From NCBI RefSeq assembly GCF_002113885.1, contig NW_018404373.1, positions 122,737-186,736 of the forward strand: a stretch of DNA of 64,000 nucleotides, given 5' to 3'. The translations under genes were made by a program, and so were the position numbers. This document shows positions 1-64,000 of this stretch, piece by piece (the first letter of the stretch is position 1; each line of letters opens with the position of its first letter). Below the pieces are notes generated by a model. That model saw only the letters and a program-made list of their open reading frames with translations. It had not been told where the DNA came from and searched no databases. The stretch comes from Mizuhopecten yessoensis (lineage: Eukaryota).

Positions 1-518
1 TTGACAACTGGAAGTGAACAAGCCACCCTCAGACTTTTGACCCCATATCAATCTGCCATCACTTATTAAAATCTACTAAAACTATACGTTTTTCTAATGT
101 TCAATATCTAGATTTCATTCAATGTAAAATACAGTGCATGTCAACAATTATCTATTTGAATTACTCGGAGGCACTGTATTTAACCGTAACAAATTTTAGG
201 TAGTGATTACAATCGTTTGAAACACTTGCTGGTTGTCTGATTTAGTTGTGTGAGTCCTATACCAGGGTCAAGGGCAGAGGTACGGTCACTGCTGAAAAGG
301 TCAAGCTGTGTTCCTTTATAAATACCTCCCATGTAAACAGTGTAAAGTATATAAGTACACTTATATATGTACATGTATGTCGGTAAAATATAGACAATAG
401 ATATGATATAATTCAACTACATCATCCTAAACTATTCAGAAAGTACTTTGTATTGAATTGAATTTTCCCCCCCACACAATTTTGCTGTAAGGTTTTAACC
501 TTTCTGTATGTGTTTTAG

Positions 519-617
519 GGAAAGTGATAGGTGAGACCCATGCCAAGGCACCAGATATGTCTACCTGGGCAGAGAAAGTCTCCCTCCAGACCAAGCTCCC
601 CCTGGTGGCAGTGAAAG
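519..617 (+). CDS. POMGNT1: POMGNT1 exon: (G)[32 protein letters not shown](E)
   Basis: ttttag|GG...AAAG|gtacat; resembles the stem-region segment GPVFGEKHSKSP..SWGDPVLLKT; phase joins the next exon. Confidence 0.85.
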
Positions 618-3600
618 GTACATCAGTATTACCAATATGTAATGAAATAAAGGCTTGAGTTGACAAGTATTTTGGTAAACTTTGGTTACAGAGAAAGCGC
701 AATGAAAATTAACAACACTTTGTTTTAAATTTTATTACACAATACACTGGGACATTTTTGCTTCATAAGGTATTGCACCTCACATGAAAACTCTGTAATT
801 ACCCAGTGTTAATTAATTTCACCTATTTTTTACAAGGGAAATACTTTGTACTGTAAGCTGTATGCAGTTCAGTTATTAAGTAGCTCATAGTAACATTCAG
901 AATGTTAACCAGTGTTATTTACATGTAAACAAAATAAAATGTTACAGTGCTATTAATATATAAACAGAAAATAGGGATTGAATGACATGATTTACATGTT
1001 TACAGAAAGTGAATGTCCCTGGCCAGACACTGCAGAGAACAAGAGAAGACAGACTTTCTGTAACAAGTTTGAGGGTTATGGACCTACCTGTAGCTGTACC
1101 AGTCCAGAATCAATCTCCTTCACACTTAACCTGGTTAGTAGACAAGCAGGTATTTTGAGTTAGCTTTAAGGTTTCCTGTCCCACTGCAGACACAACACTA
1201 GAGAGTTCAATTGTGTTTTTGTCTCGCTGCCAAGCGAGGCTATGGTGTTGCTTTTCCGGCGACAGCGTCAACATTAAGTTTTTGCGTTTAAGTTAGTTTC
1301 ACTGAAAGTATAAGTGCTAGACCAACCAAACTTGGACCATAGATGCATCTGAGGTAATACATCCCAACCTATGCATCAAATGTAGGATGCGGGCTACCTT
1401 TCATGGTCCATTGACTTTGTCAGTATCTCCATCAACATTAAGTTTTCAGTATCTCCATCAACATTAAGTTTTTGCGTTTAAGTTAGTTTCTGTGATATGT
1501 GCATCGATGGTGAAAGCGTGGCACAGGCGAGACATATCAATCTGAATGGCTTGTTTTATTGTTATAACCTCCCCTTACTTTCAGTTCGGATATATCCATC
1601 TTAATGTGCGGCCAGGCCAGTGCCACCTGGTCAGCAGAAGTGCACTAGCCAAACTGCACTTCAGGTTTGGTCACAAAGATTTACGATTTTCTTTAAACCA
1701 ACCATCGGTTATGAAACTTCATGAGGTTTTCCACCTTGGTAAATGCCTTTGTGTCTGTGAGAATGTGTAGTTATTTGCAAAGTTAAAACACAAAGCTGAT
1801 ACAAGGAAAAAACTTATTGTTAATATTGTGATACAACAACAGTTCATTTCTGTATTGCGATACAATATGATATGCCTGTGTGTTGCAATATACCGGTTTT
1901 CCAATATATGGTGACAGCCCCAGTATCGGTGTGTGTTGATGGTGGACTGAAACATTACAACAGATATACACGAATAAATATTATAATGATTTTTGTCATG
2001 CAGGACTCTACCAAGCAGTCATTCAGCTAATGTTTGGATCTGATGCTAATGGCGTTATATGTAATTGAGCTTTCAAAATCTATTTTAGATGTGGTAATGA
2101 AATAAATTATGACGCTGATTAAGTCTTGCTCTGGAACTGAACCAGGTTTATCACCAGTGACCCAGTAGTGCTGTTGATTAGAGTAGCTGTCTAGAGTTTG
2201 GAGATTTCAGAATTGATTCCTGGTCTGAATTTTCCCACTGCTGTTTCATTTACTGAACTAAATATACCCATGGAAGGTGGTTTAGGGTCTCATGTATCTA
2301 TGTGGTAGAAATCTTTATAGGAGGGTGGAGGAAAAGAAGGAAAAGAGATTGGACTGAATACATGTCTGTACAAGAAATAGTTCTGATCTCAGTCTGTCTG
2401 ATAACTTATTGCTATGGTTACAGAAATGAAATTGAATGAAGATTGAGGATAAATTGGAAATGCTGTACCTTAACTGATTTCAAATCATTAATTTTCTTTC
2501 AAATATCTCATTGGTAACGTGAACATTTATACAACTTCAATTCTTCACATCATTAGTTTCACATTTTTGTCAGGATTATTACATTAATTGAATGCAATTT
2601 CAATTGGCTCTAACCTTTGAATTCATGAATGCCTGAAACTGGAATTTTTTCCTGCATTGGTTATTTAATGGCAGTTCAATAAGTACTCGAAAAGTGAAAT
2701 AATAATATTGCCATAAAAGTTACCGGTATACAATAATCTATCATATTTATATTTAATCGTTTAGTTGGAAAACAACAATATAGCTGATGTTCCAGTAGTG
2801 GTGATCGCCAGTAATCGACCCTATTACTTGTACAGGTAAGACACCAGTCCTTTTATCATACAAGTGTAATTTTGTACCTCCAGCTGTCAATCTAGCTGTT
2901 AGTAGAGAAACAATTGTTACACCAATGACATCATACAAGTGTAATTATGTACCTCAAGCTGTCAATCTAGCTGTTAGTAGAGAAACAATTGTTACACCAA
3001 TTACAGCATACAAGTGTAATTTTGTACCTCCAGCTGTCAATCTAGCTGTTAGTAAAGAAACAATTGTTACACCAATTACATCATACAAGTGTAATTATGT
3101 ACCTCCAGCTGTCAATCTAGCTGTTAGTAAAGAAACAATTGTTACACCAATTACATCATACAAGTGATAACATACACTGTGTTGTTAAACTTTACAACAA
3201 ACTTAGTTTACTGTGTGAAACTGTTAAAACTTTGCTTTTCTCCTTAGAATGCTGCGCACCATGTTGTCTGCTCCTGGAGCCGATCCCAAAATGGTCACCG
3301 TGTTTATTGATGGATATTACGAGGTAAATGTGGAGATAAATCATATAAACGGTTAGCTGAACATCATTGAAACACAGCAAAATCCCAAATTGTAAACATG
3401 AATTTGATGTTAATTAAATTGGTGTCATACATATTAACTAAAACCTGCAAGTAGATATAGTTAAACCAATAATGAAAATTGCAATGTTCTATGAATCGGG
3501 ATGTTAGTCAGTCACATGATCACGAGATGGGTCATGTGACTGTCCAGTTCTCGCCACGAGGAGGCCTCCCATGTAGAGAACCGTGCCAGGGCTCACACTG

Positions 3601-6600
3601 ATATTAATAAGGGTGGAAAGCAGATTGGTCTTGTAATAAATTCCTTTTTAATATAATCATTTAAAGGGAAAATATGTGATACTCAAAGTAGACATTGTCA
3701 TATTACTGCCTGATCAATAACAGTCATCTACTGCCATTTCCTATAGCTCATGACCTTCCACTTCCCCTCCCTGACAGCTTGACTACATAATTCATTGCTA
3801 ACTTGCTGTACATCTCCGTTTGGATGTATTCAGTAACGTTCAAGCATTAAGTTTTTAGACAAATTTGACAAACTACAGTACCATTATTTTCTGGCAATAT
3901 TACAGACAATTTATCATCAGTGATGATTAACACATGTTGGGCCCCAACCTAATTTATTGGCCGTGGTTATGTTATAACCACTGCTTAGTGTTAAAACTGC
4001 TTCAGAATTTTTCTTCCTCCTAGCTTCACTTCTGTCATATACAATAACATTTCCCTCGTTTTTCTGCGTGTACGTTTGTTAAATATCTTACTGAAATTAA
4101 AAATGCTGTTTAAAAGTGGTAGTATCTATAAATCTATGTATGTTCTGCTGAGAAAGATGGAGTTGTGGAAGGGAAGTAACTCTTTCAAGAATTGAAAAAT
4201 AAAAAATTGGCAGATGTATAGAAGGGTTATATTAGAAAAAAATTAAATATTGTAATGGAATACAAACTTGCTTCTAAAAATATAACATTAATAAACTTAT
4301 TCTAACAGATCTAAATAAGTACTATATTATATATTAAAAGTCTTTAGTAAAATGTTGGGAATTTTCTCATCAATGTGAGCCCCGTCATGAAAATGATAAA
4401 ATTTTAAATAAATGAGACATATTTAGTTATGCATAATCTACAATGAATAGTCTGGTACAATTATGATAGGTATAAACAAAGCATGGAATGATGATTGGTG
4501 AGTGTATGTATAATATCTCATGAGGCCTACGAAAAAGTTTGGGAAGAATGTTATTTAATTTTTTTTATTGCAGGTTCAGAAATATATTTGAATAGGAAAT
4601 CAAGTTATGTTTATAATCTGTTGTAATTTCATGATGCAACAGTGTTGAAAATCAACTCAGCACTTCTCTGTCCTTGAAAATACCTTGTGTATGTTCAACT
4701 TAAGAAATGCAGCGGAATTTTTGTTCATATTTGCATCCATCCTGGAATTTTACTCCCGAGAGACAAATCCCTCTGAGAGAGTTCCACAGACTAACGTGTA
4801 GCTATATGTTACATAGCTTGACATGAAAAATAGTTACATTGGCAGACACACATTTTCATTAGAAATATCATATCTGTGATATACAATTAGTACCTGTTAT
4901 GCATCAATTTTGGTGTAATATTAGCTCCTGCTTAAAATAGAAAAAGTGATGCTGATGACTGTTAGCAATATTCATAGGAAAAATTACAGCAACTTACAAA
5001 CTGACAGGAAAGCTCACTTAAACATAGAACATAAAACAGTATATTTTATATTACAAATTAACCCTTTCACCCCCAGGTAACTGCAGTAGACTCTACCATA
5101 CATTTATCTGGATGAGTCCATTATAGTCTACAGTGGTGAAAGGGTTAAAGGTATAGAGGAAAAGTTTTGAAAATCGTATTAAGTTGTGTACACATATGAT
5201 TACAATCCCAACACAAATGTTTGATGACTTAAGTTGTACTTCAGCTGAAAATATGAAGGAAAACCTTGGAAAGAGAATTTGAGTACGGTATACTGTCTAC
5301 CCCGTTAAGTTAGCAGCACATTCATCTGATGATGATTGCTGTTGCTGAAAGTACGAGTTGACTTCCCACATTACCTGTAATAGATCTGAGAGGTTTTACA
5401 CTTCTGTTTTGTTTGTGACAGGAACCCCTGGCTGTCACCACACTCCTGGGCCTCAAAGGTATACAGCACACACCCTTAGGTACTAAAGCCGCCAGGATAT
5501 CACAGCACTACAAAGCTAGCCTCACAGCCATCTTCAACCTCTATGTGGTGAGTCAAGTCATTTTCAACTTCTATGTGGTGAGTTTATAGTCATTTTCAAC
5601 CTCTACGTGGCAAGTTATAGACTTTTTTTAATCGCTCTGTTGTGAGATTTAACACACATTTTCAACTGATGCATAGTGAATTTACAGTCCTTTTCAATCT
5701 CTTCGTGATAAATTTACATCAATCTGGACTAAATATATTTACTGAAGGTGAATAAAGCATGGTGTAAAAAAAAAGACTTTACATACATACATGTACACGG
5801 TGTGACTACTATTAGGTACCATAATTATATACATTGTTGATCTTTATTTAGAGAGTTGAAAGTCAGCCTATGCACACATATACTGGATTTTTTCCCGTTC
5901 CATTTAAACTTTGCCATCTGTTAGAGAACAGCTTTAACTTAATAATAAATGTATATGTATTAGTAATTATAAACAGCGAACTTTACTAAGTATTTCCTCA
6001 GCAAAGGCTGAAACTGAGCAAAATTAGATTATATGGATGAAGGGAAAATATTTTACATGACGGAAATTTCCCGATATACAGTAGTGAGATTAAAGTCAGC
6101 CTTCACAAAGTGAATTTTCAGCCAACATGCACGGACAATACAGCTACACAATACATAACGGGTTTTAACTAGCTTGCATTTTAGATTATTCGAGACACAC
6201 CAATAAACTGTAATCAGACCCAGTGATATTTCAGACACATACGTTTGAGACCTGGGCCCGTATTCATGAAACCGTTTGAGGTCAGGACTTATTTCTTGTT
6301 TCGGTTATAAATTAATAAAAAACTCATATTTAGTCAACGATTATTGACATGATTTAAGCGAGTTACAAGAAGTTGGTTTGAGCACAGAATCAATGCTCTT
6401 AGTAAAGAGACTTCCTCAACAACAAAGGAAGTTCAGAACTCACCTGAAAAAAGTCCTACAAAAATCAATGCACACTATCAATCAAATCCGTTTCCATGCT
6501 TGAGGTACAGATTTATCTTAACGTGTATATATTTTTGATTTTCAGGACTCAAAGTATGCGATTGTTATAGAGGAAGACTTGGATGTCAGCCCTGATTTCT

Positions 6601-9600
6601 TCAAGTAAGTAGTTTTTGTCATACTAAATATAAATACTAAATAAAAATGATGTGAAATATTATTTAAATAATACATATTGTGTTGAATATACAATTTTTT
6701 ATCAATTTTCAAACAATGAATACTGAAGTCTTAAATTATTAGAAAACGTTAGCTATAATTCTTAAAATATAAGACAATGCCTATTGTAGATATTACATTT
6801 TGCTGTTTAAAGATGTCATATAGTCTACATAACAACAGATCAATGAGAAAAAAATAATTTCAGATCCTATTGTTGAATTAAAAAACTCTAATTGTCAAAA
6901 TTCCAAGTATCCATAGGTGCTGTGTGACTTATTTGTCTGTTTGATTGAGACGATGTAATTATGTGCCTGGTCAACAACATGGACTTTTAATCATTTGTTC
7001 TTTATGTCATTGTCTTATTTCGTTTGAGTATGATTGGTAGACCTTGGTGCTCTGTTTGTAAGAGAATCTATGTTACAGCTACTTCAGCCAGACCAAGTTT
7101 TTACTAGAGGAGGACCCCACAGTATACTGTATATCAGCCTGGAATGACCAGGTAAGTCAGAACTATCTGAAAATGTAATTATGTTCCTTCCCACCAAGTG
7201 ATCGCTTAAATCCCAATACAAATAATTCAGTTTGAATTTCATTCTTCTTGAAAATATAAAAGATTGACATTTTGTGTTAAATTGTAATCAGTTTATAGGT
7301 ACAGTAGCTATAGTGTAACTCAATCTAGGTACAGTAGCTATAGTGTAACTCAATCTGGGTACAGTAGCTATGGTGTAACTCAATCTTGGTACAGTAGCTA
7401 TGGTGTAACTCAATCTAGGTACAGTAGCTATAGTGTAACTCAATCTTGGTACAGTAGCTATAGTGTAACTCATTTTGGTACAGTAGCTATGGTGTAACTC
7501 AATCTAGGTACAGTAGCTATAGTGTAACTCAATCTTGGTAAGTAGCTATAGTGTAACTCAATCTAGGGACAGCAGCTATAGGGTAACTCAATCTTGGTAC
7601 AGTAGCTATGGTGTACCTCAATCTAGGTACAGTAGCTATGGAGTAACTCAATCTTGGTACAGTAGCCATAGTGTAACTCAATCTAGGTACAGCAGATATA
7701 GTGTACCTCAATCTAGGTACAGTAACTATAGAGTAACTCAATCTTGGTACAGTAGCCATAGTGTAACTCAATCTAGGTACAGCAGATATAGTGTACCTCA
7801 ATCTAGGTACAGTAACTATAGTGTAACTAAATCTTGGTACAGTAGCTATAGTGTAACTCAATCTAGGTACAGTAACTATAGAGTAACTCAATCTTGGTAC
7901 AGTAGCTATAGTGTAACTCAATCTAGGTACAGTAGCTATAGTGTAACTCAATCTAGGTACAGTAGCTATAGTGTGACTCAATCTGGGTACAGTATCTAAA
8001 AAGTGTGACTAAATCTAGGTACAGTAGCTATAGTGTAACTCAATCTTGGTAAGTAGCTATAGTGTAACTCAATCTAGGTACAGTAGCTATAGTGTAACTC
8101 AATCTTGGTACTGTAGCTATAGTGTAACTCAATCTTGGTACAGTAGTTATAGTGTAACTCAATCTAGGTACGGTAGCTATAGTGTAACTCAATCTAGGTA
8201 CGGTTACTATAGTGTAACTCAATCTTGGTACGGTAACTATAGTGTAACTCAATCTTGGTACAGTAGCTATAGTGTAACTCAATCTAGGAACGGTAGCTAT
8301 AGCGTAACTCAATCTAGGTACAGTAGCTATAGTGTGACTCAATCTGGGTACAGTATCTAAAGTGTGACTCAATCTAGGTACAGTATCTAAAAAGTGTGAC
8401 TAGATCTGGATATAGTATCGGAAGTGTGACTCAATCTGGTTACAGTATCTGAAGTGTGACTTAATCTAGGTACAGTATCTGAAGTGTGACTCAATCTGGG
8501 TACAGTATCTGAAGCGTGACAAAATCTAGGTACAGTATCTGAAGCGTGCAGTATCTGAAGCGTGACTCAATCTGTGTACAGTATACCTTAAGTGTGACTT
8601 AATCTGGTTATAGTATCTGAAGTGTGACTCAAGCTTGGTACAGTATATCTAAAGTATGAATCAATCTAGATACAGTATCTAAAGTATGACTCAATCTGGG
8701 TACAGTATCTGAAGTGTGACTCAAGCTTGGTACAGAATATCTAAAGTGTGACTCAATCAGGGTACAGTATCTGAAGTGTGACTCAATCTGGGTACAGTAT
8801 CTAAAGTGTGACTCAATCTGAGTACAGTATCTGAAGTATGACTCAATCTGGGTACAGTATCTAAAGTGTGAGTCAATCTGGGTACAGTAGCTAAAGACAT
8901 TCTGAAAGATGTACAAAATGTACATACAAATATAAAAACACAATTAAATATAGATAGAAACACACCCAAATTAATTAGATACCTATTAATATTTCTGCAC
9001 ACACATTTATAGACATCAATATAACGGCACAGACGTTCTCTTACATAGAAGCAACAGTAACTGAAAAATCATGCTAAATATGACCTCCCAAATAATTATT
9101 ATAATCTAGCAAAACATCTTACTGGACAGCTTTATTTAGCAGCACAGTAGTTTGAAAGTGAAAATAGTAGCCACTAGAAATAACTTGAGAATTGGTTAAA
9201 AAATTTAAAAGAAGAAAAAAGGGGGCATTGTTGTGAAAATGGTATTATTTTAAAACAGTTTCAATTTTCACCACCATGCTAGTTTAAATTGTATTATACA
9301 ACTCGCCAAGACATGTATTATCATGGGAAAAAATAACAATTTGTAATACAGTAATAATTATAGATTTTCACACTGTATTTTCAGGGTTTGTCGTGAAAAC
9401 AATTTTCTCATTGTGAGCACATGGATAAAATGGAGAGGCCACCACAGGTGGACTCGAGATTTTATCTACATGCAAGCGATGAGAAAATTGTTCAAACAAC
9501 AAACACTGAAAATATTGTATGATAAACTATTTATCATCTATATACTACTACCTTATATATTTCTCCATTTAAAAAATTAAAGTAAACACCATGTTTTCCA

Positions 9601-12600
9601 AATGACTTCTAAGCGCAATGGTCGACAAACGTAAACAAATAGAAGTTTTGCGCGGAGGAATACAATGAACCTTAAAACTATGTAGAATTTGTGTTTAATC
9701 AATCCTATCGTCATTGGCTTGACCATATGCACATTTGCACCAGAAATGGTGTTGTTATTCTCACAATATTTTTCCGTAACTTTGTATTGATATGTTTATG
9801 ATGAACTATTTTCTTACGCGGATCACTTTTGTGTGGATACTATTTCTGGTTTTGGACGTCATCTGGCGCGAGCAGACATTCTTTTTTGAGAAAATACGTT
9901 CCCAAGTGCTGGGATATGGAGAAAATACGTTCTCAAGTGCTGGGATATAGAGAAAATACGTTCTCAAGTGCTGGGATATGGAGAAAATACGTTCCCAAGT
10001 TCTGGGATATGGAGAAAATACGTTCCCAAGTTCTGGGATATGGAGAAAATACGTTCCCAGGTTCTGGGATATGGAGAAAAGACGTTCCCAAGTGCTGGGA
10101 TATGGAGAAAATATGTTCCCAAGTGCTGGGATATGGAGAAAATACGTGGTCAAGTGCTGGGATATGGAGAAAATACGTTCCCAAGTCCTGGGATATGGAG
10201 AAAATATGTTCCCAAGTGCTGGGATATGGAGAAAATACGTGGTCAAGTGCTGGGATATGGAGAAAATACGTTCTCAAGTGCTGGGAAATGGAGAAAATAC
10301 GTTCTCAAGTGCTGGGATATAGAGAAAATACGTTCTCAAGTGCTGGGATATGGAGAAAATACGTTCCCAAGTTCTGGGATATGGAGAAAATACGTTCCCA
10401 GGTTCTGGGATATGGAGAAAAGACGTTCCCAAGTGCTGGGATATGGAGAAAATACGTTCTCAAGTGCTGGGAAATGGAGAAAATACGTTCTCAAGTGCTG
10501 GGATATAGATAAAATACGTTCTCAAGTGCTGGGATATGGAGAAAATACGTTCTCAAGTTCTACTCAAGTTGTTCTCAAGTTGTTCTCAACTTCTTCTCAT
10601 ACTGACAACCAACGATAATGAACTATCATGCTACCGGTAGGTGGTATACAGTAGTATATAGATGATAATGTTTTAGTTATGCTTACCAGTTTATTCAAGT
10701 AGATTCAATTGTACGTAGACACTCTCTGTCAGCTTTTCCTTACTGTGACGGTAAATCCCTTGGGCACAAATCCTTTTCACTACTGTATAATAGATTATTT
10801 TTAATGTCCAAGGTTATTTCTGTGTCCTTTCGCTATGTTGGTGCTACCCTGGTTTGTTATGTTGGATGTTCTTCCATTTCCATATCTGTCTGTTAAACTT
10901 TAATAATTTACACTTATATAGTTACGTGTACACATCTTCATGCAGATTGTTTAGGTTACTTTATCTATGTAGGAAATGTTTTCTCATCAATCTGTATTGT
11001 TCAAAAAGGCCATTTCCTGTTCGTAGGAACATGTGTACGTAATGGTTCTAGATACTCTAGTGCTGGCAGCCAGGTCAACTGGTCTGTGTTGATGAATGCA
11101 GTACATTTAAATATTATTTATTATAAGTCCACTCCTGCTGGGTACAGTCTTTGGTAAACATGGGACCAAAACTTTTGACCTGGCCGATAAAAACGTTCAC
11201 ACTGCCAGTCTCTTGTAACCTTAATTTCCCATTTATAAAGGGTAGGTGTTCCAAGGTCATATAGGGTAAGTGTTCCAAGGTCATATAGGGTAAGTGTTCC
11301 ATGGTCATTTAGGGTAAGTGTTCCAAGGTCATATAGGGTAAGTATTACATGGTCATATAGGGAAAGTGTTCCAAGGTCATATAGGGTAAGTGTTCCAAGG
11401 TCATATAGGGTAAGTGTTCCAAGGTCATTTCACTTTGAATGTTCTTGAAAACAGAACAGAAAGTTATGATGAAAGTTAAGAAGGCCCGATCTTGTGTCAG
11501 CTCTGATAATCCAGTTACTAAGATTTTGGCTGTTAAAAGCTGCGGGTCGAAGAACTTCACCATTCCTATCCCACTGCAGGCAACCACTATATAATCAATT
11601 CCGCTGTAATATTTTCATACGTATATGTACATTAACCTTTCCTTGTGAGTACATCAGTTTCATGCTGTAGTTATCTATTCCACATGAAATCTGTCTGGTT
11701 TATGGTACAAAAATGAAGGTGCAAGAAAACCAGGTTGACACTAGCATAGTTTTGTTAAATCACCATTTCTATGTCCCACTTTATTCCTTTGACAGGAATG
11801 CATATATTGCAACCAAGGTAAATCGAATATGAATCCAGGGGTTGTTTTCAAATGATTTTGCCTATAACAGATTGCTTGGTTTTCCTTGTCCGTCTTGAAT
11901 CAGTAGACGCTGGAAATAAGCAACACATTCTACAAATTTCTCAACTCATTCCTTTAACAAAATATGAAACAATTTTTAAAAATGATAAAAAACATGGTCA
12001 TGGAACACAACAAAACATAATGTTCTTAAAATTTATTTCTTAGATTATGGTGGTGGTTTGGAAAATTCAGTTGTAAAATATTAAAAAAGCTATTTTCACT
12101 TTCAAACTGCTGTTATGGTTAAAGCACCTCAAAGATGAAGATCAGGTCAGTCTGTTGATGTCTTTAATGCAGGTTAATCAGATCAAAATAACGTCTCTGT
12201 CCGCTAGTCATACTCAATGTCGCTAAATAATAAATTGTTAAGTGGTAAGTCAGAGAATACCGTCCAATCATCACTGTTTGTTATAAACTCAAAATAAGGA
12301 TTTGGATAAGAAGTCCTTTTGTTCTTTTATTACCGATCATTTAGTTCCCCTTTTTGAGAAGTGGCAACAAAAAACAAAAGCTTGTGTCCTAGTCCCTTAA
12401 TGTTATACCTTTCATAAAATGTTTTTTGTCTTCGTTACAAACTGCAGTGAGTGTCAATTTAATTGTCTTGTTTTCTATTGAGTATTGCAAATCATTCACC
12501 CCTACATATTTTAACTGAACTTGCCCAGTCTTTGATTTGGTAATGTCCAAATGTGACTTAAGGGGTGAATAGGTTAAGGCTATTTTCACACTACTGAATT

Positions 12601-15600
12601 ATATATACAGAATCAGGTACTAATATAATGGCATACCCCAATTTATGAAAAAGTGGTTTTGTATTAAAAATGAAAGGCTTTATAAAGTAGTTTGATATCA
12701 AAGTTAAAAAATAAGAGATAATATACATCAGTAATATTTACGATACATACAGTAGCACAAGATGAGAGGATATTTCATTTATCTGAAATTAAAACATCAG
12801 TAAACCGCAAATATTAAATCAAATAATAAATTACTCAAATTATATCAAATAACAAATCATTTATCTGAAATTAAAACTTTGATAAACCACAAATATGAAA
12901 TCAAATAATAAATTACTCTATATATATATATGACATTAGATCAAAAGGTAGATACAACAGTCGTATTAACATGAAAATAAGAACAAACGTAAAACAGTAT
13001 CAAGAAAGGAAATTGTACAACATTAACCTGAAATACAAGCAACAGTTCAGTTATTATATTGTAAATATTAAAGAGAACTTAAACCATTACCTGAACATGT
13101 TTTGTATCTGTTTACAAAAATAATCATTTAAACAAACAGCTGAAAACATGAAAATAAAATTGAATGTGCAAATCAATAACATCAGGGGTATAACCAGTCC
13201 TGTCAGGACCTGTCCCTACTGTACTGTGTAGTAGGGGTATAACCAGTCCTGTCAGGACCTGTCCCTACTGTAGCGTGTGGTAGGGGAATAACCAGTCCTG
13301 TCAGGACCTGTTCCTACCTACTGTACTGTGTAGTAGGGGTATAACCATTCCTGTCAGGACCTGTCCCTACTGTCCCCTGTAGTAGGGGTATACCCAGTCC
13401 TGTCAGGACCTGTAACTACTGTACCGTGTAGTAGGGGTATAACCAGGCCTGTCAGGACCTGTCCCTACTGTACTGTGTAGTAGGGGTATAACCATTCCTG
13501 TCAGGACCTGTCCCTACTGTCCCCTGTAGTAGGGGTATACCCAGTCCTGTCAGGACCTGTAACTACTGTACCGTGTAGTAGGGGTATAACCAGGCCTGTC
13601 AGGACCTGTCCCTACTGTACCCTGTAGATTCTATAAGACATCCTTGTTGTATGTAGGGGTATAACCAGTACTCTCAGGACCTGTTCCTACCTACTGTACT
13701 GTGTAGTAGGGGTATAACCATTCCTGTCAGGACCTGTTCCTACTGTACCGTGTAGATTGTATAAGACATCCTTGTTGTATAGTCCTGTCAGGACCTGTTC
13801 CTACTGTACCGTGTAGTAGGGGTATAACCAGGCCTGTCAGGACCTGTCCCTACTGTAGCGTGTGGTAGGGGAATAACCAGTCCTGTCAGGAACTGTTCCT
13901 ACTGTACCGTGTAGATTGAATAAGACATCCTTGTTGTATGTAGGGGTATAACCAGTACTCTCAGGACCTGTTCCTACCTACTGTACTGTGTAGTAGGGGT
14001 ATAACCATTCCTGTCAGGACCTGTTCCTACTGTACCGTGTAGTAGGGGTATATCCAGTCCTGTCAGGACCTGTCCCTACTTTACCGTGTGGGAGGGGTAT
14101 AACCAGTCTTGTCAGGGCCTGTCCCTACTGTACCGTGTAGTAGGGTTATAACCAGTCCTGTCAGGTCCTGTCCCTACTGTTCCCTGTAGTAAGGGTATAA
14201 CCAGTCCTGTCAGGTCCTGTCCCTACTGTACCCTGTAGTAGGGGAATAACCAGTCCTGTCAGGAACTGTTCCTACTGTACCGTGTAGATTGAATAAGACA
14301 TCCTTGTTGTATGTAGGGGTATAACCAGTACTCTCAGGACCTGTTCCTACCTACTGTACTGTGTAGTAGGGGTATAACCATTCCTGTCAGGACCTGTTCC
14401 TACTGTGCTGTGTAGATTGTATAAGACATCCTTGTTGTATCTAGGGGTATAACCAGTCCTGTCAGGCCCTGTCCCTACTGTACTGTGTAGATTGTATAAG
14501 ACATCCTTCTTGTATGTAGGGGTATACCCAGTCCTGTCAGGACCTGTAACTACTGTACCGTGTAGTAGGGGTATAACCAGACCTGTCAGGACCTGTCCCT
14601 ACTGTATCGTGTAGTAGGGGTATAACCAGCCCTGTCAGGACCTGTCCCTACTGTACTGTGTAGTAGGGGTATAACCATTCCTGTCAGGACCTGTTCCTAC
14701 TGTGCTGTGTAGATTTTATAAGACATCCTTGTTGTATGTAGGGGTATAGCCAGTCCTGTCAGGACCCTGTCAGGACCTGTCCCTACTGTACCGTGTGGGA
14801 GGGGTATAACCAGTCTTGTCAGGGCCTGTCCCTACTGTACCGTGTAGTAGGGATATAACCAGCCCTGTCAGGGCCTGTCCCTACTGTACCGTGTAGTAGG
14901 GTTATAACCAGTCCTGTCAGGACCTGTCCCTACTGTCCCCTGTAGTAGGGGTATACCCAGTCCTGTCAGGACCTGTAACTACTGTACCGTGTAGTAGGGG
15001 TATAACCAGCCCTGTCAGGACCTGTCCCTACTGTATCGTGTAGTAGGGGTATAACCAGCCCTGTCAGGACCTGTCCCTACTGTAACCTGTAGTAGGGGTA
15101 TAACCAGTCCTGCCAGGACCTGTCCCTACTGTACCGTGTGGTGGGGGTATAACCAGTCCTGTCAGGACATGTCCCTACTGTACCGTGTGGTAGGAGTATA
15201 ACCAGTCCTGTCAGGACCTGTTCCTACTGTACTGTGTAGATTGTATAAGACATCCTTGTTTTATGTAGGGGTATAACCAGTCCTGTCAGGACCTGTCCCT
15301 ACGGTACTGTGTAGATTGTATAAGACATCCTTGTTGTATGTAGGGGTATAACCAGTCCTGTCAGGACCTGTCCCTACTGTACTGTGGAGATTGTATAAGA
15401 CATCCTTGTTGTATTTAGAGGTATAACCAGTCCTGTCAGGACCTGTCCCTACTGTACTGTGTAGATTGTATAAGACATCCTTGTTGTATTTAGAGGTATA
15501 ACCAGTCCTGTCAGGACCTGTCCCTACTGTACCGTGTAGATTCTATAAGACATCCTTGTTGTATGTAGGGGTATAACCATTCCTGTAATGACCCGTCTCT

Positions 15601-18600
15601 ACTGTATCGGGTGGAGACCATGCCAGGGCTAGGATGGTTGCTGAAACGAAAACTCTACAAAGGAGAGTTAGAATCACAATGGCCTACTCCAGAAAAGGTG
15701 AGATATTATTTTATTTTCAATGAATCCCTGTTATAGAGGAGAGGTTCCTTTACTTCTATATTAGTTATTCATGCAGGTAAAGGCCTTAATTAAGAAATAC
15801 ATACATAGCAGTGTATTTTTTAATCTGTATAGAAAAATAATAATGAAGAACAGCTCATGACGTTTAGGAATAAATGATATGTATGCAAGTCCTACAAAAC
15901 AACACTATAAGTTGTGTAATAATTGGAGAAATCTGTTAAATATAATTTAAAACCTCTATTCTGTGAGAAAAACATAAAGGCATAATTATCAAGTTTATAA
16001 TTTTACCATCAAATCCATTTTCTTCTGGTTTCAGATATGGGACTGGGATATGTGGCTTAGAACAAACCACATCAGGAAGAATCGGGAGTGTATTATACCC
16101 GATATATCTCGTACATATCACTTCGGCTCCAAGGGGCTCAACATGAATCCATACTTCCAAGATATTTACTTCAAAAATCATTCACTTTTAAAGACACCCA
16201 ATGTGAAGTTAAAAGATTTAGACAAGTAAGGAATGTTTCATAGAGCTTTGTTATTATCAACACATTTTTCTCAGGATTCTAGCTATCACTGATTACAGTA
16301 CAGGTTTTAAACAAAGCAAGTGGGAACACAAATAATTGGTTAGTAGTATAAGCATCAATAACCATACGTTACAATAAATGCATATTGTTAAAAAAGCAAA
16401 AACAAAAGTCGAAGGCAAAATATATATATGTATAAAGAGGATCAAAAAAGAGTTTGTGCAAAATGTAAGTTTGTCATAATAAAGCTTGTTTGTTGTAATT
16501 TTTTAATATATTACTGTCTGGATGACAAAGTATATACAACAGTTGTACTTACATGAAAATGAGCACAAATGTAAAACATTATTAAGAAAAGAAATTGTAC
16601 AATATAAACCTGGAACTCAAGCAACAATTAAGTTATTATCTTATTATCTGGATAACAAATTTACAGGTGTCAGAGTTTGGGTTAGATATACGCTAGTGCT
16701 ATACTTCAAATTAGAAATTACCAATAATAGCAATTTAATATCATTAAGCAATTGTATGAGATTAGTATACAAGCACTGATGAAAATGTGAAAGCGACATA
16801 GACATTGTAGAATAATACCACTGTAAGGCATGGTGTTTTTTTAACGAGCTATACAATAAAAATATTCAAATTTCAGCAAGAGTAGTGTTTGCTTTTATTA
16901 AGGAAATGCAAAAGATGAAAGAAATATGAATAAATCTAGAAAATAAAAATAAATAAAAAATAAATGCATTTATAAAATTGTCACCCTGATGTAGTCCCTA
17001 TATGATTCGTTTCTACATACCAGCAACTTTTTCTTGTCAGTAAATTCTGAGATGAATCAACTTAAATGCTAATACTGATTCTTTATGTATTTCATTTCAG
17101 AATGAAAAGAGATGAATATGAAGATTTACTAACAAATCTCATAAAATCTGCGAAGACACTAGATCATTCCAAAGATGCCTGTTCGGAGGAGTTTATACCT
17201 CGAGTCACAGTGAGCATCAGCTTATTTGACCTGGTTGTCCAAAAAAATGTTGACGTATTAGTTATGTTAATATTTTTGAAAGTATGTTTCAAAGAAGTTG
17301 GTTTTTCCTCTCTTTATATTTGGGAATGTTTGCCCTCATATCCCCAATGAGATTTAGAGAACAAGATTGGGATCAGTTGGATACCATGCTGAAAAAAAAA
17401 AAAGGGGGAACTGTTTGATGAAAAAAATAGAAAGAGGAGAAGAAATTATACAGGTTTTCAAGTTGACTTTTCATTACCTGTGGTTAAGTGGAGTTTTAAA
17501 CACTGCTTAAACTGGTATATAATTATTATATCTATTCTCAATGTTAAACCAGGAATGCTAATTGACATAAATTGCATGTGAAACATGACAGGCCTAGATA
17601 GACCATTTTCAACCTGTGCTTATCTTTCACCAGTTGAATCTATATGATATATAGGTAAAATTTTAAAATCTGACAATCCTGCAACAGAAAAGAGAGTAGG
17701 AACAAAAGCTACAGAGAGTAGTTCAGAAAAGGAAGTGGTAGGGTATAAGAGTAGACCATTTTAGGGGCCTTCCTCACATTGACCTCCTACAGTGCAACGA
17801 AACCCGTATGGGTGGAGTCATGTAGGCGACTAACTAACTAAGGGGCCTCCCATATTGCCCCACAATAGATTTGTTGGGCCTATTCTCCCAGATTCAGTGT
17901 GAATGATACAGGAATGGAGGACAGTAATTAATCTATGTCAGTAACATTGTTTTTTTTTAAATATCAGTTTTACAAGTTGTCTCTTCAATATATTCAATAA
18001 ATCTTCAATATTTTTCAATGCATGTAATACTCTTTTTAGGATGGAAAATTTGTGATGTATATAAGCATGAATACAACAACAGATTTCGTCACCTGGAAAC
18101 AACTTGCCAAGGTAATAACTGCTATCACTGATAACGATCCCCATGACACTATCACGGTAGCTAGTGACAGAAACAAATTCACTTTGGCTGTCAGTCTTTA
18201 TCATCAGGCATTTTTTTTCTTCTGTAAATGATTTAAATACTGCAAAAGTACTTATTTCAGCAAACTAAAACTTAAATGTACAGCTGAATTTCAACAGGCT
18301 AGCGCATAGAACAATTAGCGCACCCAAAATAATGCTATAGAAAACTATATACAGGAACTTCCATTGTTACAGCACGAAGAGCACAAAAATTAGAACAGTG
18401 CTAAAATACCTATGTATGCTTCCATTACCTATAAATGATAGAATAAGAGTTAAGTGACACTTACTGCTAGAGTTAATTGTGACACTTACTGCTCGAGTTA
18501 ATTGTGACACTTACTGCTAGAGTTAATTGTGACACTTACTGCTAGAGTTAACTGTGACATTTACTGCTAGTGTTAATTGTGACACTTACTGCTAGAGTTA

Positions 18601-19868
18601 ATTGTGACACTTACTGCTAGAGTTAATTGTGACACTTACTGCTAGAGTTAATTGGTTAGAATGAAAAATGTACACAGAGGAACTTGCAAAATCTATTGTA
18701 AGATATTTGACCTTTGATCTTTCAGTGCTACCATTTATGGGACTTGGATGTACGAGGTTTCCACAAGGTCAGTAACAGGACAGGGTCAATTGATCGGACA
18801 TGCCAGTATAGACTTGGGGTTAAACACAGGGAAAATCAAAACCATACTATGTTCAAATCCTGTCGTATCACACAGGTTGTTCTCAAATACAGGTGTCAGT
18901 AGACCAAGGTTTCATTGTAATTGTTTGATTCATCACTAGTTTCAATTTGATAAAAAAAAAAACAAGCAAAGAGTATTATCTACCTACAATCAACTCCCTA
19001 TCTGTACCTATCTGTACCTATCGTACCTATATGTACCTATCTGAATCTAGACATACTTATACAATGCTGTTAAGAACTGCAAAACCACTTATCTTTTAGG
19101 GGAAATACATTTCCCAGTAATGCTAATAAATTTGTAATCTTTTTACAGAGTATGTGGCGACTGTTTATCAAAGGAAGTCAGGTGGTCGTGGTAGGAGTTC
19201 CGGCGTCAGCCTATGCGTGAGTACGACACACTGATTAGGGGGAATATCATTTGACAACAGATGTCACATCATTAGAAAAACTCAGGTGGTAGATAATACA
19301 TGAAACAGAATATATCTGAATCCTGAAGTCTTCTACGGTAAATGTGAATTGTGACTATTTAGCCGATCTTTACACACAATCTACCGGGTTCAATCTCCGA
19401 AGTCGTAGTACGCATGGAATATTCAGAGAAAGTGTTTTTCTCCTGCCTACACAACTCCAACAACCTAGGTGGAGTATAAAATGGTCTGGGGTGGATGTTG
19501 TGATATCTGTGTTGTAGCATTCAAGTGAGGTGGCACTATTAAATGATGCCCAGTCCCACTACAAACAACACAATATATCTCCAGCATATGCAATGTATAT
19601 GCTAATTGTATACATTGTATATCTATGTACTGTAAAGCGCTTTAGAGTGGCTTATTCTAGCTAGATAGGGTGCTATATCAAATGTTGTATATTATTATTA
19701 TTATATTATTATTAACGTGGGGGAATGAAATCTTCTTGTAGACTGGCCTACATTATAACGAATGGAGGTGAGCCATTGGTTTTTGAATGCTTTCACTTCT
19801 CTTTCAGACACCTGAAGCCAGCTGCTGTAAAGCCTATCTACATTCCAGAACCACCCAAGAAAACCTAG
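519..19868 (+). CDS. POMGNT1: POMGNT1 orthologue, 5'-partial; join(519..617,1006..1133,2765..2835,3248..3323,5422..5547,6546..6604,7079..7151,15569..15697,16035..16225,17101..17209,18040..18111,18726..18767,19149..19216,19808..19868)
   Basis: All 13 internal introns are GT-AG and phases are consistent (1304 nt = 2 + 434 codons including TAG). The translation is colinear with vertebrate POMGNT1 as I recall it: [68 protein letters not shown] (GT13 metal-binding motif), [57 protein letters not shown]. Confidence 0.97.
1006..1133 (+). CDS. POMGNT1: POMGNT1 exon: [43 protein letters not shown]
   Basis: tttacag|...|gttagt; Cys pattern CxW...FC...GYG..CSC is conserved. Confidence 0.95.
1216..1557 (+). 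mobile_element. HINE/pearl-like non-autonomous Helentron-type element
   Basis: T-run then sub-terminal inverted repeat TGTCTCGC ... GCGAGACA (1527-1534); nearby short inverted GCGAG; GGC/GTC microsatellite remnant; internal core duplication (TCAACATTAAGTTTTTGCGTTTAAGTTAGTTTC twice); T-rich end. Confidence 0.65.
2765..2835 (+). CDS. POMGNT1: POMGNT1 exon: [23 protein letters not shown](R)
   Basis: tttag|...|gtaaga; start of the GT13 catalytic domain (VPV.VIA.NRP.YL). Confidence 0.95.
2855..3166. repeat. Intronic minisatellite, 75-bp unit, ~4.2 copies
   Basis: Unit ATCATACAAGTGTAATT...AACAATTGTTACACCAATTAC at a 75-bp period. Confidence 0.95.
3248..3323 (+). CDS. POMGNT1: POMGNT1 exon: [25 protein letters not shown]
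   Basis: ttctccttag|...|gtaaat; VFIDGYYE motif. Confidence 0.95.
5058..5148. mobile_element. ~83-bp piggyBac-type MITE with TTAA target duplication
   Basis: TTAA|CCCTTTCACC ... GGTGAAAGGG|TTAA, perfect terminal inverted repeat. Confidence 0.75.
5422..5547 (+). CDS. POMGNT1: POMGNT1 exon: [42 protein letters not shown]
   Basis: gacag|...|gtgagt; GIQHTP and SQHYKASLT motifs. Confidence 0.95.
5526..5720 (+). repeat. Degenerate 30-32-bp tandem repeat derived from an exon end plus splice donor
   Basis: AGCCATCTTCAACCTCTATGTG|GTGAGT is followed by AGTCATTTTCAACTTCTATGTGGTGAGT and AGTCATTTTCAACCTCTACGTGGCAAGT, then decaying copies. Confidence 0.85.
6254..6390. mobile_element. Truncated copy of the GGGCCCGTATTCATG-TIR MITE family
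   Basis: Left end matches the TIR at 43966 and 51513; no right TIR seen. Confidence 0.6.
6546..6604 (+). CDS. POMGNT1: POMGNT1 exon: [19 protein letters not shown](N)
   Basis: ttttcag|...|gtaagt; EEDLD motif. Confidence 0.95.
7079..7151 (+). CDS. POMGNT1: POMGNT1 exon: [24 protein letters not shown]
   Basis: ttacag|...|gtaagt; YCISAWND motif. Confidence 0.95.
7296..8893. repeat. Intronic minisatellite, 30-bp unit, ~53 copies, two sub-types
   Basis: CAATCTAGGTACAGTAGCTATAGTGTAACT up to ~8340, then CAATCTGGGTACAGTATCTGAAGTGTGACT. Confidence 0.97.
9360..10668. mobile_element. Non-autonomous element with terminal hairpin and 19-bp inverted repeats, carrying a tandem array
   Basis: Imperfect ~140-bp hairpin at 9376-9514; TTATCATCTATATACTACT (9531-9549) is inverted at 10650-10668. 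Confidence 0.7.
9888..10558. repeat. Minisatellite, 31-bp unit, ~21 copies
   Basis: GAGAAAATACGTTCCCAAGTGCTGGGATATG; period 31. Confidence 0.97.
11239..11428. repeat. Minisatellite, 24-bp unit, ~8 copies
   Basis: AGGGTAAGTGTTCCAAGGTCATAT. Confidence 0.95.
12490..12577. mobile_element. Second, decayed copy of a short piggyBac-type MITE
   Basis: ATTCACCCCT ... AGGGGTGAAT-AGG-TTAA; same size and similar ends as 5058-5148. Confidence 0.55.
13183..15615 (+). repeat. Exon-derived minisatellite (49-bp and 75-bp units, roughly 40-45 copies) running into exon 15569
   Basis: Unit TAGGGGTATAACCAGTCCTGTCAGGACCTGTCCCTACTGTACCGTGTAG, with or without ATTGTATAAGACATCCTTGTTGTATG, aligns to the acceptor and first ~46 nt of the exon. 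Confidence 0.97.
15569..15697 (+). CDS. POMGNT1: POMGNT1 exon: [43 protein letters not shown]
   Basis: gtatgtag|...|gtgaga; [12 protein letters not shown] motif. Its acceptor is the last unit of the upstream minisatellite. Confidence 0.95.
16035..16225 (+). CDS. POMGNT1: POMGNT1 exon: [63 protein letters not shown](K)
   Basis: tttcag|...|gtaagg; WDWDMW and RECIIPD.SR.YHFG motifs. Confidence 0.96.
17101..17209 (+). CDS. POMGNT1: POMGNT1 exon: [36 protein letters not shown]
   Basis: catttcag|...|gtgagc; LDHSK.C...F.P. Confidence 0.92.
18040..18111 (+). CDS. POMGNT1: POMGNT1 exon: [24 protein letters not shown]
   Basis: tttttag|...|gtaata; DF.TW.QLAK. Confidence 0.92.
18454..18653. repeat. 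Minisatellite, 25-bp unit, ~8 copies
   Basis: GTGACACTTACTGCTAGAGTTAATT. Confidence 0.95.
18726..18767 (+). CDS. POMGNT1: POMGNT1 exon: [14 protein letters not shown]
   Basis: ctttcag|...|gtcagt; WDLDVRG. Confidence 0.93.
19149..19216 (+). CDS. POMGNT1: POMGNT1 exon: [22 protein letters not shown](A)
   Basis: ttttacag|...|gtgagt; WRLF...VGVPAS.Y. Confidence 0.93.
19470..19565 (+). mobile_element. Decayed Meta-domain-type SINE fragment
   Basis: AGTATAAAATGG...TTCAAGTGAGGTGGCACTATTAAA resembles the core of the copies at 41709 and 54280. Confidence 0.4.
19808..19868 (+). CDS. POMGNT1: POMGNT1 last coding exon: [19 protein letters not shown]
   Basis: ctctttcag|; resembles the C-terminal KP.SV.PIFLEPPPK; TAG at 19866-19868. 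Confidence 0.9.
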
Positions 19869-20112
19869 TCAACATTGGACAAGAGATTGGAGACTGCCCA
19901 TTAGAGTCTGAGAGGTCACAGATTACTCCATTGTATGTAAAGAAACTCCTGTGTCTTCAGTCAGAAACAGTGAGGTGTTAATGATAAAACAATGTGTTTA
20001 CTAACATGTATTATCAACAATCTTCTGTGATGTCATATAATGACATAACTCTCTACTGAGCTGGACTAGGTACACTCACAACAACTTCTCTATCTAGTTA
20101 CCTTAATACTAA

Positions 20113-20477
20113 CTAGCTGGAATAGGTACCTGTATAATAATACCTGTCTACCTAGCTGATATAGGTACCTGTATAATTACACCTGTCTACCTAGTTGATA
20201 TAGGTACCTGTATAATTACACCTGTCTACCTAGCTGATATAGGTACCTGTATAATTACAAATGTCTACCTAGCTGATACAGGTACCTGTATAATTACACC
20301 TGTCTACCTATAGCTAGCTGATATAGGTACCTGTATAATAACCCCTGTCTACCTAGCTGATATAGGTACCTGTATAATTACACCTGTCTACCTAGCTGGA
20401 ATAGGTACCTGTATACTTACACCTGTCTACCTAGCTGATATAGGTACCTGTATAATAACACCTGTCTACCTAGCTGA
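20113..20477. repeat. Minisatellite, 39-bp unit, ~9 copies (putative 3' UTR)
   Basis: CTAGCTGATATAGGTACCTGTATAATTACACCTGTCTAC. Confidence 0.95.
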
Positions 20478-20674
20478 AAAGTGCCATACCTTGTTCCACA
20501 GTGCAATTATCCTATTCTGATATTAATGATCATATGAAAATGATTATATGATGAGAGTGAGAAATCTAGATTTTTTTGTAGTCGTTTATTACATGGAATG
20601 AGTGTGAAGTCTTTTATTGTTGATTTTGGGAATTATTCTGTATTTCTTTTTTTTGAAAGTATAAAGTATTTAAA

Positions 20675-21031
20675 TATCTCTGAATCCTAGGTATGCTTTA
20701 CTGAGGAGATATCTCTGAATCCTAGGTATGGTTTACCGAGGAAATATCTCTGAATCCTAGGTTTGGTTTACAGAGGAGATATCTCTGAATCCTAGGTATG
20801 GTTTATCGAGGAGATATCTCTGAATCCTAGGTATTGTTTACCGAGGAGATATCTCTGAATACTAGGTTTGGTTTACAGAGGAGATGTCTCTGAATCCTAG
20901 GTATGGTTTACTGAGGAGATATCTCTGAATCCTTAGTATGGTTTACCGAGGAGATATCTCTGAATCCTAGGTTTGGTTTACCGAGGAGATATCTCTGAAT
21001 CCTAGGTTTGGTTTACTGAGGAGATATCTCT
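20675..21031. repeat. Minisatellite, 35-bp unit, ~10 copies
   Basis: ATATCTCTGAATCCTAGGTATGGTTTACCGAGGAG. Confidence 0.95.
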
Positions 21032-21351
21032 CAATGATAAAGATCTGTAAAGGTGGCCTAGCTACTTGGGAAGATCTCTCTAATCCATTATGTCAGGAAC
21101 ATTCCAAGAACATTTCAGTATATTTTTTGTTCTGTGATAAATCTATTGGGGGATATATAAATGTTTCACCTGATGTTTGAGGTTCTGATTAACCTGCGTG
21201 GTTACTGGGATCCAGTTAGATATTGCATATTGTAATTTTAAGTAAGACCAGTATTGTTGTCAGTGTGTGTATAACTGTTGGTAGTGCTTGTAAGGAGCCT
21301 GCTTGTCCAGAGATATGGTGATACTAGTTACTTCATATATATATATATCAA

Positions 21352-21392
21352 TCTGACTGAAGAAGCCCTAGAAGGCAGAAAGGCCTAGCGGA
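21352..21392 (+). ncRNA. Degenerate minimal type-I hammerhead ribozyme motif (Penelope-like remnant) between (TA)n tracts
   Basis: CTGAAGA-A-GCC(CTAGAA)GGC-A-GAAA-GGCC-TA; palindromic stem III AGGCCT; stem I only partly paired (TCTGA/GCGGA). Confidence 0.45.
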
Positions 21393-21419
21393 CGATCTGA
21401 AAGATTTTTGTTTTTATTC

Positions 21420-21466
<47 letters not shown>

Positions 21467-21467
21467 A
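21420..21467. repeat. Compound (TA)n(TG)n microsatellite
   Basis: Read directly. Confidence 0.95.
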
Positions 21468-21498
21468 ATTAAGATTAATTAAGTTTACCACATGTAGG

Positions 21499-21624
21499 TA
21501 TGTGGGATAGGGAAATTTCCCGAAGTCCTGCACAAGGGTGTAGAATTTTGGCTGAGAACTTTGTCAAAGCCTCGGTTCTGACCCACATTCTACAACCTCA
21601 GGAAGAATTTCCCTATCTCACATA
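21499..21624. repeat. ~125-bp inverted repeat (hairpin), probably a transposon end
   Basis: TATGTGGGATAGGGAAATT ... AATTTCCCTATCTCACATA (1 mismatch) plus inner GTAGAAT/ATTCTAC arms. Confidence 0.75.
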
Positions 21625-22309
21625 GCTATATAATGTTTGACTATTTTCTCCCACCTCTTACCCAGAAATATGGTAAAAATTGCCAAAGACATTGTGAATG
21701 CAGCAGCAAAGATAATAGATTTTCTAGACAAATTAACCAAGAACATAGTAGGAAAGAGCAGGGAAAAGGATGATACGGCTGTATACCAAAAGTAGGCTTT
21801 AACATTAAAAGGGTTTGGAAAAAGCATGTTAAAAAAATGTTTATTTCCATGAGGCTATGTCAGATGCACACTGTCTTGGCAGTAGGTATTCTTCCGCTGA
21901 CCAAAATTAGAATTTATGACAGGTATCGTATCGAAATGATGTCATGTTGCGGAATATCAGCTGAAATGGTGCTGAACATTCTGAACACAAACGTTAGTAT
22001 GTACTCCTTAGTCAAGATTTGGAAAAAAATGTAGTTCCCGAACAAGGATCACTTGGTGTTCCTATATATGATAGAGTTATTCCACATGGGTGTTCCACGT
22101 GGGACACATGTATCTTACAAACGCAGAGGTGGAAGAAATTTATATCTTCTATGTTTTGTTTGAATGTGATTGTCTCAGTACTTAAAAGACTATTTTTTCT
22201 GACACATTTATACATGTGTAGGAAAGCATGTCAGAAAACGGTCACTTGGTGTAGTAGGGAAAACTGGGCTGTCTCAAGTCTTAAGAGTGTCTAGTAAGTA
22301 TGATGTCAT

Positions 22310-23455
22310 TGAGTGAGAGTTTTGAGAGTATTTGATACATATGTTGTCAGTGAGAGTTTTGAGAGTATCTGATACATATGTTGTCAGTGAGAGTTTTGAG
22401 AGTATTTGATACATATGTTGTCAGTGAGAGCTTTGAGAGTATCTGGTGTATTTTGTCAGTGAGAGTTTTGAGAGTATTTGATACATATGTTGTCAGTGAA
22501 AGTTTTGAGAGTAACTGGTGGTGTATTTTGTCAGTGAGAGTTTTGAGAGTATCTGATACATATGTTGTCAGTGAGAGTTTTGAGGGTATTTGATACATAT
22601 GTTATCAGTGAGAGCTTTGAGAGTATCTGATACGTATGTTGTCAGTGAGAGTTTTGAGAGTATTTGATATGTATGTTGTCAGTGAGAGTTTTGAGAGTAT
22701 TTGATACATATGTTGTCAGCGAGAGTTTTGAGAGTATCTGATACGTATGTTGTCAGTGAGAGTTTTGAGGGTATTTGATACATATGTTATCAGTGAGAGC
22801 TTTGAGAGTATCTGATACGTATGTTGTCAGTGAGAGTTTTGAGATTATCTGATACATATGTTGTCAGTGAGAGTTTTGAGAGTATTTGATACATATGTTG
22901 TCAGTGAGAGTTTTGAGAGTATCTGATACGTATGTTGTCAGTGAGAGTTTTGAGATTATCTGATACATATGTTGTCAGTGAGAGTTTTGAGAGTATTTGA
23001 TACATATGTTGTCAGTGAGAGTTTTGAGAGTATTTGATACATATGTTGTCAGTGAGTTTTAAGAGTATTTGATACATATGTTGTCAGTGAGAGCTTTGAG
23101 AGTATCTGATGGTATATTTTGTCAGTGAGAGTTTTGAGAGTATTTGATATGTATGTTGTCAGTGAGAGTTTTGAGAGTATTTGATACGTATGTTGTCAGT
23201 GAGAGCTTTGAGAGTAGCTGATGGTGTATGTTGTCACTGAGAGTTTTGAGAATATTTGATACGTATGTTGTCAGTGAGAGTTTTGAGAGTATCTGATGGT
23301 GTATGTTGTCAGTGAGAGTTTTGAGAGTATTTGATACGTATGTTGTCAGTGAGAGCTTTGAGAGTAGCTGATGGTGTATGTTGTCACTGAGAGTTTTGAG
23401 AATATTTGATACGTATGTTGTCACTGAGAGTTTTGAGAGTAGCTGATGGTGTATT
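22310..23455. repeat. Minisatellite, ~37-bp unit, ~30 copies
   Basis: TGTTGTCAGTGAGAGTTTTGAGAGTATTTGATACATA. Confidence 0.96.
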
Positions 23456-26400
23456 TTACTACCGTGTACATGTATCACAACAGTGGGTCAACAGAGAATT
23501 TTCTTTCTGGTCAGATTCCGTAGTAGTGCTGATTATCACGTAACTAAGGGTAGGATATCATATTAGCCCCGGTATTTGTATCCTCTCCCTCTTCCATACT
23601 TTATACGATGAATCTCATACTATTTATTCATAAACACAATGTATTTAGTTAATGCCCTCCTGACATTAGATAAGAACAAGTGTGATCTTTAGACAATCTG
23701 GGTTCGTGGGTAAACCGGACAATCCTAGGTCAAATTGTTTTACATTTTGGAAAAGTTATGCCATCTAACGTGTCTATTTTGAACACAGATTAGGTAGCCT
23801 GTCAATATACATTTTGCTGTATCACCTAGGTAATAGGTAAGGGAGAAAAAAGCCCGGACTTTCTGTTGATCCAGACTGGTACAATGGACACCAGATTTGT
23901 GATTGTCTTGATAATTGTTTGGTAAAGGTATTTAGATTTCACCTCATTAAGGTATAGGGAATTCTACATTTCTTTCCTGTTAAATTCTATATATACACAT
24001 TTACCTCTGTGCTATCCACTGATGATGGTTTTATTCTGTGTTTTGCTGTTAATTACTATCTTCATGTAGATCCTACATTGATACAGGAAGCAGTAGATTA
24101 AATGACAAACCAGCATGCTATAAGATAATATGTGAAGCCTAGGATGATGGGTCCATGCGCTGCTTGATTTTGTTGGGTCAAACTTTGGTAATTTCTGTCA
24201 CTGATTTTTTTTAAATTTTGCACAATACCTTACTTGTCAAAAGGATATCGAATTTGAGGGTACCTACTTTTGTTTTTCAGCAAATTAATACCAGAAATAA
24301 AACTTCTAAATTGTATTTGTCCTACAGTAATCTGGAAATAGTACAACTTTAATAATTCTATATTTTGCTATAACGGCGTAATACATATATCATTTTCATA
24401 CATATGGTGTCCTTTATGTACTGTGCAATATATAGATTTAAATGCATTTTAATTAATAAAAACCTCAAGAATGTATAGTGTTAAGGTAGTAATGTTTAAA
24501 TGTAGTGGGGACTCCATTGTATGGATTCTATTTTAAAGGAACAAAATGTGTCTAGGACTTTTCTTAATCAAAGGAATGATTATCTTCCAAAATTATTGTA
24601 TTATATTTTGTTTCGATAGCGTACTGCAGGTAAGAAAATGGCTATTACAGGTGTGATTACAATTAGAGGGAGTGTGGGGAGGTACTTATAAATTCATAAC
24701 ATAGTAATAATAAAATAATAATTTGAGGTTCCTGTATACCGCTTTAATACAACCTGGTTCAGAGGTCGTCTCCAAGCGTTTCACAAATGATTATCCATAA
24801 GTTTGATGGTGATGTGAGCCCAGAAATAAAACTAATTGTGGGCGGAAGGAGTAACAAAACAGTTACCTCCCTTACACCTGCGTATACATTCTGGAATATA
24901 GAACCTGTTAAAAGTGAGCTTTTTTGATCAAATTGAAAAGAGATCATAGTAAAATCTTATTCCTGAGACTCTGAACTTGTAGACTTATTTCTGGATTTTG
25001 TTTACTTTGTCTCGGCTTGCCCTCGTTATATAACCATATTTTGTTCCTTTTTGTCAATAAATGTTGTTCCCTATCACCAGTATACCTGGGTAAACGTGTA
25101 CATTGTGTGGTCCTCAACACCTAATGAGTATTGGTCATCTTGGTTATGTTACACATTCATCATCTGTAGTTACTGTGTACAGTAACATTGGGATTCAACT
25201 TACATGTTACTGCTTTCAACACTTGACAAAGTTTTATTTTATATATGATTCCTGCTGAAAAGGAAAAATGAAATACAACTGAAACATTGATAAATTTACT
25301 GTTATTTCATTGTGCTCAGCTTTAATGGTTTGCTTGTCATTAATTGATTTTAATGATTGTATTAATACTTTGTAGTTATATCTGTATATGTATCAGCAAT
25401 GGTGACCAAAAAAAATGTCATTTAAAGACTATTGTTAGTAGTGTAAAGAATATTTAAACAAAAATTTCATGTATATGAACATATTATAGTACATATTCTT
25501 AACTGAATAATCATACAAGTACAATGTGTATCCTCACAGGTGGACTTTACATATACAACACTATATTGATGTAAATTTCTTTAGGTTAATTTCTGTAAAT
25601 CATACCTGCCAAGTTCTCAACAACCAAATCAGGGTCGTATTTGGTCAAGCCTGCTAATTGTTGGTCACTTCAGTATGTCAACTTCACAAAGTCAGCAAAC
25701 TAAGGAGAAAAGCATTTAAACTATCAAAATTTGATTTTTAATCTACTATAGAAAGTCTTTTCTAAGGAGTATATTTACATTGAAAGCTTTAAAAAGCTGA
25801 TATTTAAACATTTTCAAAGTTAAGATAAGCTATGCAAATGCACAAGATTCTAACATATTCTACAATCTGTGGAGGTCATGGAGGTCAATGAGAGGTCATG
25901 GAGGTCATGTACAGATTGACCCACACAAATACAGGTGACATGGCAGGTATGGTTAAGTGTTACATTGGTGTTATAAAATACATATAATTCTACCTCGTAA
26001 ATAAGGTTTTCCATTGAAATATGTGATACATTTTTTAATTGATGAGCGTTAATTGCCATGTGAGATAATATTGAGTGAGTCAGATTATAGTGATGGGTAA
26101 CAGATATTGATGTAACAAAGGCTACATAGGTTTCCTGTTTGTTTGATTTTAGTACTAGTACCAGCCCTGTAGGAAGATTTAAAAAAAACTATGGACCCAA
26201 CCTATAACGGTGTCATAATAAATGCTGAAAATATTAATTTACTCATATCCAGGAGCATCAGACTGGTGGAATTGAACATCTCTACATTTTTAGAAACTGG
26301 AAAATGAGAATGAATTTCATCCCCAATACCATGTGCATTCGGGTAAAATTTTCTGTGTACAAAACAAATCTAATTGACAATTGATAAAAATTGTTTTAAA

Positions 26401-28492
26401 CTTTTCATGCAAATTCTAATTTTAGCTATTTCATATTTGATATGTAATCTCCTTGTGAAAGTTTTGTATAATACATGTAATGAAAACATATTTTTTGCTG
26501 ATTCAGATTTAAGATGAAAAATACTGATTTATATTTTATGGTTCAGAAGTAAGACAAAAAGGAAAAAATTAATACTTGGAAATTCAGTGGTGTGCAATAT
26601 TTATCTCAAAGACTAGAACCAAGCCTTGAAACTGAATTTATAAGACTTTGTGTTAAAGTTAAAGTCAAGGGGCATAACTATAGTGTAATCAATTAAGAAA
26701 CTTTATTTTACAAGGGGCCTAACTCTGACAGTCTTAACGTTCTCAGTCTTCTTGAAGAAATTTTATTGCATAAAATGTGATCTGGTGACTTTTGGTGATA
26801 TGGTGGATATGTTAGCATTGTTTTATCCTACATTTAAAATTCCTTATCTATTTTCCACACAACATTCCAGCAGCTCTCCACCACCAGACTGACTTAGGTG
26901 TCGGCCAATAATTCTGTTTACCTCCAACTCTAACCTATTAGGTATAGATCTCAAACAGTGATGCTGCATACCTAACTTCCCCTCTCACACTGTTGTAATA
27001 TAGTAAAATGACTCATTCAGATCAATGCATGGTAGAGTTTACTAAAGTTACATAGGGGTGAAAGGGTGAAAGTCCATGGTAATAAACTGTTCTACCGTAG
27101 CTTAGACAATAAGCAGATAATGAGGGATTGAGGTCCAGCTGATTATACACTATCTGGTATGGAGTTGCTAGTCTAGAGCAAACGTATACATTATATAGGC
27201 ACTGGAAACTTGAACACATTTCATCTTTTTTCTTCCAATCTTTATATTCATTTTGAGATCATTGATCATAAGAAGCATGCATTTTTATATCAATTAAATA
27301 TTCTATTTACAATTAATTTTTAACTAATTTTGGTTCAAAACCAAACTGATGTTTTTAGAAGCCAGCTTTAATTATGGAGGGTTCCTTTTCATGTGTAAGT
27401 GTAGAAATAACATGCATATCAACCTCATAAACTAAGGTCAGTCTATTGACTGAGACTTTATACAGTATTGACCAAATAATGTTATTATCAGGAATTCATA
27501 TCAACCTCATTCGGTGTTAACATATAGTGAAGAGTCTTCATTTTTTGTCCACAGACTGAGAAAACATAAAGTCATAATTTAAATGTTACCTGGCTACAAT
27601 CAAGATTTCATTTTTCAAGTTTAAAAAATATATGCAACTAGTTTTGCAGACCTTCACAATGTCAATGACATTTATATTGCCTGTCGAGAATGGAGGGAGG
27701 AAGTAACTTGAATGTAATCAAAGTGGCCATTGTATTCAATTAGCTTTACAGTGTATGTTTGTTAGTGCTTTCCTTAATTGATACACATGAGTTATATAAC
27801 TTATAATATGTTCTATATGTTCCTTAGGTAGGGTAGAAATGTCACGCTGATGTTACCATGCATAATTATCAGATTTCATTTATAGAAAGAAACTGGAACG
27901 ATGCAATATCAACGAATATTTTTATGGTTATTTTATTTAATAAAAGATTAAGAACAATCTTTGTTTTGTTTTTCTAACACTTTTGAACTTTTAAGGTGCA
28001 TACATTCCATGAACAGTCAGTTAGAGTTCAAATACAGATGCAGAAGCAATAAAACACACTATTGGGTTATGTTATATATTAACAAACACTAGGGCGAGAC
28101 AACAAAGACTGCAATGGTCCAGACTTGACACCTGCAATACCTTGTACTGACAGTTTATTATCAAATCGAAATCTGTTTAAGGCTGTATTTATTATTAAAA
28201 GGGTATCATTGGGTATGCAGTTTGAACCCTTAATGCGTGACTCTACTAATCCGGATGATTCATGAGCTTGATAGTTCATGTTACATTTACTTCTAAAATT
28301 GATTATCAAGGGGGTCCTGGAAACTTAAATGTACCGGCTAAGGGTAATCTGTTTAAGCGACAGCACTTATAGAACCAAAAATGTTTCATGTTAGCACAGA
28401 ATTAGATGAGCTATCCAAGTGAGTGGTAATATGTTATTATCATATTAAAGTACAAGTATAGGTCTGATCAGAGACATATAAAGCCAGTATGT

Positions 28493-28893
28493 TTATTTGT
28501 TACACCTCAAGTGAATTTCTAGCTATTTGATTGGTTGGGAGAAAATTAAACAAAAATCTCTGTCACCCTCCGAAAAAACATTGGTTTTAAGGGGCGCGGG
28601 TGATATTGCCATGAGACAGTGGAAAATATCACATGCGCCAAAAATGTGCGTGCACCGCTTCGTTTCCCCACCGTGATGGTCACAAGAACGTTTGACAGCA
28701 ACAGCCAATTTCATCAAGCGCCGGTGCGATAGCGATTGTAAACAGCAGACTATCAACAAACAAGCTGTCATTATCGAGGTTTGCTGCCGTTTCTGAGCTA
28801 CATTGATTTTTGGTGTAACAAAATAGATATGACATTCATTAGCAGGTGACAGTGAATATTGTCACCTGCTAATGAATGTCATATTTATATAAT
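28493..28893. mobile_element. Non-autonomous element with sub-terminal inverted repeats and a perfect 25-bp terminal hairpin
   Basis: TTTGTTACACC (28496-28506) / GGTGTAACAAA (28812-28822); stem 28827-28851 pairs perfectly with 28860-28884; CpG-rich interior. Confidence 0.75.
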
Positions 28894-29699
28894 GTCCCTG
28901 GTCTGGTGTAAACGTCTCTACTCATCAATACTCCGTTACCATAAGATGGCTTTTTGATTTTTAAAAAAGAAGGAAAGAAAAAATCAAAATATTAAACGTT
29001 TCATATTTTTGTGATTCAAATGTTCGGTTATCGGTCGGGTGCTTCTGTAGGTAAAAGTGACGTATACGTTTGTGGGGAAATCAGCGATCATGAATTCACC
29101 ATGAGTAATAGGATTATGGGCTCAAACCCAAAATTTTAAATCCTTTTCTATGCCCTGTATAAATTTGTCAAAATTAAATAATATTTTGAAACCTTTTTTC
29201 ACCGGGTTGAATGCTATGTTGAATTAGGGTCCTGTTGGTTATATGTGTCGAGGTAAGCCGGGTTATAAACAGGAAGTGTGACCTGGGCCTTAGGGAGACA
29301 CAGTGATCTAGGATAGTTGTTGTACTGAGAGGACCCAAACGTCCGCTACATTCATTGGGACAGCTTTTAATACACCTCCAGACAGCATACCACCAAACGT
29401 GAACGATAAGTATGTTAAATAGTTGTATCGGACAAAGAAGTTTGGTTGGACAACAAGTGATCAATGCCTTTGATTGAAGATCATTAGGTCCTTTATAAGC
29501 GGAAAGGAAAGAAGTAATGGTACCTAGTTAGCAGTTTGATGATGATTTTATGTTAATCACTAAATGTATTTGGTAGAGGGCCAGTTGCTGGTTAGAGGAG
29601 GTATATAGACTATTGATCAGCAGTGAGGGGGTTCACTGGTTAACTGCTAGAAAGTACATGGGGGCTAGTAGTAGCTGTTAGGAGATCACTTGCAGTGGA

Positions 29700-31920
29700 A
29701 AGTTAGGTTAGCCATCAGCCGATGGTTAGCAGTAAGGTTCATCAGCCAATGGTTAGGAGTTAGGTTCATCAGCCAATGGTTAGGAGTTAGGTTCATCAGC
29801 CAATGGTTAGGAGTAAGGTACATTAGCCGATGGTTAGAAGTTTGATTCATCAGCCGATGGTAAAAGTTAAGTACATCAGCTGATGGTAAGAGTAAGATAC
29901 ATCAGCTGATGGTCAGTAGTTAGGTACATCAGGTGATGGTCAGTAGTTAATTACATTAGCTGATCGTAAGATTTAGGTACATCAGCTGATGGTAAGAATT
30001 AGGTACCTCAGGCGATGGGAAGATTTAAGTATTTTATGTACATCAGGTGATGGTCAGTAGTTAGGTACATCAGGTGATGGTTATCAGTTAGGTACATCGG
30101 TCGATGGTAAGAGTTAGGTACATCAGGCGATGGTTAGCTGTTAGGTAAATTAGGTGATGGTTAGCTGTTAGGTACATCAGGTGATGATTAGCAGTTAGGT
30201 ACATCAGGTGATGGTTAGCTGTTATGTACATCAGGTGATGGTTAGCAGTTAGGTACATCAGGTGATGGTAAGCTGTTATGTACATGAGGTGATGGTTAGC
30301 AGTTAGGTACATCAGCTGATGGTAAGAGTTAGGTACATCAGCTGATGGTTAGCAGTTAGGTATATCAGGCGATGGTAAAAGTTAGGTACATTTGTACATC
30401 AGCTGATGGTAAGAATTAAGTACATCATTTGATGGTAAGAGTTAGGTACATGAGGTGATGGTTAGCAGTTAGATACATGAGGTGATGGTAAGCTGTTAGG
30501 TACATCAGGTGATGGTTAGCTGTTATGTACATCAGGTGATAGTTAGCAGTTAGGTACATCAGGTGATGGTTAGCAGTTAGGTACATCAGCTGATGGTAAG
30601 AGTTAGGTACATCAGCTGATGGTTAGCAGTTAGGTATATCAGGCGATGGTAAAAGTTAGGTACATTTGTACATCAGCTGATGGTAAGAATTAAGTACATC
30701 ATTTGATGGTAAGAGTTAGGTACATCAGCTGATGGTTAGCAGTTAGATACATGAGGTGATGGTAAGCTGTTAGGTACATCAGGTGATGGTTAGCTGTTAT
30801 GTACATCAGGTGATGGTTAGCTGTTAGGTAAATCAGGTGATGGTTAGCAGTTAGGTACATCAGGTGATGGTAAGCTGTTATGTACATGAGGTGATGGTTA
30901 GCAGTTAGATACATGAGGTGATGGTAAGCTGTTAGGTACATCAGGTGATGGTTAGCTGTTATGTACATCAGGTGATAGTTAGCAGTTAGGTACATCAGGT
31001 GATGGTTAGCAGTTAGGTACATCAGCTGATGGTAAGAGTTAGGTACATCAGCTGATGGTTAGCAGTTAGGTATAGCAGGCGATGGTAAAAGTTAGGTACA
31101 TTTGTACATCAGCTGATGGTAAGAGTTAAGTACATCCTTCGATGGTAAGAGTTAGGTACATCAGGTGATGGTTAGCAGTTAGATACATGAGGTGATGGTA
31201 AGCTGTTAGGTACATCAGGTGATGGTTAGCTGTTATGTACATCAGGTGATGGTTAGCTGTTAGGTAGATCAGGTGATGGTTAGCTGTTAGGTACATCAGG
31301 TGATGGTTAGCTGTTAGGTACATCAGCCAATGGTTAGCAGTAAGGTATATCAGGTGATGGTTAGCCGTTAAGTTTATCGGCCGATGATAAGAGTTATGTA
31401 CATCAGGTGATGATTAGCAGTTAGGTACATCAGGTGATGGTTAGCTGTTATGTACATCAGGGGATGGTTAGCAGTTAGGTACATCAGGTGATGGTAAGCT
31501 GTTATGTACATCAGGTGATGGTTAGCAGTTAGGTAAATCAGCTGATGGTAAGAGTTAGGTACATCAGGTGATGGTTAGCAGTTAGGTATATCAGGCGATG
31601 GTAAAAGTTAGGTACATTTGTACATCAGCTGATGGTAATAATTAAGTACATCATTCGATGGTAAGAGTTAGGTACATCAGGTGATGGTTAGCAGTTAGAT
31701 ACATCAGATGATGGTAAGCTGTTAGGTACATCAGGTGATGGTTAGCTGTTAGGTACATCAGCTGATGGTAAGAGTTAGGTACATCAGGTGATGGTTAGCA
31801 GTAAAGTACAGCAGTCGATGGTTAGCAGTTGTGTACATCAGCCGATGGTAAGAGTTGGGTACATCAGGTGATGGTTAGCAGTTAGGTATATCAGGCGATG
31901 GTTAGCAGTTAGGAGATACA
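29700..31920. repeat. Minisatellite, 26/27-bp unit, ~80 copies, with higher-order structure
   Basis: GGTACATCAGGTGATGGTTAGCAGTTA and GGTACATCAGCTGATGGTAAGAGTTA. Confidence 0.97.
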
Positions 31921-34900
31921 TTCGCCGGTTATAAGAGTTAGAAGGTACAGTTTGTATGTGGTCGCTGGTTTACAACAGGAAGGCCCATTCATTGATCGAT
32001 GGTTAGATACATAGGTATTAGTGCTAGAATGCTGTTGCTGTTTACATTTGAAGCATTCATAAGATACATTCAACTCCCATGAGCATTAATAAAGTTCATT
32101 AGTTGATGGAGACCATTGCTGACCAAATGTGTGGCCTGCAAATAACTCGCATAGGCGTGTTGAAGAGTGTGTTTGTCTACACGGCATCCAGTGGCAGATC
32201 AGGCTAGCGAATTTGGCGGAAAAAAGGGGTGTATAGTGGCAAATTTGTAGTGGGGAGAGGAAAAGATTGGACGTGTGAGATATGACGTTTTGAATTTGTT
32301 TGGTTAACTATTTTTGATATTCTGAGTCATGTTACTACCGGGAAAATAATCGCGAAACGGATCTACCAAACAAAACATGTAACAGTGTTATTGACGTCTT
32401 ATTAACTCGTACATCCATGTGGGGTCGACGAGGTGTCTTTGCTACTGCAATACAAACATGGGAGATTGGATGGATTCACCCTGGTCGATTACACACCATA
32501 ACCACCAGACAGAAATAGACATCTTCACAAAGACGTATTATATCACAGAAGTTACACAACAAAGCGCCATTTATAGAATACAGGCGATGTGTGCAGTGGT
32601 GCTCATTGTAATCAGAGCTGCACAGGTGTAGTGTGCCTTATTAGCTTAACGGGTTATTTAATTTATAGTCTAAATTGTACCACTGCTTAATGAGGATTGA
32701 AATCAAATCTTGAGCAAAGAATTCTGGGACTTAAATTGATTTTTAATAGACCAAAATCGTCATTGGACGATTTTTTTTCTCAATTCGATCAAATCAATTT
32801 TCACGGAAATGAAGTTTGATTCAGCTTGATTCGGGTCGGCGGTGTCTTTGTACCAGGTATATTATTACATTCGATACGTCCTGCGGAAGGCGGGTTGCTG
32901 CACGAGATATACTTACATCACGTATTTGAAGCATCTTTAATGGTGTCGACGTTTATGTTGGTATATTGCAAACTGAATGAATTTTCTTTCTATCATTGTC
33001 TGGTTTCCTTTTAGCTCCCTACTACCGTTGTCTCCACAGATTTTGTGAAGTTTGATTTTCATCTGTAACTAATGTCTGAATTAGTACCGTCACTTGGTTA
33101 CAGAAGGGTGACATTTTGTAATATTTCCCTGCATCAACACTCGTCTTACGTCACAGTCTTTGTCCGAAACTATACGTTCTCTGTGGCATATGATAATTCT
33201 TACTCGCAAACATTTCATCTTCTCCAAAGAGTCACGTACAGCGATCACCAAACACAACAACACCTAATTATTAGTAACTGACACATTGCTTATTTCAGTT
33301 ACAGCAAGGGACTACACACGACTCTTCTATGCGAATCAGTTATGAAACACGCAGCAAAACTTATACACATACTTAATATGTTAATAAGTAGATCATAGAT
33401 ATAAGCATGTCGACTTCGTGCCACTCAACCAGAAAGTTCAGCGAATTGTATAGCAACAACCTATATACGACACAGTTTAACACGACACAACCTGACAAAA
33501 CGCATGATTTTTCTATATACAAGAACATTAACTTTGTTTCTTATTAGTTCTCATACAAAACAGCTCTTATGCATCACTGATGCTTTTGTGTAATGCGTTT
33601 CAAAGATGATATACATGTATCTTATTTATTATGCTATTTTTGCACAATAATTTCACGAATTATAGTTATGTAATATAGATTTGTTTACATACAAAATATG
33701 ATGTTGAGCCAGAGGCGTATATACTACTGGCTTTATGCGGTTATGGTTGAACTTTGATTACAAACACTCCCGTTTGTGATGTTTACGTTAGGTAAGGAAA
33801 CTAAAATAAGTCAGGTTTTGAATATTTCATGTCGTAAGTATAAATGAAAATTTCTGATCCCGTTTTTTGGAATAGGTTTCCAAATATGTGCCGCCCGGTG
33901 GCGACGATTGCTAGACTCTTACTCATTATAACTGTGAACTCAACAATTGGTATCCACTGGTCGAGTCGACGAATTGAAACTCGCCAAAAAATTTGAACGT
34001 TACATGACGTCATACTGAAATTAACGTCGTTTTGTCCGTCATTGTTTTTTGCTTGAGTTTCGAGAACATTAACTCGAGATGCTTTTCAGATATCAAAACA
34101 TGCTTATCAAATGTAGATGATATATAAATAAAAAGCAAATTTGTGCATCAGTAATTGTGTGGGACGTCGACAACTTATGTTGTCTGATGACGTCAGAAAA
34201 AAGGATGGACATATTTAGTTAGCGTAGCCTTTAGCAAGACGTCAGGTTGCTCCAGCGGGTTCTAACAAAATTAACCCAATGAACCTGACACCAGTATGAG
34301 AAAAGTCGGAATACACGTGTGTTAATTGATAAATAACGAAGGAATTCGGGGAAATAAAAAGATAAGTTGTTGGAGATGACACAGAAAGACTTAAATAGTT
34401 ATATCAGAGCATTGCGGAGTACTTTGTTACATGTTTTTCAATTCCTTAACAAAAATAAACAAAGAACGTCAATATTAGGTGGATTAAAACTCCATTACAC
34501 TGAAAGTGAAAGAATCCCTTAAACTCAGCCACGGTACATGTAGGTATCAAAATGCTAATTTCCCATGACATTTTCTATCGTTCCCAATCCTCAATAAGAA
34601 ACAATGATGGAGGAATTTGGATAAAACATTCCCCCACACAGTTTAAACAATGCCCGGAAGTACAAATCGCGAAATGAGAACTGTTGCTATAACTTCGTGA
34701 AATTGTTTTTTGAAATAACATGTCAAACGTCCGTGTGAAATTGAAGTTCCCTTAAAGCTGTAGAGATTAATTCTAACGTAAATTGATATCCACACGCAAG
34801 CTGTTGTTCCTGAGTATGGTTTACCCCTGGTTGTGTTTAATCTGTCAGCACACTCCTTCCTGCTAATAAGCCCTGATGAAAACAATGTGATCCTATACAT

Positions 34901-35119
34901 TGTTCGTACTCCTCTCTGTCGTAACCCGAAATAGGGTCAACAGGTGTGTATCTGAAACATTACCTGATAAGTATCACAGGTATTGTTTACGATTTGTTTA
35001 CAGGTGAGGTGTCAACAATTACAATACACACCCGTCGGGTACGTACTTGTTGAGGTGACATTGCTACAGGTAAATAAAGGGTGTGGACAGGTATAGTGAT
35101 GTAGAACGTAGAACTAGCT

Positions 35120-35120
35120 N
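35120..35120. other. Assembly ambiguity or gap (single N followed by a G-run)
   Basis: gaactagctNgggggggg. Confidence 0.9.
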
Positions 35121-35509
35121 GGGGGGGGTCTCATTTCTCTCACTTTTTAAAAAATACATAGAGGCAGTAATGTTGTGATAGCTGTTATAGTCTGTTTCAT
35201 ATATATTTGACCTGGTTGATCTGTGTTCTCCCACATTACCTGTATCATATATACAGTACTGTCATTTACTTGAAGCTTTGATATAATCTATTTTCATCAT
35301 TTTTAGCCCCTTTTATATCATATACCATTTTCATTAGCTAGAACTATACAAAACAGTAACGTGAAATCCACACCCGATATACGACTGGCTTTCCAGTTCA
35401 GCAGAAATCAGTTTGACGTCATATTCTCAGATCACCGATTTTATGATTAACAGCAAAAACGACATCCAGTCTATTAAGGGGGAAATGAATAACTAAAGCC
35501 CTGTTTTTC

Positions 35510-36690
35510 TGACAGGATATAATGGTGTATAAGGAGACCGTTGTATTGTGTAGGGGTTACATAGTATATTTGTTTTGTCAGGACAAGCACAAAAATGTCA
35601 GTTTGGTTGCCAGGTAACTGTACATAAACGATCAATAGCAAGTTTGGGAAATGACTTGCAGTGTTTGGAAACAAGAGAGACGTTATACTCGTATGTTGAT
35701 TGATGAACAACTTATACATGGTTCAAAAATCAATTTTTGAAAGAAAAAAAGGTCCGATTTTTTCCGATTTGCATATTAAAAATGACGCAAAAACCACAAA
35801 TCAACAAATCAATAAATGAAAGATATCATAACGATAATGTTTTAAAATGTTCATACCTCGACCCGAAAAAACCGTTCACCAATGATATCGGGATAGTACT
35901 ATGATGCTGCACCCAAAACGACTTTGATCAGTCCTTTATTATTATGACAATAAACTATATCTGTCTTACATCAATCTCAGACATTTGGTCACGTAGAACA
36001 ATTCTAGATGAGAAGTTGATTTTAAGGCATACGACATGTCACTCTGACCCCCCCAGTGGACAGATTTACTCAAACTTAAAACGACAAACAAGGTGACATT
36101 ATGAATTAGGAGTGTGCACGAGGGTATTATGTTTCTGCTTTGCTTGGTCTGTTCCTAAAGCAGAATACAAAACAATTGTCTAAAGTAAGACATTCTTTTA
36201 TTATAGAGCAGGCCGACTTTGTACCAGGTTCTCCCAAACTGTTCACACAGGCGATTGTAAACCAGCCTCTAAATATTTGTAAACACGAGATGTTTGCCTA
36301 ACTCGTACCTCAGACAAGACATCATAGCCCCAGACCTTGTTCGGATTGGTCTATCGCCTACACTTTGTCTGATATATCTACGCGCCATGTTTTTCTTACT
36401 TGTCCCATTGAACTATTCTCAGCAGACCCATGATCTGTATTTTTAAATTGTTTATGATTTTGATAATTCCATTTCTACAACTGTTTAGGTTTGGACAGGG
36501 TAAGATAGTGTATAGAAGAACACTGGATTGTGTAGAGGGTACATAGTACAATGTATATTTGTTTTGTCAGGACAATAAAAAAATGTCAAAGTTTGGTTGC
36601 CAGGTAACTGTACATAAACAATAATTAGCAAGTAAGGAAAATGACTTGCAGTGTTTGGAAACAATTGGGACATTAAACTAGTATGTTATT
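35510..36690. repeat. Pair of diverged ~190-bp direct repeats (35510-35700 and 36493-36690)
   Basis: Shared blocks GTATATTTGTTTTGTCAGGACAA, GTTTGGTTGCCAGGTAACTGTACATAAAC and AAATGACTTGCAGTGTTTGGAAACAA. Confidence 0.85.
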
Positions 36691-36767
36691 CTGAAAAAAA
36701 AGTTATATTAACTGAGGCAAAGGGACAAATCTGTTGTATTTTTATTAACCGTCACCAAATTTTGAAG

Positions 36768-37042
36768 TTGAGCGTTAATCAGAGAACAACAACTTCTATT
36801 GTTAAAGGAAGTTTGGTTTGCCTCATTCAGAGGACAAACCCATTAGCTGTTTCCTCGCCAAAAGGCCAAAGGCGAGGTATTGTCAAGTGAAGCATTAGGA
36901 AAATTATTCCGAGACCAAAATGTTGCAATCGATGCAGCAGATTGGTCTTGGTCGTTTTCCTGTCCCCATTTTGCAATTTTACAACATGCAGTAGGTAACA
37001 GCAGGTATATATTCGTTTCTCGATCCCCGACCTGAAAAGGAT
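36768..37042 (-). mobile_element. Old partial copy of the composite retroposon at 41709-42203
   Basis: Colinear similarity: TGAGCGTTAA..., AAAGGCCAAA.G.GAGG, CATTAGGAA, CATGCA.TAGG..CAGCAGGTA, CC.ACCTG. Confidence 0.65.
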
Positions 37043-38214
37043 GAGACTAAAAGCATTCAACAACAAGCGATAAACGATGAATAATACAGCACGTATTAAC
37101 TATTTATGTTCCCATCCCCTCCACACACGAGTACACACTTATTTATCCAGTTATTCTACAAGAGATAAATCATGTAAAATTAGAACGTTATGGTTCACAA
37201 TCCCCTGTGCCCGTATCTAGCTCATTACTTTGTCCCGACGACTCTATTGACACTCCTCAGATCGTGGAGATTTAAAGGGTTTACATTTACATAATTAGAG
37301 TAATAGTTACTGTGTACACATTCCGATAACGTCGCTAATTATAGCATTACTTTTGTATGTCTGTTACAAAGACCCCCTAAGCCTCAACGATAATACCGAC
37401 GACACAGCCACAGACAATTAATACTGCTACATCACTCAGTAAGAAACCTGTTTCACTGGTGCTCAACGTGTAATCATGTGTGTTTGAAAAGAAAAGAAAA
37501 ATGCTGACGAATTCATAAAGTTATGTCATTCTGATAAAAAAGAAAAATCATTTTGTTGAAGAGTACACAAACAGCCAGCGTATTCTAAAACGTGGGAAAA
37601 TGATAATTCTTCCTCACAGTTTTACAAAATATTTTTTTCTGGTAGGAATAGAAACATTTGATACCTTGAACGACACCAATACAAGTTACAAACAAAGGAA
37701 CACGCCAACCATTGTTTCACTAAAGCCATTGACGCTGAAGATAAACCAATTCACGTATACGATGAATCCGATAAACCGGTTTCACACGTGAAATTTCGAC
37801 CGTTTTATAGTTTACACAAACAAAATGGCCACCAAAATACAGATTTGGGAGCTATCTTGAAACATTTCTACAATACATCCCTACCTATGTTTTGAGGGTC
37901 AATCAATGCAATCTCCGACAAACAGTTTATGCGCCAGTTACTAGTGAAGTACATAATAGTTCGTGTGTCATTGCTCAATGCTTATTTTCCAACTTTACTC
38001 CAAAACACCTCTCGATGCTTATTCAGTAATGCCAGTGTCAATAGTCTCAATCATAGATGCCTTATCTTACGTCTAGCATAGAAGAAATTGTTTGCACACT
38101 GACTGTGCTTATACAATGTATAAAGAGTATGCCTATCAATCTGATACTGACATACACAGGTGTTTCCTTCGTCCGGTACTTCTAGTGATTATATTACGTC
38201 ACAAAATGAGGGAC

Positions 38215-39618
38215 TCTACTGGTGGACTATCAGTCCCAGAGATTGGCTGTAACCCTGTATCTACTGGTGGACTATCAGCCCCAGAGATTGGCTGTAACCC
38301 TGTATCTACTGGTGGACTACCAGTCCCAGATAATGGCTGTAACCTTGTATCTACTGGTGGGCTATCAGTCCCAGATAATGGCTGTAACCTTGTATCTACT
38401 GGTGGACTATCAGTCCCAGAGATTGGCTGTAACCTTGTTTCTACTGGTGGGCTATCAGTCCCAGACCTTAAATGACCATAGCTGTTGATAGGACGTTAAA
38501 CAATACTAAACCAAAACCTTGTAATTACGGGTGGACTCTTGTATCTACTGATGGGCTACCAGTCCCAGAGATGTGCTGGAACCTTGTATCTACTGGTGGA
38601 CTATCAGTCCTAGAGATTGGCTGTAACCTTGTATCTACTGGTGGACTATCAGTCCCAGAGATTGGCTGTAACCTTGTTTCTACTGGTGGGCTATCAGTCC
38701 TAGAGATTGGCTGTAACCTTGTATCTACTGGTGGACTATCAGTCCAAGAGATTGGCTGTAACCTTGTTTCTACTGGTGGACTATCAGTCCTAGAGATTGG
38801 CTGTAACCTTGTATCTACTGGTGGACTATCAGCCCCAGAGATTGGCTGGAACCTTGTATCTACTGGTGGGCTATCAGTCCTAGAGATTGGCTGGAACCTT
38901 GTATCTACTGGTGGACTATCAGTCCTAGAGCTTGGCTGTAACCTTGTATCTACTGGTGGACTATCAGTCCCAGATATAGGCTGTAACCTTGTATCTACTG
39001 GTGGACTATCAGTGCCAGAGATTGGCTGTAACCTTGTATCTACTGGTGGACTATCAGTCCAAGAGATTGGCTGTAACCTTGTTTCTACTGGTGGGCTATC
39101 AGTCCTAGAGATTGGCTGTAACCTTGTATCTACTGATGGGCTACCAGTCCCAGAGATGTGCTGGAACCTTGTATCTACTGGTGGACTATCAGTCCCAGAG
39201 ATTGGCTGTAACCTTGTTTCTACTTGTGGGCTATCAGTCCCAGAGATTGGCTGTAACCTTGTATCTTCTGGTGGACTATCAGTCCCAGAGATTGGCTGTA
39301 ACCTTTATCTTCTGGTGGGCTATAAGTCCCAGAGATTGGCTGTAACCTTTATCTTCTGGTGAACTAGCAGTCCCAGAGATTGGCTGTAACCTTGTATCTA
39401 CTGGTGGACTATCAGTCCCAGAGATTTGCTGTAACCTTGTATCTACTGGTGGACTATCAGTCCTAGAGATTGGCTGTAACCTTGTATCTACTGGTGGACT
39501 ATCAGTCCCAGAGATTGGCTGTATCCTTGTATCTACTGGTGGACTATCAGTCCCAGAGATTTGCTGTAACCTTGTATCTACTGGTGGGCTATCAGTCCCA
39601 GAGATTGGCTGTAACCTT
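38215..39618. repeat. Minisatellite, 45-bp unit, ~29 copies
   Basis: TCTACTGGTGGACTATCAGTCCCAGAGATTGGCTGTAACCTTGTA. Confidence 0.97.
38466..38516 (+). mobile_element. Isolated SINE 3' tail inserted in the 45-bp array
   Basis: CCTTAAATGACCATAGCTGTTGATAGGACGTTAAACAATACTAAACCAAA matches the tails at ~40492-40544 and ~41709-41766. Confidence 0.85.
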
Positions 39619-39782
39619 TTAGCTGGAATTAATCTGGTTTAAATGAAATATTAGATAAAGAGTAAATAATCTGTTGTATCCAATAGTTGTAAACGTAACC
39701 TCAAAAAGGGATGTATAGGCACCTCTCCTCGTACACAACATTTCTACGTGTTTCGGAACCCTTTAGTGACGGATTTCCTTTC

Positions 39783-40313
39783 TGTTGACCTTAAGTACCA
39801 CTGGTCAGTCCCGGGACGAAGTGAACATAATTATGGTACTGTTACCTTAAGTACCACTGGTCAGTCACGGGACGAAGTGACCATATGGTGTTGTTACCTT
39901 AAGTACTACTGGTCAGTTCCGGGACGAAGTGACCATATGGTGCTGTTACCTTAAGTAATACTGGTCAGTCCCGGGACGAAGGGAACATAATTATGGTACT
40001 GTTACCTTAAGTCCCACTGGTCAGTCCCGGGACGAAGGGAACATATGGTGCTGTTACCTTAAGTAATCCTGGTCAGTCCCGTGACGAAGTGACCATATGG
40101 TGCTGTTACCTTAAGTCCCACTGGTCAGTCCCGGGACGAAGGGAACATATGGTGCTGTTACCTTAAGTAATCCTGGTCAGTCCCGTGACGAAGTGACCAT
40201 ATGGTGCTGTTTCCTTAAGTAATACTGGTCAGTCCCGGGACGAAGGGAACATAATTATGGTACTGTTACCTTAAGTACCACTGGTCAGTCCCGGGACGAA
40301 GTGACCATATGGT
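39783..40313. repeat. Minisatellite, 52/56-bp unit, ~10 copies
   Basis: TGTTACCTTAAGTACCACTGGTCAGTCCCGGGACGAAGTGACCATATGGTGC. Confidence 0.96.
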
Positions 40314-40323
40314 TCGTATTTCA

Positions 40324-40544
40324 GGGGTCGCGGTGGCCGAGTGGTTAAGGCGTCTGAACGTCTTGATCGCTATAGTCCTCCGCCGCTGGGTCGCGGGTTC
40401 GATGCCTACGTTGGCAGTCGCTAGTGTCGCCGGGTACTGTCCGCGGGTCGGTGGTTTTTCTCCGGGAACTCCGGTTTTCCTCCATCAACGTCCTTAAATG
40501 ACCATAGCTGTTAATAGGACGTAAAACACAAACCATACCAAACC
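40324..40544 (+). mobile_element. Full-length tRNA-derived SINE with V-domain-like core
   Basis: A box TGGCCGAGTGG; B box GGTTCGATGCC; core GGTTTTTCTCCGGGAACTCCGGTTTTCCTCC; tail ending in AAACC-like repeats; probable TSD TTCGTATTTC/TTCATATTTC. Confidence 0.9.
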
Positions 40545-40934
40545 TTCATATTTCTAGTAATTATATTATGCAAACATTAGTGTGTGCATCGTAATACGAA
40601 TTCATGTATGGCAACAACACTTCATACAGTTCCTCTAGCATACTCAAGAAATCATTTCCGGGCATTTGTCTGATATAGGACTCATTGAGGTAAGTGAGGG
40701 CTGCAGTCATCTTGTTTCAATCCCCTGTCCATGTGTGTAGGAAGCTCGGGTACAGCACAGCGAGCATTTCCCCAAACCATTGCTTAGCATTGTACAAGCT
40801 TCGATATAAATCGGAGAACCTTACTTGTTTTTGACAATGATTTTAATTTCACAGACTTAAGTGATAAATGTCGATGCCTTGCTGCACTAAAATAATTTGA
40901 TTTTGTGCACATATGCAGACAAAAACATCAGTGT

Positions 40935-41025
40935 CCTTTTACGACATAACTTTAATAAACTAGCCTTTTACGACATAACTTAATAAACTAGCCTTTTACG
41001 ACATAACTTTAATAAACTAGCCTTA
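40935..41025. repeat. Short tandem repeat, ~29-bp unit, 3 copies
   Basis: CCTTTTACGACATAACTTTAATAAACTAG. Confidence 0.9.
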
Positions 41026-41708
41026 CACAGTATGTTACACGAACATATTGTCAGTTTCTATACATGTATGGCTCTTAGTTGTGTCAAATCGGTGATTACC
41101 ATTTTACTATCATACTTCCGGTTCATCTCTTTTCCTTCGGCAACTAACATAGCGTTGTCAAAACGTGACTGAAAACACAGTTCATCAGACAATAATTGCA
41201 AAATCGATTGTATCATAACATAGTGACAGGAAGATTTTCCATCGTCTAGGAACAAACTCATCACGACCTTCAACAAGATATCTGGTGGTCTAACCGCGTT
41301 TGTGTGTCTTGTACAATTTTGAAGCCTGTGGATATTGTCTGGTACGTCAAGAAACGGCTATAAAAACAAATGGTATGGTTTTTAACAACATGTAACGAAA
41401 TTTAGTAACACATTTGTTATCATTTCTTGCATTATTAGGGTTTGATACCACCAAAATTTTAGCATGGATAGTCTTCATAGAGCACCAACAATTGCTCGAA
41501 GTATTGGAATCTTTGAACTCACAAGAAGACGATTCGATTTTCAGAACCGCAGCATATGTATATAGAACATGACCAAGTTCTGATGAAGCAGCAAGGCATG
41601 TACTTTAATTATCAAGACTGGGAAACTATAGGAACAATGTCACCAACGAGCGATTCGCTTCGCTTCTATATGTCGCGCAAGGGTTTGGGGAAGTGCTCAC
41701 TTTGCAGT

Positions 41709-42203
41709 TTGGTTTGGTTTAGTTTAGTATTGTTTAACGTCCTATCAACAGCTATGGTCATTCAATGACGGCCTCCCCTGTGTGCAAGATGCATGTGTGT
41801 AGTGTATGCGCGTGTGTTTTGGGAGCGTGTGGAAATGATGCCGACTTCACAGTGCTACCTCACTGAAACATACTGCCGAAGACACCCAGCCGGTCACATT
41901 ATAATGACAACGGGCGAACCAGTCGTCCCACTTCTAAATTGCTGAGCGTTAAGCAGGAGTAGAAACTACCATATGTACAGACTCTGGTATGTCTCGGACA
42001 CTCCCAGGGGACAGAACCCAAAGCCTTCCTCACAGGGGCGAACGCTCAACTAAAGGCCAAAAGTGAGGCATTTTCAAGGGAGACATTAGGAAGAATAAAG
42101 TTGTTTAGAAAGAAGAGAAAAGATAAGATCCCAAATTAAGTCGACTCTTACGATCATGCAATAGGGGCAGCAGGTACAATTCTTACGCCCTACCTGCAGC
42201 GAC
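41709..42203 (-). mobile_element. Composite SINE-like retroposon: structured 5' leader, degenerate tRNA-like head, Meta-like core and shared tail
   Basis: Flanked by a 15-bp TSD TGCTCACTTTG(C/A)AGT; core GACTGGTTCGCCCGTTGTCATTATAATGTGACC...TTCAGTGAGGTAGCAC; same 3' tail as the V-type SINE. Confidence 0.8.
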
Positions 42204-43962
42204 TGCTCACTTTGAAGTATCTGACATGCAAACACAAGTCATTTTCGCTCCCGTTGTTACGATGTTATTGTGGAAATGGGTTCACGAATGGTCCAAATGT
42301 CACTAAGGCGGCCATTTTGTTGATGCAAATAAGACATTTAAATAAAGAAAAAGTCGCTTGGCAACCGCGTTTACCAAATTCAGCATATAAAAATACACAA
42401 AAACATCGACATCTTTCAAATGTTTCTATGAGTGAAAACTTTTCGGTAAAGTCTGGTTTAAAACACTGTAAGTTCTCTGTCGTTTTTTGAAATTCAATGG
42501 GCAGTGACAAAATCGACAAAAGATAAGCGAGAATATAGGGAGACGCTCATATTAGAAAATTTCGACCTTACAACTACAACATTACAAAATAAGGAGAGAA
42601 AAAATCAAGACATATACGTTTGCTAAGTTATAGTTTCCAATTTGAATTGAAGTTAAAGGCATGGATACAAGATTAGTTTCCGGAAAATGAAGTTTGGACC
42701 CTGGTTTGTTGAATTCCTGACATTTCCATTAAACGCTAGCCTGGTCGATAAGAGAGATCAAGAGGCACAGGAAGGTTCGGAAACTTGTGTTATATATTAT
42801 TTTACCTCAGATGTGTTCATATTAAGATAATTTAATTGTCAGAAAGTCATTGTTTATGGAGACTAAATACAACTAATACATAGTCGCCTACGTACACATC
42901 ACTGAGCAAAACGTCCGAATTTGTGAAGTTATCAGGTGAACGAGGCAGACAAACTATCTCGACCGTCTTCATTGTAAGCCTCCTATAAACAACACAGTTA
43001 GAGATAACGGTTAAGAAACGGTTCATAATTTAGATATGTAACAAATCATATGTTTATATATATAAAAAGACCAGCACAAGGCAAGTTTTTGTAGAAGAAT
43101 GTATACTGAAGGATTATAAGGCATTGATACCGTATACTTGTTGGGGCTTATATCTTATATAAAGACATAACTGTGGTGTTGATTTAGCCCCATGTATTGA
43201 CATACGAAAGAAATTGACATACTGATATCGGTTTTCTTTGTGCTCAAATCAAATAATGTCATTATCTGTTAAATTAGCAAGGTGAAATAAATCTACCCGA
43301 ATTTTTCAGAGTTTAACCTGAGTTTATTTTGACAAGTGGAGTAGCACATTATTAATATGGTGACTTTATGTTTGCGCCATAACAGCTGTCTCCTGACATT
43401 TTATTACATTTACTACCTCTGTATAACAGGCTTATCAAGAAATCGATTTCATGTCAGAAAGTGACAAGCCTCGTCAAGTAGGTGAAGAATTTGCGGTTGA
43501 CCTGTTTTCGAGTGCCGTTTAAATAACCCATCCAAATCGTCGTAATTATCGCCAAGTCGCTTCCCTGTATAATAAACTGTTCCACAATTAACTCGCATGG
43601 TCTAGCGAGCTCCCCGATTTTATCGTTAGTGGATCAAAGATATTTTTTTACCGCAATCATGCAAAATTATAGTGAATTGATTAAAAAGTGTTCTCTGTAC
43701 AATTACACTCATATTAATTTCACGACTCATCTCAGTATATAAGCCGTGCTGTTGTTGTCAAATGTGAATCTCAAGTTAAAGGATCCCACTGCCAAAAAAA
43801 GGGTAGCTTTAGGTATGGGAATCTGGTTTGTTTCTCGGTATAACTATAGCTTGTATATTGTGTTTCTCAAAAGAAAACCAGATCTTGCGGGATATTTATT
43901 AGAAATGATAAAAATGAACACAATGACGGTGTAGCTAAGTGTACACTTTCAGCGGGACAAGA

Positions 43963-44237
43963 CCCGGGCCCGTATTCATGACACTGTTCTTAGGCTCAAG
44001 CATGATCACTGTGTTTACGCCGGCTTTCTTGTAACCTGCTTTAATCATGTAACATGGACATAAAGTCGAATGTAAACACTGAAAACAGTAATCGGCTTAA
44101 CGTCTTTCAAAATTTCTTACATATCATCGACAAAATATGATATATTTTTTTTATTAATTTAACTGGCAAATTAAATTGGGCTTGAGCAAAGAACCTGAGT
44201 TTGAGCATGAGAACGGTTCCATGAATACAGGCCCGGG
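43963..44237. mobile_element. ~270-bp MITE with TIR GGGCCCGTATTCATG (superfamily uncertain, possibly Harbinger-like)
   Basis: CCCGGGCCCGTATTCATG ... CATGAATACAGGCCCGGG; inner GCTCAAGC/GCTTGAGC arms. Confidence 0.85.
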
Positions 44238-44310
44238 ATTCGAACTTTGGAGATCTGATTGTAGTGCTATCGCATCACCTCGTCAACAAAAGTGTCCAAC
44301 TGTCAAAACG

Positions 44311-44435
44311 GAAGTTAAGGGGAAGTTACTGTTTATAGGGAAAACACCGTGTATTGGGACAGGGATCCTTAAGGAAGTTAAGGGGAGGTTACTGTTTATA
44401 GGTAAAACACCGTGCAGTGGGACAGGGATCCTTAA
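44311..44435. repeat. Tandem duplication, ~62 bp, 2 copies
   Basis: GGAAGTTAAGGGGA.GTTACTGTTTATAGG.AAAACACCGTG.A.TGGGACAGGGATCCTTAA twice. Confidence 0.9.
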
Positions 44436-45396
44436 CTGATGAACATTTTCAACTACCTGACTTTTTCAATAAAAAATGTGTTTAAAGTTTCCAGTGATTA
44501 TTGCTGTTTCTATGGAGTTAACGTATAGTGATATAAAGAAATCCTGTTTAGAAAAAGAGCTTTCGAGCTTCTCTCATACAATTTCGTTTTTATGACTAAA
44601 GCATTTTTTTTGTAATAAACCATGTATTATAAACACGTTTGTAGCTAGACAAGTCAGTGTGTACCTTTGAAATGCACGGTTTTAATTATATAATACATCA
44701 GGTAACACCACCTAAGCACACTCTGCGTCATCTGAAGTGAAGATAAACATATATTTAACACCTGATTAGGTGAAGCTCGCGATCTCGGGAACAGTTATAT
44801 TTAAAGGATATGCATTCGGTCCTGACCAAGTGCGTCACGACCTTGAATAAGAGCAGCCTACCTGACAACATCAAAGCAAAGTGCTTTTTAGCCGACGAGG
44901 TGGGGCTGTGTTTACACCCGTTGATTAAGTGTACGGTTTGTGGTAATGATTCAGAACGTGATGTTCGTCGTGGGAACCGGGCATATCTCTATTTGTATCG
45001 TTTTTATGTTGTTTATTTGTTTTTCCTTTGTTCAAAGTGTTTTATTTCGATGATTCTTCAAGTGACAGTTATTAGCGCTGTTATTTCCGAGAGATGCACG
45101 TTATGGAAGCGATGTAATTAGCGCTGGTATTGCACAGCGATGTAATTAGCGCTGGTATCGCACAGCGATGTTTCTTGCAGAAACATGTTTACACCATTGT
45201 ACGTTATAAGTAACCAAGGTTATTTTCATAGCGTTTGTCTTGTGGAAACATGTACTCGCTATTAGTGTAAATATTTGGTATTGCATGCATTCAGTGGGAA
45301 ATTTACAAGATATTTAACATACATAACACAAGTTCAATGCCGAAATACTATTAAACCTAACATATTTACATGAGTATTAGTTCTATTTACTACACT

Positions 45397-45800
45397 GTTT
45401 GTTTATTTGTTTGTGTTTTACGTCCTATCAACAGCTATGGTCATGCATGCCCTCACCCGGGTGAGAAATCGTGTCGGGATGAGAAATCGTGTTGCGAACG
45501 TAGCAATTCTAGCACGATTTCACCGTTTAGTTTAACAACCTTGACTCCTCCGTGGTTACAGCTTTGGTTTGAAGGCAGATTGTTTTACATCATACCCATA
45601 GCGTCAGAAGTTATTACATAGTTTGCAGTTTGGTTAGAGGACGTGTCAGGTGGTGGTGGTGGAGGAAGCTCCCGGCGAAAAACAACCGACGGCCGGTACC
45701 TGGCGACTGCCCAACGTAGGTATCGAACCCGCGACCTAGTTGCGGAGGCTAGTGATAGCAGAATGTCAGACGCCTTAACCATTTGGCCACCGCGCCCACA
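45397..45800 (-). mobile_element. Second V-type tRNA SINE, interrupted by a ~190-bp insertion
   Basis: Reverse complement GGGCGCGGTGGCCAAATGGTTAAGGCGTCTGA...GGTTCGATACC; tail at 45397-45443; TACACT on both flanks. Confidence 0.85.
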
Positions 45801-46420
45801 TACACTATTGTAGTTTAGTGATTGCCAAAACCAATATCAAACCATTTTACTTTTACATAATTGTCTAATGCTAAGAGTTATCAAACATGAACTGCAATTA
45901 AGTATATACTTTGGTGAAATATGAATATGTTAAAAAATGAGATATAAACTTGTAAACAAAACCTTTTTCAAATTCACCTTTTTACCAAGGTATACCTTAC
46001 AATCTACATAGGAGACCGTGATTGTACTTCCATTTAGCAATAACAAGTGAGAGACGAACAACGTTAATTGCAGATGTTGACATAATTAATCGTTGCATTA
46101 AAGATTTCTTCGTGCACGTATTGACGCACGACGTCTCCACTACCTGTCAGCAACTGTCAAAAAATCCTTTACTGACACTTAAACATGATACAACCGTAAA
46201 TTATGTTTATCAGACGTATACAAACGTTCTGTTTTAGGAGAATCTTACTTCAGAAAAGAGACGTACACAAAATGAACCGACAGACGTTCTGGTAAGCTTT
46301 TGTTTAAATTCGATACACGTGTGAAAAGAACTAAGTAACCTCATCTAACGGATATACCTGTTCTTCACTCTTAATTTGGTCGTATGCCTCATTGATTCCA
46401 TTGTCAGTTAACACGAGGTT

Positions 46421-46650
46421 TCGTTTCCTAACTCCCATTTAAGTTGACACATATCTGTACAAGACACATACCATCAATATCAGTATTTCTAGGTCTCGTT
46501 TCCTAACTTCCATTTAAGTTGACACATATCTGTACAATACACATACCATCAATATCAGTATTTCTAGGTCTCGTTCCTAACTTCCATTTAAGTTGACACA
46601 TAACTGTACAATACATATACCATCAATTTCAGTATAACTAGGTCTCGTTC
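46421..46650. repeat. Tandem repeat, ~75-bp unit, 3 copies
   Basis: TCGTTTCCTAACT.CCATTTAAGTTGACACATA...CTAGGTC. Confidence 0.92.
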
Positions 46651-48844
46651 CCTGCTTCACATTGAAGAATTCTTTGGAAGTTTTTCTTTATGAAAATCTC
46701 TGATTGCCGCATATATTGATGCCTCCTGTCTTGATTCATGTAAACATTGTATATTTGTATGTCATACTTGGGTTATATGCATGTTTCTCATTTTGCTAAT
46801 TTTAACACGTGTTTTGGAACATTTAAGACACGTTTACGTTTTGTACCACAGAAGAGTACTAAATGTTGGCTGGCTGTATCGCCGGACTTGTCCATGCAGT
46901 TACTTCCTGATAACTATTTCTAGTGATTATGATACGACAGTGCTTTGTCACGTACTGCACATTAATGCAAACACATTTCAAAAACATTTATATTTTACTC
47001 CGATCATTAATATCGGACTTGGTATCATTTTTCAATACAGCATAATGCTAACGTGCGTGAATGGATCAAATGAATAAAACTCGTTTTCTCGAGAGATGAA
47101 ATACTAGACATTTAAACGTTCACACTTGAGCATTTTGTAATCTAAACATAGCATATAATTGTTTTGATAATTTGAAGGAGAAACACGTGACTGGAAACCA
47201 AATCCTGCTTTCGTGTTGTAGGCTCATCACACTTAAAACATTTGCTGACCTTATGTATGGATATCTTACCGTTTAAGGCAATACTTTAAAATCATATCTA
47301 TTATTATTTTCAATCGCATTGACAGTGGGTTTAATACGGAATGCATTAGTCATGGGGCTATCAAGATTTTGGCACCGACCATTTTCCCATACGTCCGCGG
47401 CCAAGTCTGGTACCGTATATACGTAGTGTATCTAATGTCGGTCGGGAGTGTGGGTGGAGGAAGGCGTAGGCCGTGTTTGTAAGGCTTTAGACAAAATCAC
47501 CCACGGCTATATGTTGTCTTTTGTAGGACACGTCCTCTCGTGTTTGTTGACAAAGAAATAGATGTACAAATATTGTTTACAAACAAATACAATTATTGAC
47601 TATCGAGCTGTTGAAAACTGATGCACTGTGTACCAGTTTGGTTACAAATATGAAATAGGAAAATGTCTTCCTCGTTTGTACTGTATTTGTATTGTTTTCT
47701 GGCCCGTTGACAATTTAAAGTCATATTGGTCCAAAAGTTCTCATTTTTGAACGATCTATGTATAAAAAGACTTTTAAGTTTTCTCTGAAAACGTAAATAT
47801 TGTGACGTCTGAGAAAAAGTAGTATTGCATTCATAAATTCCAAATATATACTTGTAAAACAGGCAGTGTCAGTTGTTTCAGGCCATACACTATCTTTAAC
47901 CTTCCCACCTTTTGTTCTTTTTATTATTCTTTATTAGTATTAGATTTTAAAGCATGCTATACAACCGGAAATTTACAAATTAAACGCTACGATATAAAGA
48001 TATTAACAAGTTCAGTGGACAGGACAGGTTATATTATAATTCCTCTCTAAGCCCCGAACAATCACCATCTTTTGTTTTTTCTGTATATAACTTTGATATA
48101 TGGGACAAGAAACTAATTGCACTAATACGAACCGATTGTTATATACATTTTTAGCTTCAAAAAACATTCGCGGCTATTGCTGAAACTGATACTGCGATAT
48201 TTCATGTAAAAAAATGTTTTTCGTTCATTTTATTTATTTATTTACCAAATTCTTAACGATAAAATGATACTTAAAAAAGTCCTTTTGTGTCTATTGCTGA
48301 AAATGACACTTTAATACTTCCTGTTAGCTATTATTGTAAGCTGATTGTATTTCCCTGCTTGTGTTTGTCTGTATACGCCTTGTGTTGTTTCTGCCCTTAC
48401 TTTGTCAGCTAAAAAGTACCTTGTTTTAGATGTAGAAACTCCCTTTAAAGCTTGTGTTCGAATTTAAACTGATACATTTATCAGGGTTCATTCTCGCACT
48501 AAGCCGTGTCGAGTACCTTGTACTACCTGTTCTCACGCTCGTACTTGGCATCCATTCATCAATTTAAGCGAATCGTCACTTCTCCGGCCAGTTTGGTCAA
48601 TACACATCTGGTCAACAACTCGTTAGAGTGACCAAGCGTGTGAATTACAGACGACTCAATCTAACATTATTACTGGATTACGGTTGATAATCCAATGCTG
48701 TTTGGCGGTTATAAGCCCCACATAACCCTAGTACATATTGACATAGATTATCCAAAATTAATTGGCAAACACTAAGTAGCCTCCGATCAGGGCAGGGTTT
48801 ACGTTTCTTCACGAACTACGAATCTAATGCTATGCTAATCATCA

Positions 48845-49815
48845 CAACTTACAAACATGCCTCTTAACCATATCAAGCAACAAAATTGCAACTTACAAAA
48901 CGGTCTCTTAAGAATACCAAGCATCAAAATTGCAACTTACAAACAGGTCTCTTAAGAATACCAAACATCAAAAATGCAACTTACAAAACGGTCTCTTAAG
49001 AATACCAAGCATCAAAATTCCACTTACAAACAGGTCTCTTAAGAATACCAAGCATCAGAAATGCAACTTACAAACAGGTATCTTAAGAATACCAAGCATC
49101 AAAAATGCAACTTACAAAACGGTCTCTTAAGAATACCAATCATCAAAATTGCAACTTACAAACAGGTCTGTTAAGAATACCAAGCATCAAAAATGCAACT
49201 TACAAACAGGTCTGTTAAGAATACCAAGCATCAAAATTGCAACTTACAAACAGGTATCTTAAGAATACCAAGCATCAAAAATGCAACGTACAAACAGGTC
49301 TCTTAAGAATACCAAGCATCAAAAATGCAACTTACAAACAGGTCTCTTAAGAATACCAAACATCAGAAATGCAACTTACAAAACGGTCTCTTAAGAATAC
49401 CAAGCATCAAAAATGCAACTTACAAAACGGTCTCTTAAGAATACCAAACATCAAAAATGCAACTTACAAACAGGTCTCTTAAGAATACCAAGCATCAAAA
49501 ATGCAACTAACAAAACGATCTCTTAAGAATACCAAGCATCAAAAATGCAACTTACAAACAGGTCTGTTAGGAATACCAAGCATCAAAAATGCAACTTACA
49601 AAACGGTCTCTTAAGAATACCAAACATCCAAAATGCAACTTACAAACAGGTCTCTTAACAATACCAAGCATCAAAAATGCAACTAACAAAACGATCGCTT
49701 AAGAATACCAAGCATCAAAAATGCAAATTACAAAACGGTCTCTTAAGAATACCAAGCAACAAAAATGCAACTTACAAAACGGTCTCTTAAGAATACCAAA
49801 CATCAAAAATGCAAA
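48845..49815. repeat. Minisatellite, 44-bp unit, ~22 copies
   Basis: TTAAGAATACCAAGCATCAAAAATGCAACTTACAAACAGGTCTC. Confidence 0.97.
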
Positions 49816-51512
49816 ATGCACCTTGAGATTGTAAGTAGCGTTGATTAAGATAAACCTTTGTTATTGACAAATGATACAACACACATATGGGAGTACATTA
49901 TATCCTACTCAGCAGTATTACTTTTACGTAGGTGTGCCTTGTCTATTATACAACTATTAGAGTGTATTTTCGCCGACCCCAATACAACTCCTACTGAATG
50001 CTTTACATACCGTCGATACATTATTGATCGGGTAATGATCAGCGATCGATGATTTACCTACAAATCGAAGGCCATAACGTATTGATCTGTGAATACCTGT
50101 AGTGTATACCTTTAATGTTCATTCTATCAACTGCCCTTCAGTAATTGTAACATACCTATTTTACTAAACTATTCCGGGTATGTCAAACTATACTAGTCAC
50201 TGACGTCACACACAAACATAATTCCTTGTCCGACATTTATTCGTATACAATCGTATTTTCTATTGTTGTTTGAACAATTGCTTCTGTCTTGTCATCGTAA
50301 GTAAACAAAGAGCTCTCCAAACGATCTGGAATTCCCAATAGAGTTGTTTTTAAACTAGTAGTCATCGGGAAATAATTTTGCCTTGTTTGGTTTGGCACCG
50401 CGGTAGCTCATTCACACAGCTGAAATCGATATCGATTCGCGATTGGAATAACCAGAAGATATCTCTGGACTTAACCATTCATGAAATCCTATATGATTTT
50501 AATAATATATAAACGTTGACCTTACAAAACTGACCCCCCTCCCCTAAAAACTATCTTTAACAATGAATTTGACATATTGAAAGCAAACTTTCACACGGAA
50601 TAAATAACGATTTTATTTTGCCGTTATTTGTCTTTGTTATTTGAGTTTTTTAAGTCAAAATAAGCTATATGCGTCCCTGTGTGAATGGCGGATACGTGTA
50701 CGCATTTATCTTAATAATACTATTTTAGTTAAACTTCAAATTTGTTTTGGTGCTTTATCATTTGTCAGCCAAACATAACACCACTTGGAGCTAAAACGAA
50801 CTGAAACGTGCAACCATGGGATGTTTTTATCAAGAATACTGACAGTTCGTACCCAGCTATCATCTTGATATCCGACACTGCGTTTAGGTCGCATTTATAG
50901 ACATACAAGTACACAAGCAGTCTAAATGTAAGTATTTCTGATGGCAGAGAAACATTGACCTTTCGACCCTGTACAAATGACTCGATCCCTAACGGTACGC
51001 CTTCTTACCCAGACTTAATCACCAATTTATTATAGCATTGTGGTGACAAACACGCCTTGTTACAACGTTAAAGCTACAACAAATGTGTTACACAATTAAG
51101 TTGGTAATGTCCACCCGACATACAAATATATACCGGACTGTTCCACTACGTCACATAGTCCAATGTCAATTACATGATCATTTAAATAAATACCTGTCCA
51201 CCCTCACACCTTTATAGAGCCGACGGATGACCTCTACCTGGCTAGTTTACAGGTATGTTCAGGTATTATACCCCAGAGGAAGTAGATAATTGTAATAATG
51301 GACACTTAACCCACTTAACAATCAAATTCGTTCTTGATGTTTGGATTCTCGCTATAAGATTGTTTTTACATTACAGCGGGAAGGAGGGTTAAGTAGGTCA
51401 TTTCGACTTTGTCCCTTAATAAGGCAATCTCCTTAACACCCAACACAAATAACAAATCTTGTCAACGACGACGAACCAGATCAACGAGAAGCAACTCATC
51501 CTCAATACTCCT

Positions 51513-51779
51513 GGGCCCGTATTCATGGAACATTTCTCATGCTCAAGCACATATTCTGAACTCAAACAAACTTTCTTATAACTCGATTTAATCATGTTAA
51601 ACGATCAAAAAGTCAAATGAAAATACTAAAAACAGTATTCGGCCTTAAGTCTCTTAATTGTTTTTTGAAAACATTGAAAAAAATAAGATTTTTGTATCAA
51701 TTTGTAACCAGAACAAGATATTAGGCTAGAGCATAAAACCCGTGCTTGAGCATGATAATGGTGTCATGAATACGAGCCC
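51513..51779. mobile_element. MITE of the same family as 43963-44237
   Basis: GGGCCCGTATTCATG ... CATGAATACGAGCCC; similar interior. Confidence 0.85.
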
Positions 51780-51953
51780 GGGGTTACGCTCACTTACGCT
51801 CTCTTCTGCGGAAAGCGTAAGTTAGTGTAACCTATATGAGATATTTCTGCGGAGAGCGTAAGTGAGTGAAGCCTATGAGATATTTCTGTGGAGAGCGTAA
51901 GTGAGTGTAACCTATGAGATATTTCTACGGAGAGCGTAAGCAAGTGTAGCCCC
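51780..51953. mobile_element. Small TIR element with a tandemly amplified right TIR
   Basis: GGGGTTACGCTCACTTACGCTCTC ... GAGAGCGTAAGCAAGTGTAGCCCC; four ~40-bp units each carry the right TIR. Confidence 0.7.
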
Positions 51954-52265
51954 TGGTATATTGAGGATGGAAGCGATCATATAAACATATTTTTAATGAC
52001 ACAGTTTTTATGCTTTGTAGTTATAGTAACTGATGCATCTTCTAAACAATTTGTTCTCGTTAACAATATTTTACTGTGTTCTAGTCATATTCCTCTTTAA
52101 AAATCACAGGTTTAATCGGCACAACTCAGACAGGACAATTTGTAGAAAGTCATGAAAACTATGAAATGCGTTTCCAATATTATTATTTCTCGATGACAGA
52201 TTTTAATTAACGTTTCACTATTAGAGGCTCTATTTAGGGAACAACAAGATACAGTTCAGATTGGT

Positions 52266-53555
52266 TGCAACCCTGTACACAACAGTACAACACGAACTTA
52301 AAGGCCTTACTGGGACAGTGACACTGCTGTCAGTGCGGAACGTTACAACCCTGTACATAACAGTACAACACAAACTTAAAGGCCTTGCTGAGACCCTGCT
52401 GTTAGTGTGGAACGTTACAACCCTGTACATATCAGTACAACACCAACGTAAAGGCCTTGCTGAGACACCGCTGTTAGTGTGGCACGTTACAACCCTGTAC
52501 ATAACAGTACACCACAAACGTAACGGCCTTGCTGAGACCCTGCTGTTGGTGTGGAACGTTACAACCCTGTACATAACAGTACACCACCAACGTAAAGGCC
52601 TTGCTGAGACAGTAACACTACTGTTAGTGTGGAACGTTACAACCCTGTACATAACAGTACAACACCAACGTAAAGGCCTTGCTGAGACACTGCTGTTAGT
52701 GTGGCACGTTACAACCCTGTACATAACAGTACAACACAAACGTAACGGCCTTGCTGAGACACCGCTGTTAGTGTGGAACGTTACAACCCTGTACATAACA
52801 GTACAGCACCAACGTAAAGGCCTTGCTGAGACAGTAACACTGCTGTTAGTGTGGAACGTTACAACCCTGTACATAACAGAACAACACAAACTTAAAGGCC
52901 TTGCTGAGACCGTAACACTGCTGTTGGTAAGGAACGTTACACCCCTGTACATAACAGTACAACACAAACTTAAAGGCCTTGCTGAGACCGTAACACTGCT
53001 GTTGGTAAGGAACGTTACAACCCTGTACATAACAGTACAACACAAACTTAAAGGCCTTGCTGAGACACCGCTGTTAGTGTGGAACGTTACAACCCTGTAC
53101 ATAACAGTACAACACCAACGTAAAGGCCTTGCTGAGACACTGCTGTTAGTGTGGCACGTTACAACCCTGTACATAACAGTACAACACAAACTTAAAGGCC
53201 TTGCTGGGACCGTAACACTGCTGTTAGTGTGGAACGTTACAGCCCTGTACATAACAGTACAACACAAACGTAACGGCCTTGCTGAGACCGTAACACTGCT
53301 GTTATTGTGGAACGTTACAACCCTGTACATAACAGTACAACACCAACGTAAAGGCCTTGCTGGGACAGTGACACTGCTGTTAGTGTGGAACGTTACAACC
53401 CTGTACATAACAGTACAACACAAATGTAACGGCCTTGCTGAGACCGTAACACTGCTGTTATTGTGGAACGTTACAACACTGTACATAACAGTACAACACA
53501 AACGTAACAGCCTTGCTGAGACCGTAACACTGCTGTTAGTGTGGAACGTTACAAC
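52266..53555. repeat. Minisatellite, 69/75-bp unit, ~18 copies
   Basis: GTTACAACCCTGTACATAACAGTACAACACAAACTTAAAGGCCTTGCTGAGAC(AGTAAC)ACTGCTGTTAGTGTGGAAC. Confidence 0.97.
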
Positions 53556-54279
53556 GTTATGACGAAGAAAACTATATATGGTGTTGACAACGGACAATAA
53601 CCACAGTACCAATCCTGGGACAACTCCCACTTTGTCTACGCTTACAACACATCTAGACAAGGTTTCAAACTTCAACTAGCAAAAAAATACAAACACAAAA
53701 AAATTGTTACAACCGTCGTAGTGTTAGCTAGCTAGGTGCACGGATACATTACAGATGTCGGTAACATGAGCGTACCTTCTATATTAGTGAAAATTCAATA
53801 AACCAAACTTGATGTGTTATCCACCGGCAATTGCCTAAAATATCTATACTAACACTAGGCTTATTTTCATATTTAGTAAGGGATCCCAGACTTATTTTCA
53901 AGGCAGTCACATTTTCAAGTCCTTCCTTTTTCGCTGGGATATTATGATATGCAGGTTTTATCGAAATTAAATTTTTTTTTTTTTTTGTCTTTAATCAAAT
54001 TGTTGCAATAATAAATAATGTAATGAGATAGTTAACTGTAAATACTGTTTAGGCCGAAAGAGAAAATGCAGATCCTGTCTTCATTCCATGGTGTGCTTTC
54101 AAGACTTTCAGTGACGGCTTATTATCAAAATATGTTTGACTGTAAGGCTGATTTCTATTTTCAAATCAGGTTTATTGTCGAGATAATAGGGTAATGGTCG
54201 GATACGTAACTGTGTCTCTCTACCATCAGTATCTTTTCATTGCGTTCCCTTGATATTTCTGGCTAGCCTTTTACCAGAT

Positions 54280-54449
54280 ATAAAAAGTGAACCGGAAGTG
54301 ATGTCGTGTTCTATGTCCTCTGTGTGATGTGCGTGAGATGTGTGACAGTTCAGTGAGGCAGCACTATAAAGCAACTCCCATATCCGTTACAGCATTCGTT
54401 ACGGTAGTGAAGCGGACGTAAAACCTATCAATCAATAAATCAATCAATC
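54280..54449 (+). mobile_element. Decayed Meta-type SINE, 3' half
   Basis: TTCAGTGAGGCAGCACTATAAA core; GGACGTAAAAC followed by a (TCAA)n tail. Confidence 0.6.
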
Positions 54450-54537
54450 GCCACAGCATAAGTAGACTGTCTGGCCTTATGCGGCGAGGTGAAGATGTTA
54501 AACACTAACACAATTCCGGTACACGTCGTTTTCGAAA

Positions 54538-54541
<4 letters not shown>

Positions 54542-54600
<59 letters not shown>
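54542..54600. repeat. (TC)n microsatellite
   Basis: Read directly. Confidence 0.98.
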
Positions 54601-54602
<2 letters not shown>

Positions 54603-57600
54603 CCAGTCACTTTAATCTGACAGCGGACGAACAGGAGGTGTCTAGGGAGGTACAGCAGAAATAAATGAGTAGTTAGGGGAGATAAGAAATCATACAGGTC
54701 TTTGGTTGGCAATGGGGGCTGTAGATCAGTTTTGACGCGGAAGAAAAATCCCAATTTTGCATGATGTCTCATTTTATAGTCTCATACAAACACACACGCA
54801 GAGGACGAAACAGGTCTGATTGGCATCGAATTGACAGGTTATTAAATGAATCTGTGGTACTGTATTCATGACTCTTTAAACTGAAAAAGAATTATTTAAT
54901 GAAGCATGGTGATCTGTGTAAGCAGGCCAGACTGGAATTGTTCAATTTCATGTACATGCGTGCAATTCCTTTATGTAAACTCCTCAGTACTTTGTGCAAC
55001 AGAAAAATAGCAAAACTGACATCTACGGTGGTGTTACCAATCTTCAAGCAATGAGACAACCAAGTCTAATGGTCCCAAACATTCGACGACCATTTTATCG
55101 GCTATATGGTTAACTGTACGAACCACTCATTGTAAAACATACCCCAACTAGTACTATATGATAACCATTGAAGAAAAGTATATCTCTGTACTTATCGATA
55201 TTTTAACTCAACTAAATTTAAGAGTATCAGAGATATTCTGAAGTAAAATTATCTGGTCTACTCAAAATAACAACAGAAGCCGATTTTGACTTAATCAATC
55301 TCATTTGCCACGGAAGAGTTTACCAGAGTAAATCAATTTCCCGCACCATTTGACTACCTGTGTATGTTATTGCAGAACGCCAATGGGGTTAGTATATCGT
55401 TGAATATAGCATATATTTTTTGGTTCCCTATCGCTCGTGTACATAGGAAGTGTCAGTAGTTTTATATACATTCTGATATACAGGGGTTAATACTGGACAG
55501 CTAAGGTAGGGACAAAGATCCCTTACCTTTCAGTAATCACCGTTAATGAGCATAAAAACGCCAGTGTCATAACAACGAATTACATTACTCCGTCATGTAC
55601 AGCCATATAACGCGCGATAATGTACCGTAGACTTGAAGTGATAATTAGAAAGTTGGGTAATATACCTGTCAAACAAAACAATGTAAGGAACATGAAACAT
55701 CAGCGCTGATTAAATACATTTACTGACAGAATCGTATAGATATCCATAAAAAGTTGGGAGAAACACAGCCCAATGTTTCGTGACGTTTATTGTCTACCTG
55801 AGACAGATGACTTTCTTTTGTAAAGCATGTTTCAATCTACAGAGGATTTTGTTTAAGATGAATACCTGTACTGCTAGATAAATTATCTTTCTGTACGCTC
55901 CACTGCCAGAACTTTCTGACGCGGTGCAATGAATTAATGTCTTTTGTTGTGGTGAGACTGTTGTTATTGCATCGCTGAATGCTAGTATTACGTGCAGAAA
56001 TATATTTCAATTTCTACTTAAATAAGACTCATTGAAACTGCCAACCGTTGTTTGTTTCAGTAACCCAGGAAATTGACCAGACTAACAAACATTGCCTGTG
56101 CACATCAATTAGTGTGTTATCTAACAACACACTGTCGGTAATTATCCGCCACAACAATAGAAAGTGTTTGGTGTTTTCACTGAAATAAGCAATGCTGCCA
56201 ATTAAATATTCATACTATGCGTTGTGCAATGAAAATATTTGCATTAAGAATGTTGACCTATATTACACGTCTCTGCAATGACGGAAACCCTACATTTTAA
56301 CATGAAAATTACGCGTTGACTTGTACAAGATTCATGCAGTATATTGTGTGCTTAATTGGGAGTATATTCATACAAAATTTGAAATATAACGACTGGATAT
56401 TGCTTTGGTCACTATCATAGATTGATAATGAATTAAGTTGGTATTGGGCCATTCAACATCGACGTTCATTGAATGTGGCGCAAAACCTACCGTCATTTCA
56501 TCACTTCATGAAATCTACAAAAGAAAGATTCAATCCTCAATAATTTATTGCAATTTAGATAATTTCTGAATGTGTGTTTGTCTGATGCATTGAACCACAA
56601 ATGGTTGCCGAATTCACTTGTAGTGCAACGCCGTTGATCAACGTAAATACAATTATCGAGCGACAATTTAATTGAATACTTTTTGTTTGACTAAACAAGG
56701 TGTCCCTATACATTGTATACTTAATTGGTTTGTTTCATCAGAGACGTATAATACGTCTATGGTTTCATCATTCATTAGCGCACAGAAATATAATACATAC
56801 TTTTGTCATTTCTAATTTCGATGAATACTCTTTTTGTGTTAGCTTTGAAAGGATTTGTTTAAAACATTTCAAGTGACATTAAATTGTCAATAGTCAATTT
56901 AAACTTAAACAAAATACTGGGTCACACAGGTACACGTAAATACCTGTATTAGATAGCACGAGAATGCTGTCCCTATCATCAAATCTTATTCGTAAGCTAC
57001 TAATTAGATGGAGGTGTACGTATCGGGTTTTAACGATAGACGGGTCGTGCGCCCGCGTTGTTAAGTACCGGTCCGGACACAAGTGGGGCGTGTCCGATAC
57101 CATCAGGAGAACAATCAGATCTAGATATAGTATATCGGCTAGCTAGTTGTACCCTACATAAAGAATTCGGTGTCCGGGCAGGACATTGTCCGCGACGCTG
57201 TCCTATGCTATACAGAGTTATGTGATACTGTATCAGGGGCGTTTATTAGGTCCCTGGTGATAAATCTGTGTCGACCTTTACATATATATTTCATTAGACG
57301 ATGTCAAAACGCTTTATATATTATTGGTCCAAAGTATCATATGGAAATAAAGAATATCTTGATACGAAAAAAATAATAACAATATGGTTAGTTTAGTTGA
57401 TCAAACTGGGTGAACTTTAATAATAAAACCATTATCATCTGGATCTTATCATACGGTATTTAAATACACAGGCTATGTCTCAGATATAAAATAATGAAAC
57501 CTAATGCGATATCAAACCATGCACGCGGTATTTCAATTAAATTCGGTGTAATGGGCCAAACAGTGTTGTGATGATTTAGCAAAATTCGGTTATTTGAAAC

Positions 57601-58240
57601 TGATGTTTCCATACAATCATATTAAATAATAGGACCTAGTTAGTCTAACAAAAGTATTTGCACTTAAAAAAACCAGAACTCAGAATGTAAATAAGCCTGA
57701 AATATCACTAACTGTAAAACCATCGCCTTCAGCTTTTCATGGCGTTCTTTCACGATGAAAACCGTTTTTCCGCTTCCGTGGCGACTTTACGCCATTTCGC
57801 TTTCGCTTTTCAACGTAAAAAGACTAACAAATTGAAAAAAAAATCAAAATAAAACTAATTGGATCCCATAGTTCTTCTGTTAAACTGAAAATACATATCA
57901 TTATGTAGTTACTGGCCTTTTTCTGATTCTAAACATCCTCACTGTCGCTTTTTTACGCTAGCACCCTACTGAGACTATTTCAGTTCAGGAAAAACAAGGA
58001 CCATATAACCTCACACTTGTGAGATATACATGTCTTTGTAAAGAAGGGTATATATGTCATTACATGCCATCATTAGTGTCATTATAAGGAAATGTACTAG
58101 TTATTATCATTGTAAGAAATCGGTTTTATATTGGAAATCTACATTATCGTTGTTGCCATTATAAGGAAATGAACAATTTATTTTCATTGTAAGAAATCGG
58201 TTTTATATTGGAAATCGACATATCATTATAGTCAGTAAAA

Positions 58241-58530
58241 GGTTCGTTCGTATAGAGTTTAACGCCATCATAAGAGCTAATGTCATATGAGGACGGGTGT
58301 CTGGGGAGACACTGCCAACACGGAAGGCGTATACGCGTACATGTAGGGCTGTGAGAAAAGTAAATATATAGATTCCAATTTTTGCAATAAGCACAGGATA
58401 TCAATTTCGGTTTCTTCAGTCCTCTTAGCAGAAAACGCTGAAGAAAATCCCCGATTCTGCAGATGGGAAGATAATTCGCCTCGATGTTGTAGGCGAGCAG
58501 GCTTAAACTTTCCCCGAACCTGCACGGGGA
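58241..58530 (-). mobile_element. Related SINE-like retroposon with structured 5' leader and diverged shared tail
   Basis: On the + strand GTTTAACGCCATCATAAGAGCTAATGTCATATGAGGACGG resembles GTTTAACGTCCTATCAACAGCTATGGTCATTTAAGGACG; its 5' end resembles the 42203 and 37042 ends. Confidence 0.55.
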
Positions 58531-60359
58531 TCATTATAAGGAAATACACATGTCACTGTAAAGAAATAAACATGTCAATTGATTCCTTGTAAATTACAAG
58601 TTATTATAGGGTATGTTTGAGGTGTCTGTATTTATCAACGACCTTTAGCAGAGTTCCAAAACAACAGACAATGAGCATTGCTATTACCTCCGCCCACAGC
58701 ATGACGCTATTATAATTACTAACAACAATACCAAGAATACGATTATCTCGGTGAGCACGTGGGAGGCGATACTAAACCATACATTGGTCTTCGATGACCA
58801 GTTGTACTGTTAACGTCTGACCATTTCAAACAAACTTGTAAACATGTCTTCCTGTTTTATTTAACGCCTTTTTTTAATTCGTCCATTACTGAGAAGACGA
58901 TACATCAGGATCGAACGTTTACGCAACAAACACATTTACGAAAGAATAACTTAATATGAAACTTCTACATACTGTAAAATAAAATCAAGCTAACAAGGCT
59001 CCGTGTGTACTTGTTGGTCAGGACCTAAAAACAAATTAGGACAAAATTTCAAAAACGTTTTTCTTTTGATTTTTAAATGTCCTAGTCTTTTTTTGTGTGT
59101 TTCTTGCTTAAAAAGAGACCATTTGAAATCCTACATATGTCTTTGGCTGCGCATGAAAACTATTAAAGTACTCTCAAAGTAAATATTGCGTTAAAGGATT
59201 GGTAAGCTGACAACACTTTACCCGACTGTGTATTGCTGTTAAACAATAAACACGTATTGTTTTCTTCTCCTTACGCGACCGTTAGAAGTGTTGATTCACC
59301 TTAAGTACGTCTTACACCAATGAAATGACGAGTGACATTATCCTCAGAAAAACACTGTGTACCGCTAAAGTAGGAGTTCCCGAGTCTTAACGAGTCGGGA
59401 GATTTTTTTATACAGTAAACACATAATAGTTCTCTCAGGATTATATATGTAAAAAATTAATTAAAACGTTCCCTTTGGCGTGATTTTCATATCAATCAAA
59501 TGACCCAAATCTAGCATGAAAATCACAAAAGAAGATTTAAAAGAAAGAGCTTAAAAAGTGCCGTTAAGTAGTGAAGTCAGATTTTTACCAAGATCAACCA
59601 ACTATAAAAGTTAACCTTTATGTTTATTTTTCAAATTGTGTCTGCTGACGAATGATTGGATGGGTAACAAACCTATAGACTTTACCTGAGGTTATATATT
59701 AAATGTTACGCAGTAACACGGAACGATTCGTTTGTAAATAAAGCTGATTACATCTCATTTCTCTCCATGTTGTTAAGTATGTCCCGTGAACTTTTCTCTC
59801 CATATTGTTAGTATGTCCCGTGAACTTTACCGGTTACTGCCCAAAGCTATACTTGTAATGTAAAATAATATTAGCATCACACGGTTACTGAAGTCTATAA
59901 GTGTATGTAGTCCATTAGTGACGATGGTACATTTTGTATACAAGCTGGGTTGTTCGAGTTACTTCTGTCCTCGCCAGGTTAGTGCGAGACTTAACTTGTC
60001 AGATTTCGTACTTACACTATATTTAATGAATACTTTCATTCGGGTTTTCAACTCGTGTATATTTTAATTACGTCTTGGCACTACATTACTTAACCTGTTA
60101 TTCAATAATATATAACCTGATGATTCTTCCAGAAACGAGTGCCCTTCCTTGTATAAAAACTCCTTAACATTGCACCAATGTCTGTAAACTACATTCTTAC
60201 ACATCTGATGGTAAGACACACGGCTCTAGTCCGACCACACAAACATCGGCTTGTTTACATTTCATAATCGTTACTTATTCAGAGAAACATGATAGATTAC
60301 TCATCTGGTATTAACTTGTTTACTTCAAGACCCAATGATGACTTATGCTGTCAAGAACC

Positions 60360-60690
60360 GATATACTGACTAGATACGAGTGGTACGCTTTGATATCCTG
60401 TCTAGAAATGGTTGTAATATGTCTAGATATGATATACTGTCCACATATATACTGTCTAGATATGTTGTACTGTCCATATATGATTATATACTGCCTATAA
60501 TTTATACATATTTATACACATTGTCTAGATATGATAGTATACTGCCTATAAATTATACTTTGTCTAGACATGATGATATACTACCTAGATATGATATACT
60601 ACCTAGATATGATATACTACCTAGATATGATATACTACCTAGATATAATGTACGGTCTTTATATAATATACTGTATAAATATGATTTACT
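60360..60690. repeat. Degenerate 18-bp tandem repeat
   Basis: TATGATATACTACCTAGA. Confidence 0.85.
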
Positions 60691-61194
60691 GTATCTTTGC
60701 TAACCTGTAACGAACACGATCTAGAACCCTAGATTACGATGAAATAAACTTCAAACATTCACTGTAATGACGAAAATATTTCAAAGTGATAATGAAAACC
60801 CTTTTACTGTCATTTTCACATTGAGCGATTTGTTACAAATATACATTACAATAATACGAAGAGCCCCATTCAAACATTTCCTAACTTGCACTATACGTGT
60901 ACATGGTGCTTTTGTTCGACTGTAAATCATCGAAATTATGTACTTGACAAGTGTGTTCTGATAACGATAAATTCTGTCCGAGTTAAGGAATCGATGCCCT
61001 TTATGATTAGAATCGCTGTTTTAATTGAATTGGTCATTCTCGATAAAAGGAGGTCAAAGTACAATAAAGTCCACGAATACTATAGTTGCATGATTGCTCC
61101 GATCCCACTACCCCTTTGTACGACCTAACAAGCACAGGGCATTGACCACCTCGTCAACGGCAGTAATACAATAGGTGGATAACGGTACAGATCA

Positions 61195-62055
61195 TGCATC
61201 GACATACAGGTCATATCTCGATATACACCAACATACAGGTCATACCTCGATATACACCGACAAACAGGTCATACCAGGACATACACCAACAAAAGGCCAT
61301 ACCTCAACATGCATTGACATATCATACCCCGACAAACAGATCATGCCTCGACATACACCGACATACATCGACATACAGAACATACTTCGACATACACCGA
61401 CAACCACCTCATAACTCGACATACACTAGCATAAGGTCATACCTCAAACTTTATTGACATATCATACCTGGACAAATATATCATTCCTCGACAAACAGGT
61501 CATACATCGACATACACCGATATACAGGTCATACATCGACATACACCAACATAAGGTCATAGTTCGACAAACAGATAATACTTCGACATACATCGATACA
61601 CAGATCATACATAGAAATACACCCCAATACAGGTCATACCTTGACATAAACAGACATACAGGTCATACTCGACATACACCAACATATACAGGTCATACTT
61701 CGACATACATCGATACACAGATCATACATAGAAATACACCCCAATACAGGTCATTCCTTGACATAAACAGACATAAAGGTCATACTCGACATACACCACC
61801 ATATACAGGTCATACTTCGACATACACCAACATATACAGGTCATCCTTCGACATACACCAACATATACAGGTCATACCTTGATATAAACCGACATACATG
61901 TCATATATCGACATACACCTATATTAGTTCATACCTTGACATATATGTACAACGACATATAGTTCATACATCGAAATATAGGTCAAAACTCGAAATACAA
62001 CGACATATAAGTCATACTCCTACATACACCGACATACAAGTCATACACCGACATA
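61195..62055. repeat. Degenerate tandem repeat of CGACATACAC/ACAGGTCATAC modules
   Basis: Modules of about 20-30 bp, with a ~120-bp internal duplication. Confidence 0.85.
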
Positions 62056-62548
62056 ATGTATGATCATAGAAAGTGGGTGAGCCTGGCAGAAGCTGTACTG
62101 TCCACTTCAAAGTATCTCTCTATGAAGATTAAAATAAGATAACAATGCCTCCATGAAAATGTTAAAAAGCGTAGTAAAATATTTCTTCTATGTTGCATTG
62201 TTTATTACTCTCAAAGTACATGTGTTTGTATTGTATAAAAATATAGGTTTACCCACTGCACTGAATACCTACATAATACCAAGCCTATTTAACAAGGTCT
62301 ATGGAAAGGAAAAGTATATGACCGTGTAATTACAGCTACACAAAGACGATATCTAATTAATTGAATTTCTAAATAGTTTAAAGATAAGAAATTTCACTTA
62401 AGAAGTATAAGGATAGGTGCATCAATGGTCGCGTGTTCATTGCTTCGGGGTGGATGTACCCAACAACTTAAATGCGCCACGGAGCAGCGAGACACCAACT
62501 CTATGATACCATTACAACGACATTTAAAACATCGAGGCTCCTGTTATG

Positions 62549-63407
62549 GGGCGACAACACTGCGACATTCGAAACACCAAGTCATTGAGGACAATTGAGG
62601 CGACAATAGCACGATATTCAAAGCACCAAGTTATTGAACACATTTGAGGCGACAATAGCACAATATTCAAAGCACCAAGTTATTGGGGACATTTGAGGCG
62701 ACGATAGTACGATATTTAATGCATCAAGTTATTGAACACATTTGAGGCGACTATAGCACGATATTCAAAGCACCAAGTTATTGGGGACATTTGAGGCGAC
62801 AATAGCACAATATTTAATGCATCAAGTTATTGGGGATTTGAGGCGATAACACTGCGACATTCAAAACACCAAGTTATTGAGGACATTTGAGGCGACTATA
62901 GCACGATATTCAAAACACCAAGTTATTGAACACATTTGAGGCGACAATAGCACACTATTTAAAGCACCAAGTTATTGGGGACATTTGAGCCGACAATAGC
63001 ACGATATTTTAAGCATCAAGTTATTGGGGATTTGAGGCGATAACACTGCGGCATTCAAAACACCAAGTTATTGAGGACATCTGAGGCGACAATAGCACGA
63101 TATTCAAAGCACCAAGTTATTGAGGACATTTGAGGCGACAATAGCACGATATTTTAAGCACCAAGTTATTGGGGACATTTGAGGCGATAACACTGCGACA
63201 TTCAAAACACCAAGTCATTGAGGACATTTGAGGCGACAATAGCACAATATTCAAAGCACCAAGTTATTGGGGACATTTGAGGCGACAATAGCACGATATT
63301 TTAAGCACCAAGTTATTGGGGATTTGAGGCGATAACACTGCGACATTCAAAACACCAAGTCATTGAGGACATTTGAGGCGACAATAGCACAATATTCAAA
63401 GCACCAA
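62549..63407. repeat. Minisatellite, ~49-bp unit, ~17 copies
   Basis: GAGGCGACAATAGCACGATATTCAAAGCACCAAGTTATTGAGGACATTT. Confidence 0.96.
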
Positions 63408-64000
63408 AGCACTTAACATAAAGATACAGAAGACAAGACAGCCGTATGTTTAAATTCGACTAAAACTGAAGGGGTCAAAAACACGATCGTACAGCACACA
63501 ATACACTGCTCGTGTTGATATAGTTACCAGGGAAAAGGGCAACGTTTTCAAAGCAAGGTCAGCGTTCGTCTTTTCTTTGTAATGCCTGCTAAGCATATCG
63601 CAAATTTTATGTATCCGAATTAGTCTTGTTTAAGTTATAAATAAAGCGTTTAACATACGAAACGCCATCATCCTAGTCGTGACAATCCGTAAAACATGCT
63701 GCCGCCCGTCATTGTGGCGTCCAAAGGGATGTTTTATTACCTGTAGTCTCCATCCTACACCATGTAATCGTAACACACATCGTAAGTATATAGACATGGC
63801 TGAACTGTAATGTATAGATATAAGTGACGTAGTTCGCCCGACATATGTCGTATTAAATATGTAGTGAACAAATACATCTAGAATTGCATGCTTCGCTGTC
63901 GAGAGAGCGCTTCAGTCCCTGTAGCCTAATACAAATAGCCTATAGCCGAAGCGTGGCGCGCTAATGATCTAAAGGGGAAACTTCAGCTATCACAGTTGAT

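Follow-up and report, generated by a model that had tools for sequence, protein, structure and literature searches.

A covarying pseudoknot module at the 5′ ends of scallop SINE-like elements recurs in unrelated viruses and may define RNA 5′ ends

The closest described relative of the module reported here is the 68-nt head of a scallop MESC SINE of ~520 nt, which resembles the 5′ end of Nimb-17_LMi and recurs in I-3_DR, RTE-9_CPB and gastropod, oyster and fruit-fly SINEs, a class named LP-SINE (Matetovici et al., 2016, PMC4758252). These authors proposed that the head is a promoter and drew a parallel to the trypanosome Pr77 promoter/ribozyme; the word "pseudoknot" has 0 occurrences in the main text of their paper, and no viral copies are reported in its examined sections. 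The head described below and this 'Nimb-17 homology' are the same sequence in the same element, with a ~70-nt head and target-site duplications (TSDs), but the pseudoknot and the viral copies come from the present analysis. The head sequence is thus already published, whereas its structure is apparently undescribed and its function is predicted. A literature search (figures, Repbase, Dfam and most subscription papers lay outside its scope) returned no paper on the fold or its viral copies.

Among known RNA classes, HDV-like ribozymes of R2, RTE and Ingi/L1Tc occupy the same 5′ position, probably for the same purpose (PMC5786205, PMC11331408), but the module does not have their P1-P2-P3-L3-P1.1-P4 nesting with a C in J4/2. 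Pistol and pseudoknot hammerhead ribozymes likewise place a 5′ hairpin loop in a pseudoknot of 6-7 bp, with an A-rich linker after it (PMC11300833); by contrast, the module has neither their substrate helix nor their catalytic loop, the S2 3′ strand following 1-2 nt after AGAAT, and the hammerhead CUGANGA was found in 0/19 cases. The xrRNAs, defined by stalling of Xrn1 that needs no protein partner and by a ring of ~15 nt around the 5′ end, have been described from viruses, and finding them in cellular RNA is an open goal (PMC8374639). Class 3 xrRNAs of Tombusviridae, Solemoviridae and ST9a (PMC12397905, PMC8374639) resemble the module in a pseudoknot between a hairpin loop and a 3′ strand and in viral 3′-UTR position, but have stacked P1 and P2 helices with a T-loop L2B, whereas the module has a P1 of 3-5 bp, a loop of a U and 7 paired bases, and then an invariant P3/P4 arm. 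Coremin xrRNA is similarly short, sequence-conserved and portable across unrelated viruses, including tombus-like and dsRNA viruses (PMC10520033), but its 4-bp hairpin with a YGAD loop, spacer and second hairpin are absent from the module. The three-way junction closed by the 5′ strand in flavivirus class 1/2 xrRNAs is absent from our covarying model. As the module fits the defining layout of no HDV, pistol or hammerhead ribozyme and of no class 1-3 xrRNA, it was filed in none of these classes. A possible likeness to the dicistrovirus IRES pseudoknot was also considered, for which Rfam was negative; Rfam gave no relevant match in the 64-kb window, in 20 loci or on the LINE head discussed below.

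Three SINE-like families in the window

An earlier note had described three diverged retroposon copies with a common 5′ pseudoknot in the window (the whole 64-kb stretch of DNA that was analyzed), and the strings that it quoted do sit on the minus strand, as do all the features below. Model R2, built from 20 retroposon heads only, matched exactly these three sites in the window (next-best E 1.3), but the copies represent three SINE-like families (A, B and C) and not one. Within the window, BLAST linked A and B through 41 nt of body only (83% identity), and linked C to neither. A previous model, R1, had P3/P4 out of register and was replaced by R2.

The family-A element (41709..42203) is full-length, ~500 nt, and consists of a structured head, a CT-rich linker, an MESC body, a LINE-like tail and a (CCAAA)n end. 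It lies between a 15-bp 5′ TSD (42204..42218) and its 3′ copy (41694..41708), which differ by one mismatch; since the 5′ TSD ends at 42204, the structure starts at the TSD boundary, as had been claimed. An alignment of 30 copies showed the common start, CT-rich linker, body, tail and TSDs. The head was near-identical to rows of Suppl. Fig. S2 of PMC4758252, with a CT-rich stretch after it, and comparison by eye with the published MESC SINE found the body, shared tail, tandem-repeat end, variable TSDs and length of ~520 nt all in agreement (PMC4758252). Judged by sequence, the element is the pectinoid MESC LP-SINE already in print, which points to a pectinoid-type bivalve as host. Its predicted H-type pseudoknot (42170..42203), supported by sequence and by covariation in homologues, comprises P1 (42201-42199 with 42190-42188, one pair being broken in this copy), the loop U (42198), S2 (42197-42191 with 42176-42170) and the AGAAT linker. 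A P3 helix, a conserved internal loop and a near-invariant P4 hairpin follow (42130..42169), the hairpin occupying 42155-42140 with one loop base altered. R2 gave 55.7 bits for 42127-42204, a copy that belongs to its training set.

The family-B head (36960..37042; R2 E 0.003; 29 homologous loci) is decayed. Pairwise alignment to locus L081 showed that both pseudoknot strands are retained with the first S2 base altered, and that the P4 hairpin and the beginning of a second tandem unit are deleted; the rest of the fragment (36740..36959) holds a second-unit remnant and the start of the body, with no 3′ tail in this alignment. The second hairpin of the 37042 copy is wholly lost. In the family-C head (58473..58530; R2 E 0.018; alignment to L051 and L032), P1 and the 7-pair S2 are intact and P3/P4 is partly deleted, and a degenerate second tandem unit, a CT-rich stretch and a LINE-like tail follow (58243..58472). 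This element measures ~285 nt overall and sits within a short tandem repeat, with no clear TSD. All three window copies are therefore decayed, A by its broken P1 pair, B by the loss of the P4 hairpin and C by deletions, which create a hairpin peculiar to the 58530 copy.

Several readings in the earlier note need correction. The irregular stem 1 of copies A and B, taken as a stem that varies in sequence yet still pairs, represents decay of CCC(C)/GGG(G) and no covariation. The TCGCCT...AGGCGA hairpin at 58530, read as a second hairpin, is copy-specific, because its 5′ arm aligns to the segment after the pseudoknot and the conserved loop is deleted. Pairing of the loop with a downstream strand was upheld, but in another register, namely P1 of 3-5 bp, one U and a 7-bp stem (GCAGGTA/TACCTGC in A). 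The covarying helix P3, which encloses the hairpin, had been overlooked.

Searches of genome G000 yielded at least 42 matches to family A (from the best 40 of 3778 first-look candidates scored), 40 to family B and 46 to family C, each window head falling in its own family, and a head-spanning pattern had 955 exact matches as against 0 for the reversed control. Families B and C each carry two tandem units, and tandem units were also seen in loci L132 and L218 and in the viral locus L251. The 5′-most unit keeps P4, whereas in B and C the inner unit lacks it, carries a hairpin insertion and shows a compensated S2 pair; 6/7 S2 pairs were kept in 14 of the 24 distinct inner-unit rows. The loose description in the earlier note matched the real window 12 times, compared with a mean of 2.2 in simulated windows, but at least 3 matches occurred in 41/100 simulated windows, so that this description is weak and not significant alone. 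Support for the motif was therefore taken from homologues.

Covariation and the position of the 5′ end

Scanning a metagenome by the hairpin side alone returned at least 121 stretches, most of those listed being from one assembly, which represent several diverged animal repeat families. The module that they share is ~75 nt long and is made up of a covarying pseudoknot and a P3/P4 arm, in the order P1 (3-5 bp), U, S2 5′ strand (7 nt), P1 3′ strand, an optional inserted hairpin, AGAAT, S2 3′ strand, YGU, P3, internal loop and P4 hairpin, with ~25 near-invariant nucleotides. Covariation was measured on a plain MAFFT alignment (A3) of 14 representatives, whose rows were chosen after the pairing had been seen; pair counts were taken from A3 because a model-fitted alignment (A2) misplaced the viral S2 columns. 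In S2, 7/7 pairs showed changes on both sides and 94.9% of cells were paired; the covariation score was reached by 0/500 shuffles and abolished by sliding. P1 paired in 83.9% of cells and P4 in 96.4%, the latter with no covariation, while P3 was found in register with differing sequences in 10/17 representatives (2/6 of the viral ones). Minimum-energy folding of single copies gave other nested folds, pseudoknots being beyond the method, and was left unused; a small extra pairing, between the internal loop and the YGU that follows S2, looked inconsistent among families by eye and was dropped.

As the 14 rows had been picked with knowledge of the pairing, we ran a swap control in which sequence alone served to anchor the instances, 173 in number and grouped into 34 clusters. 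The native strand reached an S2 score of 6 in 17/34 clusters as against 5.7% of swapped pairs, and 0/100000 permutations matched the native count. The misses were mostly single truncated or decayed copies, and the medoids of the largest cluster and of two small clusters scored only 5.0-5.5. Compensatory change in all seven S2 pairs, together with native pairing far above that of swapped strands, supports the fold. On this comparative evidence the H-type pseudoknot is real, the hairpin loop pairing with the downstream strand.

To locate the element start, we used the TSDs of 38 family-A copies with a tail, all at loci selected by presence of the head. A TSD was called for 26 of them, and in 23/26 it ended 3-6 nt before the loop U, which places the start 0-3 nt before P1 and confirms that 5′ ends are anchored at the motif. 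For family B, 3/4 TSD calls agreed with the family-A start. The upstream bases were random, and the 2-3 leading bases varied by family. The earlier proposal of a conserved, structured and non-HDV-like 5′ module is thus supported by covariation, by TSD positions, by an HDV descriptor that was positive in 0/12 regions and by the lack of an Rfam match. In RNA-seq data (three random-primed, unstranded runs from one study, ~18-19% of each), the element was covered and reads continued across its boundary into varied flanks, as read-through requires; molecule starts did not pile up at the head, which, in libraries of a kind that maps 5′ ends poorly, weighs neither for nor against processing.

LINE and viral carriers

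Locus L387, on a contig filed under a bacterial bin, contains an APE-type LINE that begins inside the module. With its endonuclease as query we found a young LINE family in G000, which has a 1222-aa ORF2 (APE, RT and RNase H) and a tail resembling that of element A. This LINE and L387 share 37% identity in ORF1 and 39% in ORF2, and three 5′-UTR blocks are collinear. The module heads the LINEs of L387 and L199, whereas the G000 homologues start with an HDV-like fold instead: an HDV descriptor of our own was positive in 4/6 G000 copies, the two misses carrying single P2 substitutions, and the same descriptor was positive in 0/12 pseudoknot-head regions. Rfam did not detect the HDV-like fold at the G000 LINE head, and two patterns found 0 autonomous LINEs with a pseudoknot head in that genome. 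The alignments show that the module and the predicted HDV-like fold have been exchanged in homologous LINE 5′ UTRs. From PMC4758252, PMC11481361 and the domain layout, we infer that these LINEs belong to Nimb. The likeness to RTE-clade 5′ regions mentioned in the earlier note is borne out insofar as RTE is a carrier, but it is one of three LINE carriers, of which Nimb provides two (PMC4758252).

Viral records bearing the 16-nt hairpin pattern numbered 27, of which 7, corresponding to 6 viruses, gave full-length R2 matches (E ≤0.002) and the other 20 gave partial matches, matches with E>0.05 or none. The named carriers are invertebrate iridescent virus 6 (IIV-6), Hubei tombus-like virus 21 and Shuangao toti-like virus; the other three are contigs, one with a tombus-like RdRp, one with a tetravirus-type capsid (represented by two records) and one of 6.1 kb that bears a capsid domain. 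The five RNA viruses carry the module in the coding sense, 7-102 nt past the last stop codon, and 89-184 nt separate its start from the end of the contig. In IIV-6, it is located between the same-strand genes 206R and 209R, 144 nt upstream of an ATG. Each of the 6 viral clusters has its own S2 sequence with 6-7 pairs; 4/7 viral records scored just 25-29 bits, and P3 was irregular in 4/6 viruses. L251 has a second module copy, cut by the contig end, and because its large ORF matched nothing in Pfam or PDB, its status as an RNA virus rests on the capsid domain. R2 found no further viruses among the matches listed (loci L361-L380 and L514-L552 left out). The hairpin-only matches L384, L386 and L388 were rejected as chance, and loose viral patterns gave mostly DNA-phage noise. 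Since RNA viruses have no DNA stage, the constraint acts on RNA.

Candidate functions

A portable function at the RNA level would fit carriers whose polymerases are unrelated. We estimate at roughly 55% the probability that the module is an autonomous end-defining RNA of a new class, either exonuclease-resistant or self-cleaving, that occurs in LINEs and SINEs of animals as well as in unrelated RNA viruses and one DNA virus, and that is interchangeable with HDV-like ribozymes at retrotransposon 5′ ends. The activities discussed here are predictions from its fold, position, exchange and distribution. Our tentative preference, at somewhat less than even odds, is a barrier to 5′-to-3′ exoribonucleases that fixes the element 5′ end. 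The three sites head LINE-mobilised SINE-like elements, which, when transcribed within longer host RNAs, would be cut back to a fixed 5′ end and shielded there. Xrn1/Xrn2 would stall at the module, where the AGAAT linker may pack on P1 and the invariant P4 arm may dock back and brace the 5′ end, and the LINE protein would copy the RNA, once trimmed, beginning at the shared 3′ tail. In viruses, stalling of this kind would yield a 3′ fragment that is protected.

Such a block would explain the flush 5′ position in retroelements, the post-stop position in viruses and the tandem copies, tandem xrRNAs being known from flaviviruses (PMC8374639). It is also favored by the exchange with HDV-like folds, which have been proposed as shields of retroelement 5′ ends (PMC11331408), by the hairpin-loop-to-3′ pseudoknot topology shared with class 3 xrRNAs (PMC12397905) and by the RNA-seq reads that run into varied flanks. 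However, plain frameshift pseudoknots do not stall Xrn1 (PMC10321173), so that a nuclease block needs the putative tertiary brace, and the ~25 near-invariant nucleotides fit a catalytic core or protein site at least equally well. The 89-184 nt after the viral module start leave little to protect unless the contigs are cut short; only 10/17 representatives (2/6 of the viral ones) have P3 in register, and P4 does not covary; and neither a pile-up of starts in the three random-primed runs nor a module-headed autonomous LINE in G000 was seen. If nuclease-resistant, the module would be a genome-encoded xrRNA of the kind sought by the field. It bears on the question of how retroelements that lack a promoter or are transcribed by read-through acquire precise 5′ ends when they have no ribozyme, and either nuclease block or self-cleavage would enlarge the set of compact, portable RNA parts; gene insertion by retrotransposon-based systems is limited in efficiency by 5′ modules (PMC11331408).

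The module could instead be a self-cleaving ribozyme of a new class, whose cut immediately 5′ of P1 would release the element from read-through RNA; we consider this doubtful. It does stand where homologous LINEs have an HDV-like fold, its invariant content is high, and P1, the pseudoknot and an A-rich linker form a scaffold as in pistol and pseudoknot hammerheads (PMC11300833); moreover, the genes on either side of the iridovirus copy are on the same strand, and transcripts of IIV-6 are not polyadenylated (PMC5923455). Yet the would-be cut site has no conserved base, cleavage in linear RNA viruses would presumably separate the 3′ end from the coding region, and no known core was recognized by CUGANGA, the HDV descriptor or Rfam.

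Tombusvirids use 3′ enhancers and Alu binds ribosomes. A role in cap-independent translation or ribosome binding, which appears to us unlikely, might comprise a 3′ enhancer in viruses, an aid to initiation in LINE 5′ UTRs and a means of placing SINEs near nascent LINE protein. The 3′-UTR position in tombus-like viruses, the IIV-6 copy 144 nt upstream of an ATG and invariant loops that would suit a conserved host factor are consistent with it, as is the ability of the head to stand in for the tRNA heads of SINEs (PMC4758252). This role leaves unexplained the flush 5′ position in non-coding SINEs and the loss of P4 by the inner tandem unit but not by the 5′-most one, and no Rfam translation element matched the viral loci.

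It is less probable still that the head is the internal DNA promoter of LINE origin proposed in 2016, or a binding site for the element's own proteins, with the RNA fold secondary. The 5′-terminal position agrees with that published hypothesis, and the trypanosome Pr77 head combines promoter and ribozyme (PMC4758252), so that a dual role is possible; against this reading, S2 is free to vary in sequence while its pairing is kept, and RNA viruses, whose polymerases are unrelated, carry the module in full. Finally, the low scores (25-29 bits in 4/7 records) and irregular P3 (4/6 viruses) might suggest that the viruses have merely captured retroposon debris or match by chance and that the fold matters in retroelements only, but this is very improbable, given that the other 20 hairpin-bearing records gave only partial or E>0.05 matches, that 6/6 viral clusters keep 6-7 S2 pairs, each in its own sequence, and that five viruses carry the module in the same sense and the same 3′-UTR place.

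A LINE family with a predicted HDV-like head

A young LINE family of the genome under study, homologous to the module-headed LINE at locus L387, starts at its 5′ end with a predicted HDV-like ribozyme (G000:C942:1489004 onward; L423:1505-1630), and the same 5′ start is predicted at L419, L420 and L424. Rfam misses this predicted ribozyme. The 1222-aa ORF2 is intact in many copies of the family, and one ORF2 is common to two 5′-UTR/ORF1 variants. At L426:1380-1600, a LINE copy has, instead of the HDV-like head, its 5′ end fused to a tRNA-like sequence with a duplicated UTR block.

The module in a virus and a bacterial bin

A complete module, the ~75-nt retroposon 5′ head, lies between 206R and 209R of invertebrate iridescent virus 6 (L382:3955-4029), a DNA virus, with P3 out of register; a possible role there is to mark where a transcript starts or ends. 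The L387 LINE, which is of animal type, lies on CAYREN010000493.1, a contig binned as bacterial in a metagenome and probably a eukaryotic contaminant.

SINE copies and other repeats

Two SINE copies in the window combine a tRNA-like head with the tail of element A, the module-headed LP-SINE: one at 40326-40545 (+) and one, with an internal insertion, at 45414-45797 (-). ARAGORN called no tRNA for either copy. A degenerate fragment at 54600-54770 (-) resembles a family-C second tandem unit with its tail, and a lone SINE tail at 38468-38515 (+) adjoins a 45-bp minisatellite array. At L427:5960-6450, a family-A SINE without the pseudoknot part sits within a LINE ORF2.

The window contains over a dozen minisatellite arrays (unit length ~26-78 bp), at 7194-15614, 20071-23524, 29651-31874, 38110-39726, 48707-49929, 52171-53514 and 61157-63430. 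The near-perfect 29-bp inverted repeat at 28823-28888 (8-nt spacer) gave only weak miRNA-family scores in Rfam. Immediately downstream of the family-B fragment lies a 200-nt direct duplication (80%; 36505-36707 and 35522-35716, -).
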